Part shown: positions 1 to 64,000 of the stretch, one piece after another | Layout: each line of letters opens with the position of its first letter | Position numbering within the stretch: position 1 is the first letter of the stretch | Assembly (NCBI GenBank): GCA_008501765.1 | Contig: QQUE01000002.1 | Span: 244,336-308,335, forward strand | Direction: 5' to 3' | Source of the DNA: Calditrichota bacterium | GTDB lineage: Bacteria > Zhuqueibacterota > Zhuqueibacteria > Zhuqueibacterales > Geothermadaptataceae | Length of the DNA: 64,000 bases | Notes under the pieces: model-generated | Seen by the model: the letters and a program-made list of their open reading frames with translations, nothing else | Databases searched by the model: none | What the model was told of the DNA's origin: nothing | Position numbers and translations under genes: made by a program

Positions 1-30
1 AATATAAATATTTACTTATCATCGAATGCC

Positions 31-594
31 TCATTCTATTTTTCCTGAGCTGTCCATGCAGCGCAATAAAACTCTGTGTTTGTCCTGATCATCAAGTAGT
101 TCTGCCAGTTTTGTATAGAGGCGGTCGCCAATCCAGATTTCATAGGGTAATGTTTGGCTGAGTACAGAAACTTTAGCCCCGCGCGTCAGCGATAGCGCGT
201 GACGATAATCTTCACACGCCGCAGCCATTTTTTTCGCATCCCCATCCGCCACATCAATATTGGCGAGCGCTTTTAAAAAGAGAGCCCGGGCAGCGATCGT
301 TTTATAATTCTCCAGGGTAAATGTTTTGATCCGTTGCAATGTTTTATAAATCTCCAAAACACGAATCGTATAACCGGACAACAGTTCATCAAAAGCCTGG
401 CGTTCCTGATTGGTGATCGTGCTGCGCTCCAGTGCTTGCATTTCCTGAAAAACCTCGATAACCTTTATTTCATATTTTACCATCAGTTTTTCGAGACTGG
501 CTTCGATTTGTTGAGCACTGGCAGATGGCAGTGTAAAAATAAAAAATAACACACCAAAAAGTGTGAATCCGTTAAATCTAAATAATTTCTTCAT
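31..594 (-). CDS. Hypothetical secreted protein (N-terminal signal peptide)
   Basis: 187-aa ORF with a hydrophobic signal peptide (MKKLFRFNGFTLFGVLFFIFTLPSASAQ). No recognisable catalytic motif. Last gene of a minus-strand run of secreted/membrane proteins. Confidence 0.45.
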   Translation of the reverse strand: MKKLFRFNGFTLFGVLFFIFTLPSASAQQIEASLEKLMVKYEIKVIEVFQEMQALERSTITNQERQAFDELLSGYTIRVLEIYKTLQRIKTFTLENYKTIAARALFLKALANIDVADGDAKKMAAACEDYRHALSLTRGAKVSVLSQTLPYEIWIGDRLYTKLAELLDDQDKHRVLLRCMDSSGKIE

Positions 595-615
595 TGTCCA
601 AAATTTCCTGCGCGT

Positions 616-2055
616 TTAATATCTATTTGAGGAAATATTCATACGATTTACCAGGCATTTCCGTATTGGCCGCAGCCAATGCAACACGGTTTGCAGGCCA
701 AATCGATTGGCGATTTGCTGATAAACATCCACGAATAAAATCAGATTTGAAGCCTTATCGGCGCTGGCTTTGCTGCAGAGCTCACTTTGACTTAATTTTG
801 AGGAATGCAATGCTGCTTTCCAGGCTTTATCAATCATATCAACCGCGAAAGATTCATCGCCGGTCTCGTATCCAACATCTGCCAATCGCAGATAGAGCTC
901 TTCGTAGCCGTCCCATTTAAATTTCTGTTTCCAGCCGCCTTTGCGGTCCGGAATCAACAACTCATCTCCCACGCGCCGGGCTTTATAGTAGGCATTCAAT
1001 CGGTCGGTGGAATCTGCCAGGCTAAAATAATAATCTACCAGTCTGAAAATAGAATTGCCGTATACTTTTTTGATCTCATTTTCAAGCGTAATTGTAATAT
1101 TCGGTCGCCGTTCCACCAGCAATCCATAAGCCTGGGCGGCCTTTTCACGGGCATAAAGCAACTCCGTTTCAGCCAGCCTGTCGGTACTGTTTTTTTCCAT
1201 GTGCAGAGCAACTTTCGTCAACTCTTTCAGCATTTCGACCTGCCGTTCAATGCTCTTTGAAAAGCGTAAGGCGAGCTCCAGATTCGTGCGTGTTTTCCGG
1301 TAAGTATAATCATCCGGACTTTGGATAAACTCCTGTTCGGCTGCGAAACCACGTGCCCGCCATTCATTGCCGCGTAAATTATAATTGTCTTCTATGGCGC
1401 GTTTGCGGTAAACATCAAAAAACAGACGGTCTTCCTGCTGCAAATGTCCCTGTTCTGCGAGGTCACAAGCCTGGCGCACCATAAAGCTGGCGAATCGGCC
1501 GGTGGTCATTGCGCTATCCGCTGGTGTAACGGTCAGCTCAACGGCCTGCTTAACGAAGATTTTCAGGTTTTTTATCAGCTCGTCATCGAGTGTCCACTCC
1601 TGGTTGGCATACATGCTGAGGATGCCATCCCAGGACGAAACAAGTCCATCGAGCATGTTGCCATTTTGCAGGTTGATTGCATGCAAGGTCTGCATGTATC
1701 CAAAATTAAACGCAACATTGGGATCGCCGTAAAGTTCGTAGCTTTTTTGCAGGGAGGCAATCGCCTCTGTCAGCAAATCCAGATCCTGCTCTTCGTTAAA
1801 AAGCTTGAACTCTGACAGCCCCTTGTACAAATAAACGTTCTTCATCACATTGGTATAGCGGCATTCAGGTTCCGCATAACTTTGTTCACACTGCAAAATA
1901 ATTTGACGGCATAAATCCACGGTTTCCTTTGATTTTTGCCCCTCGTATGCTGTCTTTGTACGTTCAAAAAGATCGGCTACCTTTTGTCCTTGTGCCGACG
2001 CATCGATCGTGACAATCAAAGAAAATGCTAAAAATAGATTAAAATAGGTTTTCAT
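616..2055 (-). CDS. Hypothetical secreted protein
   Basis: 479-aa ORF with an N-terminal signal peptide (MKTYFNLFLAFSLIVTIDASAQG). Tightly spaced with neighbours (stop/start 3-22 bp apart), suggesting an operon. Confidence 0.5.
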   Translation of the reverse strand: MKTYFNLFLAFSLIVTIDASAQGQKVADLFERTKTAYEGQKSKETVDLCRQIILQCEQSYAEPECRYTNVMKNVYLYKGLSEFKLFNEEQDLDLLTEAIASLQKSYELYGDPNVAFNFGYMQTLHAINLQNGNMLDGLVSSWDGILSMYANQEWTLDDELIKNLKIFVKQAVELTVTPADSAMTTGRFASFMVRQACDLAEQGHLQQEDRLFFDVYRKRAIEDNYNLRGNEWRARGFAAEQEFIQSPDDYTYRKTRTNLELALRFSKSIERQVEMLKELTKVALHMEKNSTDRLAETELLYAREKAAQAYGLLVERRPNITITLENEIKKVYGNSIFRLVDYYFSLADSTDRLNAYYKARRVGDELLIPDRKGGWKQKFKWDGYEELYLRLADVGYETGDESFAVDMIDKAWKAALHSSKLSQSELCSKASADKASNLILFVDVYQQIANRFGLQTVLHWLRPIRKCLVNRMNISSNRY

Positions 2056-2057
2056 AC

Positions 2058-3008
2058 TTACGACCTGATTTGGTTTAGATTTAATCTGGTGAGTGCTGCA
2101 ACAGCCTGTTTAAGCTCATCAATTCGATTTCTTTTACTTTTTCCCTGAACTATAATTTTTGTAGTTCCCCGTTTCCAAATAATTTTATGGGATGTCCCGT
2201 CGGCAAATCCCAGGTCGGCAATGATCGTCCGGCCCTGTTTTTTCAATAAATCATGCAATGCACCATACCGGCCTTTGTCCCACCGGTCAAACTCAGCGTT
2301 GATTCGATTCCAAAGCGGGTATTCGTTAATATCTATATTAATATCTGAGGAGGCCAAGACTACTGAAACATCAGCCTGCAGGAAATCGGTATCTGTTTTT
2401 CCAGGATTTTTCTCCGGCCGCTTTGATTTTAAAGGCTCACTTTCGGACAGGGATACTTTTGGTGCATCCGCAAACTTGTCGCGCGTCTGCATCGTTGTTC
2501 CGACATCGAAATCCAGGTTTGACGGTCCACTGCTCAACCTGCCAACATCCAGATTGGCGCCAATGCTTTGCGATGCATCGAATCCACTGTTTCGGCCCCG
2601 TTCAGCCGAAAGCCTGGACAATTGATTCAACGCCGAATGGTTGAGCAAATTGGCAGAAACATCACTCAATTTCAGGTCAACGGACTCTACTTTTCGCCGA
2701 TTGTTCTCCGGCACGGCTTTTATCGGTGTCTCGATTTTTTCTGGTACAACAGCCGCAATATCTATTTTTTGCACTGGAGGTAAAACTTTCGTCATTGGTT
2801 TTTTTAACCGTTTAATGATTTCGACTTGCAGCGCCTCAAGCTCTGCCAATTTTATCTGCGAAAGATCACTCTTTCGCAATTCAATATGGCGCGCAAAAAA
2901 TGAAAAAGTTAGCACGATAACAAGGGAGGCCACCAAACTGCGATGCATGCGCCGCGAATGAAATTTTCTATATGTTTTGCCGGGATTATCAATGAGTTGT
3001 GTAATCAT
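2058..3008 (-). CDS. Membrane-anchored hypothetical protein (N-terminal TM anchor, Pro/charge-rich linker)
   Basis: 316-aa ORF. Short cytoplasmic N-terminus, one TM helix (LVASLVIVLTFSFF), an extended low-complexity linker and a C-terminal globular part. Architecture is TonB/anti-sigma-like, but no diagnostic motif was seen. Confidence 0.4.
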   Translation of the reverse strand: MITQLIDNPGKTYRKFHSRRMHRSLVASLVIVLTFSFFARHIELRKSDLSQIKLAELEALQVEIIKRLKKPMTKVLPPVQKIDIAAVVPEKIETPIKAVPENNRRKVESVDLKLSDVSANLLNHSALNQLSRLSAERGRNSGFDASQSIGANLDVGRLSSGPSNLDFDVGTTMQTRDKFADAPKVSLSESEPLKSKRPEKNPGKTDTDFLQADVSVVLASSDINIDINEYPLWNRINAEFDRWDKGRYGALHDLLKKQGRTIIADLGFADGTSHKIIWKRGTTKIIVQGKSKRNRIDELKQAVAALTRLNLNQIRS

Positions 3009-3204
3009 TTTATTTGCAATGAGATAGCAAGATGGCTATCAATTTCCTTTGGGATAAATGTATATGGATTTAATTGAACTTAAAATCAGGAATACAATTA
3101 TCTTCGTTTCAACTTTCCTGTTAATTTACACGTCCTCTTATGTAATGTTTTTTGTCATCCTGAATACAATTTGTGGAAATTCAACCGAGGCAATTTTAAA
3201 TATA

Positions 3205-4194
3205 TTAGAAACCACCCGGCATTGCTGCCGGTTTTCGTTTGCTAGATTTAATAAACAGGCATTGCAAAATCGTTTCCGGAGCCTGATAATTAAATTCTTC
3301 AAATTCCGTTGTTAGCCTCTGAAAATTTTTTAAATCGAGACGCAAGCCGTACAATCTTTCTTCACCAAACTTAAAAACAATAGGCCCGTGCTTGGGTGTT
3401 AAGCCCATCACAATCCCTTTTCCGAGAAAAATTGCCGGATACTTTTTCGTAGGATTAAACTCATCGATGAGATTAAATGTATCCGCAAAAGATAGCTTAC
3501 TAAGCCCCAATGGTTTCTGTACGGTTGTTGTTTTTTTACTGCGGGAAAGTAATTGGTAAATCTGATCAATTTTCCCTTTTTCAGTCAGAAGGAGCACTTC
3601 GTCCGCTTTTTCCAGCACTTTTATAAAAGCAGATTTTTCCATTGAAACCGGGATAGCCTGATAGTGGTCCTCCGGGTGCATAAATCGAGTCGCTATGCGC
3701 GTAAGTATCGTCACCGGGGATTCAATAGTCCGCCGCACTTCAATATCGAGTATTTTTACCTGATAACTGGCTACTTTAATCTGGTTATCCGCTTGCGGCA
3801 AATTTATATAAATTGTATAATCCCGCTTCAAATTATCCGGGCGTGGCGGTTTGGACTCCAAAAGCGTCAATAAATCGTCCCGCACTTCCACCTGTCTGTT
3901 ACGCAAAGACTGCAAAATCGCTCGGTGAACAGCCTGAATCGCATTCTCTTCGAGTTCGATTTCTTCATAGGCGCAGCCAAATGTTTGGATGTAGTTGTCA
4001 CGTTTCAAATCCGCTTCCAGCGGTTTGGTCATAAAATTTCGCATTATCTGCAAAGTTGTTGATGAATTATCGTCTTGCCAGCAGTTCCTTCGGGAGACAT
4101 CACCGTTTGATGATTCATTTCTTTGAAATCTATCGTGTGATTGAGCACAGGAGAGCATTAACATACAAAGTGTGAATCCAAAAATTCTTCTCAT
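3205..4194 (-). CDS. Hypothetical lipoprotein
   Basis: 329-aa ORF with a lipoprotein-type signal (…MLMLSCAQ). No recognisable domain. Confidence 0.45.
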   Translation of the reverse strand: MRRIFGFTLCMLMLSCAQSHDRFQRNESSNGDVSRRNCWQDDNSSTTLQIMRNFMTKPLEADLKRDNYIQTFGCAYEEIELEENAIQAVHRAILQSLRNRQVEVRDDLLTLLESKPPRPDNLKRDYTIYINLPQADNQIKVASYQVKILDIEVRRTIESPVTILTRIATRFMHPEDHYQAIPVSMEKSAFIKVLEKADEVLLLTEKGKIDQIYQLLSRSKKTTTVQKPLGLSKLSFADTFNLIDEFNPTKKYPAIFLGKGIVMGLTPKHGPIVFKFGEERLYGLRLDLKNFQRLTTEFEEFNYQAPETILQCLFIKSSKRKPAAMPGGF

Positions 4195-4656
4195 AAAAAT
4201 TACCTTAAATCAGCTCTGTAAAATATGTATAATAAAATAATAGCCGTTTTTGTGCAGAATCGAACGACGGCTCTGAAATGGAAAGCGGTGTTATAATGAA
4301 TACGTTCAAAGATAGCATTTTGCATAGCAGGATATTTTGTTTTAGCAATTTAATTTTACAAGGCCTTAGCACGTGAAATATAACCAGGTCAATTTGGATT
4401 TTTTGGACTTTGATTTTGGACATATTTAAAAATGTAAAATCAGGAGCGATATGGTGATAATAACACATGTTTTGGCAAAGACAGCACGTTTTAATTCCGT
4501 TATTTTGATCAAGTTGCAACCAAGTCGTGCAGATATTTTATGCTATCCTTATTCCCACTATTGATAATAGACTCGAATCTGCAAGGAGAACTCAAATCGT
4601 CCTTTCATAATTGGGTTAATTTTTCTTCAATTATTTCAGGCCGACGATATTGATTT

Positions 4657-4943
4657 ATTGATTAGGTCTTTAGCTCCGCGGCCTTTTTCTTAAACGGCCT
4701 TCGAAAAATGGCGTTAAGAACTTTTTGAGAATTTCCGTTAAGAATCATTTTTTGTTTGAGCGCAGCGAGTTTAAAATGATTTAGGAAATTCTCAAAAAGT
4801 TTAGCCGATTTTTCGTCAGCCTTGATTTTTTTGTTTCTTTTTTGATCAAGCAAAGCCAGCGGCCGGCGAAGCAAAAAGAAAATGCACAACACATTAAAAA
4901 TTTTGCAATTGAATTAAGTACAGCGGAGCTAAGGTCACAATCA
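4657..4943 (-). mobile_element. MITE-like non-autonomous element, copy A (~287 bp; imperfect TIRs; perfect 8-bp TSD AAATCAAT)
   Basis: Reverse-complement of 4657-4943 aligns almost base-for-base with 47268-47534. Ends carry imperfect inverted termini (TGATTGTGACCYTAGCTCCGC … GCGGAGCTAAAGRCCTAATCAAT). An 8-bp direct repeat AAATCAAT flanks both ends. Contains a ~20-bp internal indel relative to copy B. Confidence 0.7.
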
Positions 4944-5282
4944 ATTGATTTATTTGTGATCGATATTTTAAGAAACAATAAGTTAGGAGAATAATCTTGA
5001 CATAAGTGCGGATAATCTATATATTTCGCGATTCATTTAGGCTCAAATTTTGCAAAACTTACACTATATTTGCTGCACGGTATTTCCTCTTTATACATAG
5101 ATATCATGTAATATGCCGCGCCTTTATACGAATTTGGTAAAATTAAAACCCTGAATATAACGCAAATATCTGCCAAAGCACGTTAGTGCGCGGCGCTTTA
5201 ACATTGAGTCATGAATAATCGTACTTATAAATTTTGTTGTAAAATTTTTACTCTCATTTCGATTTAAAATACAGGATATCCC

Positions 5283-6713
5283 ATGGCAAAAGGAATTACG
5301 AAAAGATCTGTCGACTACTCGCGTTGGTATACTGATGTTATAGCTGCGGCTCAACTTGCTGACCATGCCCCGGTTAAAGGATGCATGGTGATCCGCCCCA
5401 CTGGATATGCCATTTGGGAAAAAATGCAAGCGGCGCTGGATAAACTTTTTAAGGATACCGGGCACGAAAACGCCTATTTCCCTATCTTCATTCCGGAACA
5501 TTTTATGAAAAAAGAAGCCGAGCATGTGGAAGGTTTCGCCCCGGAATGCGCTGTTGTCACCCACGGTGGCGGAAAAAAACTGGAAGAACCCCTCTTTATT
5601 CGCCCGACTTCTGAAACGATTATTTGGTCGATGTACAAAGATTGGATCCAATCCTATCGCGATCTGCCACTGCTAATAAATCAGTGGGCCAACGTGGTTC
5701 GTTGGGAAATGCGCACGCGCTTGTTCCTGCGAACGACTGAATTTTTATGGCAGGAAGGGCACACAGCTCACGCAACTTACGAAGAAGCTGAGGCCGAAAC
5801 CCGGCAGATGCTCGAAGTGTACCGGATATTTGCGGAAGATCACATGGCTGTTCCCGTACTCACCGGAGTCAAAACCGAGCGTGAAAAATTTGCCGGTGCG
5901 CTGCATACCTATTGCATCGAAGCTATGATGCAGGATACCAAAGCGCTGCAAGCAGGAACCTCCCACAATCTCGGCCAAAATTTTGCCAAAGCATTTGACG
6001 TTACTTTTCAAAATGAAGCTGGCGAGCTGGAAAGTGTCTGGGCGACGAGCTGGGGAGTTTCAACGCGTTTAATCGGGGCACTAATCATGACCCACAGCGA
6101 TGATAATGGATTGGTCTTGCCACCTAAATTGGCGACAATTCCAGTTGTGCTCATCCCGATCTGGAAAAGTGACGAAGAAAAGCAAGCTGTTTTGCGCCGG
6201 GTCGAAAATTTGACTCGGGATTGGAAGGGTAAATTTAATTTTAAAATTGATGACCGGGACAATGTCAGACCGGGCTGGAAGTTCAATGAATGGGAGAAAA
6301 AAGGCATTCCAATCCGGCTGGAAATTGGGCCGAGGGACCTGGAAGCAAACGAAATCGTCCTGGTTCGCCGTGATACTAGCCAAAAGGTTCGTGTCTCACA
6401 GGATAATTTGACAGACCGCATCATCACAATGCTGGATACAATCCAGGCCGATATGTATGATCGGGCCGTGGCATTCCGCAAGGAAAACACGCACAAAGTT
6501 GATGATTATGAAGAGTTTAAACAACGTCTTGATTCTGAGGGTGGATTTTATTTAATCCATTGGAATGGTGAAACTTCCAGCGAAGAGAAGTTGCAGAATG
6601 AGACAAAAGCAACGATTCGTTGCATTCCCTTTGATGCACCCCAGGAAGCGGGGAAATGCCTGATTACCGGGGAGCCTTCAAAACGAAGAGTTGTTGTTGC
6701 ACGAGCCTACTAA
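5283..6713 (+). CDS. proS: Proline--tRNA ligase (class II, archaeal/eukaryotic-like type-3 ProRS)
   Basis: 476-aa ORF with clear class-II aaRS motifs and a ProRS C-terminal region (…[10 protein letters not shown]…[24 protein letters not shown]…[16 protein letters not shown]…). The short form lacking an insertion domain is typical of Bacteroidota-like type-3 ProRS. Confidence 0.95.
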
Positions 6714-6720
6714 TTCTGAA

Positions 6721-6750
6721 AAGCCACACTCGATCAAGTGTGGCTTTTTA
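6721..6750 (+). terminator. Rho-independent terminator after proS
   Basis: Hairpin AAGCCACACT-cgatca-AGTGTGGCTT followed by a T-run. Confidence 0.6.
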
Positions 6751-6855
6751 CTTTATATAGCGCCCATGTATTTTGCTGTTTTTTCATTTGGATTAAATTT
6801 ATACATTGATAGTCGTCATTTAGCAGCAAAGAGACTAATTGAGAGTTATTTTCAC

Positions 6856-7521
6856 ATGAAGCAATCACTTTTTATCATCGTAATTTTTACTATTTTTTCA
6901 GGTGCGAGTTGGTCGATCTGGGAATATCGCCATGCGACAATTCCAGTTACTGATATCGACGCGATGAAAAAGGTTGAGTATAAAAAAGGCACGACATTTG
7001 AGAAAATATTCTGGATTGATAAGTACGAAGTTTCCAACGGACAATATTGGCGCTGGGATGAATCACTCCAGTTTCCCGAACACAAAGTTGACTATCCGGT
7101 GACCGGAATTACCTGGTTTCAGGCGCAAGACTATGCTGCACACGTCGGTAAACGTTTGCCGACAAAGGAAGAATGGATGCTCGCCACGAAAGTAACGCTT
7201 GGAGATGAATTTAATCCCTGGGATTCCATCGACCGAATCCCTTATGTCCCTGAACCCGGGGATACCCACATTTATCGTGTTGGTAAATTTTGGCGCGACC
7301 GCACCGCGATCGGTTTAGCCAACATGTCGAGCAATGCCTGGGAATGGACTGCCGATACCTTGCGTTTGGCTGACAGTTCCCTTGCTGCCATTGTAAAAGG
7401 CGGATTCATCTATAAAAAGAAGAAATTACACTTCAAAGGAATCGAAAAAACAGATACAGTGCGTGTAAACGAAACCCGGCCTGATTTGGGCTTCCGCTGT
7501 ATCCGGGATAAAAATAAATGA
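6856..7521 (+). CDS. FGE-sulfatase (formylglycine-generating enzyme/SUMF1-like) domain protein
   Basis: YEVSNGQYWRW…DYPVTGITWFQAQDYAAHVGKRLPTKEEW…NAWEWTAD…GGF pattern characteristic of the FGE-sulfatase (DUF323) fold. The N-terminal TM/signal anchor begins at the internal Met (MKQSLFIIVIF…). Overlaps era by 4 bp (ATGA). Confidence 0.75.
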   Translation: MKQSLFIIVIFTIFSGASWSIWEYRHATIPVTDIDAMKKVEYKKGTTFEKIFWIDKYEVSNGQYWRWDESLQFPEHKVDYPVTGITWFQAQDYAAHVGKRLPTKEEWMLATKVTLGDEFNPWDSIDRIPYVPEPGDTHIYRVGKFWRDRTAIGLANMSSNAWEWTADTLRLADSSLAAIVKGGFIYKKKKLHFKGIEKTDTVRVNETRPDLGFRCIRDKNK

Positions 7522-8423
7522 TTACCGGTCAAGACTTTTCAAAATATAAATGTGGTTATGTGGCTATTCTCGGTCGCCCCAATGTCGGAAAATCGACTTT
7601 ACTGAACACGGTACTGGCATTTAAACTCTGCATCGTTACCCCAAAACCACAAACAACGCGGCACCGCATTCTCGGCATCCACTGCGAAGATGATTTGCAG
7701 ATAATTTTTCTCGATACTCCCGGTATCATAAAACCGCGTTACAAACTGCACGAATATTTGGTAAAATCTGCAGAAGGAGCAGCCAAAAGTGCCGACCTGC
7801 ACCTTTTCCTCATCGATGCAAGCGAGAAGTTACACGACACAGAAGCAACCCTGCTTGCCGGCCTCGCAAAACAAAACAAACCGATAATTATTTGCATCAA
7901 CAAAGTGGATAAAATTGCGAAAGCAACTCTTCTGCCTTTGATCGAAAAATGCGCCGCCCTCCCGGGAATTGTCGATGTCGTCCCAGTTTCTGCACTCAAA
8001 AATGATGGTATTAATGCGCTTCTCGCGGGCATCAAAAAACGGCTCCCGCACAGTCCGCCTCTCTACCCGGTAGATCAATTGACAACAGCGCCCGAACGTT
8101 TTTTTGTTTCAGAATTAATTCGCGAAAGTATTTTTAATAATTACGGCGATGAGGTGCCTTATTCAGCGACCGTTTCTGTAGAAGAATTTAAAGAACGTGA
8201 GGGGAGAAAAGACTACATTCGCGCGACGATTTTGGTTGAGCGAAGCTCTCAAAAAGGAATTCTTATCGGAAAAAAAGGAACAGCTTTAAAAAAAGTCGGC
8301 GCGGAAGCGCGAAAAGAAATTGAGCTCATGCTCGATAGAAAAGTCTTCCTCGATCTCTTTGTCGCTGTGCGCCCGAAATGGCGCGAAAATGAGAATATGC
8401 TCAAAAACCTGGGATACAATTAA
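7518..8423 (+). CDS. era: GTPase Era
   Basis: G1 GRPNVGKST, G3 DTPG, G4 NKVD, and a C-terminal KH domain (…ILIGKKGTALKKVG…). 301 aa. Confidence 0.95.
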   Translation: MITGQDFSKYKCGYVAILGRPNVGKSTLLNTVLAFKLCIVTPKPQTTRHRILGIHCEDDLQIIFLDTPGIIKPRYKLHEYLVKSAEGAAKSADLHLFLIDASEKLHDTEATLLAGLAKQNKPIIICINKVDKIAKATLLPLIEKCAALPGIVDVVPVSALKNDGINALLAGIKKRLPHSPPLYPVDQLTTAPERFFVSELIRESIFNNYGDEVPYSATVSVEEFKEREGRKDYIRATILVERSSQKGILIGKKGTALKKVGAEARKEIELMLDRKVFLDLFVAVRPKWRENENMLKNLGYN

Positions 8424-8451
8424 ACAGGACTAACTTGTACTGGTTGCACCG

Positions 8452-8706
8452 GTGCCTACAATTCAATTACCTGGAATTATTTGGATGAAATGGATTTCAA
8501 TAGAAAAACTAGTTTTGATTGCTTCGGGGATTTTAGCCATCACTTTATTAAACCAATCCGCCCCTCCTCTGCTTGCTAAAGCTGGACTCACGGCTTTTTT
8601 CTCGGTAGCAATTTTTCAGCGCATAAAAGAAAAGGTTCCTCAACTGCTTGCCCAATCGATATTGTGGGCAGGAATGTTCGTCGCTTTTATTTATGAATTA
8701 TTCTGA
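8452..8706 (+). CDS. Small hypothetical membrane protein
   Basis: 84-aa ORF with two predicted TM helices directly downstream of era. No other support. Confidence 0.3.
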   Translation: MPTIQLPGIIWMKWISIEKLVLIASGILAITLLNQSAPPLLAKAGLTAFFSVAIFQRIKEKVPQLLAQSILWAGMFVAFIYELF

Positions 8707-8861
8707 AAAATTGTATAAAAATAAGTTTGTGAAACCGCTTCCAGCTTTTTCTTGCATTTTTATTAAAATATAATATTTTTCTTCTCATTGTTATTAATTT
8801 CTACTTACTTCTTCCGATTTTTAACAGGAAGCATTTAAATCAATTACAATAGGAAGTTTAG

Positions 8862-11414
8862 ATGAAACCAACGCCATATAGCCGTCCCAATACACACATC
8901 CCTGCCAATAATTTGCCAGCGAAACTATCAAACTTAACGAATTTAGCGTACAATTTATGGTGGACCTGGACACCTCAAATACAGGATTTATTTGCGACCA
9001 TCGATGAAACAGCCTGGAACGAACACCACAATCCGGTAAAAATAGTGCGAAAAACGTCAGCCGCCCGGTTTGATGCGCTGGTAAAAGATGCCGAATTTAT
9101 GGGCGCCTATAAAAAAGCCTGCTCCATGCTGGACAAAGAATTGTCACGCTCGACATGGCTTGACAAAAAATATAGCCAGTATTCTGATAAATTGATCGTT
9201 TATCTTTGTGCAGAATTTGGCTTGCACGAAAGCCTGCCAATTTATTCCGGTGGTCTTGGAATTCTTGCCGGAGATCACACAAAATCCGCCAGCGATATCG
9301 GCTTGCCGTTTATCGGCGTCGGCTTGTTGTATCGCAATGGCTATTTCAAGCAGGAGATTGACAAAACCGGAAAACAAATCAGTGTTTATCCAAAACACGA
9401 TTTTTCCGATCTCGCAGTGCAGGAAATTGTCGATTCCGCAGGCAAACCTATCACCGTTTCCGTTGATTTGCCAGACGGTCCGGTTAAAATTAAAGCATGG
9501 CTTTGCGACGTGGGTCGTTCCGTACTTCTTTTATTGGACACCGATTTTGAGGGAAATTCAAAAAAATCACGCACAATAACCCACCAGCTCTACGGCGGTG
9601 ACCGGGAAATGCGAATCTCGCAGGAAATCGTCCTTGGCATCGGCGGCGTTCGGCTGCTCAAAAAGCTCGGAATCGATCCTGATGCCTGGCATATGAATGA
9701 GGGGCACGTTGCATTTTCGCTGTTTGAACGCACGAAAAATATCATGATTGAACACGAGCTTGCCTTTGAGGAAGCCGCTGAAGTTGTTACTGCAGCAACG
9801 GTTTTCACAACGCATACGCCTGTCCCTGCCGGAAACGAGGCCTTCAGCTTGCCGTTGGTGGATAAATATTTTAGAACATACACAAAAGAACTAGGGATTC
9901 GTACGACCGATCTTCTTCACCTTGGCCTGCTCGAAAATGAAGATGGCGATAAATATTTCAGCATGACGATTCTTGCTCTGCGCTTATCGTGCAAAGCCAA
10001 TGGCGTGAGTAAATTGCATGGTTTGGTTTCACAGAAAATGTGGTCCCACCTGTGGGAAAACGTTCCGGCAACGGAAAACCCGATTACCAGTATTACCAAC
10101 GGCATTCATGCCCAAACGTGGATTGCACCCGAGATTTCTGAACTTTATGACAGGCAATTGAACGGAGATTGGCGCAAAAATCTCAACAATAAAAAATTTT
10201 GGCAACAGATTAAAAATATACCTGATGCCGAATTGGAAAAGACCAGTCAGGTACAAAAACAACGCTTTATTGACTTTGTACGCACACGGTTGAAACAGCA
10301 ATTTACCCGCAACAAATTAAATAAAAAATTAATCGCGTCCGTTGATAATTGGCTGGATCCCGACACATTAACCATCGGTTTTGCCCGGCGGTTTGCGACT
10401 TATAAACGGGCAACGCTCATTTTTAGCGATCTGAAACGCCTCGAAAAACTCATTTGCAATCCGAAAAAACCGGTGCAGTTTATTTTCGCCGGTAAAGCTC
10501 ATCCCGCCGATAAAGATGGCCAGGCGCTAATTAAGCGAATTTGGGAAGTATCGCAAATGCCTGTTTTTCAAGGGAAAATCGTCATTCTTGAAAATTATGA
10601 TATGGAACTTGGACGTCAGTTGGTTCAGGGCGTTGATATCTGGCTCAATAATCCACGGCGTCCACAGGAAGCCAGTGGCACGAGCGGGCAAAAAGTGCCG
10701 ATCAACGGTGGGCTCAACTTCAGCATTCTCGATGGCTGGTGGCCGGAAGCATTTGATGGCACCAATGGCTGGGAAATTGGCACCGAAGCAGAATACGAGG
10801 ATCTCAAAATGCAAGATGCCGACGATGCCGCTTCACTGTATGAGAAATTCGAAAAAGATATCGTTCCACTGTATTATGGCAATAAAAATGGGCGGACAAA
10901 ATGGTTTGCAGCCGTGAAATCATCGATCGCGACAGTGACGCCTGTTTTTAACACCGAAGCGATGGTTTGCAACTATTTCGAAAAGCTCTACAAATACGCC
11001 ATCGACAGGAACAAAAAAACCAACGAGCCCGATTTTGCCATCGCCCGCGATCTGTCGGTTTTCAAAGAAATCCTCTACGAAAACTGGCCACTGCTCCACT
11101 GCACATCTGTGGATTATGCCGTGAAAAAAAATCAACTCACTGTTAGCGCGGAACTGTATCTCGGCGAACTGGAGCCTGAGGATATTGAAGTACAACTTCT
11201 CTATTTATACACAAAAAATGGGCAGGAGCTCAAGGAGAAATTCACCCTCGAGCCGAGTAAGGGTAAGGGCAGTTTTACCAGTTCATATAAACTTGAAGAG
11301 AAAATCCCGTCTCATTTGAGAAAAGTGCAACCACAGCTCCGGGTCGTCGCAAAACACGAGGAGACCGGGCAGAAAATAGAACTCGGATTGATGTATATCA
11401 AAGATATTGGATAG
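8862..11414 (+). CDS. glgP: Alpha-glucan phosphorylase (GT35, GlgP/MalP family, DUF3417-type N-terminus)
   Basis: 850-aa ORF. YLCAEFGLHESLPIYSGGLGILAGDHTKSASDIGLPFIGVGLLYRNGYFKQ is the hallmark of the alpha-glucan phosphorylase family. An RBS-like AGGAAG lies upstream. Confidence 0.88.
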   Translation: MKPTPYSRPNTHIPANNLPAKLSNLTNLAYNLWWTWTPQIQDLFATIDETAWNEHHNPVKIVRKTSAARFDALVKDAEFMGAYKKACSMLDKELSRSTWLDKKYSQYSDKLIVYLCAEFGLHESLPIYSGGLGILAGDHTKSASDIGLPFIGVGLLYRNGYFKQEIDKTGKQISVYPKHDFSDLAVQEIVDSAGKPITVSVDLPDGPVKIKAWLCDVGRSVLLLLDTDFEGNSKKSRTITHQLYGGDREMRISQEIVLGIGGVRLLKKLGIDPDAWHMNEGHVAFSLFERTKNIMIEHELAFEEAAEVVTAATVFTTHTPVPAGNEAFSLPLVDKYFRTYTKELGIRTTDLLHLGLLENEDGDKYFSMTILALRLSCKANGVSKLHGLVSQKMWSHLWENVPATENPITSITNGIHAQTWIAPEISELYDRQLNGDWRKNLNNKKFWQQIKNIPDAELEKTSQVQKQRFIDFVRTRLKQQFTRNKLNKKLIASVDNWLDPDTLTIGFARRFATYKRATLIFSDLKRLEKLICNPKKPVQFIFAGKAHPADKDGQALIKRIWEVSQMPVFQGKIVILENYDMELGRQLVQGVDIWLNNPRRPQEASGTSGQKVPINGGLNFSILDGWWPEAFDGTNGWEIGTEAEYEDLKMQDADDAASLYEKFEKDIVPLYYGNKNGRTKWFAAVKSSIATVTPVFNTEAMVCNYFEKLYKYAIDRNKKTNEPDFAIARDLSVFKEILYENWPLLHCTSVDYAVKKNQLTVSAELYLGELEPEDIEVQLLYLYTKNGQELKEKFTLEPSKGKGSFTSSYKLEEKIPSHLRKVQPQLRVVAKHEETGQKIELGLMYIKDIG

Positions 11415-11417
11415 TCT

Positions 11418-11450
11418 AAAAAAAAGCCGGATTTACTCCGGCTTTTTTAT
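11418..11450 (+). terminator. Rho-independent terminator after glgP-like gene
   Basis: AAAAAAAGCCGGAtttaCTCCGGCTTTTTT: a perfect stem with A-tract and T-tract, which could function bidirectionally. Confidence 0.65.
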
Positions 11451-11948
11451 CGAAAATACATTTTTAACGAATGAGTAGCAATCCATCCTTCCATTTCCAG
11501 TAAAAGTAATTTATAATTTGGGTTGAGTTCTAGTTTTCCAGTAATACCACAAACTTCTACTACGCTCCCTTTTGGGATTTATGTAGTTTTTAGGTTTGTC
11601 AGTTTATAATCATGACATCTTTTCGGGATTAAATATAGTTTGCACATCAAAGTAATCCCAAAGAGGGTGCAACAATTATAACTGTAGTTAATATAATGAA
11701 TTAAAACCTGAAAGTGTGCAATAGATCATTGAAACTGGTAAAACAAACTTCCAGAGATAACTTCCACGTTAACAAACTTTTGTTTTTGTGGATCTTATAG
11801 GACAACCGAAGGATTGATTAGTTAAATAGTTGTTACAACAGGAAAATGCTGGGGATTTCATCTTGTTTTTTTGTCTATCATAATATTCGATATCCACAAT
11901 ATTTCTCGCCAAATTAATCTACTAACCAATCAAAACAGGAGGTACACT

Positions 11949-12353
11949 ATGCAGCGTTTCTGCCGTTTCTTTGTGGCAAACCGAAAATTGTTTCTCATTG
12001 GTTTGCTGATTTTTATGCTTTATGGTTTTCCGTCGTGTTGTGATGAGGATTCCGCAGTAAATGGACCCACGAACGAAAATTGTGATTATATAATTGAAGA
12101 AGATGGAATAATTTTTCAAACAGAAGTCGGAGAGGCCACGCAGTGGGGATTTTTAATTGAGAAAGAATCGGGGGATGAAGTGTTTGCTTTGTCCGATCCG
12201 CTCTTTCTCCCAAGAAACAACTTGCCATCCTTTTTACGTTCCGAAAGCTTAAAAGTACACATCGTCGGTGTAGCTGTTCCACCAGATATCGAAAATCCAA
12301 TAAATCAATGGGCAACACCACTATTAATTTTACGAATCAATACGATTGATTAA
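11949..12353 (+). CDS. Hypothetical lipoprotein
   Basis: Strong RBS (AGGAGG) 7 bp before the ATG at 11949. Signal peptide with a Cys-rich lipobox region (LLIFMLYGFPSCC). The longer annotated ORF (11871) lacks an RBS. Confidence 0.45.
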   Translation: MQRFCRFFVANRKLFLIGLLIFMLYGFPSCCDEDSAVNGPTNENCDYIIEEDGIIFQTEVGEATQWGFLIEKESGDEVFALSDPLFLPRNNLPSFLRSESLKVHIVGVAVPPDIENPINQWATPLLILRINTID

Positions 12354-12392
12354 TTTAATAACATAATGCACTTTTAAAAGGTGGGGTTGAAA

Positions 12393-14084
12393 ATGAAATA
12401 TAGAATATCAAATATTTACGTTTTACTATTGCTGCTTTTTAGTAACATCGCATTTGCTCAATTCAAGTGCGGAACAGAGAAAGGTGATCCTGCAAATACA
12501 CGAGGTAAATCCGAATTCAGTGGAATCAGCGAAAACTCGGGCAGCATTCCGGTCATATTCCATGTTATCTTTAATTCAAGCCAGGAAGGCAATATATCGA
12601 ACAGTACTATTGAAGCCCAGTTTAATGTTTTACAAAATAAGTTTTCAGGGCTGGGTTTTAGTTATTTCTTAGCTGGAATATCAAGAACGCAAAATAATAA
12701 TTGGTTTGAAATTACTGCTACAGGCGATGATGTCGATTCAATGAGAGAAAATTTGCATATTGACACAAGACGGGTATTAAATATTTACATAACAAAGTTA
12801 AGTGGTGATACTCAAGGTGTAGCGAAATATCCCTGGTTTAATGATTGGAAACAACACGGTGTTGTGATAGATTACCGGACTCTACCAGGCGGCTCACACC
12901 CAACAAAAAACCAGGGGAAAACATTAGTGCATGAAGTCGGCCATTTCTGGGGATTGATCCATCCGTGGGAGAACGAAGAATTTAAGTGTAATGAAATATA
13001 TGTACAAATGGGAGTGGACGAGTTTGTCTGGGGGGATGGTGTTTCGGATACTCCCATCCAGAAGTCGCCTACATATGGTTGTCCTTCATTTCATGATTCA
13101 TGCCAAAGTGAACCTGGAAATGATTCTGTGCATAACTATATGGATTATGCTGACGATCCTTGTATGTATGAATTCACCGACGGTCAAATCGACCGAATGA
13201 ACCTGAAACGGAGCGAATACCGCCCCAGCATCGGCGGCTCCACAATCTATATCACCGAAAATCTCGACATCGGTTCCAACCAATCCTACGAATTCCATGA
13301 AGGTACTTACAAGTTCGCTTCCGGCAAGAAAATCAACGTTGATGGTGAACTGAATGTCAATGGTTCTTCTTTCAATCCTGTTACGTTTACTTCCAGCGGC
13401 AGTTCATGGAACGGCATCTACTTTGCTTCAGGCAGCAATGGTTTAGTGGAATACACAAATATTGAAAATCTTACCGGAGGCTATTATTCCGGCGCTATCA
13501 CAATTTCCAACGCAACACCGGAATTTCAATACTGCAATATTGAAGTTACTACCGGTTCCAATGTTTTTGCTGTTTATCAATCCGGGAATTACGTCACACC
13601 AAGGTTTTACAAAAGCAAAATTAAAAGCAACTCCCAGTCGGCATTTAAAACCAGCGGTTCAAATGGCTATCTTTCTATCTATGACTGTGAAATTGTTCAA
13701 AACTCTGGTAATCCAGCGCTTGTTGCGAGCACCGGGATTATTGAATTCTGGCGGGCAGCCACTCATTACCAGGGTAAAAATAAAATCAAAGGCGGCAAGC
13801 TCTATGCTACCAATGCCGGTCTTATCCGTGCAGGCTTGTCTTCCGGGCAACGGGATATCAACCACTTTTGCGACAGCAACGCTTCAACCTTGTATGTTTC
13901 CAGTGGCGGTGTTATTTATGCAAAATACAACTACTGGTACAACGGCGCTCCACCCACACAAATCAACATGGGTGGTACTATCTACTACAGCAACAATCTT
14001 GGCTCTTCAAGCTGCTCCGGCATCTACAAAATCAAAGACAACCTAACATCAAATCCCCCCCATTTTTTAGTAAAACTGCTGTAA
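12393..14084 (+). CDS. Secreted zinc metalloprotease, M43 (pappalysin/cytophagalysin-like) family, with beta-helix-like C-terminal region
   Basis: Signal peptide MKYRISNIYVLLLLLFSNIAFAQ. Metzincin motif HEVGHFWGLIHPWE (HExxHxxGxxH). Gly/Ser/Asn-rich repetitive C-terminal part. The reading frame ends just after a C7-T6 homopolymer tract at 14055-14068. Confidence 0.8.
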   Translation: MKYRISNIYVLLLLLFSNIAFAQFKCGTEKGDPANTRGKSEFSGISENSGSIPVIFHVIFNSSQEGNISNSTIEAQFNVLQNKFSGLGFSYFLAGISRTQNNNWFEITATGDDVDSMRENLHIDTRRVLNIYITKLSGDTQGVAKYPWFNDWKQHGVVIDYRTLPGGSHPTKNQGKTLVHEVGHFWGLIHPWENEEFKCNEIYVQMGVDEFVWGDGVSDTPIQKSPTYGCPSFHDSCQSEPGNDSVHNYMDYADDPCMYEFTDGQIDRMNLKRSEYRPSIGGSTIYITENLDIGSNQSYEFHEGTYKFASGKKINVDGELNVNGSSFNPVTFTSSGSSWNGIYFASGSNGLVEYTNIENLTGGYYSGAITISNATPEFQYCNIEVTTGSNVFAVYQSGNYVTPRFYKSKIKSNSQSAFKTSGSNGYLSIYDCEIVQNSGNPALVASTGIIEFWRAATHYQGKNKIKGGKLYATNAGLIRAGLSSGQRDINHFCDSNASTLYVSSGGVIYAKYNYWYNGAPPTQINMGGTIYYSNNLGSSSCSGIYKIKDNLTSNPPHFLVKLL

Positions 14085-14926
14085 ATCAACAATTCAGTAA
14101 TATAAATAGCCAGCAATACAATTCTCCAACAGATTCAGACCTTTTCCATGCCAAAGATCTGGAGCTTTCCGGTCAAATCGAAGCTGCGGTTACGGCTTAC
14201 AAGGAAATTATTCTCAGCGGTAAAATGCCGGTGGCGCACACAGCTTTACTAGAATTGGGTGCTCTGAACGCAACGTTGAAATCAACAGAAACGATCGGGT
14301 TTTTCGAGAGCTTGATAGTGCAGAAATCGGCATTACAGCTTACGGCCATGTTGGTATCAGCGGGGCAATACAAGACTATGGGAGAAATGAAAATCGCTTT
14401 GCACTGGCTTGAGCAAATAAGTGCTACAGCGCCGGGCAGTACGGAAGATTTCAATGCGTGTATCAATCGTTTTCATATCTATTTTCTTACAGGTGATTTC
14501 TCAGCAGCGGCAAAAGAATTGGATGAAATCAAAGTAAAAGACAATGTAGAATATGTGGAATTGGCAAGTGCAGCTTCTTTGCTAGCTCTGGAACTGCCGG
14601 GCTATTCTTTGAAACAAAGAGCACCGGATTATGATGAGTTGGGATCTAAAAATATAGAATCACCTGCAGGTTTTGCTCTGCGCAACTATCCGAATCCATT
14701 TAATCCCGAAACCATCATTTCTTTCAACTCGCCCAGCAAATCCCATGTAAAGCTCAAGCTCTTCGACCTGCGTGGTCGTTTGCTGCGGATCCTGGTGGAT
14801 GAATCATTGCAAGAAGGAAATCATGAAATCTCTTTCGACGCACGGAATTTGGCCTCAGGGACCTATGTTTATACATTGGAAGCGAACGGACACAAGGAGT
14901 CGGCACGAATGACGATTCTGAAGTAA
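14051..14926 (+). CDS. C-terminal segment carrying a T9SS (Por) C-terminal sorting domain; probably the frameshifted continuation of the M43 protease gene
   Basis: Frame-2 translation after the poly-C tract is meaningful and ends with NYPNPFNPETIISFNSPSKSHVKLKLFDLRGRLLRILVDESLQEGNHEISFDARNLASGTYVYTLEANGH…, a typical T9SS CTD. It has no signal peptide or RBS of its own. The part of this ORF upstream of 14051 overlaps the protease in another frame and looks like noise. Confidence 0.6.
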   Translation, partial: KSPPFFSKTAVNQQFSNINSQQYNSPTDSDLFHAKDLELSGQIEAAVTAYKEIILSGKMPVAHTALLELGALNATLKSTETIGFFESLIVQKSALQLTAMLVSAGQYKTMGEMKIALHWLEQISATAPGSTEDFNACINRFHIYFLTGDFSAAAKELDEIKVKDNVEYVELASAASLLALELPGYSLKQRAPDYDELGSKNIESPAGFALRNYPNPFNPETIISFNSPSKSHVKLKLFDLRGRLLRILVDESLQEGNHEISFDARNLASGTYVYTLEANGHKESARMTILK

Positions 14927-15033
14927 AGGTCTGGATATAATTACATACCGGAGTAGCTCATTAGCTGTTCCGGTATGTTTTTTGAGAGTCTCGAAATATA
15001 AAAATAACAGGCAAGAAAGAGGTGAAATTGATT

Positions 15034-16107
15034 TCATCTTTCCTGCCTGTTATTTTTAACCGAATTTCCCTTTTTTAACTTCCACCAAATTAACATATCA
15101 ATATCTCCGGCGTAATTCTTTACCCCTTCTTTAATTCTATTGGCCTTCAAGTATTTATCATATGCTTTGTGGGAAAAATCTGCCACAATGCCGGCATGCT
15201 TTAACCAGTGATCCCGCACACGCTTGAAGTCAGCATTGATTTCAGGCCGGACTTGTTGCCGGTAAAAATTATAATCCCCAATTGTCGTGTACGCCCGCCG
15301 TAACAGCTTGCTCACTTGTGAAAAATGCGCGCTGTACCGCAACTGCGGATTTTCGCTCGATGTACAAACCAGATAGGCTAAAAAATTGGCTTCCGCTTCG
15401 TTGGCAATTCCCATCTGGTGGGCTTTTTCATGGGCCAGTACAATTGGATACTGAATTGGCAGTAACTCCTGGTTGACATGTACTTCATGGAAAAATGGGC
15501 TAAAAATGCCGCTGGTCATCGTTTTATTTAAAATAGCGTGAATTTGCAATTTTTTTGGCTGTCGTATTCCCTGCGGCAGCTTGATTCCCAACTGCTGCTC
15601 AACAATCATATACATTTTTTCGATTTCCGCTTCGATTCCTTCTTTGTCAAAATTCGCATAAACAAGATAGCTCTTATTGGCATTATCCAATTCGGATTGC
15701 AATGCTTGCTTAATTAACGTGGAATCAGCAACTGCCGAGGAAATCGCGAGGCGCTCGGTCATTGGCTGCCGCAGATAATTAAACCCCCAACTAAAATAAA
15801 ACCAGCTAAAAAGTGTACACAGGCTGAAAATGAGCACATACAATCCTCGCAGTGGTTTCATTCTTTTTAAAATCACCAAAATAATCAGGAAAATTAATGC
15901 CGGGATGAGAAGCACAAGCAGCAATTCAGAAATGGAAATAGGAATCCAGCCAAACAAAAATGTTATAATCCGGGTTATCCCAACATATAAAAAATCTGAG
16001 TATACCTTCTCAGTCAATTCAGGATTGGATGAAAAAACAAGCAGCCCCAGCACTGTCGGAAAAGAAATATAAAAAAGTGGCAATATTGATTTGATAAAAT
16101 TTTTCAT
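15034..16107 (-). CDS. DUF3810-like integral membrane protein with HExxH motif (putative membrane metallopeptidase)
   Basis: 357-aa ORF with several N-terminal TM helices and an LAHEKAHQ (HExxH) motif. Size and layout match the DUF3810 family common in the FCB group. Confidence 0.5.
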   Translation of the reverse strand: MKNFIKSILPLFYISFPTVLGLLVFSSNPELTEKVYSDFLYVGITRIITFLFGWIPISISELLLVLLIPALIFLIILVILKRMKPLRGLYVLIFSLCTLFSWFYFSWGFNYLRQPMTERLAISSAVADSTLIKQALQSELDNANKSYLVYANFDKEGIEAEIEKMYMIVEQQLGIKLPQGIRQPKKLQIHAILNKTMTSGIFSPFFHEVHVNQELLPIQYPIVLAHEKAHQMGIANEAEANFLAYLVCTSSENPQLRYSAHFSQVSKLLRRAYTTIGDYNFYRQQVRPEINADFKRVRDHWLKHAGIVADFSHKAYDKYLKANRIKEGVKNYAGDIDMLIWWKLKKGNSVKNNRQER

Positions 16108-16187
16108 AATTTACTTGATTAGTGTTTTTACGTTCACTATAATTAGACAGAAACGGTGGACATAATTACAACTCAACAGGAGTTAAA

Positions 16188-16427
16188 ATGAACGAACGAA
16201 TCCATGTTTTAGCACGATCCTTCGCCGGCATCGTCGAACCAATTCAATTTCTATTTAAAAGTCAATTGTATACAATCGATAATGTTCTCGATTATCAAGA
16301 AGAGACATTTAAAGGAAATATGCAATATTATCTTACGGTAAATTTAATTCCCAACGGTCATTGTGAATTGCATTTTGATTTAAAATCAGGAGAATGGACT
16401 TTATTAGAAGGCACGCTTCCATCCTAG
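16188..16427 (+). CDS. Small hypothetical protein
   Basis: 79-aa ORF in an otherwise empty interval. No motif. Confidence 0.3.
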   Translation: MNERIHVLARSFAGIVEPIQFLFKSQLYTIDNVLDYQEETFKGNMQYYLTVNLIPNGHCELHFDLKSGEWTLLEGTLPS

Positions 16428-16447
16428 CATCCTCCCATCCCTGACCA

Positions 16448-16512
16448 GGAGAGGGAAGTCCTCCCTCCTTCCCTCTCCGCTTAAATCGGATTGTACCATT
16501 TGGTACAATTTT
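16448..16512 (+). terminator. Two consecutive perfect palindromes (putative terminator/structured element)
   Basis: GGAGAGGGAAG-tcctccctc-CTTCCCTCTCC (11-bp stem) followed by ATTGTACCA-tt-TGGTACAAT and a T-run. Confidence 0.4.
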
Positions 16513-16702
16513 AAAAATTGGTTGGCCCTATCAGATCATCAATATTCTCAGCACCAATTTCAAATAATCATCCTAAATATTTGTTTTTACAAACACTAAT
16601 TTTCATTTACTACAACGAATAACTCCTTTTGGCATAGCCATTGTGATGTTCAGTGCGAAGATCAAATCAAACCAATCACACTTTTAACGAAGGAGTTACA
16701 AA

Positions 16703-17755
16703 ATGGAGTACTTCAAAAAATCACTGCTGGTTGCATTCGTTTTATCCGGATTAATTTTCATGGGTTGCGAACAAAACAATCCTGCTGAACCCGAAGACAC
16801 AGAACAGACCGAGCTCGAAAGTCTGGACAAAGTTGATGGCGGCTACACGACCGACGATGAGCTCCCCGGTTTTGGCGAAACGACGATGGTTGTCGAATAC
16901 GAAGAAACAGCGATGACCGTCAGCGATGACTATTCGGCTGCAGTGGACAGCGGACTTACTGAAAGCGCAATTCCTGCCTATTTTCTTCGATTGACCTGGG
17001 GACAACTTCTGGGCGATTCAACTGCAAGCACAACTGTTGACTGGAGTGGTTCGATCGAAATAAATAAAGGTGTTTTAGCGATTCAGAAAGCCGTCCGGTT
17101 TGAGCAAGGCGATTACATCCACTTACCACGAGAATCACGCCAGGCGCTTGAATTTACCTCGCTTACCAATGTTCATTTCGACGGAATCAGTTTAATAATT
17201 GTAGACAATGATACAACAGATTCTGATGGTTTGCTCACTGTGAATGCCGGTCCATATTCCCGGACGTTCAGTTTTGCCGAACTCGATGGAATCGAACTCA
17301 TCGATTCTGTTGACGACCTGGGTAATGAATTTTCAATCGTTGGCCACGCAAAGGAAGTTCATCCATTTGCAGGTGGTTTTTTTGCCGGGAAATGGTTACG
17401 TCGAGCAGGTGTTGGCGGTACTTTCGAAGGTCGCTGGATCAATAGCCTGGGGACATCTATTGGCTACATGAAAGGCATCTGGGGGCAGAACTTGCGTGGC
17501 ATGAATGTCATGTTCGGAAAATACATCCACCGTGACGGCACATTTGGTGGATTGCTGGCCGGTGAATGGGGCAGCGATGATATGACTGGCGAATCTGGTT
17601 GGATGAAAGGTCGTTGGATCAACCGCAGCAGAACGACGATTGGTCAGTTCAAAGGTGTCTGGCGCTCAAGTCTTGAAGTTGAGGGCAAAGGCTTCTTTCA
17701 CGGACGCTGGAACAGAAATGATGGCGCTCCCGAAGGCGAAGAAGCTACAAATTAA
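16703..17755 (+). CDS. Hypothetical lipoprotein with repeated G-x-W/GRW motifs
   Basis: Lipobox LIFMGCEQ. Acidic N-terminal linker. C-terminal repeats (GKWLRRAG…GRWINSLG…GIWGQNL…GRWINRS…GVWRSSL…GRWNRN). Confidence 0.5.
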   Translation: MEYFKKSLLVAFVLSGLIFMGCEQNNPAEPEDTEQTELESLDKVDGGYTTDDELPGFGETTMVVEYEETAMTVSDDYSAAVDSGLTESAIPAYFLRLTWGQLLGDSTASTTVDWSGSIEINKGVLAIQKAVRFEQGDYIHLPRESRQALEFTSLTNVHFDGISLIIVDNDTTDSDGLLTVNAGPYSRTFSFAELDGIELIDSVDDLGNEFSIVGHAKEVHPFAGGFFAGKWLRRAGVGGTFEGRWINSLGTSIGYMKGIWGQNLRGMNVMFGKYIHRDGTFGGLLAGEWGSDDMTGESGWMKGRWINRSRTTIGQFKGVWRSSLEVEGKGFFHGRWNRNDGAPEGEEATN

Positions 17756-17780
17756 ACTTACGACGCGCAAATAATTCATA

Positions 17781-17818
17781 AACGCCGGTTAATTAAAAAT
17801 AGCCGGCGTTTTTTTTAG
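17781..17818 (+). terminator. Terminator hairpin between convergent genes
   Basis: AACGCCGG-ttaattaaaaatag-CCGGCGTT followed by T8. Overlaps the stop codon of the minus-strand ATPase. Confidence 0.55.
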
Positions 17819-20137
17819 TGCCCGCATTCCGTTCAAAATGACCAGCAAGGAAGTTCCGACATCCGCAATTACCGCCAGCCACAAAGTTGCAATTCCCGGG
17901 ATGATCAGAAGAGTAAAAATTAGTTTGATTAAAATGGCGGCTGCAATATTTTGACGCACAATTTTCATAACCCGCCTGCTCAGCTGAACAAGACTCGGTA
18001 TTTTTCTCAGGTCATCATTCATCAGTGCAATATCCGCCGTTTCGAGAGCGATATCTGTCCCACCTTCGCCCATGGCAATGCCCAAATCAGCCGCCGCAAG
18101 CGCTGGTGCATCGTTTATTCCATCGCCAACCATGGCTGTTTTACTATTGGTTTTTTTCATTATATCAGCAAGCCGGCGCATTTTTTCATCAGGCAGCAGT
18201 TCTGCATGAAAATCATCGAGCTGCAAATTCTGAGCAATGCGCGTCGCCGCTAATTTATTATCACCTGTGAGCATAATAATCGGGGCGACACCCATTTTTT
18301 TAAGTGCAGCGACAGCCTCGGCACTTTCTTCGCGGACAGGATCAAAAATCTCCAGTTCGCCTAAAAGCTGCACTTCATCCCACAAATAAATTGCGCTACC
18401 CGAGGTGTTAAATTTGCCGTTCAGCTTAATTTGTAATAAAATTTCTTCGAAAAATCGGTGATTGCCAATAAAATACTTTTTCCCATCGACCTCACCTGTG
18501 ATCCCTTTTCCGGGAATTGATATTACGGAGCCAGCTTCGGGCAAATGCAAAGCACGTTTTTTAGCACGCTCGATTATCGGTTTTGCTAAATGATGCTCAG
18601 ATTTTTTTTCAATCGCAGCTGCGATCATCAATATTTCATCTGTGCTCAAGCCCGACAGAGATTTAACATTCTTAAGTTCGGGATTTCCTTTCGTTAAAGT
18701 CCCGGTTTTATCAAATACGACGGTTTTAATCTTCCCGGCCATTTCGAGGAAGCTGCCCCCTTTTATCAACAATCCATCCCGCGCTGCACGTGTGAGCCCG
18801 CTCACCAGTGTAACTGGTGTAGAAATTACCAGGGCGCAGGGACAGGCGATTACGAGCATAACTAACGAACGATAAAACCAGATTCCCCATTCGCCTGAAA
18901 ATAATGGCGGAATCAAGGCAATGCTTATTGCAATCAGAACTACGACGGGGGTATATATTTTTGCGAATTTATCAACGAATTTCTCAACCGGCGCTTTTTG
19001 CGATGAAGCTTTATGGACCAATTTAATAATTCGTGCAAGTGTACTTTGGTTAGATGAGTGGGTCACCCGAACTTCCAGCACTCCGGTCCCGTTTATCGAG
19101 CCGGCAAAAATTTTTTCGCCCGGATTCTTTTCAACAGGCACAGATTCGCCAGTGATTGGCGATTGGTCGAGATGGGAAATGCCCTCCATTACCTCACCAT
19201 CCATCGGCACCCGCTCCCCGGCCCGAATCAGGATTATTTCTCCGGGTTTTATATCCTTAATATTCTTCAGTATTGTCCCGTTATCCTGCTTAAGCAGTGC
19301 CATATCCGGGGAAATATTCATAAGTTTTTTGATTGCATTTCGTGCTCTTTCGACGCTGTAGGATTCCAATAGATTCGAGAGTGAAAATAAAAACACGACC
19401 ATCGCTGCTTCATTCCACTCCCCGATCCCAATAGCGCCAAGAACCGCGATGCACATGAGCACGTTCATATCCAGTTTAAACACCCGGATCGCAGCGAGTG
19501 CCTTTTTTCCCGTAAAAATACCGCCAAAGATTATAGCGAAGAAATAGAATCCAACGGAAAACTCAGATTGACCAGAATTCAACAAGCCCAGACCGATTCC
19601 TGCTGCGCAAAAAAGTCCGGAGATAACAGTCAAAACCAGTGGCCAATTCCTGGCTTTTTGCTTAATTTCGGTCGGCTTTTCCGTTAAGTTCTGTACCATA
19701 AATCCGAATTCGGTCATGAATTTTGTCAGTTCTTCCCTGGAATTGGTATGAATAACTGTGACTTGATCTTTTGATCCATTGGATGAAACGGAAAGAATTT
19801 CTGGCTGTTCAAGCAATTTTGCTGTTAAATGGCCATTCACTTCAGAAGAATTTGCTTTAGCTGCAATAAAATTACTCGACCAAAACTTGTCATCGGCAAG
19901 TTGCCCACCATGGATGCCAATAATTTTTTTAAGGTGAGGAAAATCAACCTCAACAGGTTCTATTTTCAGTTCAAGCTCCGATGACACAATATTGAATTGA
20001 GCCGTCGTTATATTATTCGATCGTTCAAGATCAGCACAGAGCGATTCGCCGCATTGCGCGCAATCTATTCCGTCAACGTGCAGAGTGATATCTTTCAAAT
20101 CAGATTCCGAGTATGATTTATCCATAATTTTTCTCAT
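17789..20137 (-). CDS. Heavy-metal translocating P1B-type ATPase (Cd/Zn/Pb-type)
   Basis: 782 aa. N-terminal HMA-like domain with a CxxC metal site (GIDCAQCGES). TM CPC motif (ACPCALVISTP). DKTGTLT phosphorylation motif. GDGINDAPAL hinge. Co-operonic with an ArsR/SmtB repressor (4-bp overlap). Confidence 0.93.
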   Translation of the reverse strand: MRKIMDKSYSESDLKDITLHVDGIDCAQCGESLCADLERSNNITTAQFNIVSSELELKIEPVEVDFPHLKKIIGIHGGQLADDKFWSSNFIAAKANSSEVNGHLTAKLLEQPEILSVSSNGSKDQVTVIHTNSREELTKFMTEFGFMVQNLTEKPTEIKQKARNWPLVLTVISGLFCAAGIGLGLLNSGQSEFSVGFYFFAIIFGGIFTGKKALAAIRVFKLDMNVLMCIAVLGAIGIGEWNEAAMVVFLFSLSNLLESYSVERARNAIKKLMNISPDMALLKQDNGTILKNIKDIKPGEIILIRAGERVPMDGEVMEGISHLDQSPITGESVPVEKNPGEKIFAGSINGTGVLEVRVTHSSNQSTLARIIKLVHKASSQKAPVEKFVDKFAKIYTPVVVLIAISIALIPPLFSGEWGIWFYRSLVMLVIACPCALVISTPVTLVSGLTRAARDGLLIKGGSFLEMAGKIKTVVFDKTGTLTKGNPELKNVKSLSGLSTDEILMIAAAIEKKSEHHLAKPIIERAKKRALHLPEAGSVISIPGKGITGEVDGKKYFIGNHRFFEEILLQIKLNGKFNTSGSAIYLWDEVQLLGELEIFDPVREESAEAVAALKKMGVAPIIMLTGDNKLAATRIAQNLQLDDFHAELLPDEKMRRLADIMKKTNSKTAMVGDGINDAPALAAADLGIAMGEGGTDIALETADIALMNDDLRKIPSLVQLSRRVMKIVRQNIAAAILIKLIFTLLIIPGIATLWLAVIADVGTSLLVILNGMRALKKTPAIFN

Positions 20138-20490
20138 TCCAGGTTGAACAGGTCCTTAATAACAGCGTTGATCGGGCCATCGGTCAATCGATAAATTATC
20201 ACCTGACCGTCCCGGCGGGAGGTTATTACTTTGCGATCGCGCAGCCTGCGTAGTTGGTGCGAAATAGCCGAGACCGTCATTCTTAAAATATCAGCAATAT
20301 CACAGACGCACAATTCTTGTGAAATAGCCAATAAATAAAGGATACGCAAGCGCGTGGGGTTGCCCATCATGGCCAACAAATCTGCCAGTTCATCAAAATT
20401 TTTCATTTTATGAATTTGCAGGTTCAATTCCTGGAGCTTTTCAATATCAACATTGTGCCGGGAACATATTTCAGCCGTCAGCGTTTCCAT
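20134..20490 (-). CDS. ArsR/SmtB-family metal-responsive transcriptional repressor (CadC/SmtB-like)
   Basis: wHTH with the alpha3 metal-binding motif ELCVCDIADIL and the conserved SHQLRRL recognition helix. The likely start is the ATG at 20490 (METLTAEI…). The longer ORF uses a TTG at 20523 that lies inside the operator palindrome. Confidence 0.85.
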   Translation of the reverse strand: METLTAEICSRHNVDIEKLQELNLQIHKMKNFDELADLLAMMGNPTRLRILYLLAISQELCVCDIADILRMTVSAISHQLRRLRDRKVITSRRDGQVIIYRLTDGPINAVIKDLFNLE

Positions 20491-20503
20491 ACGTTTTCCT
20501 TGT

Positions 20504-20531
20504 TTATTTGAACATTTACTCAAATAAACAA
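20504..20531. promoter_or_regulatory. Perfect 10-8-10 inverted repeat, candidate ArsR/SmtB operator
   Basis: GTTTATTTGA-acatttac-TCAAATAAAC, 14 bp upstream of the repressor ATG. ArsR/SmtB proteins autoregulate via such dyads. Confidence 0.5.
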
Positions 20532-20723
20532 ATTACTATAAACAAATACAAGGCATATTATTCAGGATGAAACGTAAAAATTTCAGCGTAAATTATTTAT
20601 ATGTTCTATTGAATACTGCTTGCATTAATTAAAATATTTTTTATTTTAACAGATTCCGCGCTCTGACATAGAGTGCGAACGCGGCAAAAAATTATATGAT
20701 TATATAGATTATGGAGTAGTTCG

Positions 20724-20930
20724 ATGGCTAAGAAACAAACCTTTGAATCCAAACTTCACCGGCATGCAAAGGGTGGTGGTGTGAAAGCGTTCAAGTTGGT
20801 TTATTCCTCTAAATCACCCAAAACCGGTGCATGGAAATTTACCCAACGTTTTTTGCAAGTCCCGCTCGATGAAGACGAAAAAGGGCATATCGACACAGCA
20901 ATTTCAGAGCTCGAAAAAGAGCAGGACTAA
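20724..20930 (+). CDS. Small hypothetical protein
   Basis: 68-aa ORF with a plausible RBS (GGAGTAG) upstream. Basic N-terminus and acidic C-terminus. No motif recognised. Confidence 0.35.
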   Translation: MAKKQTFESKLHRHAKGGGVKAFKLVYSSKSPKTGAWKFTQRFLQVPLDEDEKGHIDTAISELEKEQD

Positions 20931-21013
20931 AGTTATTGCTCCGTTACATGTCGTTATCGCGTTTGAAATAGCATTTCAGAAATTAAAATAAATAGTGATC
21001 CGCGGAGGATTAA

Positions 21014-21256
21014 ATGTCAAAAGTTTGTGCTTTATCCGGAAAAAAACCTCAGTTTGGGAACAATGTTTCCCACGCTCATAATAAAACCAAAAGACGTTGG
21101 ACACCAAATATTCAGAAAAAGCGGATTTGGATTCCTGAGGAATCACGCTGGGTGCGCATTCGTATGTCTGCACGAGCCCTGCGAACGATTGAGAAAAAAG
21201 GTTTGTTAAACTATTTGCGTGATGAAGGTTTAAAACTGAAAGACGTTGTAGCGTAA
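21014..21256 (+). CDS. rpmB: 50S ribosomal protein L28
   Basis: MSKVCALSGKKPQFGNNVSHAHNKTKRRWTPNIQKKRIW…RVSARALRTI matches the L28 family signature. Confidence 0.9.
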   Translation: MSKVCALSGKKPQFGNNVSHAHNKTKRRWTPNIQKKRIWIPEESRWVRIRMSARALRTIEKKGLLNYLRDEGLKLKDVVA

Positions 21257-21323
21257 AATTATTCGTTAACCAGATTAACTGACGGATCGTTTTTCGGTCC
21301 TTTTGAAATAGGAGATTCTGATC

Positions 21324-21485
21324 ATGGCAAAGAAGGGCCAGCGCGTTCAGATAAAAATGCAAAGTAGTGAAAGCTCACACTACTATTATACATCAAAAAA
21401 CAAGCAAAACCACCCTGACAGACTTGAATTGAAGAAGTACGACCCTGTCATTCGCAAGCATGTACCCTACAAAGAGACCCGGTAG
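21324..21485 (+). CDS. rpmG: 50S ribosomal protein L33 (Cys-less, zinc-independent 'C-' form)
   Basis: 53-aa ORF, too short to appear in the supplied track. [53 protein letters not shown] matches the L33 pattern (MAK…YxTxKNK…P.RLELKKY.P….H……KE). All four zinc-ribbon Cys are replaced (C>S,S,D,I). RBS GGAGAT upstream. Lies directly after rpmB, as usual. Confidence 0.8.
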
Positions 21486-21657
21486 TTCAATTTTTTTGTA
21501 ATTTTTACAATTTGGTTCTTTACATTTATTACTTTTCTGCCTAATTTCACAGGACACCAATATTCTTTATTAAAGCGTGCTTTATATTTTTAGGAAATGG
21601 GCAATCAAAATTAATCTCAAATAAAGTAACGCAAGTAATCTAAAAGGAGGAGAACTC

Positions 21658-21834
21658 ATGAAAGCAACTTTTTATGACGTTAAGCTCAGAAAAAAAGTAG
21701 ATGCAGAAGTCACAGAAAAAGTTGTATACGGAAAAGAAGGTAATAACCGCTACGCCGTCAAAGGGAAAACTGCTGATGGCCGCAACCTTACCAAATTCGT
21801 AAGCAAAGCAGATTGGGATAATATTAGCGTTTAA
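21658..21834 (+). CDS. Small (58 aa) Lys-rich protein of unknown function; very strong RBS and terminator
   Basis: AAAGGAGGAG 7 bp upstream of the ATG. MKATFYDVKLRKKVDAEVTEKVVYGKEGNNRYAVKGKTADGRNLTKFVSKADWDNISV. Followed immediately by a strong rho-independent terminator. Spacing of Lys/Gly residues is reminiscent of small SH3-like DNA-binding proteins, but this is unverified. Confidence 0.5.
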   Translation: MKATFYDVKLRKKVDAEVTEKVVYGKEGNNRYAVKGKTADGRNLTKFVSKADWDNISV

Positions 21835-21861
21835 TTTTTATTACCAATTTTAAGATTTTGA

Positions 21862-21894
21862 AAATGACCGTCTTTCAGGCGGTCATTTTTTTTC
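21862..21894 (+). terminator. Rho-independent terminator
   Basis: ATGACCG-tctttcagg-CGGTCAT followed by T8. Confidence 0.7.
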
Positions 21895-21921
21895 ATCATG
21901 CCCGCAGGACAGGATATTCGA

Positions 21922-22179
21922 ATGCCGATTAATCAATCATTCTATGCTTCTTTAGTTTGCCCCCTCACCCGTGTCAAATTACAACCTATCAATAAAGAAC
22001 TGCTACAAACTTTAAATGAAAAAATTGCCGGCGGCTCAATCGTGAATCACCGGGATGTTCGAGTAAAAGAATTGTTCTCCGAAGGTTTGATCTCCATCGA
22101 CGGAAAATACATCTATCGCATTGATAACGATATCCCAATTTTACTGCCCGACGAGGCCATTCTTTGGTCGGAACCCTGA
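21922..22179 (+). CDS. Trm112/YcaR-like (UPF0434) small zinc-finger-like protein
   Basis: …LVCPLTRVKL…GGSIVN…EGLISIDGKYIYRIDNDIPILLPDEAI matches the Trm112p-like pattern (CP…L…Y.I.DGIP.LL.DEA). Start placed at the internal Met (MPINQS…). Confidence 0.7.
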   Translation: MPINQSFYASLVCPLTRVKLQPINKELLQTLNEKIAGGSIVNHRDVRVKELFSEGLISIDGKYIYRIDNDIPILLPDEAILWSEP

Positions 22180-22250
22180 CACTGATTTTTAGAATTTCAT
22201 GACCACAATAATTTTCCCAAAATTAAAGTTAACTTTATTATAATTTCTCA

Positions 22251-23456
22251 TTGGAGCTGCGCGTGTTAAAATTTATTCTCAAAAAAAATATTATCATTTT
22301 TAAATCAGCCACGGTGCTGGTTTCTTTTTTATCGATAGCTTTGCTTTCTACAAGTTGCCAAAATGAGTCTAACACCGATCCCCCCTATTCAGCAGCCACC
22401 GATTCTCTACGCTTCAGCAATGAAGTGCATTTAAGAAATATTAAACAGCTAACATTTGGTGGGAACAATGCTGAAGCCTACTGGAGTTTTGATAATTCCA
22501 AGCTCATTTTCCAAAGTGAATGGGAAGACATCAACAAGCAGGGCTGTGATCAGATTTTTGTGATGAATGCCGATGGCTCGAAAATGCAAAACGGCGAGCA
22601 ATACAAACTGGTTTCGAGCGGCAAAGGAAGAACAACTTGCAGCTATTTTCTCCCTGATGGTCGCATTGTTTTCGCTTCCACGCACGTAGCCGCTGAAGCC
22701 TGCCCGGACCTGCCCGACATGGGTCATGGCCGTTATGTCTGGCCGCTTTTCCCTTCTTTTGATATATTTATTGCTGATAGTGATGGAACAAATGCTGAGT
22801 TATTGATCGGTGGCAATGAATACAATGCCGAGGCAACAGTTTCGCCGGATGGCAAATATATAATTTATACCTCAACAAAATCCGGTGATCTCGAATTGTG
22901 GCGTTATGAGATTTCAACTGGCACAGAATTGCAATTGACCAATACGCTCGGATATGATGGCGGCGCCTTTTTCTCTCCGGATTCGAAAAAAATCGTCTGG
23001 CGTGCCAGCCGTCCCCAGGGTGAAAAAGCACAGAAATACAAAGAATTGCTCGCTAATAATTTGGTCGAGCCAAATGCATTAAATGTGTTCGTCGCGGATA
23101 TCGACGGCAAAAATGTCGTGCAGGTGACCAATCTTTCCGGCGCAAACTGGGCCCCGTTTTTTCACCCGGATGGCAAACGCATTCTTTTTTGCTCGAACCA
23201 TCATTCTCCCAAAGGTGGCATGCCATTATTCGATATTTTCATGATTAATATTGATGGTACGGATCTGAAACAAATTACCCACAGCGGGACTTTTGATTCG
23301 TTTCCCATGTTTTCATTTGATGGCAAAAAACTGGTGTTCTGCTCGAACCGCACGACCGCAAGAAAACCGACGCGCGATACCAATGTTTTTGTCGCCGACT
23401 GGGTAGAAATCCCGCAGGAAGTGGATATGAATTTTAAGGATGTAGTAGAGAAATAA
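22251..23456 (+). CDS. Secreted WD40-like beta-propeller (PD40/TolB-like repeat) protein
   Basis: Lipoprotein-type signal (…ALLSTSCQ). Repeated PD40-like motifs (VSPDGKYIIYTS, FSPDSKKIVWRAS, FHPDGKRILFCSN, FSFDGKKLVFCSNR). Confidence 0.7.
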   Translation: MELRVLKFILKKNIIIFKSATVLVSFLSIALLSTSCQNESNTDPPYSAATDSLRFSNEVHLRNIKQLTFGGNNAEAYWSFDNSKLIFQSEWEDINKQGCDQIFVMNADGSKMQNGEQYKLVSSGKGRTTCSYFLPDGRIVFASTHVAAEACPDLPDMGHGRYVWPLFPSFDIFIADSDGTNAELLIGGNEYNAEATVSPDGKYIIYTSTKSGDLELWRYEISTGTELQLTNTLGYDGGAFFSPDSKKIVWRASRPQGEKAQKYKELLANNLVEPNALNVFVADIDGKNVVQVTNLSGANWAPFFHPDGKRILFCSNHHSPKGGMPLFDIFMINIDGTDLKQITHSGTFDSFPMFSFDGKKLVFCSNRTTARKPTRDTNVFVADWVEIPQEVDMNFKDVVEK

Positions 23457-23514
23457 TTTTAAAACTTTGTGCAAATTTGGAAGCCTCGGAAAATTATTTC
23501 TGAGGCTTTTCTTG

Positions 23515-24783
23515 TTATGCCTTTTTCAAAATGGTGGCATGTTTTTCCATCGCTGCGATTCTCTCTGACAGCGTCGGGTGCGAATAATGATAGCCTGAAT
23601 ACAACGGATGCGGCGTCAAATTACTCAGGTTATCTTTACTCAATCGCAAGAGAGCATTTTTTAGCCCATTCGCACCACCGGTTGCCTCAACCGCAAAACG
23701 ATCCGCTTCGTATTCGTGTTTTCGGGATAGCTTCGATCGCAATGGCGCAAGGTAAAATGTAAATGGCCCGGAGCAAAAACTGAACAGAATTATAGCTGCG
23801 TGATAGGAATTTTCCGAAAATCCAAAGGCCTGATAAAATGGGGCATACGGCAATAATAGGCTCAAAATCCAAAAACCGATTCCCATACTGAGCAGTGACA
23901 ATGCCATCCCTTTTTTAATATGATTCTTTTTCTCGTGGCCGATTTCGTGCGCGAGTACAGCCAGTAATTCCTCAGGTTCCGATGACTCCACCAGCGTGTC
24001 GAACAGCACAATGCGTTTTAATTTTCCTAAACCGGTAAAATAGGCGTTGCTGTGCCGCGAGCGCTTGCTACCATCCATCACGAAGATACCGTTGGTTTTG
24101 AATCCGACTTTTTCTGCCAGGGCTAAAATCTTGTCTTTTAATTCACCATCACCCAGGGGACTAAATTTATTAAAAAGTGGCGCAATAAGCGTCGGATAAA
24201 TAAGAACCATCAATAATTGAAATGCTGCGAAAAGTGAAAATGCGTATATCCACCAGTTCGGGCCAGCGGTATCCATAAACCAAAAGAGGGCATACAAAAG
24301 CGGCGTCAGGAAAAGTGCCGACAAAACCATCCCTTTAACAGCATCGATTATAAATAATTTCCACGTCATTTTGTTAAAGCCAAATTTTTCTTCGATGACA
24401 AAGGTCGAATAAATAGAAAAAGGCAGCGTCGACAAACTAAAAAACAATGCAAGTGTGTAAATAAAAAGCACACCGTGGCTGTATGTTCCCAGCCCCAAAG
24501 TGCCAAGATAATCATCGACAATCCCGAGAGCGCCGCTGAGAACGATCACCAGAAGCAGCACAGAGGAAAAAGCTGAAGAAACGAGCCCAAAGTTGGTGTT
24601 TGTTAAAGTATAATTGATTGATTTTTCATAGGTTTCTTTATCCGTTGTCGCCTGAAATGCTGCTGGGATTTCACTTTTATTTTTCTTAACATGTTTGATA
24701 TTTAAAATTTCAAGCACCATTTCCCAGCTGTATTCGATTGCAAACAAAACGAGATAGAGAAGCAATATTTGTGAAGCAGTCAT
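23515..24783 (-). CDS. M48-family zinc metalloprotease (Ste24/HtpX-like CAAX protease type)
   Basis: 422 aa. Multiple N-terminal TM helices followed by HEIGHEKKNH (HExxH), then a C-terminal domain with the conserved E/SxxxE…HP region. Typical Ste24-like architecture. Confidence 0.85.
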   Translation of the reverse strand: MTASQILLLYLVLFAIEYSWEMVLEILNIKHVKKNKSEIPAAFQATTDKETYEKSINYTLTNTNFGLVSSAFSSVLLLVIVLSGALGIVDDYLGTLGLGTYSHGVLFIYTLALFFSLSTLPFSIYSTFVIEEKFGFNKMTWKLFIIDAVKGMVLSALFLTPLLYALFWFMDTAGPNWWIYAFSLFAAFQLLMVLIYPTLIAPLFNKFSPLGDGELKDKILALAEKVGFKTNGIFVMDGSKRSRHSNAYFTGLGKLKRIVLFDTLVESSEPEELLAVLAHEIGHEKKNHIKKGMALSLLSMGIGFWILSLLLPYAPFYQAFGFSENSYHAAIILFSFCSGPFTFYLAPLRSKLSRKHEYEADRFAVEATGGANGLKNALLRLSKDNLSNLTPHPLYSGYHYSHPTLSERIAAMEKHATILKKA

Positions 24784-24862
24784 CAGTTTATTTCTCCAAT
24801 TTTAAAATTTCAAGCAGGAAAATAGAAAAAGGCATTTCCAATTCCAAGGAAAATAGAAACAA

Positions 24863-26173
24863 ATGGTTACAGAATCCTTCAACAAACGTTTTTTTAAATT
24901 AGCAATTCCAAATATTTTAGCCAATATTTCAGTGCCGCTGGTAGGATTGGTCGATACCGCCATGCTTGGCCACCTCCCCGAAATTCATTTTCTCGCAGGC
25001 GTAGCGTTGGCATCCGTTCTGTTTGATTATATTTTCTGGACTTTCGGCTTTCTGCGCATGAGCACCACGGGCTTAACCGCCCAGGCAAGTGGCAAAAAAG
25101 ATATTCACGAAATTTACGCGATCTCCTATCGTGGGTTTGCCATCGCCTTGTTTGTCGGTTTGATACTAATTCTCTTTCGCAACATTATCTCTGCAACCGG
25201 TTTTGGTTTATTATCCGCCGAATCACTGGTAAAATTATCTGGTGAAGAATATTTCGCAGCCCGGATTTTAGGCGCGCCGGTCGTTTTGTGCAACTATGTT
25301 TTTGTGGGCTGGTTTCTCGGGCGCGAGCGCAGCGATTTGGTGCTGTACATGACGCTCGTCGGCAATGTCGCCAATGTCATTCTCAATTATATTTTCCTTT
25401 TTATCCTGGGACTGGCCGCCGCAGGTGTTGGTTGGGCAACTACAATCAGTAATATTTTGGCATTTTTTCTGGCTCTGGTTTTCTATAAATATGGCGCAAA
25501 AAAAATCAGCGTTGACTGGAAATCGGTGTTTACTCGCGAAAAACTTGTGCCTTTATTTAGCCTGAACCGGGATATTCTCATTCGCACATTATTTTTAATC
25601 AGTTCTTTCGGCGTATTCACAAATATCAGCTCGATTTTGGGCGTGTCCATTCTTGCTGTCAACACGATTATTTTACGAATTCTGTCTTTCGCAGCCTACC
25701 TGATCGACGGGATTGCTTTTGCAACCGAAAGCCTCGCCGGGATTTTCAAAGGCAGCAACGATCATCAATCGTTGAAAAAACTGCTAAAAACAGCCCTTTT
25801 ATGGGGTGAAGTTTTTGCCGTAGGGTTCATTGCGATTATGTTTTTAATACCCGATTATTTTTATCCCCTGATGACGTCACACGCTGATATAATTCAGCTT
25901 TTAAAAGTATACGATTACTGGGTTTATATCGCACTAATTTTTAGCGCCATCGCCTATATTTTTGATGGTTACTTTCTCGGCATCACCAATGCAAAAATAT
26001 TACGCAACAGCATGGTTCTCTGTTTTGTGGTGTTCTTTCTGCCGCTTGCCTGGCTCAGTGTCAAGCTGCACGATAATCACATTTTGTGGCTGGCGATGGT
26101 GGTATTTATGTTCGGCCGGGCAGCAACTTTGGGCTGGGGCGCATGGCGGGAAATTAAAATACGTGCAAGCTAA
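24863..26173 (+). CDS. MATE-family multidrug/oligosaccharidyl-lipid efflux transporter
   Basis: 436 aa with 12 predicted TM helices. N-terminal FFKLAIPNILANISVPLVGLVDTAMLGHL is a classic MATE (NorM/DinF) signature. Confidence 0.88.
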   Translation: MVTESFNKRFFKLAIPNILANISVPLVGLVDTAMLGHLPEIHFLAGVALASVLFDYIFWTFGFLRMSTTGLTAQASGKKDIHEIYAISYRGFAIALFVGLILILFRNIISATGFGLLSAESLVKLSGEEYFAARILGAPVVLCNYVFVGWFLGRERSDLVLYMTLVGNVANVILNYIFLFILGLAAAGVGWATTISNILAFFLALVFYKYGAKKISVDWKSVFTREKLVPLFSLNRDILIRTLFLISSFGVFTNISSILGVSILAVNTIILRILSFAAYLIDGIAFATESLAGIFKGSNDHQSLKKLLKTALLWGEVFAVGFIAIMFLIPDYFYPLMTSHADIIQLLKVYDYWVYIALIFSAIAYIFDGYFLGITNAKILRNSMVLCFVVFFLPLAWLSVKLHDNHILWLAMVVFMFGRAATLGWGAWREIKIRAS

Positions 26174-26267
26174 TTGGATTGAGGGATAATCACATTTTGT
26201 GACTGGCAATGGTGGTATTTATGTTCGGCCGGGCAGCAACTTTGGGCTGGGGCGCGTGGCGGGAGAT
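26072..26267. repeat. Tandem direct duplication (period 113 bp, ~83 bp duplicated) of the 3' end of the MATE gene
   Basis: 26072-26154 (within the CDS, ends ~20 bp before the stop) and 26185-26267 (after the stop) are ~95% identical (GATAATCACATTTTGTGRCTGGCRATGGTGGTATTTATGTTCGGCCGGGCAGCAACTTTGGGCTGGGGCGCRTGGCGGGA…). Confidence 0.7.
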
Positions 26268-26290
26268 GAAAGTGTAGCTATATTAACAAT

Positions 26291-27463
26291 TTAAATTTCT
26301 TCCAATAATGAAATCTTGTCAACTGTATCGATTAATATTCGTTTGTTAGCAGGATAGGATTTGAATAATTTACCTTGTGCTTCACTCATATTTGAGTAAA
26401 ACTTGGCTTCAATTAGTACCTTATCATCAGTGTAGAAATCAATTTCAATTGCATTTTCATACAAATAGTAAAGTTCTTTTTTATTGCGCATATTTATATA
26501 AACATAATTCTCAAAATAGCTCCCAATATCACGATTACCAACAAAAAGATATTTTATCCCCAAATCAGAAGCATAAATTTTTTTGGCGGAGAGCAACTTT
26601 TGATTTGTTTTACCCCATCGCGGCAACAAATGAATCAGATAGGTTGATTCGAAATAGTTCAAATATCTTTTTGAGGTATCTGGTGAAATCGCCAATATTT
26701 TACCTATTTTGTTAATGCTGAATTGCTTTCCGCTTCGCTCCATTAAAAGTGTAAAATAATCGCGTAAAATCTGGTGATTTTTTAATCCATGAAATGCAGT
26801 GATATCTTTCTGAATGATATCATCCACTAAATTCATCAAATATTCTCTGCTCGGCTGCAGCACATTCTCTGGTAATCCGCCTGTTTTTATATAATCGAGA
26901 AAATAAGTTTTAAGTAGTTGAACATCTCGCCTTTTTACTTCAATCCCTTTAAAGGAAAAATACTCATTTAAATCAAGTGGTTTTATTTCAAGTGTAATGG
27001 ACCTTCCAGTCAGGCTAGCCTTCTGGTCACGGAGTTTTGAGGCAGAAGATGATGCAACAAATATTTTAGCATTTTGTGAATCGTAGAGATTTTTAAGTTG
27101 GACTTGAAACTCATCCTTTGATGTTACTTCATCAAAAAAGAGATAAATTCTTTCATCGATCGTTATTTTATGCAGTTTTCGATATTCATTGACAATCTCT
27201 ATCATGCTTTGCTTCTGAATCAAATAATCATCCAGGCTAATGTAAAAAATATGCTTTGGTTGCACTTCTTTTGAAATCAATTCATCAATTATCAATTTCA
27301 TTAAACTCGTTTTCCCAACTCGGCGCAACCCTGTTAGAATAATGATTTGTTTCTGTTGTAGATATATTCGAAGATCGGAAAGATATTGTTCGCGTGGTTT
27401 CAAGTCAGCCGCAGCACGACTTTTCTCCCACCACGGGTTATACTGGTAAAGTAAATCATTCAT
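26291..27463 (-). CDS. AAA+ ATPase of the DUF4143/AAA_14 (COG1373-like) family
   Basis: MNDLLYQYNPWW…IIILTGLRRVGKTSLMKLII (P-loop) with a C-terminal DUF4143-like region. This family is widespread and often accessory. Confidence 0.75.
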   Translation of the reverse strand: MNDLLYQYNPWWEKSRAAADLKPREQYLSDLRIYLQQKQIIILTGLRRVGKTSLMKLIIDELISKEVQPKHIFYISLDDYLIQKQSMIEIVNEYRKLHKITIDERIYLFFDEVTSKDEFQVQLKNLYDSQNAKIFVASSSASKLRDQKASLTGRSITLEIKPLDLNEYFSFKGIEVKRRDVQLLKTYFLDYIKTGGLPENVLQPSREYLMNLVDDIIQKDITAFHGLKNHQILRDYFTLLMERSGKQFSINKIGKILAISPDTSKRYLNYFESTYLIHLLPRWGKTNQKLLSAKKIYASDLGIKYLFVGNRDIGSYFENYVYINMRNKKELYYLYENAIEIDFYTDDKVLIEAKFYSNMSEAQGKLFKSYPANKRILIDTVDKISLLEEI

Positions 27464-27666
27464 AGAAAAAATATACGATTAAAAAGGATGATTTGCAATA
27501 ATATTATACGATTTAATCGTATAATATTGTTCTTCGAAAATGACACATAAACAAAGAGTTTAATAGCACCAGTCACTATTTCAAGTTCAAACAGAAGTTT
27601 CAGTTCATTGTTCGCCTATCCACGTAGAGATACGAAGGATAGAATCCTTCATATGATCCACAATAA

Positions 27667-28491
27667 TTATTTATCCCCGTACATCGTTTCGAAAATGGCG
27701 TCGCTGATTCCCATGGAGCTGAAGCCGCCGTCGTGGTAGAGATTCTGCATCGTAACCATTCTGGTGAGGTCGGATAACAGGGTCAAAACGTACTCGGCAC
27801 AGTCATCGGCCGTGGCGTTGCCGAGTGGTGAGAGTTTTTCTGCAAAATCATACATGGCGTCAAAGCCGGCAATGCCGCTGCCTGCGGTGGTCACCGTCGG
27901 GCTTTGTGAAACGGTGTTGATGCGCATTCCGAGCTTTCCAAGTCGCGATCCAAGGCTACGAGTGATACTTTCGAGCAATGCTTTGGCATCCCCCATGTCC
28001 CCATATTTCGTAAAAATCCGCTGGGCGCCAATGTAAGAAAGCGCAACGATGGAAGCGCCTTTGTTGAGCGCATCGGCTTTCAACGCCTGCGTCACAATAC
28101 GGTGCAACGAAAGAGCGGAAACGTCCAACGTTTTGTGAAACCAATCGTAGTTCAAGTCCATGTAATCTTTCTTTTTACGCACGTTCGGCGACATGCCGAT
28201 GGAATGAACGATAAAATCCAGTTTGCCAAATTTTTCTTTTAGTTGGGCAAAAGCTACATCAAGCTGCTCATTATTTGAAGCATCACAGGCAATAATCGGC
28301 GCGTCACCACATTTTTTCGACAATTCATCAATTTGTCCCATTCGCAGGGCTACTTTTATATTGGAAATCCCGAACTCCGCCCCTTCGCGATAAGCTGTTT
28401 CCGCAATTTTCCAGGCGATACTTTTATCATCCAATGGGCCGAAAATTATGCCTTTTTTTCCTTTTAATAAATTATAACCAGCTGTGCTCAT
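27667..28491 (-). CDS. fabI: Enoyl-[acyl-carrier-protein] reductase (NADH), FabI-like SDR
   Basis: N-terminal LLKGKKGIIFGPLDDKSIAWKIAETA… matches the FabI dinucleotide-binding region (LLKGKKGLI.G.AN..SIAWGIA). Y-x6-K catalytic dyad region SYIGAQRIFTKYGDMGDAKA. Start placed at MSTAGYN… (internal Met). Confidence 0.8.
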   Translation of the reverse strand: MSTAGYNLLKGKKGIIFGPLDDKSIAWKIAETAYREGAEFGISNIKVALRMGQIDELSKKCGDAPIIACDASNNEQLDVAFAQLKEKFGKLDFIVHSIGMSPNVRKKKDYMDLNYDWFHKTLDVSALSLHRIVTQALKADALNKGASIVALSYIGAQRIFTKYGDMGDAKALLESITRSLGSRLGKLGMRINTVSQSPTVTTAGSGIAGFDAMYDFAEKLSPLGNATADDCAEYVLTLLSDLTRMVTMQNLYHDGGFSSMGISDAIFETMYGDK

Positions 28492-28915
28492 CGTTCCTCC
28501 AAAAATATTATTTTCACATAATTTAAATTCCAAAAATGACTGTAAAGATAAGGCTCAGTGAAGTTTCCTGCAAGATGAATTTTATTCAATATTAGGTGTA
28601 TTTAATTATGGTATTAATATTTTTTGCTATACTCTTTAAAATAAAATTTGCCACAAAGATCACAAAGTACACGAAGAAAAAGTGAATAAAATGGTTTCGC
28701 TTTTCAATGTTGAATATGAAAATATTCCCAAACTTAATCAATTTAAACTTCCCGATCTTCATTTAATTCATGGTCTATAAAAATTTCAATTAAATTAAAT
28801 GCAACTTTTTATATTGCATTCCATCTTAAAATTGATTGCCTTGCATTTTCATATTTATTCTGTTAAATTTTGCTAAACGAATACTCTTTTTTTGAATAAA
28901 TGGTAATAAAAGCAC

Positions 28916-29872
28916 ATGCAACAAAATGGTGAGAAAAACTTTGCCGGAATCGGCACCTGTCCTGCATTTATAAATGTCGTTGAAAAAGCAAGCAAATTTG
29001 CCACAGTTCCTCGCCCGATTCTGATTCGGGGAGAACGTGGAACCGGCAAAGAAGTTTTGGCGCAATACATCCACAACCAAAGCCAGCGCTGCGATGAAAA
29101 ATTTGTTGCGATCAATTGTGCCGCGCTGCACGACGAGCTATTTATCGCTGAAATTTTTGGTCACGAGAAAGGGGCATTTACCGGTGCAACCAGCAACCGC
29201 ATCGGGAAACTGGAACTTGCCCACAAAGGCACGCTCTTTTTAGACGAAGTCGCCAACATGTCCCGCGATGCCCAGGAAAAGTTGCTGCGTGTCGTGGAAT
29301 ACCAGCAATTTGAAAGGCTCGGCGGTAGCGAAGAAATCCACGTCGATGTGCGCATTGTGGCAGCGACCAACGCCCATTTAGCGACTATGATCGCCAAAGG
29401 AGAGTTTCTCGCAGATCTTTATGACCGCATTGCGTTTGCCGAGCTTACTTTACCTCCATTGCGCAAGCGCCGCGAAGATATTCCCGCACTTATTTCCCAT
29501 TTTTTGAAAAATCTGCACCACGAAATGCCGGACATCGAGAAAAAAGTATTCACACCAGCCGCCGTTCGCGCTTTACAAGCCTACCATTGGCCAGGCAACA
29601 TGCGTGAGCTAAAAAATGTCATCGAGCGCCATTATATCTGGGATGCTGACGGAGTAATCCATGCTTCCGAGTTGCCTTTGGAAATAACCACGGTTGAACC
29701 GATTGGCGGCACATTTCACGAACAGGTTCGGGCCTTTGAAAAATCTCTCCTTCTAAATACGCTGAAGGACGTCATGGGAAACCAGCGCGAGGCCGCAAAA
29801 CGCTTGGGAATGACTTACGACCAATTCCGCCATTACTACAAAAAATTTGCTCTCGGGGAATTATTGGCGTAA
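28916..29872 (+). CDS. pspF: Sigma-54-dependent transcriptional activator lacking a regulatory domain (PspF-type architecture: AAA+ sigma-54 interaction domain + Fis-type HTH)
   Basis: GERGTGKEVLAQYIH (Walker A). Sigma-54-type ATPase domain (…FGHEKGAFTGA… GTLFLDEVANMSRDAQEKLLRVV…). C-terminal HTH (EAAKRLGMTYDQFRHYYKKF). No receiver, GAF or PAS domain. Lies directly upstream of pspA. Confidence 0.8.
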   Translation: MQQNGEKNFAGIGTCPAFINVVEKASKFATVPRPILIRGERGTGKEVLAQYIHNQSQRCDEKFVAINCAALHDELFIAEIFGHEKGAFTGATSNRIGKLELAHKGTLFLDEVANMSRDAQEKLLRVVEYQQFERLGGSEEIHVDVRIVAATNAHLATMIAKGEFLADLYDRIAFAELTLPPLRKRREDIPALISHFLKNLHHEMPDIEKKVFTPAAVRALQAYHWPGNMRELKNVIERHYIWDADGVIHASELPLEITTVEPIGGTFHEQVRAFEKSLLLNTLKDVMGNQREAAKRLGMTYDQFRHYYKKFALGELLA

Positions 29873-29941
29873 AAAACCACTCCTTGGCGTAATCCCCCAC
29901 TTTGGATCGAAACCACTCTTTAAAAAACAACAAGTTACATT

Positions 29942-29957
29942 TGGCATCATCGTTGCT
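29942..29957 (+). promoter_or_regulatory. Sigma-54 (-24/-12) promoter upstream of pspA
   Basis: TGGCAT-catcg-TTGCT with exact GG-N10-GC spacing. The core matches consensus TGGCAC-N5-TTGCW except the last -24 base (T for C). Lies 65 bp upstream of the pspA ATG. Two direct AAACCACTC repeats sit further upstream (29875, 29911). Confidence 0.7.
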
Positions 29958-30021
29958 TAAATCGCGGCATGTTTATATCAGACAAAAATTATTTTGAACA
30001 ATATTTCTATTGGAGGCTACA

Positions 30022-30723
30022 ATGAAAGTTTTTAAACGTGTAACTGAAATGGTAAAAGCGAATATCAATCATTTGCTTGATCAGGCGGAAGATCCCGAAG
30101 TTATGGTCAAGCAAATCATTCGCGATATGGAAGAAAGCATCATCGAAATGCGCCGTGAGACGGTACGAGCCGTATCCCGTGAAAAACAAGTTGAAAAGCA
30201 GTTGCAGATCGCGCAGAATTTATCAAACGATTATGCAGCCAAAGCCGGCGAGGCCGTGGAAAAAGGAAACGAGGAGTTGGCGCGGAAAATTCTGGCGAAA
30301 AAAGTAGTAACCGATCAACAAAGCACCGCTTTAGCCAGTGAACTCAAGGAAGCAAAAATCGTTTCGGAGCAGTTAAAAAACGACTTGCTCAGCCTTGAAG
30401 ATAAAGTTCAAAGCGCCCGGCGTAAAAAGGAAGAACTCATCCGTAGAAAACGCTCCGCCGATGCCAAGTTGCGAATCCAGGAATCGGCCAATAAAGCGAT
30501 AGATGGTATCAAAAACGCAGCGGGTAAAATTTCCAGCATCACCGATTCAGAATCATCGCTAAAAAGTTATGAAGATGCGATTATGGGACTTGAGGCCGAT
30601 GCCGAAGCAGCACATGAAATTGCCAAGCTCGGACAGGAAAATGATATTGATCTCGATAAATTGGAGAAAGAAAAAGCCGTTGAAGATGAGCTGGCGAAAC
30701 TGAAAAAACAACAAAAGAAATAA
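30022..30723 (+). CDS. pspA: Phage shock protein A (PspA/IM30/Vipp1 family)
   Basis: MKVFKRVTEMVKANINHLLDQAEDPEVMVKQIIRDMEESIIEMRRETVRAVSREKQ… matches the PspA N-terminal signature (…NALLDKAEDPEKM..Q.I.EME…). Long coiled coil throughout. RBS GGAGG upstream. Confidence 0.88.
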   Translation: MKVFKRVTEMVKANINHLLDQAEDPEVMVKQIIRDMEESIIEMRRETVRAVSREKQVEKQLQIAQNLSNDYAAKAGEAVEKGNEELARKILAKKVVTDQQSTALASELKEAKIVSEQLKNDLLSLEDKVQSARRKKEELIRRKRSADAKLRIQESANKAIDGIKNAAGKISSITDSESSLKSYEDAIMGLEADAEAAHEIAKLGQENDIDLDKLEKEKAVEDELAKLKKQQKK

Positions 30724-30735
30724 GAGGGTAAAGAG

Positions 30736-31299
30736 GTGATAACGCTATACCTTTGCTGTTTGGCTTTTGGGGGGATTCTTCTCATCGTTTCCCTGTTCAC
30801 TGGTTCCGATGGTGAATTGGCTGGCGATGTTGAAATCGAGGCTGATGTTGGTACGGAAGCGGAATCCGAGGGTGTTGTAAATGCATTCAGATATTTTAGT
30901 TTTCGCAATATCGTATATTTTCTCACTTTTTTCGGACTCACCGGCGTTACTGTCGCGCGCATTGAACTACCTTCCGTTGTGACCTTTGTGGCGGCGCTTG
31001 TGATGGGATTTTTCGCTGCCAGTCTGGGGCATGTCGTTATGGAATACCTCAAAAACTCCCAGGTTGGGCAAGCCGAAAATTTAGCCGATTTTGAAGGGCA
31101 ATTAGCAAAAGTTTTGCTCAATATTTCAGAGTTAAAACCTGGAAAAATAAGTATCACACTCGATGAAAACATCCATCAGGTTTTGGCCCGTGTTGCAGAT
31201 GAATCGGCAATCCAGGAATTTCGACATGGTGAGACTGTGACTGTGGTTCGCGTGCAGGATGGTTATGCCTACGTGGCTGAAAAGAATTTTATCGATTAA
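30736..31299 (+). CDS. NfeD-like membrane protein (short form, YuaF-like) with C-terminal OB-fold
   Basis: GTG start with RBS. Two or three TM helices, then a C-terminal beta-rich domain (…KPGKISITLDENIHQVLARVADESAIQEFRHGETVTVVRVQDGYAYVAEK). Directly precedes a flotillin gene, the conserved NfeD-SPFH pairing. Confidence 0.6.
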   Translation: MITLYLCCLAFGGILLIVSLFTGSDGELAGDVEIEADVGTEAESEGVVNAFRYFSFRNIVYFLTFFGLTGVTVARIELPSVVTFVAALVMGFFAASLGHVVMEYLKNSQVGQAENLADFEGQLAKVLLNISELKPGKISITLDENIHQVLARVADESAIQEFRHGETVTVVRVQDGYAYVAEKNFID

Positions 31300-31315
31300 A
31301 TAAAGGAGGGGTAAC

Positions 31316-32686
31316 ATGATATCCCAATTGGTGCTGGTCCTTGCGATTATTGCAGCGGTGATTGTATTTGTTATAATTGTAGCCATAAGCAAACTGTTGT
31401 TGATTTGCCATCCAAATGAGGTGATTATTCTTTCCGGGCGAGAGAGAAAATTATCCGACGGTTCCCGAGTTGGTTACCGGATTATCCGTGGGGGAAAAGC
31501 ATTACGCATTCCACTTATTGAAAAAGCCGCCCGCATGAGTTTACAAACGATTCCTCTTGAATTACGTGTCACAAACGCCTACTCGAAAGGCGGCATTCCA
31601 CTGAGTGTAGAGGCAATTGCCAATGTGAAAATAAATTCCAGTGAGCCGATATTTGGCAACGCCGTCGAGCGATTTCTCGATAAACCCAAGGATGAAATTT
31701 TACACATCGCCAAAGATACATTGGAAGGCAATCTGCGCGGTGTTTTAGCAATGCTAACACCGGAAGAGGTGAATGAGGACAGGCTAAAATTCGCCGGAAA
31801 TCTCATCGAAGAAGCCGACGCTGATTTGCAGCAACTTGGCCTGCAATTGGATACGCTTAAAATTCAAAATATCTCCGATGATGCAGGATATCTCGATTCC
31901 ATCGGAAGAAAGAAGACCGCCGATGTGATCTCGAAAGCACGCACAGCCGAAGCGGAACGAACCGCCGAAGCAGAACAATCGGAAGCCGAAGCGAAAATGC
32001 GAGCGGAAGTCGCACGGGCAAAAGCACGCGAAACCATCGAAACTTCCAAAATTGAAGCGGATACTATCATCAAAACCAGAGATGCTCAGGCGAAGCAAAA
32101 GGTTGAGGAAGAGGAAAACAAGCTGCGCGTGAAAAAAGCTGAGCTGGAAAAAGTTGCTGTCATTCACGAGCAGGAAGCCAGTGTTGCCGGTGAAAAAGCC
32201 AAGGCGCAGTATGAGCAAGAAATGGAGAAAGAGCGTATTATTTTGCAGCAAAAACGGCTCGAGGCTGACGTCATCGAACCTGCAAAAGCAAACATGAAAG
32301 CCGATCAATTACTCGCCAAAGGGAAAGCAGCGCACATTCTTGAAGACGGCGAGGCAAAAATCACCGTATTAACCGATATGATATCCACATATCAAAAGGC
32401 CAACGGCGAAGGCGAGAAAGTATTCATTTTACAAATGCTGCCGGAAATCATCAATCAGCTATCACAAACAGTCGGCCAATTGAATATTGATAAAATTAGT
32501 GTGATCGACAGCAGCAATGGCGGCCCCAATAGCGGCATCAGCAAATTAGTCAACCAAATGCCCGCAGCAGTTATTTCATTGGTTGATCAGATTGAAACTG
32601 CCACTGGTATCAATATTCTGAAGGGATTGCAGCCTGGAAATGGCGATGCACTTGCTGAAAAAAGCACTGAAAGTAAAGAATACTGA
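31316..32686 (+). CDS. Flotillin-like SPFH/band-7 protein (FloT/YuaG-like)
   Basis: N-terminal TM anchor. SPFH domain (…RIPLIEKAARMSLQTIPLELRVTNAYSKGGIPLSVEAIANVKI…). Long EA-rich coiled-coil (AEAERTAEAEQSEAEAKMRAEVARAKARE) typical of flotillins. Confidence 0.85.
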   Translation: MISQLVLVLAIIAAVIVFVIIVAISKLLLICHPNEVIILSGRERKLSDGSRVGYRIIRGGKALRIPLIEKAARMSLQTIPLELRVTNAYSKGGIPLSVEAIANVKINSSEPIFGNAVERFLDKPKDEILHIAKDTLEGNLRGVLAMLTPEEVNEDRLKFAGNLIEEADADLQQLGLQLDTLKIQNISDDAGYLDSIGRKKTADVISKARTAEAERTAEAEQSEAEAKMRAEVARAKARETIETSKIEADTIIKTRDAQAKQKVEEEENKLRVKKAELEKVAVIHEQEASVAGEKAKAQYEQEMEKERIILQQKRLEADVIEPAKANMKADQLLAKGKAAHILEDGEAKITVLTDMISTYQKANGEGEKVFILQMLPEIINQLSQTVGQLNIDKISVIDSSNGGPNSGISKLVNQMPAAVISLVDQIETATGINILKGLQPGNGDALAEKSTESKEY

Positions 32687-32712
32687 TTTTCCCGTAACAT
32701 ATCCTCCCTTCG

Positions 32713-32746
32713 AAGGCCCTCCAAATTTTGGGGGGCCTTTTTTTTG
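32713..32746 (+). terminator. Rho-independent terminator after flotillin gene
   Basis: AAGGCCCTCCAAA-tttt-GGGGGGCCTT plus a T-run. Confidence 0.6.
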
Positions 32747-32838
32747 AAATAACTTTTCCCATAAATTGTATTTACTTTTATTTAACAAGTTCGTACTTTT
32801 GAGTTCAAATTTTATCACCCAAAATAAAGAAAAGAATA

Positions 32839-33606
32839 ATGAGCTTACAGAATAAAGTATTTCTAATAACCGGAGCCACAAGTGGTATTGGCCGCGCAAC
32901 GGCCATTACCGCCGCACAAAAAGGTGGGCGTATTGCCCTGATTGGACGAGATGAATCCGCGCTTGCAAACCTGGCGAACGAATTGAATCATACCAACGAG
33001 ATTGCCCTGCCCCTTGTTTGCGATGTCACTGATAAAACACAACTCAAAACCACACTCGCTAAAACTATTCAGCATTTTAGCAGGCTGGACGTGCTTGTCA
33101 ACTCCGCCGGTATCATTGCCACAGGATCAATTGAGCAAACATCGACGGAAAACTGGAACACAATGATGGATGTGAACGTCACCGCCGTTTTCCATCTTAT
33201 GCAACTTGCCGTTCCGCACCTCGAAAAAACACAGGGTAATATTATTAATGTATCCAGTGTTGTCGGGACGCGATCTTTTCCCGGAATCCTTTCCTATTCG
33301 GTCAGCAAGTCAGCGCTGGACCAATTGACGCGCTGCGCAGCCATGGAATTGGCCCCGAAAAAAATACGCGTGAATGCCGTAAATCCGGGCGTCGTTGTCA
33401 CAAACCTGCACCGTCGCAGCGGTATGGACGAAAAAAGTTATGCTGCCTTTTTGGAACACAGCAAAACCACCCACCCAATCGGGCGCGTTGGGGAACCGAA
33501 TGACATAGCACATGCAATATTATATCTCGCTGCTGATGAAGCAGGCTGGGTGACAGGAGTAACACTCAATATCGATGGTGGACGCCATTTAACCTGCGCA
33601 CGATAG
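32839..33606 (+). CDS. SDR-family oxidoreductase (FabG-like 3-oxoacyl-ACP reductase type)
   Basis: ITGATSGIGRATA (TGxxxGxG). NSAG motif. YSVSK catalytic Y-x3-K. 255 aa. Confidence 0.8.
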   Translation: MSLQNKVFLITGATSGIGRATAITAAQKGGRIALIGRDESALANLANELNHTNEIALPLVCDVTDKTQLKTTLAKTIQHFSRLDVLVNSAGIIATGSIEQTSTENWNTMMDVNVTAVFHLMQLAVPHLEKTQGNIINVSSVVGTRSFPGILSYSVSKSALDQLTRCAAMELAPKKIRVNAVNPGVVVTNLHRRSGMDEKSYAAFLEHSKTTHPIGRVGEPNDIAHAILYLAADEAGWVTGVTLNIDGGRHLTCAR

Positions 33607-33674
33607 GATGGCACAGGCACAAATAATTGAGGAATCTAATTAATTTTTGCCCAGAAAGGGATTTTTAAACAATT

Positions 33675-34922
33675 ATGGCATCCACGCGATTCTATTTTTT
33701 GATTTTACTTTTTTTAGTTGCTTTGAATTATCGCAGCGCCGCTTCAACAAATACCGACTCCGATAAAGTTTATTCCGAAAATATCAGAGAGGTACGCGTT
33801 CGATTCGGTATGACTCTGGGTAATATTCTGCGTAAAAATGATATCCCAAGGCTGCAAATCCAGCCGCTTTTAAATGCTTTTTCTTCTGTCTATAATCCGC
33901 GAAAAATCCGTGCAGGTGAGAAATTACAACTCAAATTTGACGCTGACGGCCAATTCTCTGCATTGTACTATCGACCAACACCTGATAGAAAAGTGAATAT
34001 CTTCGCTGATTCTTCCGGAAATTTTATTGCACACCTCGATACTTTGCCAATTATTGTCAAAGAGAAATTGCTGGTCGGGACAATCGAAACGACGCTTTAC
34101 GAAGCTATTCTGCAGGCTGGAGAATCACCCGAATTGATAATGGCTTTTTCGGACATATTTCAGTGGGATATCGATTTTTTTATCGATCCCCGGGTCGGCG
34201 ACTCCTTCGGAATTTTGTATCAAAAAAAATCTGTAATTGATCCGGAGTCGGGCTTGCCGACGTTTCTGCAATATGGAGATATCCTCGCAGCGGCTTACGC
34301 ACAAAAAGACACAACTCTCATTGCATTTGGCAATCCGGTAGAAAATGGGCTATTGCTTTATTATGATGAAAATGGAAAAAGTTTTCAAAAAACATTTCTC
34401 AAATCACCCCTAAATTACCGCCGAATATCCAGTTACTTTTCCCGCAGCCGCTTTCACACGATTTTCAAAAGAAGACGCGCTCACACCGGCGTTGATTTTG
34501 CCGCGCGCACAGGAACCCCGGTTGTCTCATCAGCTGACGGAACAGTGATTTTTAAAGGCTGGAATGGAGGCTATGGCCGGTGTGTTAAAATTTCTCATAA
34601 AAACGGATCCTACGTCACCCTCTACGGTCATTTGTCGCGCTACGCCAACCTGCGCGTCGGGCAAAAAATCAGCCAAAATCATCTCGTTGGATATGTCGGT
34701 CAATCCGGGAACGCCACCGGGCCTCACCTGCATTATACCATGTATTACAACAAAAAAGCCATCGATCCACTCAAAATTCGACCTCTTGCGGGGAAGCCGC
34801 TGCAAGCATCTCAACTTCCTGAATTTAATTTGCTGAAAGAGACGCTTTTGCAAAAGCTCGGCCTGGGCACCCACAAAAACTTTGAAGCCATACTGATGGC
34901 GAAAGAAGTCAGCGCACGCTAA
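33675..34922 (+). CDS. M23-family peptidoglycan endopeptidase with OapA/Csd3-like N-terminal region
   Basis: HTGVDFAARTGTPVVSSADGTV…GHLSRY…GPHLHY (HxxxD…HxH zinc motifs of M23/LytM). Signal peptide. Confidence 0.8.
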   Translation: MASTRFYFLILLFLVALNYRSAASTNTDSDKVYSENIREVRVRFGMTLGNILRKNDIPRLQIQPLLNAFSSVYNPRKIRAGEKLQLKFDADGQFSALYYRPTPDRKVNIFADSSGNFIAHLDTLPIIVKEKLLVGTIETTLYEAILQAGESPELIMAFSDIFQWDIDFFIDPRVGDSFGILYQKKSVIDPESGLPTFLQYGDILAAAYAQKDTTLIAFGNPVENGLLLYYDENGKSFQKTFLKSPLNYRRISSYFSRSRFHTIFKRRRAHTGVDFAARTGTPVVSSADGTVIFKGWNGGYGRCVKISHKNGSYVTLYGHLSRYANLRVGQKISQNHLVGYVGQSGNATGPHLHYTMYYNKKAIDPLKIRPLAGKPLQASQLPEFNLLKETLLQKLGLGTHKNFEAILMAKEVSAR

Positions 34923-35029
34923 AAAAAAGCCCCGGCTTGCACCGAGGCTTTGGGATATGGGAGGAAGAGGATGGGTTTAATATTTTGTCAGGAGACGTCC
35001 TTTTCTCCCGACTTAAAACTTATTTTGTT

Positions 35030-35338
35030 TCAGGCGCGTTTCCAGTGTCCGTCGATCCAATGCCAGCCCCGCCGGTTGTGATTCCAATGACCAGGGATCC
35101 ACACAAATCCTTTTTTCGGACGCACCCAGTGACCTGCTTTCCAAACATATTTATGGCCATTCCAATGCCACCTGCCATTGATCCAGATAGCATTTTTATA
35201 AGGCCGAGCCGTTTTGACAACAACAACTTTCCGCGCCGGTGGTTTAACTTTGACATAAATTCGTGGACCAGCCTGTACCATCATCGGAAGAATAAACGCA
35301 AAGACTGCGGCTGCGATAATTGTTTTTCTCTGTTTCAC
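35030..35338 (-). CDS. Small secreted YXWGXW-repeat protein
   Basis: Signal peptide. Four-fold W-x2-G-x-W repeats (IWINGRWHW, VWKAGHWV, VWIPGHWN, HWIDGHWK) in a basic 102-aa protein. Confidence 0.55.
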   Translation of the reverse strand: MKQRKTIIAAAVFAFILPMMVQAGPRIYVKVKPPARKVVVVKTARPYKNAIWINGRWHWNGHKYVWKAGHWVRPKKGFVWIPGHWNHNRRGWHWIDGHWKRA

Positions 35339-35630
35339 AGGAACCTCCTGGCTATTAATTCAGATTGTTTGTTCGCATTTGCACTTACGACAAACAAGGT
35401 GTATGCCAGAATTTTTGTATAATTGACTAAACTATTGTTTTTATTGTGAAAAAAATGGAGTTTTTATCAGGTGGGATGTAATAACTGTCCCATTTCGTAC
35501 TATTAAAATGCACGTGTAAGTTCAGTTTTCGATAATTCTTACAGCGCTAAGGCAGCCAATTTTTTCACAATCTGTGATTGGAAATCGGGAGTCCCCTTTT
35601 GCGTACTGCGGTAAAACGATGCCCGAAATT

Positions 35631-36011
35631 TCAGCGCAACACATCTTCAAAAAGCAAGTCTTTCACCGCCGTGAGAAGTTGTATTCTTTGGAATGGTTTC
35701 GCCAATGTGCGATTGGCGCCAAACGCTTTCGCCATTCGCAAATAATTTTCAACACCAGCGTTTCCCCCTCCCGACATTGCGATTATTTTCACATCGCGGT
35801 AATGTTTCTTCAGTTCTGTGATCGTTTCAATACCTTCTTTTTCCGGCATAACGATGTCAGTAATCACCAAATCGGTGGGTTCTTTGGAGAAAAGCTCCAA
35901 ACCTTCTTTGCCGTTAGAGGAAACGATGACCTCATATTCTTCCCGCTCCAGCATTTTTTTTAACATGCCGCGAATATCAGCTTCATCATCAATAATCATA
36001 ATACGTTGCAT
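35631..36011 (-). CDS. Stand-alone response-regulator receiver (CheY-like REC) protein
   Basis: MIIDDEADIR…DLVITDIVMPEKEGIETITELKK…KIIAMSG gives Asp pocket, phospho-acceptor D and conserved K. No output domain. Confidence 0.85.
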   Translation of the reverse strand: MQRIMIIDDEADIRGMLKKMLEREEYEVIVSSNGKEGLELFSKEPTDLVITDIVMPEKEGIETITELKKHYRDVKIIAMSGGGNAGVENYLRMAKAFGANRTLAKPFQRIQLLTAVKDLLFEDVLR

Positions 36012-36259
36012 TTAATAATTTTCCGCCATCTTTGTAAGACTACAATAGTGTTAATACGCAGAAAAACCAGGCGATTTTCGGGTCGCAGTCGAGGGCAAAG
36101 CATGTTTTAGAAATGACTGTTCAGAAAATTTCGCACCAATTTATTATATCGGAATATGCGTTTATTTATTTATCATAACTCTTATAATTATTGAAAACGA
36201 AAAACACTTATCCCAAATATTTTAGTTTAAAAAACAGATTTGCAGCAGAAATTTTAGCT

Positions 36260-37021
36260 TCAAGCTGTACTTGCCGACAGCACCGAATCCGCAATTTTTT
36301 TCTCAACTTCATTCGTGAACAAAACACCCAAATAATTCCCGCTTGGTGAGACAATTGCAGCGAATTCAACGTTTTCAGCGCGCATAAGCCGCAGCACAGC
36401 AACCAAACTTTGATCACTTTTTACTTTAAGTGTAATTGTTTGTCCACGAAAAGATTCAGTTACATTTTCAGTTTCAATGGCTTCGATCAGCTGCTGTAAT
36501 TTGTCATGTTTTAAACCGGAATTGAACGGTTGTCTTCCATCCCGGAAGATTGTAATCGGGAGAAAACAAATAAATTCACCCGATTCAGTGCGAACCTCAA
36601 AATACTGAATATTGGGCAATTCGCGCACATAGGTTTCAATGCCATGGGCTGAATAATAATGTTTCTTTCCTGAGCGCAAGAGCAACCATTTTACCGCCAG
36701 TTTTTTATCTGCAGGCAGGCTGTCCAGGTAGGAGAAACTTCCTTTTTCATCACCGGGAATATCGGCAACGACATCGGATGCTGTTAGATTAAGTGAAGCC
36801 ACTGGTGCTTTTAATGTCGTTTCCAGTTCAACACCAAATCCTTTGAAGCGCGTAATAAAACCACCGGTGAACAATGCCAATATGAGCGGAGAGACCGCGA
36901 TGGCGATCCAATGCATGGGCAATTCCAGAAATTTTGCCTCGATGGCTTGCAAAACACCAAGCGCGACAAACAAAAACACAGAGACACTCATTCCAATTCC
37001 CAGAGCACGATTTTTATACAT
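36260..37021 (-). CDS. Hypothetical membrane protein with C-terminal CBS-like motif
   Basis: Two N-terminal TM helices. C-terminal …TITLKVKSDQSLVAVLRLMRAENVEFAAIVSPSGNYLGVLFTNEV resembles a CBS domain. Confidence 0.35.
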   Translation of the reverse strand: MYKNRALGIGMSVSVFLFVALGVLQAIEAKFLELPMHWIAIAVSPLILALFTGGFITRFKGFGVELETTLKAPVASLNLTASDVVADIPGDEKGSFSYLDSLPADKKLAVKWLLLRSGKKHYYSAHGIETYVRELPNIQYFEVRTESGEFICFLPITIFRDGRQPFNSGLKHDKLQQLIEAIETENVTESFRGQTITLKVKSDQSLVAVLRLMRAENVEFAAIVSPSGNYLGVLFTNEVEKKIADSVLSASTA

Positions 37022-37102
37022 TTATAAACTCCTTTATTTTTTAGTGCGACTGAGGATTTTAATTGAAGGCACGGCCATTTTCATCTTTCTTAACACACAT
37101 AT

Positions 37103-39280
37103 TTATTTTTCGATTACAACAACTGCTGAATTTACAGGAATATTTACTATGCCCGAAAATACGAGTGGCACAGGGTTTTCAGGCGTAGCCACCGTCCATT
37201 TTTTCGTTTTATCCGCGAAACCAATGCCAACCTCAACTGGCAATTCATAGCTATAATTCACCACAACAACCGCTTTTTTCCCACAATTCGGATCAATAAA
37301 CACGGAATAATTAGTGTAAATTTTGCCATCCGATAAAACGGTAGCACCGAGGGTATCCTGAAACACACCGTGCCATAGATAAGCGCTTAATTTTTCACGC
37401 AGACGATCCACTTTTTTGCCGTATTCTATCGTCTGCGGAAATTCGTCTAAACGCCCTTTAAAATTGCGTGGTTCATAGCTAATAATATAGCGATTCATCA
37501 GCGCGAGATTGATCATATTGCGGTCGTTGTAGCCTGAAACGGGGATCATCATTTCCTGATACGGTGCGACGTATCGGTGCAAAGCAACATGATTGAGATC
37601 GACGCGAAAATAAGAAAGATGGTACTCGCGGAATTGCAGGTCGTAATTTCCTTCACCGGCAAAGAGATAATCAGCTTTCTTAGGGTTGGAAATTTCGTGA
37701 AAATCGGTGGCTAATCTAGTATCACCGGCATAAATGTGCGCCGGCACGTGATGCTTGTGGGTGGCGTCAAAACAATAGCGGCTATCGCCGTGATGCTGAT
37801 TTTCATCGTACAACATACCATCAGCCCCCAACTCAATCGACTTTAAAAATTCGCCGCAAGCGACCTGCCGCCATGCGGGTGAAAGATGGCACAACGGCGA
37901 AAATCGGTGCGTATTGATTTCCGCCAATTGCGTCGGAGTCTGATAGGCATAACCGCCGTAATAATGGGGATCGCCGTAGGGATCTTTTGTTGTGTAGCGA
38001 ATTAGCTCGCTTTCGTACCACGGACTCACGCGGTCTGCCCAGGTGTATTTGTTGAAAAGAATCACTTTTACGCCCATTTTCTGAATTTGAGCGATAACCT
38101 CCGCAAAATTGGTCCGTGTTCCGAGGTGCGGATCGGTATCGTGGGAGGGGTAAGCGCCGTCCTGGCCGCCGATTGTCCAGCCGGTAATTTGCAGCGCGCC
38201 GACGTTGTGGCGGGCACAATCAGCACCGATTTTCAGCAGATCGCGGTAGGAATAACGGACGTCGTTTTCCGGATTGTTGACATGAATTTGCTGCCACGCA
38301 TGGACCTGCTGCAACCAGTCCGGTTTTGCGGGTGATTGAAACCAGCTTTGCCGCCATTTTTTATAAATATCCGCACCACGATGCCAACTCCCCTGAAATG
38401 GCACCAGCACAACTGGCTGAAGTTTTCCTGATTCCCCACCATTGAAAAACGGGAAATGCAGCACTGAAAATTCCAGGTGCACCGGCTGCCCGGCCAATGA
38501 ATCTCCCTTGGGATTTTCACCGCTGTCCCAGAATTCGTAGCCGAGATAACCCGGTTTCAGCCGCGCCATAAATTGCACCAGATGTGCGGCCGTCGTATCG
38601 TGGTATCCAACATAAAGTCCGCGAGCTGGCGCAGTGATCAGTGAAAAAGGCGTGTCCGGTGTTTGCAGCATTTGCGTCGGATAATCAACGGCAAAATACC
38701 CGGGCATATTATCAAATTTGGGAAAGAGCTGCAAACTTTTCATGCCACCATAATCCATGCCCAATTGGCTGAATAGTGCATCAGGTTGTGGCCGGGATAA
38801 ATCCCCTAAAATCGGCCAGTGCACGGTTTCCACGGTGTGAAAACTGCGGTTATCGATTTCTGCGGTAAAAATCAGACCGTCATCGGTTAATTCTGCGACA
38901 CCGGTGAAGTCAACCGCCAAGCGACCGCCATTTTTACTGCGCACATTTTTCCACTGGAATCGGAGACGTTTACCGTTTTTCTCGTGCCGAATTTGCGGTG
39001 GCGGCTGTTCCTCGCCAAAAACCGGATTAAATCGTTGATGTGACAATGGGATGTCGAGCCGAAAAGACCGGCCTAATTCGGGGCGTTTTTGCAGGTACCA
39101 ACCGTCTTTTTTACTGATCAATTGTTGCAGTGCGCCGGTGTTTTCATTAAACACCGCTTTTATGGTGCTATTTTCCAGAACAACGGAACCGCAAAATAGC
39201 GGCACCGGCAAAGCTGTTACAAAAACAATCAAAATCCATCGCATGTGTTTTCTCCGCCACATTATTGGTTTAATTAACAT
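37103..39280 (-). CDS. Secreted putative glycoside hydrolase-like protein (TIM-barrel type; family not assigned)
   Basis: 725 aa with a signal peptide. The central region (…GALQITGWTIGGQDGAYPSHDTDPHLGT…KMGVKVILFNKYTW…) resembles catalytic barrels of bacterial GH-like DUFs. I cannot place the family without a search. Confidence 0.35.
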   Translation of the reverse strand: MLIKPIMWRRKHMRWILIVFVTALPVPLFCGSVVLENSTIKAVFNENTGALQQLISKKDGWYLQKRPELGRSFRLDIPLSHQRFNPVFGEEQPPPQIRHEKNGKRLRFQWKNVRSKNGGRLAVDFTGVAELTDDGLIFTAEIDNRSFHTVETVHWPILGDLSRPQPDALFSQLGMDYGGMKSLQLFPKFDNMPGYFAVDYPTQMLQTPDTPFSLITAPARGLYVGYHDTTAAHLVQFMARLKPGYLGYEFWDSGENPKGDSLAGQPVHLEFSVLHFPFFNGGESGKLQPVVLVPFQGSWHRGADIYKKWRQSWFQSPAKPDWLQQVHAWQQIHVNNPENDVRYSYRDLLKIGADCARHNVGALQITGWTIGGQDGAYPSHDTDPHLGTRTNFAEVIAQIQKMGVKVILFNKYTWADRVSPWYESELIRYTTKDPYGDPHYYGGYAYQTPTQLAEINTHRFSPLCHLSPAWRQVACGEFLKSIELGADGMLYDENQHHGDSRYCFDATHKHHVPAHIYAGDTRLATDFHEISNPKKADYLFAGEGNYDLQFREYHLSYFRVDLNHVALHRYVAPYQEMMIPVSGYNDRNMINLALMNRYIISYEPRNFKGRLDEFPQTIEYGKKVDRLREKLSAYLWHGVFQDTLGATVLSDGKIYTNYSVFIDPNCGKKAVVVVNYSYELPVEVGIGFADKTKKWTVATPENPVPLVFSGIVNIPVNSAVVVIEK

Positions 39281-39717
39281 TTTTTCTTTCTGAAAGATTT
39301 ATTTGGCCACATTAATTTATTGAATGGAGTGTGCCCCCTTCGAGTTAAGCTCAGGCCATCATCTCTGGACATACTGCAAATAACAGGCGAGATACTTCAT
39401 TCAGTGTGTTCTGACAATTTTATAAGGCACAATCCTCCTCAATCACCCAACTCTTACAACGTAACAATTTTTATTTATTATAATCCATTGCATTTTCATT
39501 TGATTTTTTTAGATTGAGCGGTTAAGATTTAAAAAATGGTTCCCGACCTTAGCAATAGTAGTTGGGCAACAAACAAACTCAACAAATAGAGTTAGAATTT
39601 AAAATTTCGCGTTAACCGATCCCGGATTTTTGTGAAGAACAATTCTCAAAAGTCGTCCCCTCCAATGGATGGGAATTGGGTGCACCTATCGCCTTCGGTA
39701 TAGACCACTTGAAAATC

Positions 39718-40887
39718 ATGACCCATTTAATATCATTTTTTATATTCATTTTCTCTTTTTTTACCGAAGCGCATCCGATTGAACAATCCACTGTTTCGAG
39801 AAAAAATCTGGAAAAAAAGCTTATTAAAGAAATTAGAAATGTTCAAAAACGGCGCAAAATAGTTTCGCTGAGTTTTTCTTTTTTCCACGACAAAACTTAT
39901 ACCTTTAATTATGCCACAGGTTATGCAGATTTAAACAGACGCATAAAAGCAACTCCCGACCATATTTATACAATTGCCTCCGTAACGAAATCCATCACGG
40001 CAATGACTTTGTTAGATCTGGTTAATAAAAACTATCTTGCTCTCGAAGATTCGGTTCATAAAATAATTGAAGGATTTCCGCCAAACGTAACAATTTTGGA
40101 TTTGCTGAACCATACCAGTGGTTTTTTACGCGAAAAAGAAAATGAAAATTACCTGGCTGGATCGAGCTACCGGGATGTAATTGAACATCTGCCGGTGAAG
40201 TTCAACCTGAAAATCCATCGCTATGCCAATTACAACTACGCTGTCATTGGCGCACTCATCGAAAAAATCCTGGAAAAGAAGTTCAGTGAAGTCGCCAACG
40301 ATTATTACTACACGCAGACAGGCGACAGTCTTTATTTTTCAAATCATGATAACTACAAGAGTAACAGATTATTTGTGCGAAATTACGTAAAAAAGCGGAG
40401 AAAAAGAATTCTGCATGAGACTGTGGATTTTGGTCTATGGGAACCAGCGGCCTTTGCACAAACGACGGCTGCAGGTTTGGCCACATTCCTGCGCCAGCAC
40501 ATGACGCCGCACTTTATCGACTATTTGGAAGAGCACGCCGTTACCATTAAAACCCGAAAAAGAAACAAAAATAGAATTGTGAAAGATTGCTACGCTTTGG
40601 GCTTCCGTTTGCGCTATGTTAATGGCTCATTAAAATATATTTTTCATAATGGTTTTTTATACGGCGTTCTGAGCACAATGTACTACTTCCCTGAAAAAGA
40701 TGCCGGATTCGTTGCACTCGCAAATATGAGCAATTATCCCAATGAGACGCTGAGTTTAAGCGGTTTTTATAAAAATGTCGAACGAATATTGAATACAGAA
40801 ATCCGCAACACCGATTCGGTTGACAAGGTAAACTATGATTTTCCTGCTGGTTATAAATTTCAAGAGGAATTTAAATCAAAAAGGTGA
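39718..40887 (+). CDS. Serine hydrolase of the beta-lactamase/PBP (class C-like) family
   Basis: Signal/TM (MTHLISFFIFIFSFFTEA) and active-site S-x-x-K (IASVTKSITAMTLLDL). Length and YAN-type region are consistent with AmpC-like esterase/PBP4* proteins. Confidence 0.75.
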   Translation: MTHLISFFIFIFSFFTEAHPIEQSTVSRKNLEKKLIKEIRNVQKRRKIVSLSFSFFHDKTYTFNYATGYADLNRRIKATPDHIYTIASVTKSITAMTLLDLVNKNYLALEDSVHKIIEGFPPNVTILDLLNHTSGFLREKENENYLAGSSYRDVIEHLPVKFNLKIHRYANYNYAVIGALIEKILEKKFSEVANDYYYTQTGDSLYFSNHDNYKSNRLFVRNYVKKRRKRILHETVDFGLWEPAAFAQTTAAGLATFLRQHMTPHFIDYLEEHAVTIKTRKRNKNRIVKDCYALGFRLRYVNGSLKYIFHNGFLYGVLSTMYYFPEKDAGFVALANMSNYPNETLSLSGFYKNVERILNTEIRNTDSVDKVNYDFPAGYKFQEEFKSKR

Positions 40888-41019
40888 ACGCATCAGACAT
40901 TTTAGCATTGATTCTTAGCGTGCACCTCAGTAATTAGCTCCCTTTTTAAACACCATGACTTCGTCCAACCCCCTGTTTTGGTTTAGCTTGAAAACTTTGT
41001 CAATCGGTGGCGTTCATTG

Positions 41020-42243
41020 TTACCACGCCGGATCAATCATTCCAAAATGACGGCCAAACCAATAATTTCGCACCATCGCCGCTGCTATACCTTCTTCTTC
41101 AGATTCCACAATCTTAAAGCCAGCCTCTGTAGGGATTTTAAATTCTTTGGATCGGCGCTCAAAACCCCACATATTTTTGATGACCTGTTTTCGCTCGTCT
41201 GTCAGAACATTTTCCCCGGAAAGCACCTGATAAACCATAATAAACCAGATATCATCTTCGAAGCTGAAATCATGGTTTTGCCAAACATACCAGTGTCGGT
41301 TTAAATTCATTTTATATTTGATCATTAATGACCGGTCATGTTCGAGGCGCATCAGCATATAAAGAGATCGTGCTGCATGATAATCGTCGCCTTTATTTCG
41401 CCATTCTTCCGGCCAGATAATTTTCGAGCGCAGTTGATGATCATCATAGTGATAGCGGTCGATGAGCATGTGGTAGGCTGCATTATAACGCTCTTTCCCG
41501 GTAATTCGATGGGTGACTTTCAAAGCCATCAACATTTCCAACGAGTTGAGTGCCTGGTGTGGCAAGTCCGGGCAAAAATTACCCCACAATGTCATTTTCC
41601 CATCCAGGTCGGTGAGCTTGAAATTATTGTCAATGATCCGCCCTAAAAAACGATCCAGCAGGTTTGCTGCCTTCTGTTTATATTTTTCATCGGCACAGAA
41701 TTCCCAAAAGGTTCCAACTCCATAAAAAATGGAGGTAAATTTGTCTGCACTGAGATCACCCAGCCAGCGATAGCCGGGTATGGAGGTTGACCAATGCCAT
41801 TCCATCGGGTACCATAAAACTTTTTCATGCCACAACGGTTTGTCAGTCTTGTTAAAACTGCGAGCAACCAGGCCGGGAACTCCGGTTACTTTTTCCAGCT
41901 TTAATATTCCTTCAAAAATCTGATTGGCAATCTTTCGCGCATTGGGATCCTTCGTTACAAAATATTTGTGAGAATACGCAGCGAGCATTTCTGATGTTGG
42001 GTCCAAACAATCAGCCTGAGAACCCACAATAGGCCGGTCCAGCCCCGCCGGTGGGAAAATAACATGCTGCATGATTGTGCCTTCATTCCAGTGGTTTCCG
42101 CGAATCAATTTATCGTACATGTCCACTTTGATATGCAGCGGGTCTGTTTTTTGGGGAAAATCGTTGACTTTCTGAGCAAAAACAGAATCACTGAAACTCA
42201 GGATCAGGAAAACAAACAGTGAGGCAAGAATACTTTTAAACAT
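41020..42243 (-). CDS. Hypothetical secreted protein
   Basis: Signal peptide MFKSILASLFVFLILSFSDSVFAQ. 407 aa, Trp-rich. No motif recognised. Confidence 0.45.
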   Translation of the reverse strand: MFKSILASLFVFLILSFSDSVFAQKVNDFPQKTDPLHIKVDMYDKLIRGNHWNEGTIMQHVIFPPAGLDRPIVGSQADCLDPTSEMLAAYSHKYFVTKDPNARKIANQIFEGILKLEKVTGVPGLVARSFNKTDKPLWHEKVLWYPMEWHWSTSIPGYRWLGDLSADKFTSIFYGVGTFWEFCADEKYKQKAANLLDRFLGRIIDNNFKLTDLDGKMTLWGNFCPDLPHQALNSLEMLMALKVTHRITGKERYNAAYHMLIDRYHYDDHQLRSKIIWPEEWRNKGDDYHAARSLYMLMRLEHDRSLMIKYKMNLNRHWYVWQNHDFSFEDDIWFIMVYQVLSGENVLTDERKQVIKNMWGFERRSKEFKIPTEAGFKIVESEEEGIAAAMVRNYWFGRHFGMIDPAW

Positions 42244-42284
42244 TATTTCTCCGTGAAATAGTTTCTGAAAATCCGTACTGTCTA

Positions 42285-42986
42285 TTAATCAATATCTTTG
42301 ACACAGCGAAAACCAACCGGATAACGAGCGGTTGTGTGGGGCGGGACATAATACCGATGTGTTGTTCGAATAAAGGAATGGTTATTAAAATTGGATCCAC
42401 CGCGCATCACTTTATAGCGTTCCCCGTATTCTTTCATAGGAACATCATTTCCCGGATAAGGTTTGTACCAGTCCGCTGTCCATTCCCACACGCTGCCGGC
42501 CATATCAAAGCAACCGTATGGGCTTTCCGGTTTGGCGATGGCGCTTCCGCGTGGATGGCGTAAATCCCAAACGACAAAAGTCTCATCATAAGTATTGCCC
42601 CAGGGGAAAATACGACCATCGGTACCGCGAGCCGCTTTTTCCCACTCTTTTTCTGTGGGCAATCGCTTACCCGCCCACTTCGCGTAGGCGTTCGCCTGTT
42701 CCCATATGACAATCACTGGATGCTCTTCTCTTCCTTGAGGAAAATTAAAGTTAGCATCAAATTGCGCAAACTCAGAATTGCTCACTTCATATTTATCAAT
42801 AAAAAAAGCTCCTGTTCTGGCAATGTGTTGCGGCCTCTCATCGGGATCGCCATAAGTGCTCCCCATGATAAAATCGCCAGCCGGGACATAGACCATGCCT
42901 TGCGGTGGTTCAGGTTCTCCATTTACTTTTTCGTTTGCGCTTGGCGCCGTCAAACAAAGGTACATTATAAACAAGAGTGTTTTCAT
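42285..42986 (-). CDS. FGE-sulfatase (SUMF1-like) domain protein, paralog of 6856-7521
   Basis: Signal peptide. …GMVYVPAGDFIMGS…FFIDKYEVSNSEFAQF…KWAGKRLPTEKEWEKAARGTDGRIFPWGN…GSVWEWTADWY…VMRGGSNF…RYPVGFRC is the full FGE-sulfatase signature. Confidence 0.8.
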   Translation of the reverse strand: MKTLLFIMYLCLTAPSANEKVNGEPEPPQGMVYVPAGDFIMGSTYGDPDERPQHIARTGAFFIDKYEVSNSEFAQFDANFNFPQGREEHPVIVIWEQANAYAKWAGKRLPTEKEWEKAARGTDGRIFPWGNTYDETFVVWDLRHPRGSAIAKPESPYGCFDMAGSVWEWTADWYKPYPGNDVPMKEYGERYKVMRGGSNFNNHSFIRTTHRYYVPPHTTARYPVGFRCVKDID

Positions 42987-43100
42987 TTTTTTGCCATCCC
43001 ATAATTAAAAAATTTGCGCTCGGATTAGTGAACTCCGAGTCTCAGTAGTTGATTCAATTTCGCTATTGCCAGCAACTAAAATCCGGTTGTGTTTGCCTGG

Positions 43101-43478
43101 TCACTGGTCACTGGTCACTTCAATATAAACATGTTCGAGGCTTATTTCCCGCAGTGAAACCGAAGAAACCGGCACGCCATCCAGCTTTCCGATGAATTCT
43201 TTCAGCGTGAAAATTTGCGGCAAAAGCAACGCCGCGCCGATGAGAATGCCCGGCACCGTCGCATCGAATGATTTTGAGTCATTGATTCCGCCAGCGTAAA
43301 TGAGCCCGAAAAGCAGCAGCGTGGGGAAAACCACCCAGAAAACCAGGCTACGCCGCATGCGCAGCAACTCTGTCAAAATACGTTTGGTGATCGCGATTAC
43401 TTCATTGAACTGGTGTTGCATGAAAACACCTCTTTCTGCTAATGAGAGCTGAGAATTAGAGAAAATTATCCACTTCAT
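43101..43478 (-). pseudogene. Possible truncated ABC-2-type permease remnant
   Basis: The N-terminus (…ITKRILTELLRMRRSLVFWVVFPTLLLFGLIY) resembles the start of ABC-2 permeases. The ORF stops after 125 aa and has no ATPase partner nearby. Confidence 0.3.
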
Positions 43479-43711
43479 TCAGTAAATGTTCCCGTGATTT
43501 CATGACAAATCACAGACATTTTCTCTCTCAAATGCGTCACCCCGGTTTGCGCTTTTCGCAATTCTGGGGTCTCCCAAAGTTTGAGTCTGACACCGGGGGA
43601 TCCCGGTATTTCACTTTGTGAAAACCGGGATGACCGGAATACTATTTTATCGTTTCTAATTTAAACTGTGACTAATCTGTTCCACACTAAATTCCTGATC
43701 GATTAGAGCGC

Positions 43712-44846
43712 TTTGCAGGCCACAAGGGCCTGGGCTACAGGTTCAAACTAAAAAAATGGTGTTCGCCCCCTTGTGGGGCGGTACGTGGCATGGGCATTTA
43801 TTTGCCGCCTTTTATTTTATCCAACAAACTCTGTAAATTCTTCTGCACCGTTTGCGTGCCGGGATGGTCAGGTTTGCAGGCCACAAGGGCCTGGGCTACA
43901 GTATTAATATAAATAAAATTTCGTAGCCCGCCCCTTTGTGGGGCGGCGCGTGGCATGGGCATTTATTTGCCGCCTTTTATTTGTTCCAACAATCTTTGCA
44001 AATTACCCTGCACGGTTTGTGTGCCGGGATGGTCAGTTTTGCAGGCCACAAGGGCCTGGGCTACAGTATTAATATAAACAAAATTTCGTGGCCCGCCCCT
44101 TTGTGGGGCGGCGCGTGGCATGGGCATTTATTTGCCGCCTTTTATTTTATCAAACAAAATCTGCAAATTCTTTTGCACCGTTTGTGTGCCGGGATGGTCA
44201 GGTTTGCAGGCCACAAGGGCCTGGGCTACAGTATTAATATAAACAAAATTTCGTGGCCCGCCCCTTTGTGGGGCGGCGCGTGGCATGGGCATTTATTTGC
44301 CGCCTTTTATTTGTTCCAACAATCTTTGCAAATTACCCTGCACGGTTTGTGTGCCGGGATGGTCAGTTTTGCAGGCCACAGTATTAATATAAACAAAATT
44401 TCGTAGCCCGCCCCCTTGTGGGGCGGTGCGCGGCATGGGCATTTATTTGCCACCTTTTATTTGTTCCAACAATCTTTGCAAATTACCCTGCACGGTTTGT
44501 GTGCCGGGATGGTCAGTTTTGCAGGCCACAAGGGCCTGGGTTACAGGTTCAAACTAAAAAAATGGTATTCGCCCCCTTGTGGGGCGGTGCGTGGCATGGG
44601 CATTTAGTTGCCGCCTTTCATTTCATCCAATAAACTCTGTAAATTCTTTTGCACCGTTTGTGTGCCGGGATGGTCAGGTTTGCAGGCCACAAGGGCCTGG
44701 GTTACAGTATTAATATAAACAAAATTTCGTAGCCCGCCCCCTTGTGGGGCGGTGCGCGGCATGGGCATTTATTTGCCGCCTTTTATTTTACCCAACAAAC
44801 TTTGCAAATTACGCTGCACCGTTTGTGTGCTGGGATGGTCAGCGCC
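43712..44846. repeat. Tandem array of ~7 units (165/161/150 bp) each reproducing the last ~24 codons + stop + 3'-UTR hairpins of the adjacent TIR-NB-ARC-TPR gene
   Basis: Units start at 43712, 43873, 44038, 44203, 44368 (15-bp deleted variant), 44518 and 44679; the last unit is the real gene end. Two sequence types alternate (…AGTATTAATATAAACAAAATTTCGT… versus …AGGTTCAAACTAAAAAAATGGT…). On the minus strand each unit reads as a C-terminal peptide variant followed by TAA (QRNLQSLLGKIKGGK*, QGNLQRLLEQIKGGK*, QKNLQSLLDKIKGGK*, QKNLQSLLDEMKGGN*). A GC-rich hairpin (CCGCCCC-acaa-GGGGCGG) with a U-rich tail and a second hairpin (CAGGCC-cuugu-GGCCUG) follow each peptide. Confidence 0.9.
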
Positions 44847-47240
44847 CAGTTTTTCATTAACAATTTCCAGCGCCCGACGATAGAGCGGTTCCACGGTGGT
44901 CAAATCGCCTTTGTCCTGCAGCAATCCCGCCAGGTTGTTGAGATCAATTGCTACATCTGGATGATCCTGCCCCAATGCTTTTTCATCGATTTCTAGCGCC
45001 CGGCGGTAGAGCGGCTCCGCAGCGTTCAAATCGCCTTTGTCCTGCAGCAATCCCGCCAGATTGTTGAGCCTTAGAGCAACTTTCGGGTGATCCGGCCCCA
45101 ACGTTTTTTCACCTATTTCCAGCGCCCGGCGGTAGAGCGGCTCCGCGGCGGTCAATTCGCCTTTGGCCCGCAGCAATCCCGCCAGGTTGTTGAGCCTTAG
45201 AGCAATTTTCGGGTGATCCGGCCCCAATGTTTTTTCACCGATTTCCAGTGCCCGGCGGTAGAGCGGTTCCGCAGCGGTCAAATCGCCTTTGGCCCGCAGC
45301 AATCCTGCCAGGTTGTTGAGATCAATTGCTACATCGGGATGATCCTGCCCCAATGCGTTTTCATCGATTGCCAGCGCCCGGCGGTAGAGCGGCTCCGCCG
45401 CGATCAAATCGCCTTTGTCCTGCAGCAAATTCGCCAGGTTGTTGAGCCGAATGGCCACAGCCTCGTGTTCAAAGCCTCGCACTTTTTCGTCAATTTTCAG
45501 CGCCCGCCGGTAGAGCAGTTCTGCGGCGGCGTAGCGGGCCTGGCTCTGTAAAAAAAGTGCCATTTGATTTTGCAGGGTGGCGGTTTCTGTTAGCTGCAGA
45601 CCGTGGCGCGCAGCATGATCCGTCACACTCAATCCATGTGGTAAAAGCCTTTCACAATCTGGCCATGAACGGTAGTCCAGCGGATCCGTGTCTGAAGGAA
45701 AAACAGCATTTACCAATTCAACCGCTTTTTCAGCGATTGTCGCATATTTTTTCTCTGGCAAGCGATCGCGGGTCACGGCCTGCACCAGGCGGTGGCAGTT
45801 TAAATGATTGTCCTGCAAATCAATCAAAGCATAGCGCCGCAGCAAAGCCAAGGTTTCCTGCCATGCCAGCGGATCGGCCACTTTCTTTTGCAGACTGGCG
45901 GGCAGTTTGTCGCCCGCTGCGGTAAACAATTCCAGTGGAATATCTTGCGGCGCTAAAAAAGCGCATAAATTAAGCAATTCAATAGCAGCTTTATTTTCAT
46001 TTTTTAACTGCAGAAACGCCATTTCCCAGGCTGTGGCCACGGTTTCCGGGTAATCGGGTGGCTGGCCTTTTTTGAGCAATCTTTTCCGTTGGCCGGTAAA
46101 CAGTTTCAAATAAGCAGAAAAATCCAGGGCGCTGGCTTCCATGTACGCCGCTGCCTGTTCCAGCGCCAGCGGCAAATCGCCGAGGGCTTCAGCAACCTCA
46201 TGCGCCCCTTTTTCATCGTCGCAGCCGCTGCGCTGCCGCAGAAAAGCCACAGACTCGTCACGGTCGAGCACTTCCACGCTCAACGGCTGCGCCAATCCGC
46301 GCCAGTTGGGGCTGCGCGAGGTGAGAATCACGTGTCCGGCACCGCCCTGGGGCACAAACGGGCGCACGGCGTCGGCTTTTTCCACGTTGTCAAAAATCAG
46401 CAGCCAGCTCTGCGCACTGCCAAACCAGCGCAGCACAGCGTCTATTTTTGCATCCTGCTCGCGGGTGTCTTTTTCGGGCAGATCGAACCAATGTGCCAGC
46501 TCCGCTATTTCTCCGGCGAGCACCTGCGGTTCTTCAGCATTGAGCCAACAGATACAAGCGTATTCATTTTTGTGGCGGTGGGCGTATTCCAGGGCAATTT
46601 GCGTTTTGCCAATGCCGCCGAGTCCGTGTATCGCCTGCGGTTGGGTCACAGCGGCGTTTTTGCCGGCAGCCAGGGTGGTGTGCAAATCGGCTAAAATTTG
46701 TTCACGGCCGGTAAAATTGGGGTTGCGCAAAAAAGGCACTTTCCAAACCGGCGGCAGACTGCCGGGGAAACGGGGTTCGGGGCGTGATGCAGAAATTGTG
46801 GCCGGAAACGCTGGTTCCGTAGCTGGTTTGCCGCGTGCGTCAGTTAGCGCCTTGTCTATTTCATGCAGCAAAAAATCACAAGCATCTGAATTATTTTTTC
46901 CAACCAGATCGATATAAACGATGGCTTTTAGCATTCCTTTAAGTTCACATTTCTCAATGCACACAGGCAGAAGTTTTCTGTCCGTCCCGGTGGGATCATC
47001 CGCAAATGCAGCGGCCCATTCTGGCTGGGTGTAAATGGCGTTGAGAAAATGAGGTGATAAAACAGCGACCGTGCGGCGCGCTTCGGTGGCTGCCCTCTGC
47101 ATTTCGAGTACAAAATTGCTGCCTGCATGAAAATCCCATGCCTGGATAATTAATGAATAATCCGCTTTTTCAAGTTGCCAGGCAATCCATTCGGCCCACG
47201 CCTTGTCCGCGCGGGTGTAACTGATAAAAAAATCTTTCAC
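44769..47240 (-). CDS. TIR-NB-ARC-TPR STAND NTPase (bacterial NLR-like; candidate antiphage defence protein)
   Basis: N-terminal TIR_2-type domain (FISYTRADKAWAEWIAWQLEKADYSLIIQAWDF…NFVLEMQRA…TVAVLSPHFLNAIYTQPEWAAAF). NB-ARC P-loop GLGGIGKTQIALEYA, Walker B LLIFDNVE, VILTSR and GDLPLAL (GLPL) motifs. A C-terminal array of at least 7 near-identical 42-aa TPR repeats (…AAEPLYRRALEIGEKTLGPDHPKIALRLNNLAGLLRAKGELT…). Confidence 0.9.
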   Translation of the reverse strand: MKDFFISYTRADKAWAEWIAWQLEKADYSLIIQAWDFHAGSNFVLEMQRAATEARRTVAVLSPHFLNAIYTQPEWAAAFADDPTGTDRKLLPVCIEKCELKGMLKAIVYIDLVGKNNSDACDFLLHEIDKALTDARGKPATEPAFPATISASRPEPRFPGSLPPVWKVPFLRNPNFTGREQILADLHTTLAAGKNAAVTQPQAIHGLGGIGKTQIALEYAHRHKNEYACICWLNAEEPQVLAGEIAELAHWFDLPEKDTREQDAKIDAVLRWFGSAQSWLLIFDNVEKADAVRPFVPQGGAGHVILTSRSPNWRGLAQPLSVEVLDRDESVAFLRQRSGCDDEKGAHEVAEALGDLPLALEQAAAYMEASALDFSAYLKLFTGQRKRLLKKGQPPDYPETVATAWEMAFLQLKNENKAAIELLNLCAFLAPQDIPLELFTAAGDKLPASLQKKVADPLAWQETLALLRRYALIDLQDNHLNCHRLVQAVTRDRLPEKKYATIAEKAVELVNAVFPSDTDPLDYRSWPDCERLLPHGLSVTDHAARHGLQLTETATLQNQMALFLQSQARYAAAELLYRRALKIDEKVRGFEHEAVAIRLNNLANLLQDKGDLIAAEPLYRRALAIDENALGQDHPDVAIDLNNLAGLLRAKGDLTAAEPLYRRALEIGEKTLGPDHPKIALRLNNLAGLLRAKGELTAAEPLYRRALEIGEKTLGPDHPKVALRLNNLAGLLQDKGDLNAAEPLYRRALEIDEKALGQDHPDVAIDLNNLAGLLQDKGDLTTVEPLYRRALEIVNEKLGADHPSTQTVQRNLQSLLGKIKGGK
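44855..45560. repeat. Intragenic 126-bp near-identical tandem DNA repeats encoding the TPR units
   Basis: A repeating block (…CAGCGCCCGGCGGTAGAGCGGCTCCGCRGCGGTCAAWTCGCCTTTGKCCYGCAGCAATCCCGCCAGGTTGTTGAG…) is visible about 5-6 times. The same periodicity appears in the antisense ORF translations. Confidence 0.8.
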
Positions 47241-47267
47241 GTGATCTCCCCAATCAATTTAAACTAA

Positions 47268-47534
47268 TGATTGTGACCCTAGCTCCGCTGTACTTAATCT
47301 AATTGCAAAATTTTTAATGTGTTGTGCATTTTCTTTTTTGCTTGATCAAAAAAGAAACAAAAAAATCAAGGCTGACGAAAAATCGGCTAAACTTTTTGAG
47401 AATTTCCTAAATCATTTTAAACTCGCTGCGCTCGAACAAAAAATGATTCTTAACGGAAATTCTCAAAAAGTTCTTAACGCCATTTTTCGAAGGCCGTTTA
47501 AGAAAAAGACCGCGGAGCTAAAGGCCTAATCAAT
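47268..47534 (+). mobile_element. MITE-like element, copy B (~267 bp), 25 bp upstream of the STAND gene start; TSD TAAACTAA/TAAACTAT
   Basis: Near-identical to the reverse complement of 4657-4943. Imperfect TIRs. 8-bp flanking direct repeat with 7/8 match. Confidence 0.7.
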
Positions 47535-47779
47535 TAAACTATTTCATCCATTCGCTGAGCCTGTTCAGCCTGGTCACAGAGCTTGCCGAAGTGCACACCT
47601 ACAAATATTGAGCAGCAAGATATCGAAAATTTTTCCCTTCGACACTTCGACTCGGCTCAGTGCAAGCACGCTCAGGGAGCGTAATTTACGAACGCAGAGA
47701 GTGCCTTCTAAATGCTGAGAGAGGGCAAGCCCTTTGTGGATTGCATCAGCATTGCATAAAGGCAATGCACTCCTTATTC

Positions 47780-48484
47780 TCACCGCCGCGCTGTTTGCAG
47801 CATTTTGGCGGCCCACTGCTGCAGCGGCAGCATGGTTTTACAAATATTGAGGCAGAAATCGATGATATCGGGTGAATAAAGTTCGGCTGGAACGGAATTT
47901 TCCCAAAACGCCGATACGCCGTTTAAGCGTAATAATTCTTCATACTTTGAATCAGCGTCAAAACCGCGGGGCACCCGCTTGTAGTGCGGCTGCTGCAGTT
48001 GCAAGTCGCTTTTGCGCACCGCGTCCAGAATTTTCAGCAATGCGTCGCCGTTGGCCGCTTTGTTCACATAATCGCGGTAAAACGGCAGCACCTCTTTACC
48101 AAAAATGTGGGAGCCCGAGCCCAGCATCAATTTGTCTTTGGTCAAACTGAAATAAAAGCCGGAATTTTCGACGCGGGATTTGCCAGTGCCCTGCCAGAAC
48201 CAGATGGCGAGATTGGTTTTGTAAGGCGTCTTGTTGGCGCTAAAACGGGTATCGCGGTAAATGCGAAACAGCGATTTGTTGACGCGCGGATCGGCATTGA
48301 TTTCCGGAATCCAAACTTTGAGTCTTTCACCCATCGCCACAATAAACTGCCGTGCCGGTGCGAGTACAAATTCTTCGTATTCCGATTTGTGCTCATCGAA
48401 CCACGGTTTGTTGTTATTCTCCGTGAGATCTGTTAAAAATGTGACCGCTTCTTTTGGAAATCCGGCAAAGTTTTGAGCTGGCAT
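47780..48484 (-). CDS. DUF2461 (TIGR02453) family protein
   Basis: FLTDLTENNNKPWFDEHKSEYEEFVLAPARQFIVAM… RFSANKTPYKTNLAIWF matches the conserved DUF2461 pattern (F…L..NN...WF..H...Y......P…DTRFS.DK.PYK). Confidence 0.65.
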   Translation of the reverse strand: MPAQNFAGFPKEAVTFLTDLTENNNKPWFDEHKSEYEEFVLAPARQFIVAMGERLKVWIPEINADPRVNKSLFRIYRDTRFSANKTPYKTNLAIWFWQGTGKSRVENSGFYFSLTKDKLMLGSGSHIFGKEVLPFYRDYVNKAANGDALLKILDAVRKSDLQLQQPHYKRVPRGFDADSKYEELLRLNGVSAFWENSVPAELYSPDIIDFCLNICKTMLPLQQWAAKMLQTARR

Positions 48485-48728
48485 AAACGACTCCCGATAG
48501 TGGGTAAAATTATAATTATCAATCTTCTCTCGTGCTTTAACATCTACAATATTTTCAAATTACACAAGGGAAAAACTTCTCAATGTGAAATTGGGGCTTT
48601 ATCACGTATCTCCTGCATTTCACGTCACCCTGACGGATTTCATCACAACAAGTGCTGTTTTTAACAGCATTCTATCGTTTAATGTTAGAATTAAAATGAA
48701 ACCCTGGCTTAGTCTAAAAAGGATTTGT

Positions 48729-51173
48729 ATGCGCGTTTTAAAAATTATTATCCCGGCACTGCTGATTCTGATCACTGCTTCAATCTCCAGTTTTGCACAA
48801 ACAGCATCAAACGTCAACATTAAAGGGTATGTGCAGGATGAAAAAACCGGCGAGACTTTGCCGTATGCCAATGTTACCTTGCTTGGCACTGAAATCGGCA
48901 CGTCAACCAACCAGCAGGGGTATTTTGTGCTGGTCAATGTTCCTGCGGGTCCGTGCACGCTGCGGGTGCATTATATTGGCTACATAAAATCCGACATTCC
49001 TCTTGTCGCAGAGAAAAATTCTCCTGCGATAGCAGTTAAAATGAAAGCGACCGTTCTGCAAGGGGATGAAGTTGTCGTTACCGCCGAAACATACGAAACC
49101 GTGCAAATAGCCAAAGGCATCAGCGAGTTGAAAATATCTCCACGCGGGCTTTCCAAATTGCCGTCGGTTGGCGAAGTCGATATTTTTCGTTCGTTACAAC
49201 TTTTGCCCGGCATCAGTGCGGCAAACGATGGCTCCTCTGGCTTGTATATTCGCGGCGGAACCCCGGAGCAAAACCTGGTTCTCTTCGATGGCATGACAAT
49301 ATACAACGTCGATCATTTTTTTGGTTTTATCAGCGCCTTCAACGCCGATGCCGTGAAAGATGTGCGCGTCTTCAAGGGTGGATTCCCAGCCAAATATGGT
49401 GGCAGAACCTCCAGTGTTGTTGAGCTCACGGGAAAATCAGGCAGCTACGATGATGTGCACGCTGCCGGGAATATCAATTTGCTCAGTGGCAGTGGCGTGG
49501 TTCAGGTTCCTATGAAAGGAAAAGGTGCCTGGCTCACAACTTTCCGCCGGTCGTACGTCGATTTTTTAAACAGTGGCATGTATGATAAAATTTACGATGC
49601 TGTCAGCGGCAATAACAATGGCACCGATACCGATCAAACCAGCAGCAGCCAGCCAGGAGGCGGGCGCGGAATGGGTGGTCGTGGATTTGAGCAGGAAATG
49701 CTGGTGCCGGATTTTTATTACTATGATTTCAACAGCAAATTGACTTATTCGTTCACACCCAATGATATTCTCTCATTTAGCATTTATAATGGCAGAGATT
49801 TTCTCGACGAATCGCAGGATTTAGGTACGCGTACATTTGGCCCCAGCGCTGATCAGGGAGAAGATGTCAGTGCGAATATCAGCGATTTAACAGAATGGGG
49901 CAATTTGGCTGTAAGCGCAAAATATGCAAAAATTTGGAGTGACCGTTTTTACTCATCTTTTCACTCCAGCTATTCGAGTTATAACAGTTTAAGCTCAACC
50001 GGACGCAGTTTCCGAGGCGGCGACGAAAACACCTTGCGCGGCGGTTTTAGTTCAGACGAAGACAACGAAGTTGAGGACTACACATACCGCGTCGATAATG
50101 AATTTCAGCTCAGTTCCAATCACAAACTGGAATTTGGACTCGGACTCACACAAGCATCCACCTCGCTCAATTTTACCGCAAATGATACGCTTTCTATTCT
50201 CAACCGCAAAGGTACAGCCGATCAGTTCTCGTTTTATTTTCAAGATGATTTCAAGCTGACTCCCCTGTTGAATATTACCCTCGGATTGCGGGCTGTCGAT
50301 TATAGCCTGACAAACAAAAATTACTGGGAGCCGCGTGCTTCATTTAATTACAAAGTGACCGACAAAATCGATTTAAAGGGCGCCTGGGGATACTACAACC
50401 AGTTCATCAACCGTGTCGTCAATGAAAACATCCTGGAAGGCAACAGAGATTTTTGGCTCCTGGCTGATGAAGAACTCGATCCCAGCTTTGCCGAGCATTT
50501 TATCCTTGGCACAAGCTATGAGAACAGCAATTACATTTTTAGCGTGGAAGCTTATTTGAAAAACATGGACGGCGTGGCCGAATTTTCCCAGCGTTTTCGT
50601 CGTTCACCTGATATGGAACCCGAAGATTTGTTTTTTTTAGGAACCGGCGTCTCCAAAGGTTTTGAATTTTTGGCGCAAAAAAAACGTGGCCGGTTCAACG
50701 GCTGGCTGAGTTATACCTTGGCAAATGTTGAATATGAAATTGATATATTTAACGACGGTGATGCCTACCCCGCCGATCACGATCGCACCCATGAGTTTAA
50801 ATCCGTTGGAAGCTACAGTTGGGGCGATTGGACACTGGCCGCAACCTGGGTTTACGCTACGGGCGCGCCTTATACGGCACCTGAAAATCAGTACGCGATT
50901 GAACTCCTCGATGGCAATACGCGCAGTTATATTCACGTCGGTGATAAAAATACCAATCGCCTGCCCAATTACCACCGGTTGGATTTAAGCATGACAAAAG
51001 CGTTCAAAACAGAAAATTTGCGCTACGAGTTCGGGCTTTCGGTTTTCAATTTATATAATCATGACAATGTGTGGTATCGGGAATATGTGCTGGACACAAG
51101 CCCGATAATCGTTCGGGATGTGACGACCCTGGGTTTTACACCCTCTGTTAATTTTAAAATAAGTATGAAATAA
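48729..51173 (+). CDS. TonB-dependent outer-membrane receptor with N-terminal CarboxypepD_reg-like domain
   Basis: Signal peptide MRVLKIIIPALLILITASISSFAQ. CarbopepD_reg (NIKGYVQDEKTGETLPYANVTLLGTEIGTSTNQQGYFVLVNVPAGPCTLRVHYIGY). Plug domain (…DIFRSLQLLPGI…GLYIRGG…). Long beta-barrel with a C-terminal aromatic end. Confidence 0.85.
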   Translation: MRVLKIIIPALLILITASISSFAQTASNVNIKGYVQDEKTGETLPYANVTLLGTEIGTSTNQQGYFVLVNVPAGPCTLRVHYIGYIKSDIPLVAEKNSPAIAVKMKATVLQGDEVVVTAETYETVQIAKGISELKISPRGLSKLPSVGEVDIFRSLQLLPGISAANDGSSGLYIRGGTPEQNLVLFDGMTIYNVDHFFGFISAFNADAVKDVRVFKGGFPAKYGGRTSSVVELTGKSGSYDDVHAAGNINLLSGSGVVQVPMKGKGAWLTTFRRSYVDFLNSGMYDKIYDAVSGNNNGTDTDQTSSSQPGGGRGMGGRGFEQEMLVPDFYYYDFNSKLTYSFTPNDILSFSIYNGRDFLDESQDLGTRTFGPSADQGEDVSANISDLTEWGNLAVSAKYAKIWSDRFYSSFHSSYSSYNSLSSTGRSFRGGDENTLRGGFSSDEDNEVEDYTYRVDNEFQLSSNHKLEFGLGLTQASTSLNFTANDTLSILNRKGTADQFSFYFQDDFKLTPLLNITLGLRAVDYSLTNKNYWEPRASFNYKVTDKIDLKGAWGYYNQFINRVVNENILEGNRDFWLLADEELDPSFAEHFILGTSYENSNYIFSVEAYLKNMDGVAEFSQRFRRSPDMEPEDLFFLGTGVSKGFEFLAQKKRGRFNGWLSYTLANVEYEIDIFNDGDAYPADHDRTHEFKSVGSYSWGDWTLAATWVYATGAPYTAPENQYAIELLDGNTRSYIHVGDKNTNRLPNYHRLDLSMTKAFKTENLRYEFGLSVFNLYNHDNVWYREYVLDTSPIIVRDVTTLGFTPSVNFKISMK

Positions 51174-51194
51174 ATTTTTCAGGAGATAAATTCC

Positions 51195-52013
51195 ATGAAG
51201 AGATTCATTGCACTTTTATTGTCAGCAACTGCCATCATTTTTTGGAGTTGTGAAGAAGAGTCTCCGCTGCTTCCCGAGTCGGAGCTTGTGGTTGTACGGG
51301 CCTATATTTATGCCGATGAGCCGGTAACCGACGTGCAGATAGCCACAACTTATTCGATCACCTCCGAGGATACTGCTGGCCTGCCAATTAATGACGCCCT
51401 TGTATCGCTGGAAAAAAATGGCCAGATTTATACGCTGGTTCCATCTGCCGGAGACAGTGGCTTTTACCATTATCAGGGGGATGATTTGCAGGTGAATGTC
51501 GGCGATGAATTTGAAATCATCGTTGAATATGGCGGGGAGAGGATCACGGGAGAAACCATTGTGCCTTCGCCGCCGGTGAATGTCAGTATTTCCGCTGAAC
51601 AATATGTGATCGATACAAGCGTATTTGGTTTTCGTTCTGATACTTCGAGCGTGACAGTGAATTGGAATCAGGAAGATGATACCTATTATTTTATCGTTAT
51701 CGAAAACAAAGAGCCGACTCTCGTTCTGATTGACGAGAGATTCAGTGGCATGTTTAACGGGAATCGTTCTTTCAGGTCCCGACCTGTTCAGGAGGACGAA
51801 TATACAATACGCCGGCTTGATTTAACGTATCAGGGACTACACGAAGTACGGGTGTACAAAGTCAATCAGGAATATGCTGATCTTTATGAATTTGGTGTGC
51901 AAGACTCGCGCAATTTAAATGAACCCAAATCGAATATTAGTAACGGGCTGGGCGTATTTGCCGGATTTAGCAGCGCAGTGGTGCATTTTAATGTCGCGAC
52001 GAGTTCTGACTAA
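51195..52013 (+). CDS. DUF4249-like lipoprotein (typical partner of TonB-dependent receptors in FCB bacteria)
   Basis: Lipobox (IIFWSCEEES) and beta-rich 272-aa protein immediately downstream of the receptor gene. Confidence 0.5.
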   Translation: MKRFIALLLSATAIIFWSCEEESPLLPESELVVVRAYIYADEPVTDVQIATTYSITSEDTAGLPINDALVSLEKNGQIYTLVPSAGDSGFYHYQGDDLQVNVGDEFEIIVEYGGERITGETIVPSPPVNVSISAEQYVIDTSVFGFRSDTSSVTVNWNQEDDTYYFIVIENKEPTLVLIDERFSGMFNGNRSFRSRPVQEDEYTIRRLDLTYQGLHEVRVYKVNQEYADLYEFGVQDSRNLNEPKSNISNGLGVFAGFSSAVVHFNVATSSD

Positions 52014-52193
52014 TTCCAAAAAAACTATCGGTTAATTATGATCGATAAGAATTAAAAAAGTGAACTGAGAAATGAATAGATTCATGTCGGTGATAGAGAA
52101 TATTTTCAAATAAATTTTGCTGATGATGTAATTAACGCGAGTTCGATATAAAAAGAATTGGGACAAAACGAATTAATTATAGGATATAGTCCG

Positions 52194-52242
52194 AAGGCGT
52201 CCCGCCGAGGATAACGCACGAAACGCTCGGCGAGACGCCTTC
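52194..52242. other. Long GC-rich hairpin (17-bp stem, 1 mismatch) in AT-rich intergenic DNA
   Basis: GAAGGCGTCCCGCCGAG-gataacgcacgaaacg-CTCGGCGAGACGCCTTC. No flanking T-run. Possibly an sRNA or REP-like element. Confidence 0.45.
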
Positions 52243-52432
52243 GCTCTATTATAATTATGCTTGGTAAAGAATGTTACAGCTTACATCGAACTCACGTTAA
52301 TTATACTGGGAACAATAGATTTCATTGCGTCATAATCTGTTGTTTTTTATCTTGCATAAGTCTTATTCTAAAAGAATAACGTTACGGGAACGACTGGCAG
52401 CGCGCCAACAATAACTCAGATAGAAGGCCCCA

Positions 52433-53641
52433 TTGAATTCAAGTTCGCAGTCAAATGCTGAAATCAGCTCAATAAAGTCGAAATCCTTGCTCGTCTATTT
52501 GGGCATTTGGCTTGTTGTCAGCTTCATATTTTTTTTCGTGTTTCTGCCCAGCGATTTTGCCGCTGAGATGCAACGCCCACTACGCCATGTGCTGTTGCAG
52601 TTTTCCTTTTCGATAATTCTTGCCGGATTTTTGGCGCCGTTCATCATTCTGCTCAATGATTTTTTCCCATTCGAGATACACAAATTGTGGGTCATTATCG
52701 GGATGCATCTCATCGGGTTGGCCGTTTTCTCCCTGATTTATATCAACGCATTTCAGTACCTCATTGAGCATTACATTGGCTTTCCGGGACGCGGTTTTGG
52801 CGGCCGGATGCAACTCGGTCCACGGCCTTTTTTCGAGGGCAATTTTGCACAGAGTTTAATGCAAACCCGTTTATTTGTCAATGCGCTGCAACATATCTGG
52901 CAATCGGTCTTTTTTTACATTTTAATTCTCGGATTAAATTACAGTTTCAATTTTTACCGCAAATACCGCGAGCGCGAAATTCATGCGTCGCACCTGGAAT
53001 TGCAACTGATCAATTCGCAATTACGCGCCCTGAAAACTCAGTTGCAACCGCATTTTCTGTTTAATACCTTGCACACCCTCTCTTCATTAATTTACCAAGA
53101 TGTGCCAGCAGCCGACAAAATGATTCGGCAATTGAGCGATTTGCTGCGCCTGACATTAGACAGCACTGGCGATCAGGAAATACCAATTAAACGCGAGGTT
53201 GAACACCTGCAGCTCTATCTCGAAATCATGCAAATTCGTTTTCAGGACCGACTGCAGGTAAAATATGATATCGCTGCTGAGGCTGAAAACTCATTTATTC
53301 CGACACTTCTCCTGCAACCTCTTGTGGAAAATTGTATAAAACATGGATTGGAAGCATCGACACGTCAGGGGTTGGTTGAGATTTCTGTGCAAAAACAGGA
53401 AGAGAAAATTGTAATTTCGGTAATTGACAATGGCCCCGGTTTCACAGGGGATGCCAACGCTCTTTTTCAGAAAGGGGTAGGATTAGCGAATACGGCCGAC
53501 CGCCTGCAAAAACTCTACAGCAGCAACCATAAATTGGAGATCACTTCCAACGGCAATAATGGAACGAAAGTTTATATCGAATATCCATTTCACACTACAC
53601 CGTGGTTGAATAATTTAAGCTTCTATTCTTCAGGAGCTTAG
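52433..53641 (+). CDS. LytS/YehU-family sensor histidine kinase (5TM-like membrane region + His_kinase + HATPase_c)
   Basis: …QLQPHFLFNTLHTLSSLIYQD… (LytS-type H-box). C-terminal HATPase_c (…VIDNGPGF…GVGLANTADRL…). No LytTR regulator is adjacent. Confidence 0.8.
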   Translation: MNSSSQSNAEISSIKSKSLLVYLGIWLVVSFIFFFVFLPSDFAAEMQRPLRHVLLQFSFSIILAGFLAPFIILLNDFFPFEIHKLWVIIGMHLIGLAVFSLIYINAFQYLIEHYIGFPGRGFGGRMQLGPRPFFEGNFAQSLMQTRLFVNALQHIWQSVFFYILILGLNYSFNFYRKYREREIHASHLELQLINSQLRALKTQLQPHFLFNTLHTLSSLIYQDVPAADKMIRQLSDLLRLTLDSTGDQEIPIKREVEHLQLYLEIMQIRFQDRLQVKYDIAAEAENSFIPTLLLQPLVENCIKHGLEASTRQGLVEISVQKQEEKIVISVIDNGPGFTGDANALFQKGVGLANTADRLQKLYSSNHKLEITSNGNNGTKVYIEYPFHTTPWLNNLSFYSSGA

Positions 53642-53899
53642 GGCGATAATTCCTCGAGTTTTTTTTCACATTGAATAAAGAAAGTATTTTGCTTTGTCAA
53701 GCCTTAATTTGTGAGTTAACGATTATCAAATCATACCACCACGGCGGCTGAGACAGTTGAAGTCTGGCATTGTTAATGAAACAAGCCCGGACGCGTCGAC
53801 TCCGCTCAGCGTTCTTATTGCAGCACATACTAAGTCTTCACTTTTTTAGCATTGACAGTCCCCTATATCAGGTCACAACATGGGTTAATTGAGAATTTA

Positions 53900-54157
53900 T
53901 TAGCCAATAAGGAAGTGAAATACGTTCGCTATCACAGCTAAAACGCTGCAAGAAATTCCCAAATATTTTACCCCCAAAATTCTTTTCTCCAAAAATGAAA
54001 GCAGACTTGCCGCAATATACTGAAATATTCCCATCTCCAAATCATGTGCTGCAATTGAATAGCTAATTAAACATACCAAAAGAATTATTCCGAATAACGC
54101 CCATATAAAAAGTTTTACTTTCCCCCATATTGTAATGCCGCCTGCCACTGCAATCAC
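53900..54157 (-). CDS. Small hypothetical membrane protein
   Basis: 85 aa with two TM helices in an otherwise non-coding 1-kb interval. Weak support. Confidence 0.25.
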   Translation of the reverse strand: MIAVAGGITIWGKVKLFIWALFGIILLVCLISYSIAAHDLEMGIFQYIAASLLSFLEKRILGVKYLGISCSVLAVIANVFHFLIG

Positions 54158-54646
54158 CTCTCATCTCCGTGTTTTTTTACGATAGCCATTCATTTAATTC
54201 TCATAAATGTGGATCGTAATGCAAGCGGCATACCACATCATAAGTTATTGTTTTTATTAAAAAATAAATTATTTACTTTGGCTTAATACACCAGGACTTG
54301 GTGGAAAACACCATTTAATATGATGGCTATTTGAGGCAAAACTCAACAATGGACGGCAAGTCTAGCACAAATTATTTCATCTGATGAACCGGCCTTTTCA
54401 CCCCGAGGCGTTGATAGATCTCATCCGTTGTTACAGATAATCCTGCTAAATTGCGATTGTCATAAATTATGGGAATTTCCAAGATTAAGCATATTACTTG
54501 CAGATATCAATTTAAGTTAATATAATAAACAGGCTTATTCAGCCCAAAAGAGTGCGGATTATAATATGCAATTAATACAATTTCAAGCTTAACTTGAATT
54601 GTAATAGACGCATAAATTAGTATGAGCTGTCAACAAAGAGACCCAT

Positions 54647-56086
54647 TTGTCCACAGGCAAAAAAAATACCGATGTGGTAGTAAATCAAAAGTTTAGAATT
54701 CGTGTTTTGATCATTGGCGCCGGCAGCACATCCGCACCGATGATCAAATTATTAATTAACGACCAGAGTATTTCTATTTCTGCTGTCGTTGATAAAGATG
54801 CCGGAGCTCCGGGAATTGCACTCGCCGAACAACTGGGAATCTCCACCTCGAAAAACTACCACGATTTTATCGAGGATAACAACCTCGATATGATTATTAA
54901 TATGGTGGAAAACCCGGCCCTGCACCAAAAATTAGCCAAAGAAAAACCGCTGCACACAATTCTTATCGGGCAATCCAGTGCAATGCTCATCTGGACAATG
55001 CTCGGTGAACATAAAAAGAAAAAAATTTTAAAAGACACTTTTCGCTCTACCTGGACAACGACACACGGGCAAATTGCCGGCGGGTTTATCATCGGACGGG
55101 GTGATAAAATGCAAGAAGTCGGCAGGCTTATTTCCCAGGTTTCGCCGACATCAACGGCTGTGTTTATCCGGGGTGAAAGCGGCACCGGCAAGGAACTTGT
55201 CGCTCGTATGGTGCATAAAAACAGTATTTTGCATGAATCCCATCTCATTACAGTAAACTGCACCGCGCTGAGCCCAACGCTCATTGAAAGTGAACTATTT
55301 GGCCATAAAAAAGGGGCGTTTACCGGAGCCCATTCAGACCACATCGGGTTATTCGAAAGGTCGCACAACGGCACCTTGTTTCTCGACGAAATAGGCGACA
55401 TGCCCTCAGCACTGCAGGCTAAACTACTGCGTTTTTTACAGTCCGGCGAAATCCGTCCAATTGGCGGCATTGAAGTCAAAAAAGTAAATGTCAGGATTAT
55501 CGCAGCAACCAATAGAGACCTGGAAGCAGCAATGGAAAAGGATGAATTTCGCATGGATCTGTTTTACAGACTAAATGCTTTCACAATTCATCTGCCCCCT
55601 TTGCGCGAAAGAAAAGAGGATATTCCACAACTGGCATATACTTTCTTAAAAAACGTCAAAGCAAAATTGAACAAATCCATTAGTAAAATATCCCTTGAAG
55701 CCATGTCAATTTTTGTGGAACACAATTGGCCGGGCAACATTCGTGAACTGCGAAATGTTGTTGAAAGAGCGGCTGTGCTGACATCTTCATATGAAATTAA
55801 AGCACGGCATCTGCCACTTTATCTACAACCGCAACATAGCTCAGAGAGCAGCAGGGCAATACCCAAAAACTTAAATGAAGGATTCATGGCTTTGAAAGCC
55901 AAAGCGATAAACACATTCGAATACGAGGTTGTCTCGAAATATCTGTTAGAAAACGGTGGCAATGTTTCCCGCGCAGCCTCAGCTGCACGCGTACCGCGCC
56001 GCACATTTCAACGGCTGATGTCAAAGCATAAAATTAACACCGACACTTTTAAAGCCGGGGAGTCTTCACAACAGAAAAGGGAATAA
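54647..56086 (+). CDS. Sigma-54-dependent transcriptional activator with atypical N-terminal Rossmann-like domain
   Basis: N-terminal ~130 aa (RVLIIGAGSTSAPMIKLL…AVVDKDAGAPGIALAEQLGI…) looks like an NAD(P)-binding/dehydrogenase-like N-terminal fold rather than REC, GAF or PAS. Then GESGTGKELVARMVH, GAFTGA and ESELFGH motifs of the sigma-54 AAA+ domain. C-terminal HTH. Confidence 0.85.
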   Translation: MSTGKKNTDVVVNQKFRIRVLIIGAGSTSAPMIKLLINDQSISISAVVDKDAGAPGIALAEQLGISTSKNYHDFIEDNNLDMIINMVENPALHQKLAKEKPLHTILIGQSSAMLIWTMLGEHKKKKILKDTFRSTWTTTHGQIAGGFIIGRGDKMQEVGRLISQVSPTSTAVFIRGESGTGKELVARMVHKNSILHESHLITVNCTALSPTLIESELFGHKKGAFTGAHSDHIGLFERSHNGTLFLDEIGDMPSALQAKLLRFLQSGEIRPIGGIEVKKVNVRIIAATNRDLEAAMEKDEFRMDLFYRLNAFTIHLPPLRERKEDIPQLAYTFLKNVKAKLNKSISKISLEAMSIFVEHNWPGNIRELRNVVERAAVLTSSYEIKARHLPLYLQPQHSSESSRAIPKNLNEGFMALKAKAINTFEYEVVSKYLLENGGNVSRAASAARVPRRTFQRLMSKHKINTDTFKAGESSQQKRE

Positions 56087-56261
56087 CATTTTAATATATT
56101 TCATTCGCAAGCTTACTCTTCCTTTTCTCATCAAACCTGGAAAAGCAATCAACTACACATCTATAATCAACTCCGGTTAATATATTTCAAATCCCACCCC
56201 GTCGTGTTTTTCAGAATCTGCTAATAGCTTAAAATTCTACTTTTCACTTCTTTCATGTGCA

Positions 56262-56420
56262 TGCGACATTTTCATCGCACAAGTGTGTGGCAAAAATGTC
56301 GCACACTAAAAACATTTGCGTAACATTAATATAATAAGCGACTTATTTTTGCGCGTTTCCATTCCCAACCGTCCGTTTTTTGAATAAAAGCAGAATTATT
56401 ACAGCGGCAAAAATGTCGCA
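56262..56420 (+). promoter_or_regulatory. Three copies of AAAATGTCGCAC-containing motif: an inverted pair (candidate enhancer/UAS) plus a GG-N10-GC sigma-54-like element
   Basis: 56262-56280 TGCGACATTTTCATCGCAC (inverted). 56284-56306 TGTGTGGCAAAAATGTCGCACAC (TGGCA…GC with N10 spacing). 56405-56420 CGGCAAAAATGTCGCA (GG-N10-GC), ~115 bp further downstream. Confidence 0.45.
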
Positions 56421-56849
56421 CCCCGATTTAGCCTATCTAATATTAAAAATAGTAAAACAGTCAATATATTTTGTTTTTTAGTGGTTTACGATGAATCTAT
56501 TGCAACACTTTATTAAAATCGATAATAAAAATTATTGGCATAGCTTTAGCATTAGAATAAGCCCATACGATCTATGCATTGATCGACTGTGCGAAACACG
56601 ACTCGGAATTATAAACAGGTTTTACAAGACTCACCTAATCGGAGGAGAAAATTGATGTTTATATTATCCGGATTCATATAACACCCCCGAGAAAAGTCGA
56701 ATACAAGTAGCCTCACCTCGCATCGCATCCGCGGCAAACATCTTTCAATATCCGAAACTTGACTACAGCTACGATAAATTAGAAATTAAAACATGCAGAA
56801 TTCGTTTAATACGGCAAACTTAATTCTATCCTGCCTGAGGAGGAACACG

Positions 56850-58025
56850 ATGAAAAAGTTTCTGTTTTACTCTATTTTATGTGCTTTATTTTCAATAACA
56901 GCGCTGCAAGCCCAGGGGAACTATGGCATCAATTTTTCAGGATTTGTTAAATCAGACAACATGTTTGACTCCCGGCAGACGGTTGCTGCACGGGAAGGGC
57001 ATTTTGTATTGTATCCTGCTGCGGAAGATTTAGATGAAAATAATGACGATATTAATGCACAACCGCATTTCAATATGTTAGCCATTCAGACGCGTTTAAC
57101 AGGTAAAATTTCAGCACCGGATGCTTTTGGCGCCAAAGTTTCAGGTGTCATTGAAGGTGCATTTTTTGGGCATACGAACGATGATATCAACGGCTTCCGG
57201 CTCCGCCATGCAATGATGCAAATGACCTGGGACAAATCAACTCTAACTTTTGGCCAAACCTGGCACCCTCTTTTCGTGACAGCTTGTTTTCCAGGTGTTG
57301 TTTCGTTTAATACCGGTGTTCCCTTGCAGCCGTTTTCCCGAAATCCGCAAATCCGCTTGACCCAATCGTTGAACAATAAAACCAAACTTATATTAGCTGC
57401 CATGTCACAACGAGATTTCGCCAGTACAGGCGGCAGCACTTCTTTACGGAATGCAGTTATTCCTAATTTACACGCACAACTTCAGCTCAGCAATAACGGA
57501 AATGTATTTGGCGCAGGTGTAGATTATAAAATTCTCCGCCCTGTTTTGGCCGTGGATGAAACCGTCGCAGGCATGAGTTTCCTTGCCTACACAAAATTAG
57601 ATGTTTCCGGAACGACGGTAAAAGTGTACGGCATCGTAGGGCAAAACCTGACCGATCACTTAATGCTGGGTGGTTACGCATTTAAGGCGACAGCTGCCGA
57701 GTACACAACGGTTAACAATATGTCCGTATGGGGCGAACTTATCCGCGGCAAAAAACGCCAGGTTGGTCTCTTTGCTGGTTATACGAAAAATCAGGGAGCA
57801 TCCGATCCTGTCATCTCCAGCACGGTCAGCGCACGCGGAAGCAATATCGACAATGTTCTTCGCGTCTCCCCACGCATTGTTTGGAATTCAGGTAAAGCCC
57901 GATTTGCTCTTGAAGGTGAATATACCGCAGCAGCCTATGGTACAGCAGATAATGAACTTAAAGTTGAAGACACAACAACGGTATCCAATTTCCGCGTTCT
58001 TTTTGCAACTTATCTGTTCTTTTAA
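56850..58025 (+). CDS. Putative outer-membrane beta-barrel porin
   Basis: Signal peptide MKKFLFYSILCALFSITALQAQG. Alternating amphipathic beta-strand pattern. C-terminal …ATYLFF (terminal Phe typical of OMPs). First gene downstream of the sigma-54 elements. Confidence 0.5.
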   Translation: MKKFLFYSILCALFSITALQAQGNYGINFSGFVKSDNMFDSRQTVAAREGHFVLYPAAEDLDENNDDINAQPHFNMLAIQTRLTGKISAPDAFGAKVSGVIEGAFFGHTNDDINGFRLRHAMMQMTWDKSTLTFGQTWHPLFVTACFPGVVSFNTGVPLQPFSRNPQIRLTQSLNNKTKLILAAMSQRDFASTGGSTSLRNAVIPNLHAQLQLSNNGNVFGAGVDYKILRPVLAVDETVAGMSFLAYTKLDVSGTTVKVYGIVGQNLTDHLMLGGYAFKATAAEYTTVNNMSVWGELIRGKKRQVGLFAGYTKNQGASDPVISSTVSARGSNIDNVLRVSPRIVWNSGKARFALEGEYTAAAYGTADNELKVEDTTTVSNFRVLFATYLFF

Positions 58026-58090
58026 GTGAGTTCGTTATCCGGTGAGAAAATCAAATTTTTTATCTCATATTTAATTTAACGGAGGAATTT

Positions 58091-58351
58091 ATGGCGACTA
58101 AAGAGAACCTGGCGGCTTACTGGAAAACCAATCTCAAGTATTTAAGTATTTTACTGTCGATTTGGTTTATCGTAAGCTATGGGTGTGGAATTCTATTTGT
58201 GGATGCCCTCGACACTATTCCACTCTTTGGATTTAAACTGGGATTTTGGTTTGCACAACAAGGCTCAGAAATCATCTTTGTTATTTTGATATTCGTCTAT
58301 GTGAATTGGATGAATAAATTGGATCAAAAATATGGTGTAGCAGAAGATTAA
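58091..58351 (+). CDS. DUF4212 small membrane protein (putative small subunit of a sodium:solute symporter)
   Basis: 86 aa with two TM helices, immediately upstream of an SSS-family transporter. This is the conserved DUF4212-SSS pairing. Confidence 0.7.
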   Translation: MATKENLAAYWKTNLKYLSILLSIWFIVSYGCGILFVDALDTIPLFGFKLGFWFAQQGSEIIFVILIFVYVNWMNKLDQKYGVAED

Positions 58352-58392
58352 TTCTAAAAACGATTTTTTCCACTCTTAACGGAGGATATATA

Positions 58393-60087
58393 ATGAGTAT
58401 TTTAATGTGGACTTGGATCATCGTTGGTTTGACTTTTGCGCTCTACATCGGTATTGCGATCTGGTCGAGAGCGAGTTCCACGGGAGAGTTTTATGTAGCA
58501 TCAAAACAGGTTCATCCCATTGCAAACGGTATGGCCACCGGTGCAGACTGGATGTCAGCGGCATCTTTCATTTCAATGGCCGGGCTCATTTCATTTATTG
58601 GAAGGGATGGCGCCGTTTATCTTATGGGTTGGACAGGAGGCTACGTGCTTCTTGCACTTTTGCTGGCACCCTATCTACGAAAATTCGGGAAATACACAGT
58701 CCCGGAATTTGTCGGTGAGCGTTATTATTCCGATGTGGCACGAATTGTCGCTGTTATTTGTGCTATTTTTGTTTCGTTTACATACGTTGCCGGACAGATG
58801 CGTGGCGTTGGTATCGTTTTCTCGCGCTTCCTCGAAGTTGATATAACTTCGGGGGTAATAATCGGTGTCGGTATCGTTTTCTTTTATGCGGTTTTGGGTG
58901 GAATGAAAGGCATCACCTACACTCAGGTGGCGCAATACTGTGTTTTAATTGTCGCTTATCTCATTCCAGCAATTTTTATTTCGATTCTCGTTACCGGTAA
59001 TCCAATCCCGCAACTGGGTTTTGGAAGTACCGAAAGCGCGACTGGAACATATTTATTGGATAAACTGGATAATTTGCATGAAGCACTGGGTTTTGCCGCT
59101 TATACTGCAGGCACAAAATCAACGATTGATGTCTTTTTTATCACTGCAGCGTTGATGGTGGGAACAGCAGGCCTGCCGCACGTTATCATTCGATTTTTCA
59201 CGGTTCCCAAAGTAGCCGACGCTCGTAAATCAGCAGGATGGGCCTTGTTTTTCATCGCAATTCTTTATACGACTGCACCTGCCGTTGCTGCTTTTGCCCG
59301 CACAAATATGATCACAACCCTCAATGACAAACCCTATGCCAGCGCCCCAAGCTGGTTTAAAAACTGGGAAGAAACAAAACTAATCGCCTGGACCGATAAA
59401 AATGACGATGGTATTATGCAATTGCGTGGAAAAAATGCGCCAGACGGTTTGGAAAATGAATTAAAAGTTGATCGCGATATTATGGTTTTAGCGAATCCTG
59501 AAATTGCACAATTGCCAAATTGGGTCGTTGCCCTGGTGGCCGCAGGCGGATTAGCTGCTGCGCTCTCAACAGCTGCGGGACTTCTGCTGGTTATTTCGAC
59601 CTCTGTGTCGCACGATTTGTTGAAGAGTGTGATGATGCGCGATATGGATGAGAAAAAGGAGCTTGTTGCAGCGCGCATCGCAGCAGGATTTGCGGTAGCA
59701 ATCGCCGGTTATTTTGGTATTAATCCGCCCGGCTTTGTGGCGCAGGTAGTCGCCTTCGCATTTGGACTGGCAGCTTCCTCCTTCTTCCCGATTATTATTT
59801 TAGGAATCTTCTCCAAAAAAGTGAACAAAGAGGGCGCCATCGCCGGTATGTTAAGTGGAATTATTTTTACCGCAGCCTACATTATCTACTTTAAATTTGT
59901 GAATCCAGGTGCGAACAATCCATCAAATTGGTGGTTTGGCATTTCTCCAGAGGGCATTGGTACACTGGGCATGTTGTTGAATTTTATTGTGACTTTAGTC
60001 GTGACAAAATTCACACCCGCCCCACCGGAACATATTCAGCATTTGGTTGAAAATGTACGTGTACCGAAAGAATTGGAAGCATCATAA
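58393..60087 (+). CDS. Sodium:solute symporter family (SSF/SSS) transporter, acetate/monocarboxylate permease (ActP-like)
   Basis: 564 aa with ~13 TM helices and SSS signature regions (…GLPHVIIRFFTV…; AAGGLAAALSTAAGLLLV). Genomic context with DUF4212, acs and prpE. Confidence 0.88.
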   Translation: MSILMWTWIIVGLTFALYIGIAIWSRASSTGEFYVASKQVHPIANGMATGADWMSAASFISMAGLISFIGRDGAVYLMGWTGGYVLLALLLAPYLRKFGKYTVPEFVGERYYSDVARIVAVICAIFVSFTYVAGQMRGVGIVFSRFLEVDITSGVIIGVGIVFFYAVLGGMKGITYTQVAQYCVLIVAYLIPAIFISILVTGNPIPQLGFGSTESATGTYLLDKLDNLHEALGFAAYTAGTKSTIDVFFITAALMVGTAGLPHVIIRFFTVPKVADARKSAGWALFFIAILYTTAPAVAAFARTNMITTLNDKPYASAPSWFKNWEETKLIAWTDKNDDGIMQLRGKNAPDGLENELKVDRDIMVLANPEIAQLPNWVVALVAAGGLAAALSTAAGLLLVISTSVSHDLLKSVMMRDMDEKKELVAARIAAGFAVAIAGYFGINPPGFVAQVVAFAFGLAASSFFPIIILGIFSKKVNKEGAIAGMLSGIIFTAAYIIYFKFVNPGANNPSNWWFGISPEGIGTLGMLLNFIVTLVVTKFTPAPPEHIQHLVENVRVPKELEAS

Positions 60088-60103
60088 TTGTATGTAGCTG
60101 AGA

Positions 60104-60136
60104 AAACACCCTGTCAATTCGGCGGGGTGTTTTTGA
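60104..60136 (+). terminator. Putative terminator after symporter gene
   Basis: AACACCCTG-tcaattcgg-CGGGGTGTT followed by TTTTT. Confidence 0.5.
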
Positions 60137-60172
60137 GAGAAAACGGATCTATTCTCCCCTCTTGGGATCATA

Positions 60173-60377
60173 GGCGTCAAGTTAAGGAATTCAAAATGTG
60201 GACAACAGCTTTTTTTGACTCTAATCACGGACATCCCCCTCAATCCCCCTTCAAAGGGGGACTTAAAAAATCTCCCTTTGAAGGGAGACAGGTTTGTGCT
60301 CGTCCAGAGAACAAACCAGAGGGATGTTTACAGCGAACTGCGAGTTATCCACAATCTCAGTTTCTTAACTTGACGCG
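60173..60377. other. ~205-bp hairpin-rich element bounded by 13-16-bp inverted repeats (GCGTCAAGTTAAG), upstream of acs
   Basis: Left GGCGTCAAGTTAAGGAA (60173-60189) and right TTTCTTAACTTGACGCG (60361-60377) are inverted repeats. Internal hairpins: CCCCCT-tcaa-AGGGGG; TCTCCCT-ttga-AGGGAGA; GGTTTGT-…-ACAAACC. The overlapping 114-aa ORF looks non-coding. Confidence 0.4.
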
Positions 60378-60470
60378 CATGCTCTTGGGATGGGAATTCC
60401 AAGCGTTGAAACAAAGTATATGTAATTATTAAACATAGAATAATACAAAAATAAACCGCAGGAGTACAGT

Positions 60471-62408
60471 ATGAGTTCGGTTGCTCCATTCAAACCAGCC
60501 GCGAATTTTGCTAAAAAAGCGCATATCAACACGCAGGCAGAATATCAGAAATTATACGAATCATCGATAAATGAACCGGAAAACTTTTGGGCAGAGATGG
60601 CTGAGGAACTTCATTGGTTTAAAAAATGGGACAAAGTTGTTGAATACGATTTCCGAAAGGGTGAAATCAAATGGTTTATTGGTGGCAAACTCAACGTGAG
60701 CTATAATTGTCTTGATCGTCACGTTCTTGCCGGAAATGGAAATAAGACCGCATTACTTTGGGAAGGAAATGATCCGGCTGAATCAAAATCATATTCCTAC
60801 AGCGAGCTGCTTTCCGAAGTTCAAAAATGTGCTAATGTGCTCAAATCCAACGGAATAAAAAAAGGCGACCGGGTGTGCATTTACATGCAGATGATTCCCG
60901 AATTAGCCATAGCGATGTTAGCCTGCACACGTATTGGCGCTGTCCATTCCATTGTCTTCGGCGCTTTTAGCAGCGATTCGTTACGCGACCGGATTAATGA
61001 CTCTGCCTGTAAAATGCTCATCACTCAGGATTCCGGTGTGCGCGGTGTCAAACAAGACATCCCGATGAAAGTTAACGCCGATACTGCGGCTGCGGAATGT
61101 CCTTCCATCGAAAAAATTCTCACAGTAAGACGCACGGGACTTGAAGTTAACATGAAAAGTGGACGAGACATTTACTGGCACGAAGAAATGGACGCGGCTG
61201 ACGCAGAATGCCCCGTAGAAGAAATGGACGCGGAAGATCCCCTGTACATTTTATACACTTCGGGATCCACTGGCAAACCTAAGGGGGTTTTGCACACAAC
61301 CGGTGGCTATCTTGTTTACACTTCGCTCACTCATAAATATGTTTTTGATTACCACGAAGGCGATATCTATTGGTGCACCGCCGACATCGGCTGGGTAACC
61401 GGGCATTCTTACATAGTTTACGGTCCTTTAGCCAACCGCGCTATCACTATGATGTACGAAGGTGTTCCCAATTATCCCGATTATGGTAGATTTTGGAAAA
61501 TCGTTGAAAAACATAAAGTTAATATATTGTACACTGCGCCAACAGCTATTCGAGCGCTGATGAAGGAAGGAACGTCCTGGCCGGAAAAATATGATTTGTC
61601 TTCGCTGCAACTGCTTGGCACTGTGGGCGAGCCAATAAAAGAAGCGGACTGGACCTGGTACAACGAAGTGATCGGAAAAAAACGTTGCCCCATCGTGGAT
61701 ACCTGGTGGCAAACGGAAACCGGCGGCATTTTGATCACCCCGCTTCCGGGTGTGACAGCAACCAAACCAGGCTCCGCAACGATCCCCTTTTTCGGTGTAC
61801 TACCGGTTATTCTTGACGAACAAGGAAACGAACTGGAAGGTGCCGCGCAAGGATATTTGGCTATAAAGGCAGCCTGGCCAAGTTTAATGCGCACAGTTTA
61901 TGGCGATCATGACCGCTTTATCCAAACATATTTTGCGCGCTTTCCAGGTTATTATTTCACCGGAGATGGCGCACGCCGTGATGAAGATGGTTACTACTGG
62001 ATTACCGGCCGTGTCGATGATGTATTAAATATTTCCGGGCACCGCATCGGGACAGCAGAAGTAGAAGGAGCGATCGGCCGGACAGATGGCGTCGCAGAAG
62101 CGGCTGTTGTTGGTTTCCCACATGATATTAAAGGGCAGGGAATTTATGCCTTCGTAACTATGATGACAGGCGTAGATGCGGATGATACAACAATTACGGC
62201 CATTGAAAATACGGTGAGAAAACTGATTGGTCCGCACGCGAAGCCCGATAAAATTCAATTCACACCAGCCCTTCCAAAAACACGATCTGGCAAGATTATG
62301 CGCCGGATATTACGGAAAATTGCAGAAGGGAATGTGGATCAACTCGGAGATATTTCAACATTGGCTGATCCCGGCGTTGTCACAAACCTGGTTGATCAGC
62401 GGCAATAA
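60471..62408 (+). CDS. acs: Acetyl-coenzyme A synthetase (AMP-forming)
   Basis: 645 aa. …[32 protein letters not shown]…, [11 protein letters not shown] (AMP-binding motif) and …WWQTETGG… are all canonical Acs signatures. Confidence 0.95.
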
Positions 62409-62624
62409 AATCATTATTTTTGGATGAGCGCATATTGATGACTTTTTGGAACCTATCAATCCAGGTTTCAATAAATAAGGTGTAACTGTTATTCCCGGGA
62501 TTGACAACTTTGTGACTAACTATGAAATTATTATTAGACAGGATTAACGGGACGGCCCGAATAATTAAAAAAATCCAGTGAATCCCGTCTTGTCAAAATC
62601 GTGTTCCATTTGAGAGGGCAATTC

Positions 62625-64000
62625 ATGAATTACAGAGATCACTACGCACAATTTTTGGCTTCTCCAGAAAAATTTTGGGCGGATCAGGCTGACAGGATCG
62701 CCTGGTTTGAAAGCCCGCAAAAAATATTATCGCAGAACCAAAGAGGGCATTACCGCTGGTTTGAGGGAGGAAAGCTAAATACCTGCTACCTTTGTACGGA
62801 TTATCACATAGAAAATGGCCGCGGAGAACAGGTCGCCCTCATCTATGATTCTCCCGTAACCGGGAATGTAAAAAAACTCACATACACAGAACTCCGTGAC
62901 CAGACCGCATTATTTGCAGGTGTATTAGCAGGTCTCGGTGTAACGAAAGGTGATCGTGTTATTATCTACATGCCGATGGTGCCTGAGGCAGTTATCGCCA
63001 TGCTCGCCTGTGCCCGGCTCGGAGCGATTCACTCGGTGGTTTTCGGCGGTTTTGCTTCCCATGAATTAGCCATCCGCATTGATGATGCCCAACCGAAAGT
63101 TGTGGTCTCGGCAAGTTGTGGGATCGAAATCAACCGTAAAATCCCCTACAAACCGTTGCTTGATGAAGCCATTAAGCTGGCGAAATACAAACCGGAACAT
63201 TGTGTTATTTTAAACCGCCCCGAACTCGAAGTCGAAAATATGACAAACCGGGATCATGACTGGGTGCAGGCTATTCGCCATGCCACCGCGGCTGATTTTG
63301 TGCCTGTTGATGCCACAGACCCTCTCTACATTTTATATACCTCCGGAACAACTGGCCTTCCAAAAGGTATAGTCCGGGATAATGGTGGTCACGCTGTAGC
63401 GCTAAAATACAGCATGGATGCGATTTACAACACAAAACCGGGCGAAGTCTACTGGGCCGCTTCGGATGTAGGCTGGGTTGTTGGCCATTCTTACATCGTT
63501 TACGCGCCATTGCTCACCGGCTGTACGACGATTTTGTTTGAAGGAAAACCAGTTAAAACTCCGGATGCCGGAAAATTCTGGCATGTAATTGCGGAACACA
63601 AAGTGAAAACATTTTTCACTGCCCCGACGGCATTTCGCGCCATCCGCAAGGAAGATCCGCAAGGCAAATTGAAGGATGACTACGATATTTCCAGTCTACG
63701 CTGCCTGTTTTTGGCTGGTGAGCGCACCGATCCGCCAACTTTAAACTGGCTGCAGGATTTGCTTAAAATCCCGGTGATCGACCACTGGTGGCAAACGGAG
63801 ACTGGCTGGCCGATGGTGGCAAATATGATGGGCGTCGAGGAATTGCCGGTCAAAGCAGGCTCAGCATCTGTCCCTGTTTGCGGGTACGACGTGCGAGTTC
63901 TCGATCCCGGCGGCAAAGAAGTTGGCCCGGGTGAAGAAGGACAAATCGTTGTAAAATTGCCACTGCCCCCCGGGTGCCTGCCAAGCTTGTATAACGATGA
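62625..64000 (+). CDS. prpE: Propionate--CoA ligase / acyl-CoA synthetase PrpE-like (partial, runs off window end)
   Basis: ATG at 62625. Close to PrpE throughout (…RVIIYMPMVPEAVIAMLACARLGAIHSVVFGGFASHELAIRIDDAQPKVVVSAS…YTSGTTGLPKG…SDVGWVVGHSYIVYAPLLTG…HWWQTETGWP…). No stop codon within the window. Confidence 0.85.
   Translation, partial: MNYRDHYAQFLASPEKFWADQADRIAWFESPQKILSQNQRGHYRWFEGGKLNTCYLCTDYHIENGRGEQVALIYDSPVTGNVKKLTYTELRDQTALFAGVLAGLGVTKGDRVIIYMPMVPEAVIAMLACARLGAIHSVVFGGFASHELAIRIDDAQPKVVVSASCGIEINRKIPYKPLLDEAIKLAKYKPEHCVILNRPELEVENMTNRDHDWVQAIRHATAADFVPVDATDPLYILYTSGTTGLPKGIVRDNGGHAVALKYSMDAIYNTKPGEVYWAASDVGWVVGHSYIVYAPLLTGCTTILFEGKPVKTPDAGKFWHVIAEHKVKTFFTAPTAFRAIRKEDPQGKLKDDYDISSLRCLFLAGERTDPPTLNWLQDLLKIPVIDHWWQTETGWPMVANMMGVEELPVKAGSASVPVCGYDVRVLDPGGKEVGPGEEGQIVVKLPLPPGCLPSLYND

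What the first reader, a model, noticed from the sequence alone, without database searches (positions are those of the whole stretch)
44769..47240. TIR-NB-ARC-TPR STAND NTPase: bacterial NLR-like, probable antiphage or abortive-infection effector
Domain order TIR (FISYTRADKAW…AWDF…NFVLEMQRA…VLSPHFLNAIYTQPEW) - NB-ARC (P-loop, hhhhD, TSR, GLPLAL) - TPR sensor repeats mirrors plant TNL receptors and bacterial Avs/NLR-like defence proteins. A conserved Glu sits in the NFVLEMQRA segment, the position of the catalytic Glu in TIR NADases; that assignment is inference. The gene is a single-gene island flanked by a MITE and by repeat arrays. Its sensor region consists of near-identical repeats, so it is highly recombinogenic.
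Basis: partly seen in the sequence, partly recalled or inferred. Interest (0 to 1): 0.7.

Follow-up and report, generated by a model that had tools for sequence, protein, structure and literature searches.

The report
Bacterial TIR–NB-ARC–TPR NLR-like gene
This is an intact gene for a bacterial NLR-like protein (a TIR enzyme head, an ATP-driven switch and a TPR repeat sensor); it belongs to a very large, already catalogued family, so it is ordinary for its kind, apart from an unexplained array of copies of its own 3' end just downstream.

Summary
The ORF at 44769-47240 (minus strand, 823 aa) is real. It has the stated order: TIR_2, NB-ARC/AP-ATPase, a helical linker (DUF7779), then five to six 42-aa kinesin-light-chain-type TPRs. 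All NTPase motifs are intact and the AlphaFold model is confident (pLDDT 92).

It is a new member of a huge known family. NCBIfam NF040586 'fxsT' scores 474 bits against a cut-off of 300, and 9,304 cluster representatives match at E<=1e-30. Its best relative is only about 53% identical.

- The likely catalytic Glu is E74 (TQPEW, start of helix aC, conserved in 117/118 homologues), not E46 (NFVLEMQRA, helix aB).
- The TPR repeats are 68-93% identical in DNA, not near-identical.

The flanking MITE is confirmed (265 bp, inverted ends, 10-bp target duplication, second copy in the window). There is no defence island and no Fxs or vWA-MoxR partner, and PADLOC matches only the TIR, weakly. The gene is solitary and has the highest GC in the window. 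No phage genome carries a homologue, and one homologue lies beside restriction and DGR genes on a conjugative plasmid.

The most likely function is a ligand-triggered, oligomerising NAD+-consuming suicide/immune sensor. This is inferred, not shown.

Unexplained: seven spacer repeats alternate with six extra copies of the gene's last 24 codons, and those copies diverged in a coding-like pattern.

The parts
44769..47240 (-). Complete gene: TIR - NB-ARC (AP-ATPase) - DUF7779 - TPR protein, 823 aa, GTG start, TAA stop
   Evidence: ORF list. Exact match to the NCBI protein 'MAG: TIR domain-containing protein [Calditrichaeota bacterium]' on a 1.3-Mb contig. AF2 model pLDDT 92, pTM 0.76.
47246..47251 (-). 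Shine-Dalgarno-like GGGGAG, 5 nt upstream of the GTG start
   Evidence: Read directly from the sequence. The N-terminus MKDFFISY matches the family consensus.
46878..47231 (-). TIR domain (aa 4-121)
   Evidence: Pfam TIR_2, E 5e-32. A profile of the domain hits solved TIRs, including the NADases AbTIR, TIR-APAZ, Cat1 and SARM1/TIR-1. bA-aE secondary structure appears in the model.
47019..47021 (-). Codon of E74 (TQPEW): the predicted catalytic glutamate
   Evidence: Glu in 117/118 homologues. Lies at the N-terminal end of helix aC. Aligns with the Glu of TLR 'WCxYEL'. The Y70xxxE74 spacing resembles the WxxxE motif of bacterial TIR NADases (my knowledge).
47103..47105 (-).
   Evidence: Lies in helix aB. 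Glu in only 85/118 homologues, with D/N/A/Q in others. Aligns with a Lys of SARM1 aB.
45636..46727 (-). STAND NTPase module (aa 172-535): NB-ARC plus helical/winged-helix part (DUF7779)
   Evidence: NCBIfam NF040586: 473.6 bits against a cut-off of 300, best stretch aa 172-535. Pfam NB-ARC aa 203-368 and DUF7779 aa 412-498. Foldseek matches to RPP1 core, CED-4 and STAND-TPR 6mfv.
46602..46625 (-). Walker A / P-loop GLGGIGKT (aa 206-213)
   Evidence: G206, G208, G209, G211 and K212 are invariant in 118 homologues.
46386..46403 (-). Walker B LLIFDN (aa 280-285). D284 is invariant. The second acidic residue is replaced by Asn, as in 114/118 homologues.
44772..45533 (-). TPR sensor: five 42-aa TPR_10/12 units (aa 570-779) plus a C-terminal capping half-repeat (aa 780-823). 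A degenerate unit lies upstream (aa 527-569).
   Evidence: Pfam TPR_12/TPR_10. Kinesin light chain TPR hits, E 1e-49. TRF period 126, 4.7 copies, 84% matches. Pairwise identity 68-93% nt with a mosaic of variant blocks.
43712..44840 (-). Tandem array built on the gene's 3' end. Seven ~93-nt spacers (GC hairpin CCGCCCCACAAGGGGGCGG, a T-rich tract, and in six of the seven a second hairpin that the 78-nt spacer 3 lacks) alternate with the gene's own tail and six further 72-nt copies of its last 24 codons.
   Evidence: TRF period 165, 7.0 copies, 85% matches. Unit dissection. The hairpin occurs only here in the window, 7/7 hits. The tails have a coding-type substitution pattern and the spacers do not.
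47268..47532 (.). MITE-like element between the upstream DUF2461 gene and the TIR gene's start
   Evidence: A second, inverted copy lies at 4659-4943 (91% identity, with a 20-nt insertion). Ends are TGATTGTGACCyTAGCTCCGC / TGATTAGGyCTTTAGCTCCGCGG. The 10-bp TSD ATAAATCAAT is perfect at copy 2 and imperfect at copy 1.

Best explanation
**Shown.** The gene encodes a solitary, intact STAND NTPase of the AP-ATPase/NB-ARC clade, with an N-terminal TIR domain and a C-terminal kinesin-light-chain-type TPR array. It is a divergent member of the very large bacterial family that NCBI names FxsT.

**Inferred, by analogy with Avs proteins, bNACHT proteins and plant TNL/TNP receptors.**
- In the resting state the TPR array and the ADP-bound NB-ARC keep the protein monomeric.
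- A specific peptide or protein ligand, most likely from an invading phage or other mobile element, binds the concave TPR surface.
- This allows nucleotide exchange at the P-loop (K212) and oligomerisation.
- Oligomerisation brings the TIR domains together to form composite active sites around E74.
- The assembled TIRs hydrolyse NAD+. Because no partner effector gene is present, the most likely output is NAD+ depletion with growth arrest or death of the infected cell (abortive infection).

The gene was probably acquired horizontally and sits in ordinary chromosomal DNA next to a MITE.
For: **Identity**
- HMM hits; model pLDDT 92; fold matches to the RPP1 TIR-NB-ARC core, CED-4, STAND-TPR 6mfv and KLC TPRs.

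**Integrity of the functional residues across 118 homologues**
- P-loop K212: 118/118.
- Walker B D284: 118/118.
- Sensor R309: 115/118.
- MHD-like H483: 116/118.
- TIR E74: 117/118.
- TIR S7, D12, W35, D36 and G40: nearly invariant.

**TIR family**
- A profile of the TIR domain hits solved NADase TIRs: AbTIR, TIR-STING, TIR-APAZ, Cat1 and SARM1/TIR-1.

**Single-gene system**
- No conserved neighbour in five unrelated homologue loci.

**Mobility and conflict flavour**
- GC 0.537 against 0.445 +/- 0.032, the highest of the 35 genes measured.
- MITE at the 5' flank.
- No relative above about 53% identity among 5.8 billion clusters.
- 236 plasmid records carry relatives. The best is on a conjugative Prosthecochloris plasmid, beside a restriction endonuclease, recombinases and a DGR.

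**Repeat sensor**
- The number of 126-nt units varies from about 3 to 10 in the five homologue loci whose full TPR region was scanned, at 69-88% identity.
- The variant blocks inside this gene occur in all four combinations, a four-gamete pattern.

**Literature**
- TIRs in single-protein STANDs are treated as NAD+-depleting effectors (bioRxiv 10.64898/2025.12.03.692087).
- A plant TIR-NBARC-TPR protein kills cells in a way that depends on its P-loop and catalytic Glu (PMC9806590).
- TPR-bearing STANDs sense phage proteins (PMC13581612).
Against: - Nothing here is experimental. I found no paper reporting a phage-defence test of an NB-ARC-TPR/FxsT-type protein.
- PADLOC 2.0 gives no hit outside the TIR, and only weak hits there (best E 4e-6).
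- No neighbour within 10 kb matches a defence model, and the whole window is housekeeping.
- The homologues examined are mostly among metabolic genes too.
- The second Walker B acidic residue is Asn in 114/118 members, so ATP hydrolysis may be weak or absent.
- TIR domains can also act as signal generators or scaffolds, and sequence alone cannot distinguish these roles.
- My direct alignments to catalytic Glu residues of proven NADases were incomplete (SARM1) or statistically weak (RPS4).
Confidence: 0.6

Rival explanations
1. The TIR makes a nucleotide signal (a cADPR isomer, His-ADPR or similar) that activates a separate effector encoded elsewhere in the genome. This would be Thoeris-like or plant TNL-like signalling rather than NAD+ depletion.
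For: The TIR domain and E74 are equally compatible with cyclase or transferase chemistry. Signalling TIRs are widespread (bioRxiv 10.64898/2025.12.03.692087). Only 64 kb of a contig longer than 1.3 Mb was inspected.
Against: No candidate signal-sensing effector (SLOG, Macro, STALD, caspase-like and so on) appears in the window or next to homologues in five other loci. Known signalling TIR systems are operonic.
Confidence: 0.15
2. It is the effector arm of a multi-gene 'FxSxx-COOH' peptide-processing / vWA-MoxR ternary conflict system, as described for actinobacteria. Its TPRs would bind a processed C-terminal peptide made by partner genes.
For: The NCBIfam FxSxx_TPR model scores 473.6 bits against a cut-off of 300. 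Kaur et al. 2020 (PMC7159879) describe a TIR-AP-ATPase-TPR gene downstream of FxSxx peptide systems. The TPRs are of the peptide-binding kinesin-light-chain type.
Against: None of the roughly 40 large ORFs in the 64-kb window is a radical SAM/SPASM maturase, a vWA or MoxR protein, or a zincin peptidase adjacent to the gene. The homologues examined in five other loci lack these partners too. The micro-ORFs downstream end in KGGK/KGGN, not FxSxx.
Confidence: 0.08
3. It has a non-immune role. It could be a STAND-type regulator or scaffold acting in stress response, development or kin discrimination, with the TIR serving as an interaction module or a metabolic NADase.
For: The neighbourhood is housekeeping. 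Non-defence STAND clades are interspersed with defence clades (PMC13581612). The family is enriched in bacteria with complex life styles (PMC7159879).
Against: There is no DNA-binding or other output domain besides the TIR. The catalytic-position Glu is conserved in 117/118 homologues, which argues for enzymatic use. The patchy distribution, plasmid carriage and atypical GC argue against a core cellular role.
Confidence: 0.12
4. It is a decaying or inactive remnant of a horizontally acquired gene. The MITE and the 3' repeat array would then be signs of a junk region.
For: The gene is flanked by a MITE and a repeat array, and its GC is atypical.
Against: The ORF is full-length and co-linear with homologues from residue 1 to the conserved capping motif. 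Every catalytic or switch residue is intact. A Shine-Dalgarno-like motif is present. The model is confident throughout.
Confidence: 0.03

Closest known systems
NCBIfam NF040586 FxsT, 'FxSxx-COOH system tetratricopeptide repeat protein' (PGAP gene name fxsT)
   Same: The model scores 473.6 bits against a cut-off of 300 over the NTPase module. The best annotated relative is fxsT on Prosthecochloris aestuarii plasmid pPAES01: 48% identity over aa 2-539, with the same TIR-NTPase-TPR order. Many top hits carry this name.
   Different: The partners that give the family its name (FxSxx-COOH peptide, radical-SAM maturase) are absent from the 64-kb window and from the homologue loci examined. The family name is a context-derived label, not a tested function.
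TIR-AP-ATPase-TPR effectors of vWA-MoxR (VMAP) ternary / peptide-processing conflict systems (Kaur, Burroughs, Iyer & Aravind 2020, PMC7159879)
   Same: Identical domain architecture. Both are predicted NAD+-directed TIR effectors controlled by an AP-ATPase switch and TPRs.
   Different: Those are embedded in multi-gene systems, mostly in actinobacteria. This one is solitary, in a Calditrichota MAG.
Plant TNP proteins (TIR-NBARC-TPR, formerly XTNX), e.g. maize ZmTNP-IIa (PMC9806590)
   Same: Same three-part order with TPRs rather than LRRs. NB-ARC motifs (P-loop, TTR/TSR, GLPL, MHD) are shared. ZmTNP-IIa cell death needs the P-loop and the TIR catalytic Glu.
   Different: According to that paper, similarity between bacterial and plant proteins lies in the NB domain only, and the TIRs and TPRs group apart. 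I did not test orthology.
Plant TNL resistosomes RPP1 / ROQ1
   Same: Foldseek aligns about 550 columns of the model to the RPP1 TIR-NB-ARC core (7dfv, E 1.5e-9). The logic is oligomerisation-activated TIR NADase.
   Different: The sensor is TPR, not LRR plus C-JID. Sequence identity is 12-13%. There is no EDS1-type downstream pathway in bacteria.
Bacterial Avs (AVAST) and bNACHT antiphage STAND proteins
   Same: Single-polypeptide effector-NTPase-repeat sensor. TPR-like sensors bind phage proteins and trigger tetramerisation (PMC13581612; bioRxiv 10.1101/2022.07.19.500537).
   Different: They belong to different STAND clades. No PADLOC Avs, bNACHT or TIR-NLR model matches this protein. Avs genes are typically in defence islands, and this gene is not.
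Fungal and bacterial NLR-like proteins with highly internally conserved TPR/ANK/WD repeats (Dyrka et al. 2014, as cited in PMC9806590)
   Same: NB-ARC plus 42-aa TPR units with high unit-to-unit identity, variable unit number and a mosaic of variants, which suggests repeat shuffling.
   Different: I did not test for positive selection on ligand-facing positions. Only five units are present here.
Displaced or silent 3'-end cassettes: Rhs/CdiA orphan C-terminal tips, Neisseria pilS, 3'-end duplicates at integration sites such as icd/e14 (my knowledge). This comparison concerns the downstream array only.
   Same: Extra promoter-less copies of a gene's 3' end lie downstream in the same orientation. 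They differ mainly at synonymous sites.
   Different: The copies are only 24 codons long (one capping helix), carry no toxin or immunity module, and are separated by a conserved 93-nt hairpin element. No recombinase is nearby. A similar duplicate follows an unrelated MatE gene.

Membership tests
STAND NTPase, AP-ATPase / NB-ARC clade | Pfam NB-ARC (PF00931) hit above the gathering score | tested here: met
   26.3 bits against 23.5, aa 203-368, E 5e-6. The margin is small. NCBIfam NF040586 over aa 172-535 is far stronger.
STAND NTPase, AP-ATPase / NB-ARC clade | Walker A, Walker B, sensor TTR/TSR, GLPL and MHD-type His motifs in order | tested here: met
   GLGGIGKT 206-213, LLIFD284N, TSR 307-309, GDLPLAL about 354-360, CHR 482-484. 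K212 and D284 are invariant, R309 is 115/118 and H483 is 116/118. The second Walker B acidic residue is Asn.
STAND NTPase, AP-ATPase / NB-ARC clade | NBD-HD1-WHD fold like Apaf-1 / CED-4 / plant NLRs | tested here: met
   Foldseek: CED-4 (4m9s, 2a5y; E about 1e-8 to 1e-7), RPP1 core (7dfv; 1.5e-9), STAND-TPR 6mfv (5e-12).
STAND NTPase, AP-ATPase / NB-ARC clade | Nucleotide-dependent oligomerisation | not testable with these tools
   Needs biochemistry or cryo-EM.
TIR-domain NADase | TIR fold / Pfam TIR_2 | tested here: met
   E 5e-32. A profile of the domain hits more than 50 solved TIR chains. The bA-aE topology appears in the model.
TIR-domain NADase | Catalytic Glu at the start of helix aC (SARM1 E642, AbTIR E208, plant 'WCxxEL') | tested here: met
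E74: 117/118 conserved, at the aC N-terminus, aligned with the TLR WCxYEL Glu. The direct alignment to SARM1 stopped before aC. The alignment to RPS4 placed E74 on the catalytic Glu but with only 1.4% probability.
TIR-domain NADase | NAD+ cleavage activity | not testable with these tools
   Needs an enzyme assay.
FxSxx-COOH system (NCBIfam fxsT context) | NF040586 score above the curated cut-off | tested here: met
   473.6 bits against 300.
FxSxx-COOH system (NCBIfam fxsT context) | Neighbouring FxSxx-COOH precursor peptide, radical-SAM/SPASM maturase or zincin peptidase | tested here: not met
   No such Pfam family in any large ORF of the 64-kb window. The rest of the genome was not seen.
vWA-MoxR (VMAP) ternary conflict systems (Kaur 2020) | Adjacent vWA, MoxR AAA+ and VMAP genes | tested here: not met
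   Absent from the window.
Avs / bNACHT / TIR-NLR defence systems as defined in PADLOC-DB 2.0 | Match to the system's NTPase HMM | tested here: not met
   Only four weak hits, all within aa 3-112 (PDC-S66, two Aga TIR models, bSEFIR).
Defence-island gene | Known defence genes within about 10 kb | tested here: not met
   Zero PADLOC hits at E<=1e-5 for ten neighbours. One homologue on a plasmid does lie beside a restriction enzyme and a DGR. Five other homologues do not.
Plant TNL | C-terminal LRR (plus C-JID) sensor | tested here: not met
   The C-terminus is TPR_10/TPR_12 and there is no LRR hit. The architecture matches TNP, not TNL.
MITE (the upstream flank) | Small non-autonomous element, at least 2 copies, terminal inverted repeats, target-site duplication | tested here: met
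   265 and 285 bp, two copies in 64 kb, TIRs of about 23 bp, perfect 10-bp TSD at copy 2 and imperfect TSD at copy 1. No transposase family was assigned.

The most novel reading that the evidence does not exclude
The 165-nt array behind the gene is not debris. It would be a bank of silent 3'-end cassettes that exchange with the expressed end by gene conversion, or alternatively a set of translationally coupled micro-ORFs. Six extra copies of the last 24 codons, which encode the capping helix of the TPR sensor, are kept in frame with their stop codons and diverge in a protein-coding pattern. The 93-nt hairpin elements between them are conserved at the nucleotide level. Either version would let an NLR-like sensor vary or regulate its C-terminal cap, a mechanism not described for STAND proteins.
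Probability: 0.07. Interest if true: 0.7.

Novelty: new member of a known kind. Interest (0 to 1): 0.3.

Why it matters
As a gene, it adds one divergent Calditrichota member, at most about 53% identical to anything known, to a family with thousands of members that is computationally well described but, as far as I could find, experimentally untested.

The family matters because it has the same TIR-NBARC-TPR layout as the most conserved plant TIR proteins (TNPs). It is abundant, and its trigger and output are unknown. A solitary, compact 823-aa member with all motifs intact is a reasonable candidate for heterologous testing.

Correcting the catalytic residue from E46 to E74 matters for anyone designing that experiment.

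The coding-like divergence of the duplicated 3' tails, seen at two genes in the window, is a small genome-evolution puzzle. If it is real and general, it points to a recurrent process that duplicates or replaces gene 3' ends in this lineage.

Tried and rejected
1. **Synteny test for island presence or absence.** A genome-contig scan with the adjacent DUF2461 protein found its closest relative (66% identity) on a 3.3-kb Calditrichaeota contig, too short to be informative.
2. **Metagenome scans.** Exact-pattern scans for the array spacer and for the tail both returned nothing. I therefore have no independent copy of the array and no strain comparison.
3. **Rfam and tRNA scans of the window.** Both returned nothing. 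The spacer hairpin did not meet the strict terminator consensus, and the fold z-score of one unit was unremarkable (-1.15).
4. **Micro-ORF hypothesis.**
   - In favour: five of the seven units are intact 49-54-aa ORFs from their own ATG, each with an SD-like AAGGCGG 7 nt upstream.
   - Against: none of these sequences is in the 15-billion-protein collection and no homologue exists. The spacer part shows no third-position bias.
I corrected this in the notebook.
5. **DGR-type template/variable repeat.** Rejected. The differences are not adenine-specific and there is no reverse transcriptase in the window.
6. **CRISPR-like or integron-like reading of the array.** Rejected. The variable segments are all homologous to each other and to the gene's end.
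7. **The 156-aa plus-strand ORF at 43936-44406.** It is just the antisense reading of the in-phase array, and the codon-position bias fits the minus-strand (gene) frame.
8. **Direct alignment of the TIR profile to proven NADase catalytic residues.** The SARM1 alignment ended before aC. The RPS4 alignment agreed with E74 but was not significant.
9. **3'-end arrays in homologues.** I looked downstream of the homologue gene in seven loci and found none.
10. **Phage carriage.** No homologue in 50,697 phage genomes. There were only 9 weakly supported loci among 2.9 million IMG/VR contigs.

Full report
**1. The observation**

An uninterrupted 823-aa ORF lies at exactly 44769-47240 on the minus strand. 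It starts with GTG, with a GGGGAG Shine-Dalgarno-like motif 5 nt upstream (sequence). Its N-terminus MKDFFISY matches the consensus of its homologues.

Pfam gives the following:
- TIR_2 at aa 4-121 (E 5e-32).
- NB-ARC at aa 203-368, just above the gathering score (26.3 bits against 23.5).
- DUF7779 at aa 412-498.
- Six stretches of TPR_10/TPR_12 (E 1e-60 and 3e-69).

NCBIfam NF040586, 'FxSxx-COOH system tetratricopeptide repeat protein', covers the NTPase module much more strongly (473.6 bits, cut-off 300). The exact protein is already deposited as 'MAG: TIR domain-containing protein [Calditrichaeota bacterium]' on a 1.3-Mb contig.

**2. Structure and motifs**

An AlphaFold2 model built on 118 homologues is confident (mean pLDDT 92, pTM 0.76). 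Foldseek against the PDB returns:
- kinesin-light-chain TPR domains (E 1e-12);
- an archaeal STAND-TPR protein, 6mfv (711 aligned columns);
- the TIR-NB-ARC core of the plant TNL RPP1, 7dfv (about 550 columns, E 1.5e-9);
- CED-4.

The switch motifs are all present:
- Walker A GLGGIGKT, with K212 invariant in 118/118.
- Walker B LLIFD284, with D284 invariant. The next residue is Asn in 114/118, so the second acidic residue typical of NB-ARC is replaced across the family.
- TSR, with R309 in 115/118.
- GDLPLAL.
- An MHD-like CHR, with H483 in 116/118.

**3. The catalytic glutamate**

The evidence is against that:
- In the model, E46 lies in helix aB.
- It is Glu in only 85/118 homologues, with D, N, A or Q in others.

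E74 in TQPEW fits instead:
- It is conserved in 117/118 homologues.
- It sits at the N-terminal end of aC.
- It aligns with the Glu of the TLR 'WCxYEL' motif, both in a single-sequence alignment and in a profile alignment.
- From established knowledge, this aC position holds the catalytic Glu of SARM1, of AbTIR (the WxxxE motif) and of plant TIRs (WCxxEL). Y70xxxE74 reproduces that spacing.
- The TIR profile also hits solved NADase TIRs: AbTIR, TIR-STING, TIR-APAZ, Cat1 and SARM1/TIR-1.
- An alignment to the RPS4 TIR put E74 on the catalytic Glu, but with negligible probability. I give it little weight.

**4. The repeat sensor**

Five good 42-aa TPR units (aa 570-779) and a capping half-repeat follow a degenerate unit.
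- Pairwise DNA identity between units is 68-93%. Only two pairs exceed 90%, and the longest exact shared run is 30 nt. 'Near-identical' is therefore overstated.
- From my knowledge, 30 nt is close to the minimum for efficient RecA-dependent exchange.
- Two variant blocks (IDE..GQDHPDVAID against IGE..GPDHPK[IV]ALR, and QDKG against RAKG) occur in all four combinations among units 612, 654, 696 and 738. This is a four-gamete pattern that suggests past exchange between units.
- All seven homologue loci I inspected have such 126-nt arrays, at 69-88% identity. Five were scanned across the whole TPR region and carry about 3-10 units. At L086 only the last 300 nt of the gene was scanned.
- Variable, internally conserved repeats are therefore a family trait.

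**5. Family size and names**

- The word-indexed search returned 7,329 proteins at E<=1e-10 among 8,000 candidates. Nearly all of the top 120 have TIR_2 + DUF7779 + TPR, and all are 39-53% identical to the query.
- An exhaustive search with aa 1-540 against 1.84 billion 50%-identity representatives gave 9,304 hits at E<=1e-30. Almost all of the best 150 cover residues 1-540. The best identity was 52%.
- Hosts named in the hits include Chloroflexota, Thermodesulfobacteriota, Acidobacteriota, Actinomycetota, Alphaproteobacteria and a Methanosarcinaceae archaeon.
- Kaur et al. 2020 (PMC7159879) already describe the TIR-AP-ATPase-TPR architecture, linked to FxSxx peptide-processing and vWA-MoxR systems in actinobacteria.
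- Johanndrees et al. 2022 (PMC9806590) note bacterial TIR-NB-TPR proteins when defining plant TNPs, which share this layout. They show that a maize TNP kills cells in a way that depends on its P-loop and catalytic Glu.
- The closest plant analogue is therefore TNP, not TNL.

**6. Context**

- Ten neighbours within about 10 kb are a beta-lactamase-fold protein, an FGE-sulfatase-fold protein, DUF2461, a TonB-dependent receptor, DUF4249, a histidine kinase and proteins with no family match.
- None of the ten matches a PADLOC model at E<=1e-5.
- The rest of the window is housekeeping: ProRS, Era-like GTPase, glycogen phosphorylase, P-type ATPase, FabI-like reductases, PspA, acetyl-CoA synthetase and others.
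- No radical-SAM, vWA, MoxR or adjacent zincin peptidase gene is present, so membership of an FxSxx or VMAP system fails on context here.
- PADLOC hits to the protein itself are weak and confined to the TIR.
- Homologues in five unrelated loci are also solitary among metabolic genes.
- A 48%-identical fxsT on the conjugative Prosthecochloris aestuarii plasmid lies beside a restriction endonuclease, two recombinases and a diversity-generating retroelement.
- No homologue exists in 50,697 phage genomes. There are 9 loci among 2.9 million IMG/VR contigs. Relatives occur on 236 plasmids, 150 of them from Streptomyces.
- The gene has the highest GC of the 35 genes measured in the window (0.537 against 0.445 +/- 0.032; GC3 z = 2.3).
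- Taken together, this is a patchily distributed, horizontally mobile single-gene system. It is not a housekeeping gene, and it is not in a defence island.

**7. Flanks**

*Upstream.* A 265-bp MITE-like element (47268-47532) sits 28 nt from the start codon. A 91%-identical inverted copy lies at 4659-4943, upstream of proS. The ends are imperfect inverted repeats of about 23 bp. Copy 2 has a perfect 10-bp target-site duplication (ATAAATCAAT), and copy 1 has an imperfect one.

*Downstream.* TRF finds a 165-nt array with 7.0 copies at 43712-44842. Read on the gene's strand, it has this structure:
- The gene's own last 24 codons (tail0) are followed by seven spacers that alternate with six further 72-nt tail copies.
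- The spacers are about 93 nt long (78-93 nt).
- Each spacer carries a GC hairpin (CCGCCCCACAAGGGGGCGG) and a T-rich tract. Six of the seven also carry a second hairpin, which the 78-nt spacer 3 lacks.
- Each tail copy keeps its reading frame and its stop codon.
- The first hairpin occurs nowhere else in the window.

**8. The array is not simple decay**

- Among the seven tails, 19 nucleotide columns vary, and 13 of these are third codon positions in the gene's frame (binomial p = 0.0019). pN/pS is 0.39.
- The amino-acid positions that vary are those that also vary across the family's cap motif DHPxTxxVRxNLxxL.
- The four gap-free spacers vary at only 7 of 93 columns, with no third-position bias (5, 1 and 1 at frame positions 1, 2 and 3). 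The tails that follow those spacers vary at 12 of 23 third positions (Fisher p = 5e-6).
- The spacers are therefore conserved at the nucleotide level and the tails at the protein level.
- Each unit starts with ATG directly after the preceding TAA, with an SD-like AAGGCGG 7 nt upstream. Five of the seven units are intact 49-54-aa ORFs.
- These peptides are absent from the 15-billion-protein collection and have no homologues.
- Seven homologue loci lack any such array, and no metagenome contig holds the spacer or the tail.
- A systematic scan of 40 genes found one more case and no 5'-end case. The MatE gene (24863-26173) is followed, 11 nt after its stop, by a copy of its last ~87 nt. All five differences in that copy are at third codon positions, and one of them creates a stop codon.
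- The process therefore looks genome-wide rather than specific to the NLR-like gene. Candidate processes are import of diverged allelic 3' ends by homology-facilitated illegitimate recombination, or repeated integration events that supply replacement 3' ends.
- That lowers the odds that the array is a dedicated cassette bank. I leave it unexplained.
- An assembly artefact seems unlikely given the many specific differences between copies, but I could not exclude it without reads.

**9. Mechanism**

*Shown:* the domain identities, the intact switch and catalytic-position residues, and the solitary, mobile context.

*Inferred by analogy:* the TPR array holds the NB-ARC in an off state. Binding of a foreign protein or peptide permits nucleotide exchange and oligomerisation, as in Avs tetramers, plant resistosomes and the apoptosome. 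The clustered TIRs then form active sites around E74 and consume NAD+. With no partner effector gene, depletion with growth arrest is the most economical output.

*Rivals:* TIR signalling to a distant effector, an FxSxx/vWA-MoxR-linked role, a non-immune regulatory role, and gene decay. These are listed with their tests.

**10. Verdict**

- The catalytic residue and the 'near-identical repeats' statement need correction.
- The gene is a new, divergent member of a known and very large family. It is of modest interest in itself.
- It comes with a curious side observation on 3'-end duplications that is worth a look in the raw reads.

Noticed in passing
window 43712-44840 (minus strand): The gene's last 24 codons are followed by seven ~93-nt hairpin spacers that alternate with six further in-frame copies of those 24 codons. 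The tails differ mostly at third codon positions (13/19 variable columns, p = 0.002; pN/pS 0.39). The spacers are more conserved than the tails and show no coding signature (7/93 against 12/23 third positions, p = 5e-6). The origin is unexplained.
   Followed up: yes
window 26072-26271 (plus strand): The MatE-family gene (24863-26173) is followed, 11 nt after its stop, by a 94%-identical copy of its last ~87 nt. All five differences are at third codon positions, and one of them creates a premature stop. This is the same kind of 3'-end duplicate as behind the TIR gene. Two of 40 genes show it, and none of 40 shows a 5'-end equivalent.
   Followed up: partly
window 44768, 44442, 44292, 44127 and 43962 (unit ATGs, minus strand): Five tandem micro-ORFs of 49-54 aa (MPMPR...NFVYINTV...DHPGTQTVQ...KGGK) each start at an ATG fused to the previous stop (TAAATG), with an SD-like AAGGCGG 7 nt upstream. 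They are absent from public protein collections and have no homologues.
   Followed up: yes
window 47268-47532 and 4659-4943: A 265/285-bp MITE-like element is present in two inverted copies, one just upstream of the TIR gene and one upstream of proS. It has TIRs of about 23 bp, a 10-bp TSD and internal self-complementarity. Both copies hold a spurious-looking 70-76-aa ORF. No transposase family was assigned.
   Followed up: partly
window 43936-44406 (plus strand): A 156-aa ORF with a periodic sequence (MWGGAWHGHLFAAFY...) is only the antisense reading of the 165-nt array, which is a multiple of three. It could be mis-called as a gene.
   Followed up: yes
window 44769-47240 and 47780-48484: The TIR gene has the highest GC in the window (0.537 against a mean of 0.445). 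The upstream DUF2461 gene, on the same strand, has the highest GC3 (0.583). The two may have arrived together or be co-transcribed across the MITE.
   Followed up: no
window 43101-43478 (minus strand) and 43480-43710: A 125-aa ORF with no Pfam, NCBIfam or PADLOC match lies just beyond the array. It is followed by an AT-rich stretch with short palindromes (e.g. ACCGGGGGATCCCGGT). This may be a gene remnant marking the other edge of the inserted segment.
   Followed up: no
window 26291-27463 (minus strand); L086 14541-15767: An AAA_14/DUF4143 ATPase gene is in the window, about 17 kb from the TIR gene. A DUF4143 protein also sits directly next to the fxsT homologue on the Prosthecochloris plasmid. 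This is possibly coincidence.
   Followed up: no
L086 (NC_011061.1, Prosthecochloris aestuarii pPAES01) 3725-14343: The closest annotated homologue (fxsT, 48% identity) lies in a cluster with a restriction endonuclease, two recombinases and a DGR (Avd, reverse transcriptase, two FGE-family target proteins) on a conjugative plasmid.
   Followed up: partly
proteins P0126, P0130, P0131, P0147, P0207: Some family members carry an extra 200-345-aa N-terminal region ahead of the TIR domain. I did not identify its nature.
   Followed up: no
window 6691-7521 and 42285-42986: There are two separate FGE-sulfatase-fold proteins in one window. Their best NCBIfam similarities are to GldK/EgtB-type proteins, all below cut-off. 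No reverse transcriptase is nearby, so there is no sign that they are DGR targets.
   Followed up: no

What the first reader, a model, noticed from the sequence alone, without database searches (positions are those of the whole stretch)
54647..64000. Sigma-54 activator with a non-canonical Rossmann-like sensor domain heading a short-chain-fatty-acid uptake/activation locus
The EBP's N-terminal ~130 aa (VLIIGAGSTSAPMIKLL…VVDKDAGAPGIALAEQLGI) resembles NAD(P)-binding dehydrogenase N-termini rather than any usual EBP sensor such as REC, GAF, PAS, V4R or PrpR_N. That could mean metabolite or redox sensing. Downstream and co-directional are a porin-like OMP, DUF4212 plus an SSS acetate-type permease, acs and prpE. 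Together these form a complete import-and-activate pathway for acetate and propionate. The gene content predicts sigma-54 control of SCFA scavenging.
Basis: partly seen in the sequence, partly recalled or inferred. Interest (0 to 1): 0.6.

Follow-up and report, generated by a model that had tools for sequence, protein, structure and literature searches.

The report
Rossmann-sensor sigma-54 activator controlling acetate uptake
A Calditrichota transcription activator carries an NAD/CoA-binding-type fold in place of a usual sensor domain and, judging by conserved DNA sites, switches on an outer-membrane channel plus acetate-type transporter operon, while its relatives in other genomes use the same sites to control the glyoxylate shunt or RuBisCO.

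Summary
Window 54647-56086 encodes a sigma-54 enhancer-binding protein (EBP). Residues 18-120 form a five-stranded NAD(P)-type Rossmann domain. The closest matches are acylating acetaldehyde dehydrogenases (DmpF type) and Gfo/Idh/MocA enzymes, and no known EBP sensor matches.

Downstream lie a DcaP-family porin, a DUF4212 plus VC_2705-type symporter, acs, and a truncated prpE-like ligase.

New here:
- Three copies of the palindrome TGCGAC-N6-GTCGCA sit 133-274 bp upstream of a sigma-54 promoter (TGGCAT-N5-TAGCA, 56536).
- This layout is conserved in eight related loci, with 90-fold motif enrichment (p about 1e-27).
- The sigma-54 unit probably ends at a terminator after the symporter. I found no such sites for acs or prpE.
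- Related EBPs precede malate synthase and isocitrate lyase. In KSB1 the same sites precede RuBisCO-PRK. The family therefore controls carbon assimilation generally, not short-chain fatty acids specifically.
- The Rossmann module also heads histidine kinases and GGDEF cyclases. It has no Pfam family, and I found no paper describing it.

The ligand is unknown. The nucleotide-binding fingerprint is canonical in RuBisCO-linked members but partly degenerate in the window's protein. I class this as a new variant of a known kind.

The parts
54498..54526 (+). Sigma-70-type promoter of the EBP gene (-35 TTGCAG, 17-nt spacer, -10 TATAAT)
   Evidence: A conserved island in an otherwise diverged spacer when aligned with relative L010. 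Read directly from the sequence. It falls below the threshold of the generic promoter scan. Function is inferred.
54647..56086 (+). Sigma-54 enhancer-binding protein, 479 aa (identical to KAA3619507.1). Disordered tail 1-17, Rossmann-like sensor 18-108, long linker helix 109-~141, AAA+ core 148-402, Fis-type HTH ~413-460.
   Evidence: Pfam and NCBIfam. Invariant Walker A GESGTGKE (176-183), GAFTGA (223-228) and Walker B DE (247-248) in a 40-sequence alignment. AlphaFold models. Identity to the NCBI record.
54698..55006 (+). N-terminal Rossmann-like (NAD(P)/CoA-binding type) sensor domain, residues 18-120. Motifs: G24-A-G26-S-T-S29, D49 at the end of beta-2, A54-P-G56, NMVE 85-88, SAMLIW 111-116.
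   Evidence: Fingerprint table.
56262..56279 (.). UAS1, TGCGACATTTTCATCGCA (1 mismatch to TGCGAC-N6-GTCGCA)
   Evidence: Conserved in L009, L010 and L012.
56286..56303 (.). UAS2, TGTGGCAAAAATGTCGCA, 24 bp from UAS1
   Evidence: The same 24-bp spacing occurs in L009, L010, L012 and L001.
56403..56420 (.). UAS3, AGCGGCAAAAATGTCGCA, 133 bp upstream of the -24 element
   Evidence: Conserved in L009 and L012. The proximal UAS lies 116-135 bp from -24 in all eight loci where both elements are present.
56536..56551 (+). Sigma-54 promoter, TGGCATAGCTTTAGCA (GG-N10-GC)
   Evidence: One of only two exact pattern matches in the 64-kb window. The other is the pspF-pspA promoter. The -24 and -12 boxes are identical in L009 and near-identical in L002, L005 and L012.
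56655..56681 (+). Leader mini-ORF MFILSGFI* with Shine-Dalgarno AATCGGAGGAG, inside a leader of about 290 nt
   Evidence: Conserved in L009 (MTTISGFI*) and L012 (MLRLSGFV*), with synonymous third-position changes in the Ser, Gly and Phe codons.
56850..58025 (+). DcaP-family outer-membrane channel (391 aa from MKKFLF; the ORF is open from 56793)
   Evidence: 64% identical to the L005 protein, which passes Pfam DcaP (32.7 bits against 27). Signal peptide and C-terminal ...YLFF read from the sequence.
58091..58351 (+). DUF4212 small subunit of the symporter
   Evidence: PF13937, 114 bits; TIGR03647, 113 bits.
58393..60087 (+). VC_2705-family sodium:solute symporter, large subunit
   Evidence: TIGR03648, 877 bits against a 320-bit cut-off. 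The ActP models score far below their cut-offs.
60102..60134 (+). Intrinsic-terminator-like hairpin with a U-run; the probable end of the sigma-54 unit
   Evidence: dG -21.6 kcal/mol, z = -4.6. Analogous hairpins follow the symporter in L009 and L012.
60471..62408 (+). Acetyl-CoA synthetase (acs). Functionally linked, but probably a separate transcription unit.
   Evidence: TIGR02188, 974 bits against 725. No UAS or sigma-54 site upstream.
62625..64000 (+). Second AMP-forming acyl-CoA ligase, prpE-like, truncated by the window end
   Evidence: NF007815 propionate-CoA ligase scores 572 bits on 458 aa, against 471 bits for acetate-CoA ligase. It cannot reach the cut-off because it is truncated.

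Best explanation
This is a sigma-54 enhancer-binding protein whose input domain is a truncated NAD(P)/CoA-type Rossmann fold.

How it most likely works:
1. The EBP gene is transcribed from its own sigma-70-type promoter.
2. Its Fis-type HTH (recognition helix VPRRTFQRL) binds three TGCGAC-N6-GTCGCA palindromes, 133-274 bp upstream of a sigma-54 promoter.
3. When the sensor permits, the AAA+ core assembles. Its GAFTGA loop engages sigma-54 and ATP hydrolysis opens the promoter.
4. The transcript carries a leader with an 8-codon mini-ORF, a DcaP-family outer-membrane channel and a two-subunit (DUF4212 + VC_2705) sodium:monocarboxylate symporter. It ends at a terminator after the symporter.
5. 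The adjacent acs and prpE-like ligases then trap the imported acetate (and perhaps propionate) as CoA thioesters. They are probably transcribed separately.

The protein belongs to a Calditrichota/KSB1 EBP family. With the same DNA sites, that family also switches on the glyoxylate shunt or RuBisCO-PRK. The sensor therefore most likely reports general carbon or redox state rather than acetate itself. The likely signal is an adenine dinucleotide such as NAD(P)(H), or CoA/acetyl-CoA. The signal would pass to the AAA+ domain through the long helical linker.

What is shown and what is inferred:
- Shown by sequence and comparison: domain identities, the fold, the sites and their conservation, and the gene contexts.
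- Inferred: DNA binding by this EBP, the ligand, the direction of control, the transported substrate, and the operon boundary.
For: EBP core:
- PF00158 scores 221.9 bits. Walker A, GAFTGA and Walker B are invariant.

Sensor fold:
- Searches agree on an NAD(P)-type Rossmann domain closest to DmpF-type acetaldehyde dehydrogenases.

Promoter:
- The pattern TGGCAY-N5-TWGCW has only two exact matches in 64 kb. Both lie directly downstream of EBP genes: this one and a pspF-pspA pair that serves as an internal control.
- The element is conserved in L009, L012, L002 and L005, and related elements precede the target genes in L003, L001, L004 and L007.

UAS:
- 22 matches in 5.6 kb of EBP-downstream spacers against 8 in 183 kb elsewhere, 90-fold, binomial p = 1e-27.
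- The geometry is fixed: UAS1-UAS2 24 bp apart, UAS3 110-119 bp further on, and -24 another 116-135 bp on. This holds in the window, L009, L012 and L001, and the UAS1-UAS2 pair is also present in L010, whose contig ends before the rest.
- The HTH recognition helix co-varies with the UAS type.

Context:
- All 11 loci examined carry carbon-assimilation genes downstream. In L010 only the UAS pair is visible before the contig ends.

Terminator:
-.
Against: - No experiment exists. The organism is an uncultured MAG, and rpoN is not in the window.
- The -12 box has A where the consensus has T (TAGC rather than TTGC).
- The window's sensor has GAGSTS instead of GxGxxG and NMVE instead of NVTG, so dinucleotide binding may be altered or lost.
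- The leader is unusually long, about 290 nt against 63-95 nt in more distant loci.
- Read-through of the terminator into acs cannot be excluded.
- Experimentally characterised DUF4212-type symporters carry lactate or D-alanine, not acetate.
- The linker is modelled at low confidence (pLDDT below 50), so the transmission mechanism is conjecture.
Confidence: 0.65

Rival explanations
1. The Rossmann-like domain in this protein is a degenerate, ligand-free module. It serves only as a dimerisation or repression domain, or as the docking site for a partner protein such as an anti-activator. The signal would then arrive through a protein-protein contact and not through a small molecule.
For: Fingerprint positions are degenerate in the window lineage (GAGSTS, NMVE). 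They have decayed independently in two other acetate-linked lineages: GGNTDG in one, and GSGRST or VGGQPTT with loss of D49 and W116 in the other. A long helix follows the domain, of the kind used for dimer-based repression in NtrC1/DctD-type EBPs (my own knowledge). The helix itself is seen.
Against: G24, G26, D49 and the A-P-G motif are retained in the window's protein. GxGxxS and GxGxxA variants still bind dinucleotides in many enzymes (general knowledge). The domain is conserved at 77% identity among close relatives, and the wider family keeps a canonical fingerprint.
Confidence: 0.25
2. One reading: the EBP is a dedicated short-chain-fatty-acid sensor. Acetate, propionate or their CoA esters bind the N-terminal domain and induce one import-and-activation operon that runs from the porin through prpE.
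For: The gene order EBP-porin-DUF4212-SSS-acs(-acs/prpE) is conserved in the window, L009, L012, L002 and L005. The closest structural relatives of the sensor bind CoA/acetyl-CoA as well as NAD (DmpF family). The dual NAD/CoA use of that site is from my own knowledge.
Against: The same EBP family, with the same UAS and the same spacing, precedes RuBisCO-PRK in KSB1 (L001) and malate synthase-isocitrate lyase in L003 and L006. Terminator-like hairpins separate the symporter from acs in three loci. No UAS or sigma-54 site lies upstream of acs or prpE.
Confidence: 0.15
3. The transporter operon imports another small carboxylate, such as lactate, pyruvate or D-alanine, and not acetate. On this reading the proximity to acs is coincidental or reflects a broader organic-acid island.
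For: The only fitness data for DUF4212/VC_2705 symporters implicate D,L-lactate and D-alanine. The ActP, MctC and MctP models all score far below their cut-offs. DcaP is known as a dicarboxylate channel (my own knowledge).
Against: acs lies immediately downstream in six independent loci. In L003 the glyoxylate-shunt genes lie between the EBP gene and the porin-transporter genes. In L006 the same regulator family heads a glyoxylate-shunt operon. No lactate dehydrogenase or alanine-catabolic gene lies downstream of the EBP gene in any locus examined.
Confidence: 0.15

Closest known systems
Bacterial enhancer-binding proteins with metabolite-sensing N-terminal domains (NorR/NifA/FhlA with GAF; XylR/DmpR with V4R; PrpR with PrpR_N; TyrR with ACT)
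   Same: Three-part layout of sensor, AAA+ core with GAFTGA and Fis-type HTH. Upstream palindromic UAS sites 100-300 bp from a -24/-12 promoter. The regulator gene lies next to its target operon.
   Different: The sensor is an NAD(P)-type Rossmann domain. It has no match to any of these sensor families in Pfam, NCBIfam or PDB.
RtcR (EBP with an N-terminal CARF domain)
   Same: A precedent for a Rossmann-like alpha/beta sensor on an EBP that binds a nucleotide-type ligand (PMC4012209 and PMC10159003, listed; details from my own knowledge).
   Different: CARF lacks the GxGxxG dinucleotide fingerprint. RtcR matches only the AAA+ part of this protein (residues 140-425). The target is RNA repair, not carbon uptake.
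Rex, the NADH/NAD+-sensing repressor
   Same: A short Rossmann domain used purely as a sensor on a transcription factor. There is weak but recurrent sequence similarity: PDB 5zz5 at E = 6.5e-3, and Rex NCBIfam models hit 8 of 26 members.
   Different: Rex has a winged-helix domain N-terminal to the Rossmann domain, represses sigma-70 promoters and has no AAA+ module. The similarity is weaker than to DmpF-type enzymes.
Acylating acetaldehyde dehydrogenases (DmpF/MhpF/BphJ; TIGR03215)
   Same: The best sequence and structure match to the sensor. They share beta1-GxGxxG...beta2-D-x4-[AS]-x-G-x3-A. The Rossmann site in these enzymes accommodates both NAD+ and CoA (my own knowledge).
   Different: Only about the first 90-100 residues are shared. 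The dimerisation/catalytic domain and the catalytic cysteine are absent. The score is 23.9 bits against a 282-bit cut-off, so this is not an enzyme.
Known control of acetate uptake and activation (E. coli acs-yjcH-actP by CRP/Fis/IHF; Vibrio/Pseudomonas CrbS/CrbR; Geobacter GSU1068/1070 by IclR-type GSU1072)
   Same: The regulator controls high-affinity acetate scavenging genes located next to acs.
   Different: None of these uses a sigma-54 EBP with a Rossmann sensor. The Geobacter symporter genes are reported to be under an IclR-type regulator (PMC7962754). The E. coli and CrbS/R details are from my own knowledge.

Membership tests
Sigma-54 enhancer-binding protein (AAA+ activator) | Sigma54_activat AAA+ domain above the curated cut-off | tested here: met
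   PF00158, 221.9 bits against 20.2; AAA_lid_14, 94.3 bits against 27.
Sigma-54 enhancer-binding protein (AAA+ activator) | GAFTGA sigma-54 contact loop, Walker A and Walker B | tested here: met
   GAFTGA 223-228, GESGTGKE 176-183 and D247-E248 are invariant in 40 sequences.
Sigma-54 enhancer-binding protein (AAA+ activator) | C-terminal Fis-type HTH | tested here: inconclusive
   HTH_8 scores 20.6 bits against a 22-bit cut-off in the window's protein. It passes in homologues. Three confident helices are modelled at 413-460.
Sigma-54 enhancer-binding protein (AAA+ activator) | Cognate -24/-12 promoter with upstream activator sites near a target operon | tested here: met
   GG-N10-GC element at 56536 plus three palindromes, conserved across loci. 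The base 5' of the -12 GC is A where the consensus has T.
Sigma-54 enhancer-binding protein (AAA+ activator) | rpoN present in the same genome | not tested
   There is no RpoN box in the window and the rest of the MAG was not available. An indirect sign is the pspF-promoter-pspA set in the same window.
Gfo/Idh/MocA oxidoreductases (PF01408 N-terminal domain) | Score above the Pfam gathering threshold | tested here: not met
   21.4 bits (full protein) and 23.5 bits (domain alone) against 24. Some relatives pass, for example P0123 at 26.5 bits.
Gfo/Idh/MocA oxidoreductases (PF01408 N-terminal domain) | C-terminal substrate-binding/catalytic domain | tested here: not met
   The Rossmann domain is followed directly by a linker helix and the AAA+ core.
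NAD(P)-binding Rossmann fold (fold level) | beta-alpha-beta core with a glycine-rich loop and an acidic residue at the end of beta-2 | tested here: met
Acylating acetaldehyde dehydrogenase (TIGR03215) | Full-length equivalog score and catalytic domain | tested here: not met
   23.9 bits against 282.25, covering only model positions 1-76 of 285.
Rex redox repressor | N-terminal winged helix plus C-terminal Rossmann domain; score above cut-off | tested here: not met
   Only weak local hits (E = 6.5e-3 in PDB; 8 of 26 members at E >= 1.3e-4 in NCBIfam) and a different architecture.
VC_2705-family two-subunit sodium:solute symporter | Large subunit TIGR03648 and small subunit TIGR03647 above cut-off, with adjacent genes | tested here: met
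   877.3 bits against 320.75, and 113.3 bits against 26.05. The genes are 41 bp apart.
ActP cation/acetate symporter | Equivalog score | tested here: not met
   TIGR02711, 135 bits against 1099; NF006903, 169 bits against 750.
Acetyl-CoA synthetase (AcsA) | Equivalog score | tested here: met
   TIGR02188, 974.2 bits against 724.95.
Propionate-CoA ligase PrpE | Equivalog score | tested here: inconclusive
   NF007815 is the best hit, 572 bits on 458 of about 629 residues against a cut-off of 955. The gene is truncated by the window end.
DcaP outer-membrane channel (PF19577) | Pfam score above threshold | tested here: inconclusive
   No direct hit for the window's protein. The L005 orthologue, 64% identical, passes at 32.7 bits against 27, and L002 scores 25.3.
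whalefall-1 RNA (RF01762) | Rfam gathering score | tested here: not met
   30.6 bits against 37, E = 5.4e-4 for the whole window, with the full model length matched.

The most novel reading that the evidence does not exclude
The ~105-residue Rossmann module defines an undescribed, widespread class of cytoplasmic signalling input domain. It sits at the N-terminus of histidine kinases, diguanylate cyclases and sigma-54 activators, and it reads the NAD(P)H/NAD(P)+ or acetyl-CoA/CoA pool. Its EBP branch would be the master switch by which Calditrichota and KSB1 bacteria choose between carbon-assimilation routes (acetate scavenging, glyoxylate shunt, Calvin cycle). This would be a sigma-54 counterpart of Rex and CbbR. 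In the acetate-linked lineages the ligand site has been re-tuned or lost.
Probability: 0.35. Interest if true: 0.8.

Novelty: new variant of a known kind. Interest (0 to 1): 0.62.

Why it matters
Sigma-54 activators are classified by their sensor domains. The published catalogues I know of, and the papers found here, list REC, GAF, PAS, V4R, PrpR_N, ACT, CARF and similar domains, but no dinucleotide-type Rossmann domain. I found no paper describing one.

This family adds that class. It also shows the same module on kinases and c-di-GMP cyclases, so it may be a general way for bacteria to couple signalling to cofactor pools.

It gives a concrete and testable regulatory code for central carbon assimilation in two poorly understood sediment phyla: an 18-bp palindrome, fixed spacing and a -24/-12 promoter. 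The targets include RuBisCO in KSB1.

The public annotations are uninformative or wrong: 'AAA family ATPase', or 'regulator with PAS, ATPase and Fis domain'.

Tried and rejected
- A word-indexed homology search with the N-terminal 146 aa alone found only one fragment. Full-length and exhaustive HMMER searches were needed.
- The search for related loci with the broad N-terminal alignment failed because no stretch was conserved enough. A narrower alignment returned five genome loci. The metagenome scan returned only five distant loci, which added little.
- The afdb50 fold library was unavailable.
- Rfam found nothing in the promoter or leader region, and nothing in four related loci.
- Seven literature searches were run, and papers were read. 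None describes a Rossmann-sensor EBP or sigma-54 control of DUF4212-type transporters. BccR of Geobacter was checked and is REC-type. The Geobacter acetate symporters are under an IclR-type regulator.
- PrpR_N or any other known EBP sensor: rejected, no hits.
- An active oxidoreductase fused to an EBP: rejected, because there is no catalytic domain.
- A single porin-to-prpE operon: judged unlikely because of the terminators and the absence of sites upstream of acs.
- The generic sigma-70 and terminator scan was not informative; counts were at shuffle level.
- The motif hits at 36070 and 59595 are isolated matches, and 59595 lies inside the symporter coding sequence. I treated both as chance.

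Full report
**1. What is in the window**

On the + strand, 54647-64000 holds the following genes:
- a 479-aa sigma-54 enhancer-binding protein (EBP; PF00158, 221.9 bits);
- a 706-bp spacer;
- a porin-like outer-membrane protein, ORF 56793-58025. The signal peptide MKKFLF... and a GAGGAGG Shine-Dalgarno put the real start at 56850;
- DUF4212 (58091-58351);
- a VC_2705-family sodium:solute symporter (58393-60087; TIGR03648, 877 bits);
- acs (60471-62408; TIGR02188, 974 bits);
- a second AMP-forming ligase from 62625, cut by the window end. It is closest to propionate-CoA ligase.

The EBP is 100% identical to KAA3619507.1, annotated 'AAA family ATPase' in a Calditrichota MAG.

**2. The sensor domain**

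- The single sequence hits Pfam GFO_IDH_MocA just below threshold (21.4 bits against 24).
- About 40 full-length homologues (45-80% identity, from Calditrichia, KSB1 and unclassified MAGs) conserve the N-terminus. Their consensus is VLLIGAGxxG...VVDxNPxAPGxxLA...LDLIINVTG...SAxLIWTL.
- In an N-terminal alignment (A2), 23 of 26 members hit GFO_IDH_MocA, 15 hit DapB_N and 6 hit CoA_binding.
- In NCBIfam, 18 of 26 hit acetylating acetaldehyde dehydrogenase and 8 hit Rex.
- The profile's best PDB matches are acylating acetaldehyde dehydrogenases: 7z3s at 1.2e-6, and DmpF 1nvm_B at 2.4e-5.
- An AlphaFold model (pLDDT above 90 over most of 18-120) shows beta1-alphaA-beta2-alphaB-beta3-beta4-alphaD-beta5 and then a long helix 109-141.
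- No known EBP sensor family appears in any of these searches.
- The full-length model has three confident domains joined by a low-confidence linker, residues 121-146.

**3. The module is not confined to EBPs**

An exhaustive HMMER search of 1.84 billion representative proteins found 424 proteins at E <= 1e-3, and 76 at E <= 1e-10. In nearly all of the 150 listed hits the domain lies at the N-terminus, in proteins of 80-1351 aa.

Of 70 full-length carriers scanned with Pfam, 40 have HisKA, about 45 have PAS, 18 have GAF, 14 have GGDEF and 4 have Sigma54_activat. In this wider set GxGxxG, the beta-2 Asp, AxGxxxA and 'TG' after beta-4 are nearly invariant.

So this is a modular signalling input domain with an intact dinucleotide fingerprint. 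It has no dedicated Pfam model, and I found no paper describing it.

**4. Regulatory wiring**

- The spacer after the EBP gene holds TGGCATAGCTTTAGCA at 56536 (GG-N10-GC).
- The pattern TGGCAY-N5-TWGCW occurs only twice in the 64 kb. The other copy, at 29942, lies between a sensor-less PspF-type EBP (28916-29872) and pspA (30010-30723). That is a textbook sigma-54 pair and serves as an internal positive control.
- Upstream are three copies of an 18-bp palindrome, TGCGAC-N6-GTCGCA, at 56262, 56286 and 56403.
- Alignment with the closest relatives (L009 and L012, about 80% protein identity) shows that the spacer has otherwise diverged. The three palindromes, the -24/-12 boxes, a mini-ORF and the porin Shine-Dalgarno are retained.
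- The geometry is fixed. UAS1-UAS2 are 24 bp apart in the window, L009, L010, L012 and L001. UAS3 lies 110-119 bp further on. The -24 element lies 116-135 bp beyond the proximal UAS in every locus where both elements are present.
- Across nine loci the motif (up to 2 mismatches) occurs 22 times in 5.6 kb of EBP-downstream spacers and 8 times in the remaining 183 kb. That is 90-fold enrichment, p = 1e-27.

**5. What the family controls**

Gene neighbourhoods:

| Loci | Genes after the EBP gene |
|---|---|
| Window, L009, L012, L002, L005 | porin - DUF4212 - SSS - acs (plus a second ligase) |
| L003 | malate synthase A - isocitrate lyase - porin - DUF4212 - SSS - acs |
| L006 | malate synthase - isocitrate lyase |
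| L001 (KSB1) | the same three-palindrome-plus-promoter cassette directly upstream of RuBisCO-PRK, about 4.7 kb beyond the EBP gene |
| L007 | a RuBisCO-like region, then rpe |
| L004, L008 (about 45% identity) | tkt-fba-rpe-glpX, or fba-rpe-glpX-RuBisCO(form II)-PRK |

L004 and L008 have a different palindrome (GTGCCA/TGGCAC half-sites) and a different HTH recognition helix: IPRRTFYR instead of VPRRTFQRL.

The family is therefore a regulator of carbon assimilation in general. The window's member is its acetate-uptake branch.

**6. Operon limits and substrate**

- A 14-bp-stem hairpin with a U-run follows the symporter (60102-60134; dG -21.6 kcal/mol, z = -4.6). Equivalent hairpins occur in L009 and L012.
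- No UAS or -24/-12 element precedes acs or the prpE-like gene.
- The sigma-54 unit is therefore most likely leader, porin, DUF4212 and SSS, with the ligases transcribed separately. Read-through is not excluded.
- The porin is DcaP-family by homology: 64% identity to a protein that passes PF19577.
- The symporter is not ActP. Published fitness data for DUF4212 systems point to lactate and D-alanine. Acetate is inferred from the recurrent acs and glyoxylate-shunt context.

**7. What the sensor senses (inference)**

Arguments for an adenine-dinucleotide or CoA ligand reporting redox or carbon status:
- the canonical fingerprint in the wider family;
- the closest relatives are NAD+/CoA-binding DmpF-type enzymes;
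- the targets are acetyl-CoA-producing or acetyl-CoA-consuming routes, and the Calvin cycle, which is an electron sink.

Caution is needed for this particular protein. The RuBisCO/CBB-linked members keep GAG[RK][AG]G...D...NVTG. Three acetate-linked lineages have each lost parts of the fingerprint independently:
- the window lineage has GAGSTS and NMVE;
- P0033-38 have GGNTDG;
- P0031 and P0039 have GSGRST or VGGQPTT and lack the beta-2 Asp and the conserved Trp.

The ligand may therefore have changed or been lost in these lineages. The long helix between the sensor and the AAA+ core suggests dimer-based repression, as in NtrC1/DctD-type EBPs (my own knowledge). It is modelled at low confidence.

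**8. Other regulatory features**

- The EBP gene has its own conserved sigma-70-type promoter, TTGCAG-17 nt-TATAAT, at 54498-54526.
- A second conserved sigma-54-like element on the minus strand (54235-54220) faces a conserved 85-aa membrane-protein ORF. No UAS lies nearby. This is unexplained.

**9. Verdict**

The sensor is non-canonical and sigma-54 control is likely. But the locus is not one operon, the permease is not ActP-type, and the regulator family is not specific to short-chain fatty acids.
- Novelty: a new variant of a known kind, namely an EBP with a new sensor class that is itself an undescribed modular input domain.
- Interest: 0.62.

Noticed in passing
window 56655-56681 (+), with Shine-Dalgarno at 56639-56647: An 8-codon mini-ORF (MFILSGFI*) with a strong Shine-Dalgarno lies in the ~290-nt leader of the porin operon. 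It is conserved as MTTISGFI* (L009) and MLRLSGFV* (L012), with synonymous third-position changes. It looks like a translated leader peptide of unknown role. It is absent from loci with short leaders (L002, L005).
   Followed up: partly
window 60268-60328 (+): A sub-threshold but full-length match to the Rfam whalefall-1 RNA motif (30.6 bits against 37; E = 5.4e-4 for the whole window) lies in the symporter-acs spacer. It sits within a very stable two-hairpin structure (60225-60335; dG -51 kcal/mol, z = -6). It is not present in the equivalent spacers of L009, L002, L005 or L003. From my own knowledge, whalefall-1 has no assigned host or function, so this would be a Calditrichota example.
   Followed up: partly
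window 28916-30723 (+): A classic phage-shock set: a PspF-type EBP without a sensor domain (28916-29872), a sigma-54 promoter TGGCATCATCGTTGCT (29942) and pspA (30010-30723), followed by a Band-7/SPFH gene. It served as an internal control for the promoter pattern.
   Followed up: partly
window 54235-54220 (-) and ORF 54157-53900 (-): A sigma-54-like element (TGGTATGCCGCTTGCA) is conserved in L010 (TGGTATGGTGCTTGCC). It lies 63 nt upstream of a conserved 85-aa membrane-protein ORF that diverges from the EBP gene. No TGCGAC-N6-GTCGCA site is nearby, so its activator is unknown.
   Followed up: partly
proteins P0051-P0096: The nearest AAA+ relatives outside the family (about 50% identity over the core) are ~755-aa EBPs. 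They carry Fe-hydrogenase-like N-terminal domains (PF02906, PF04060, 4Fe-4S), which would make them sensory-hydrogenase-type sigma-54 activators.
   Followed up: no
L007 10806-11680: Sequence similar to the RuBisCO large subunit, in two overlapping tblastn segments and with no gene called, lies downstream of the EBP gene and a sigma-54-like site (10665). It is either a frameshifted pseudogene or an assembly error.
   Followed up: no
L018, L019, L020 (metagenome contigs): These are longer EBP variants in which the Rossmann module is separated from the AAA+ core by about 330 residues of additional, unexamined domains.
   Followed up: no
L002 18280-19416 and L005 18281-19377: A cNMP-binding/CBS/DUF294 nucleotidyltransferase gene follows the acs genes. 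This is the COG2905-type partner that Price et al. found cofit with DUF4212 symporters. The window ends before the equivalent position.
   Followed up: no
window 52433-53641 (+): A LytS-type histidine kinase (His_kinase + HATPase_c) lies upstream of the locus, with no LytTR partner seen between it and the EBP gene. It is not conserved next to the EBP in L010.
   Followed up: no
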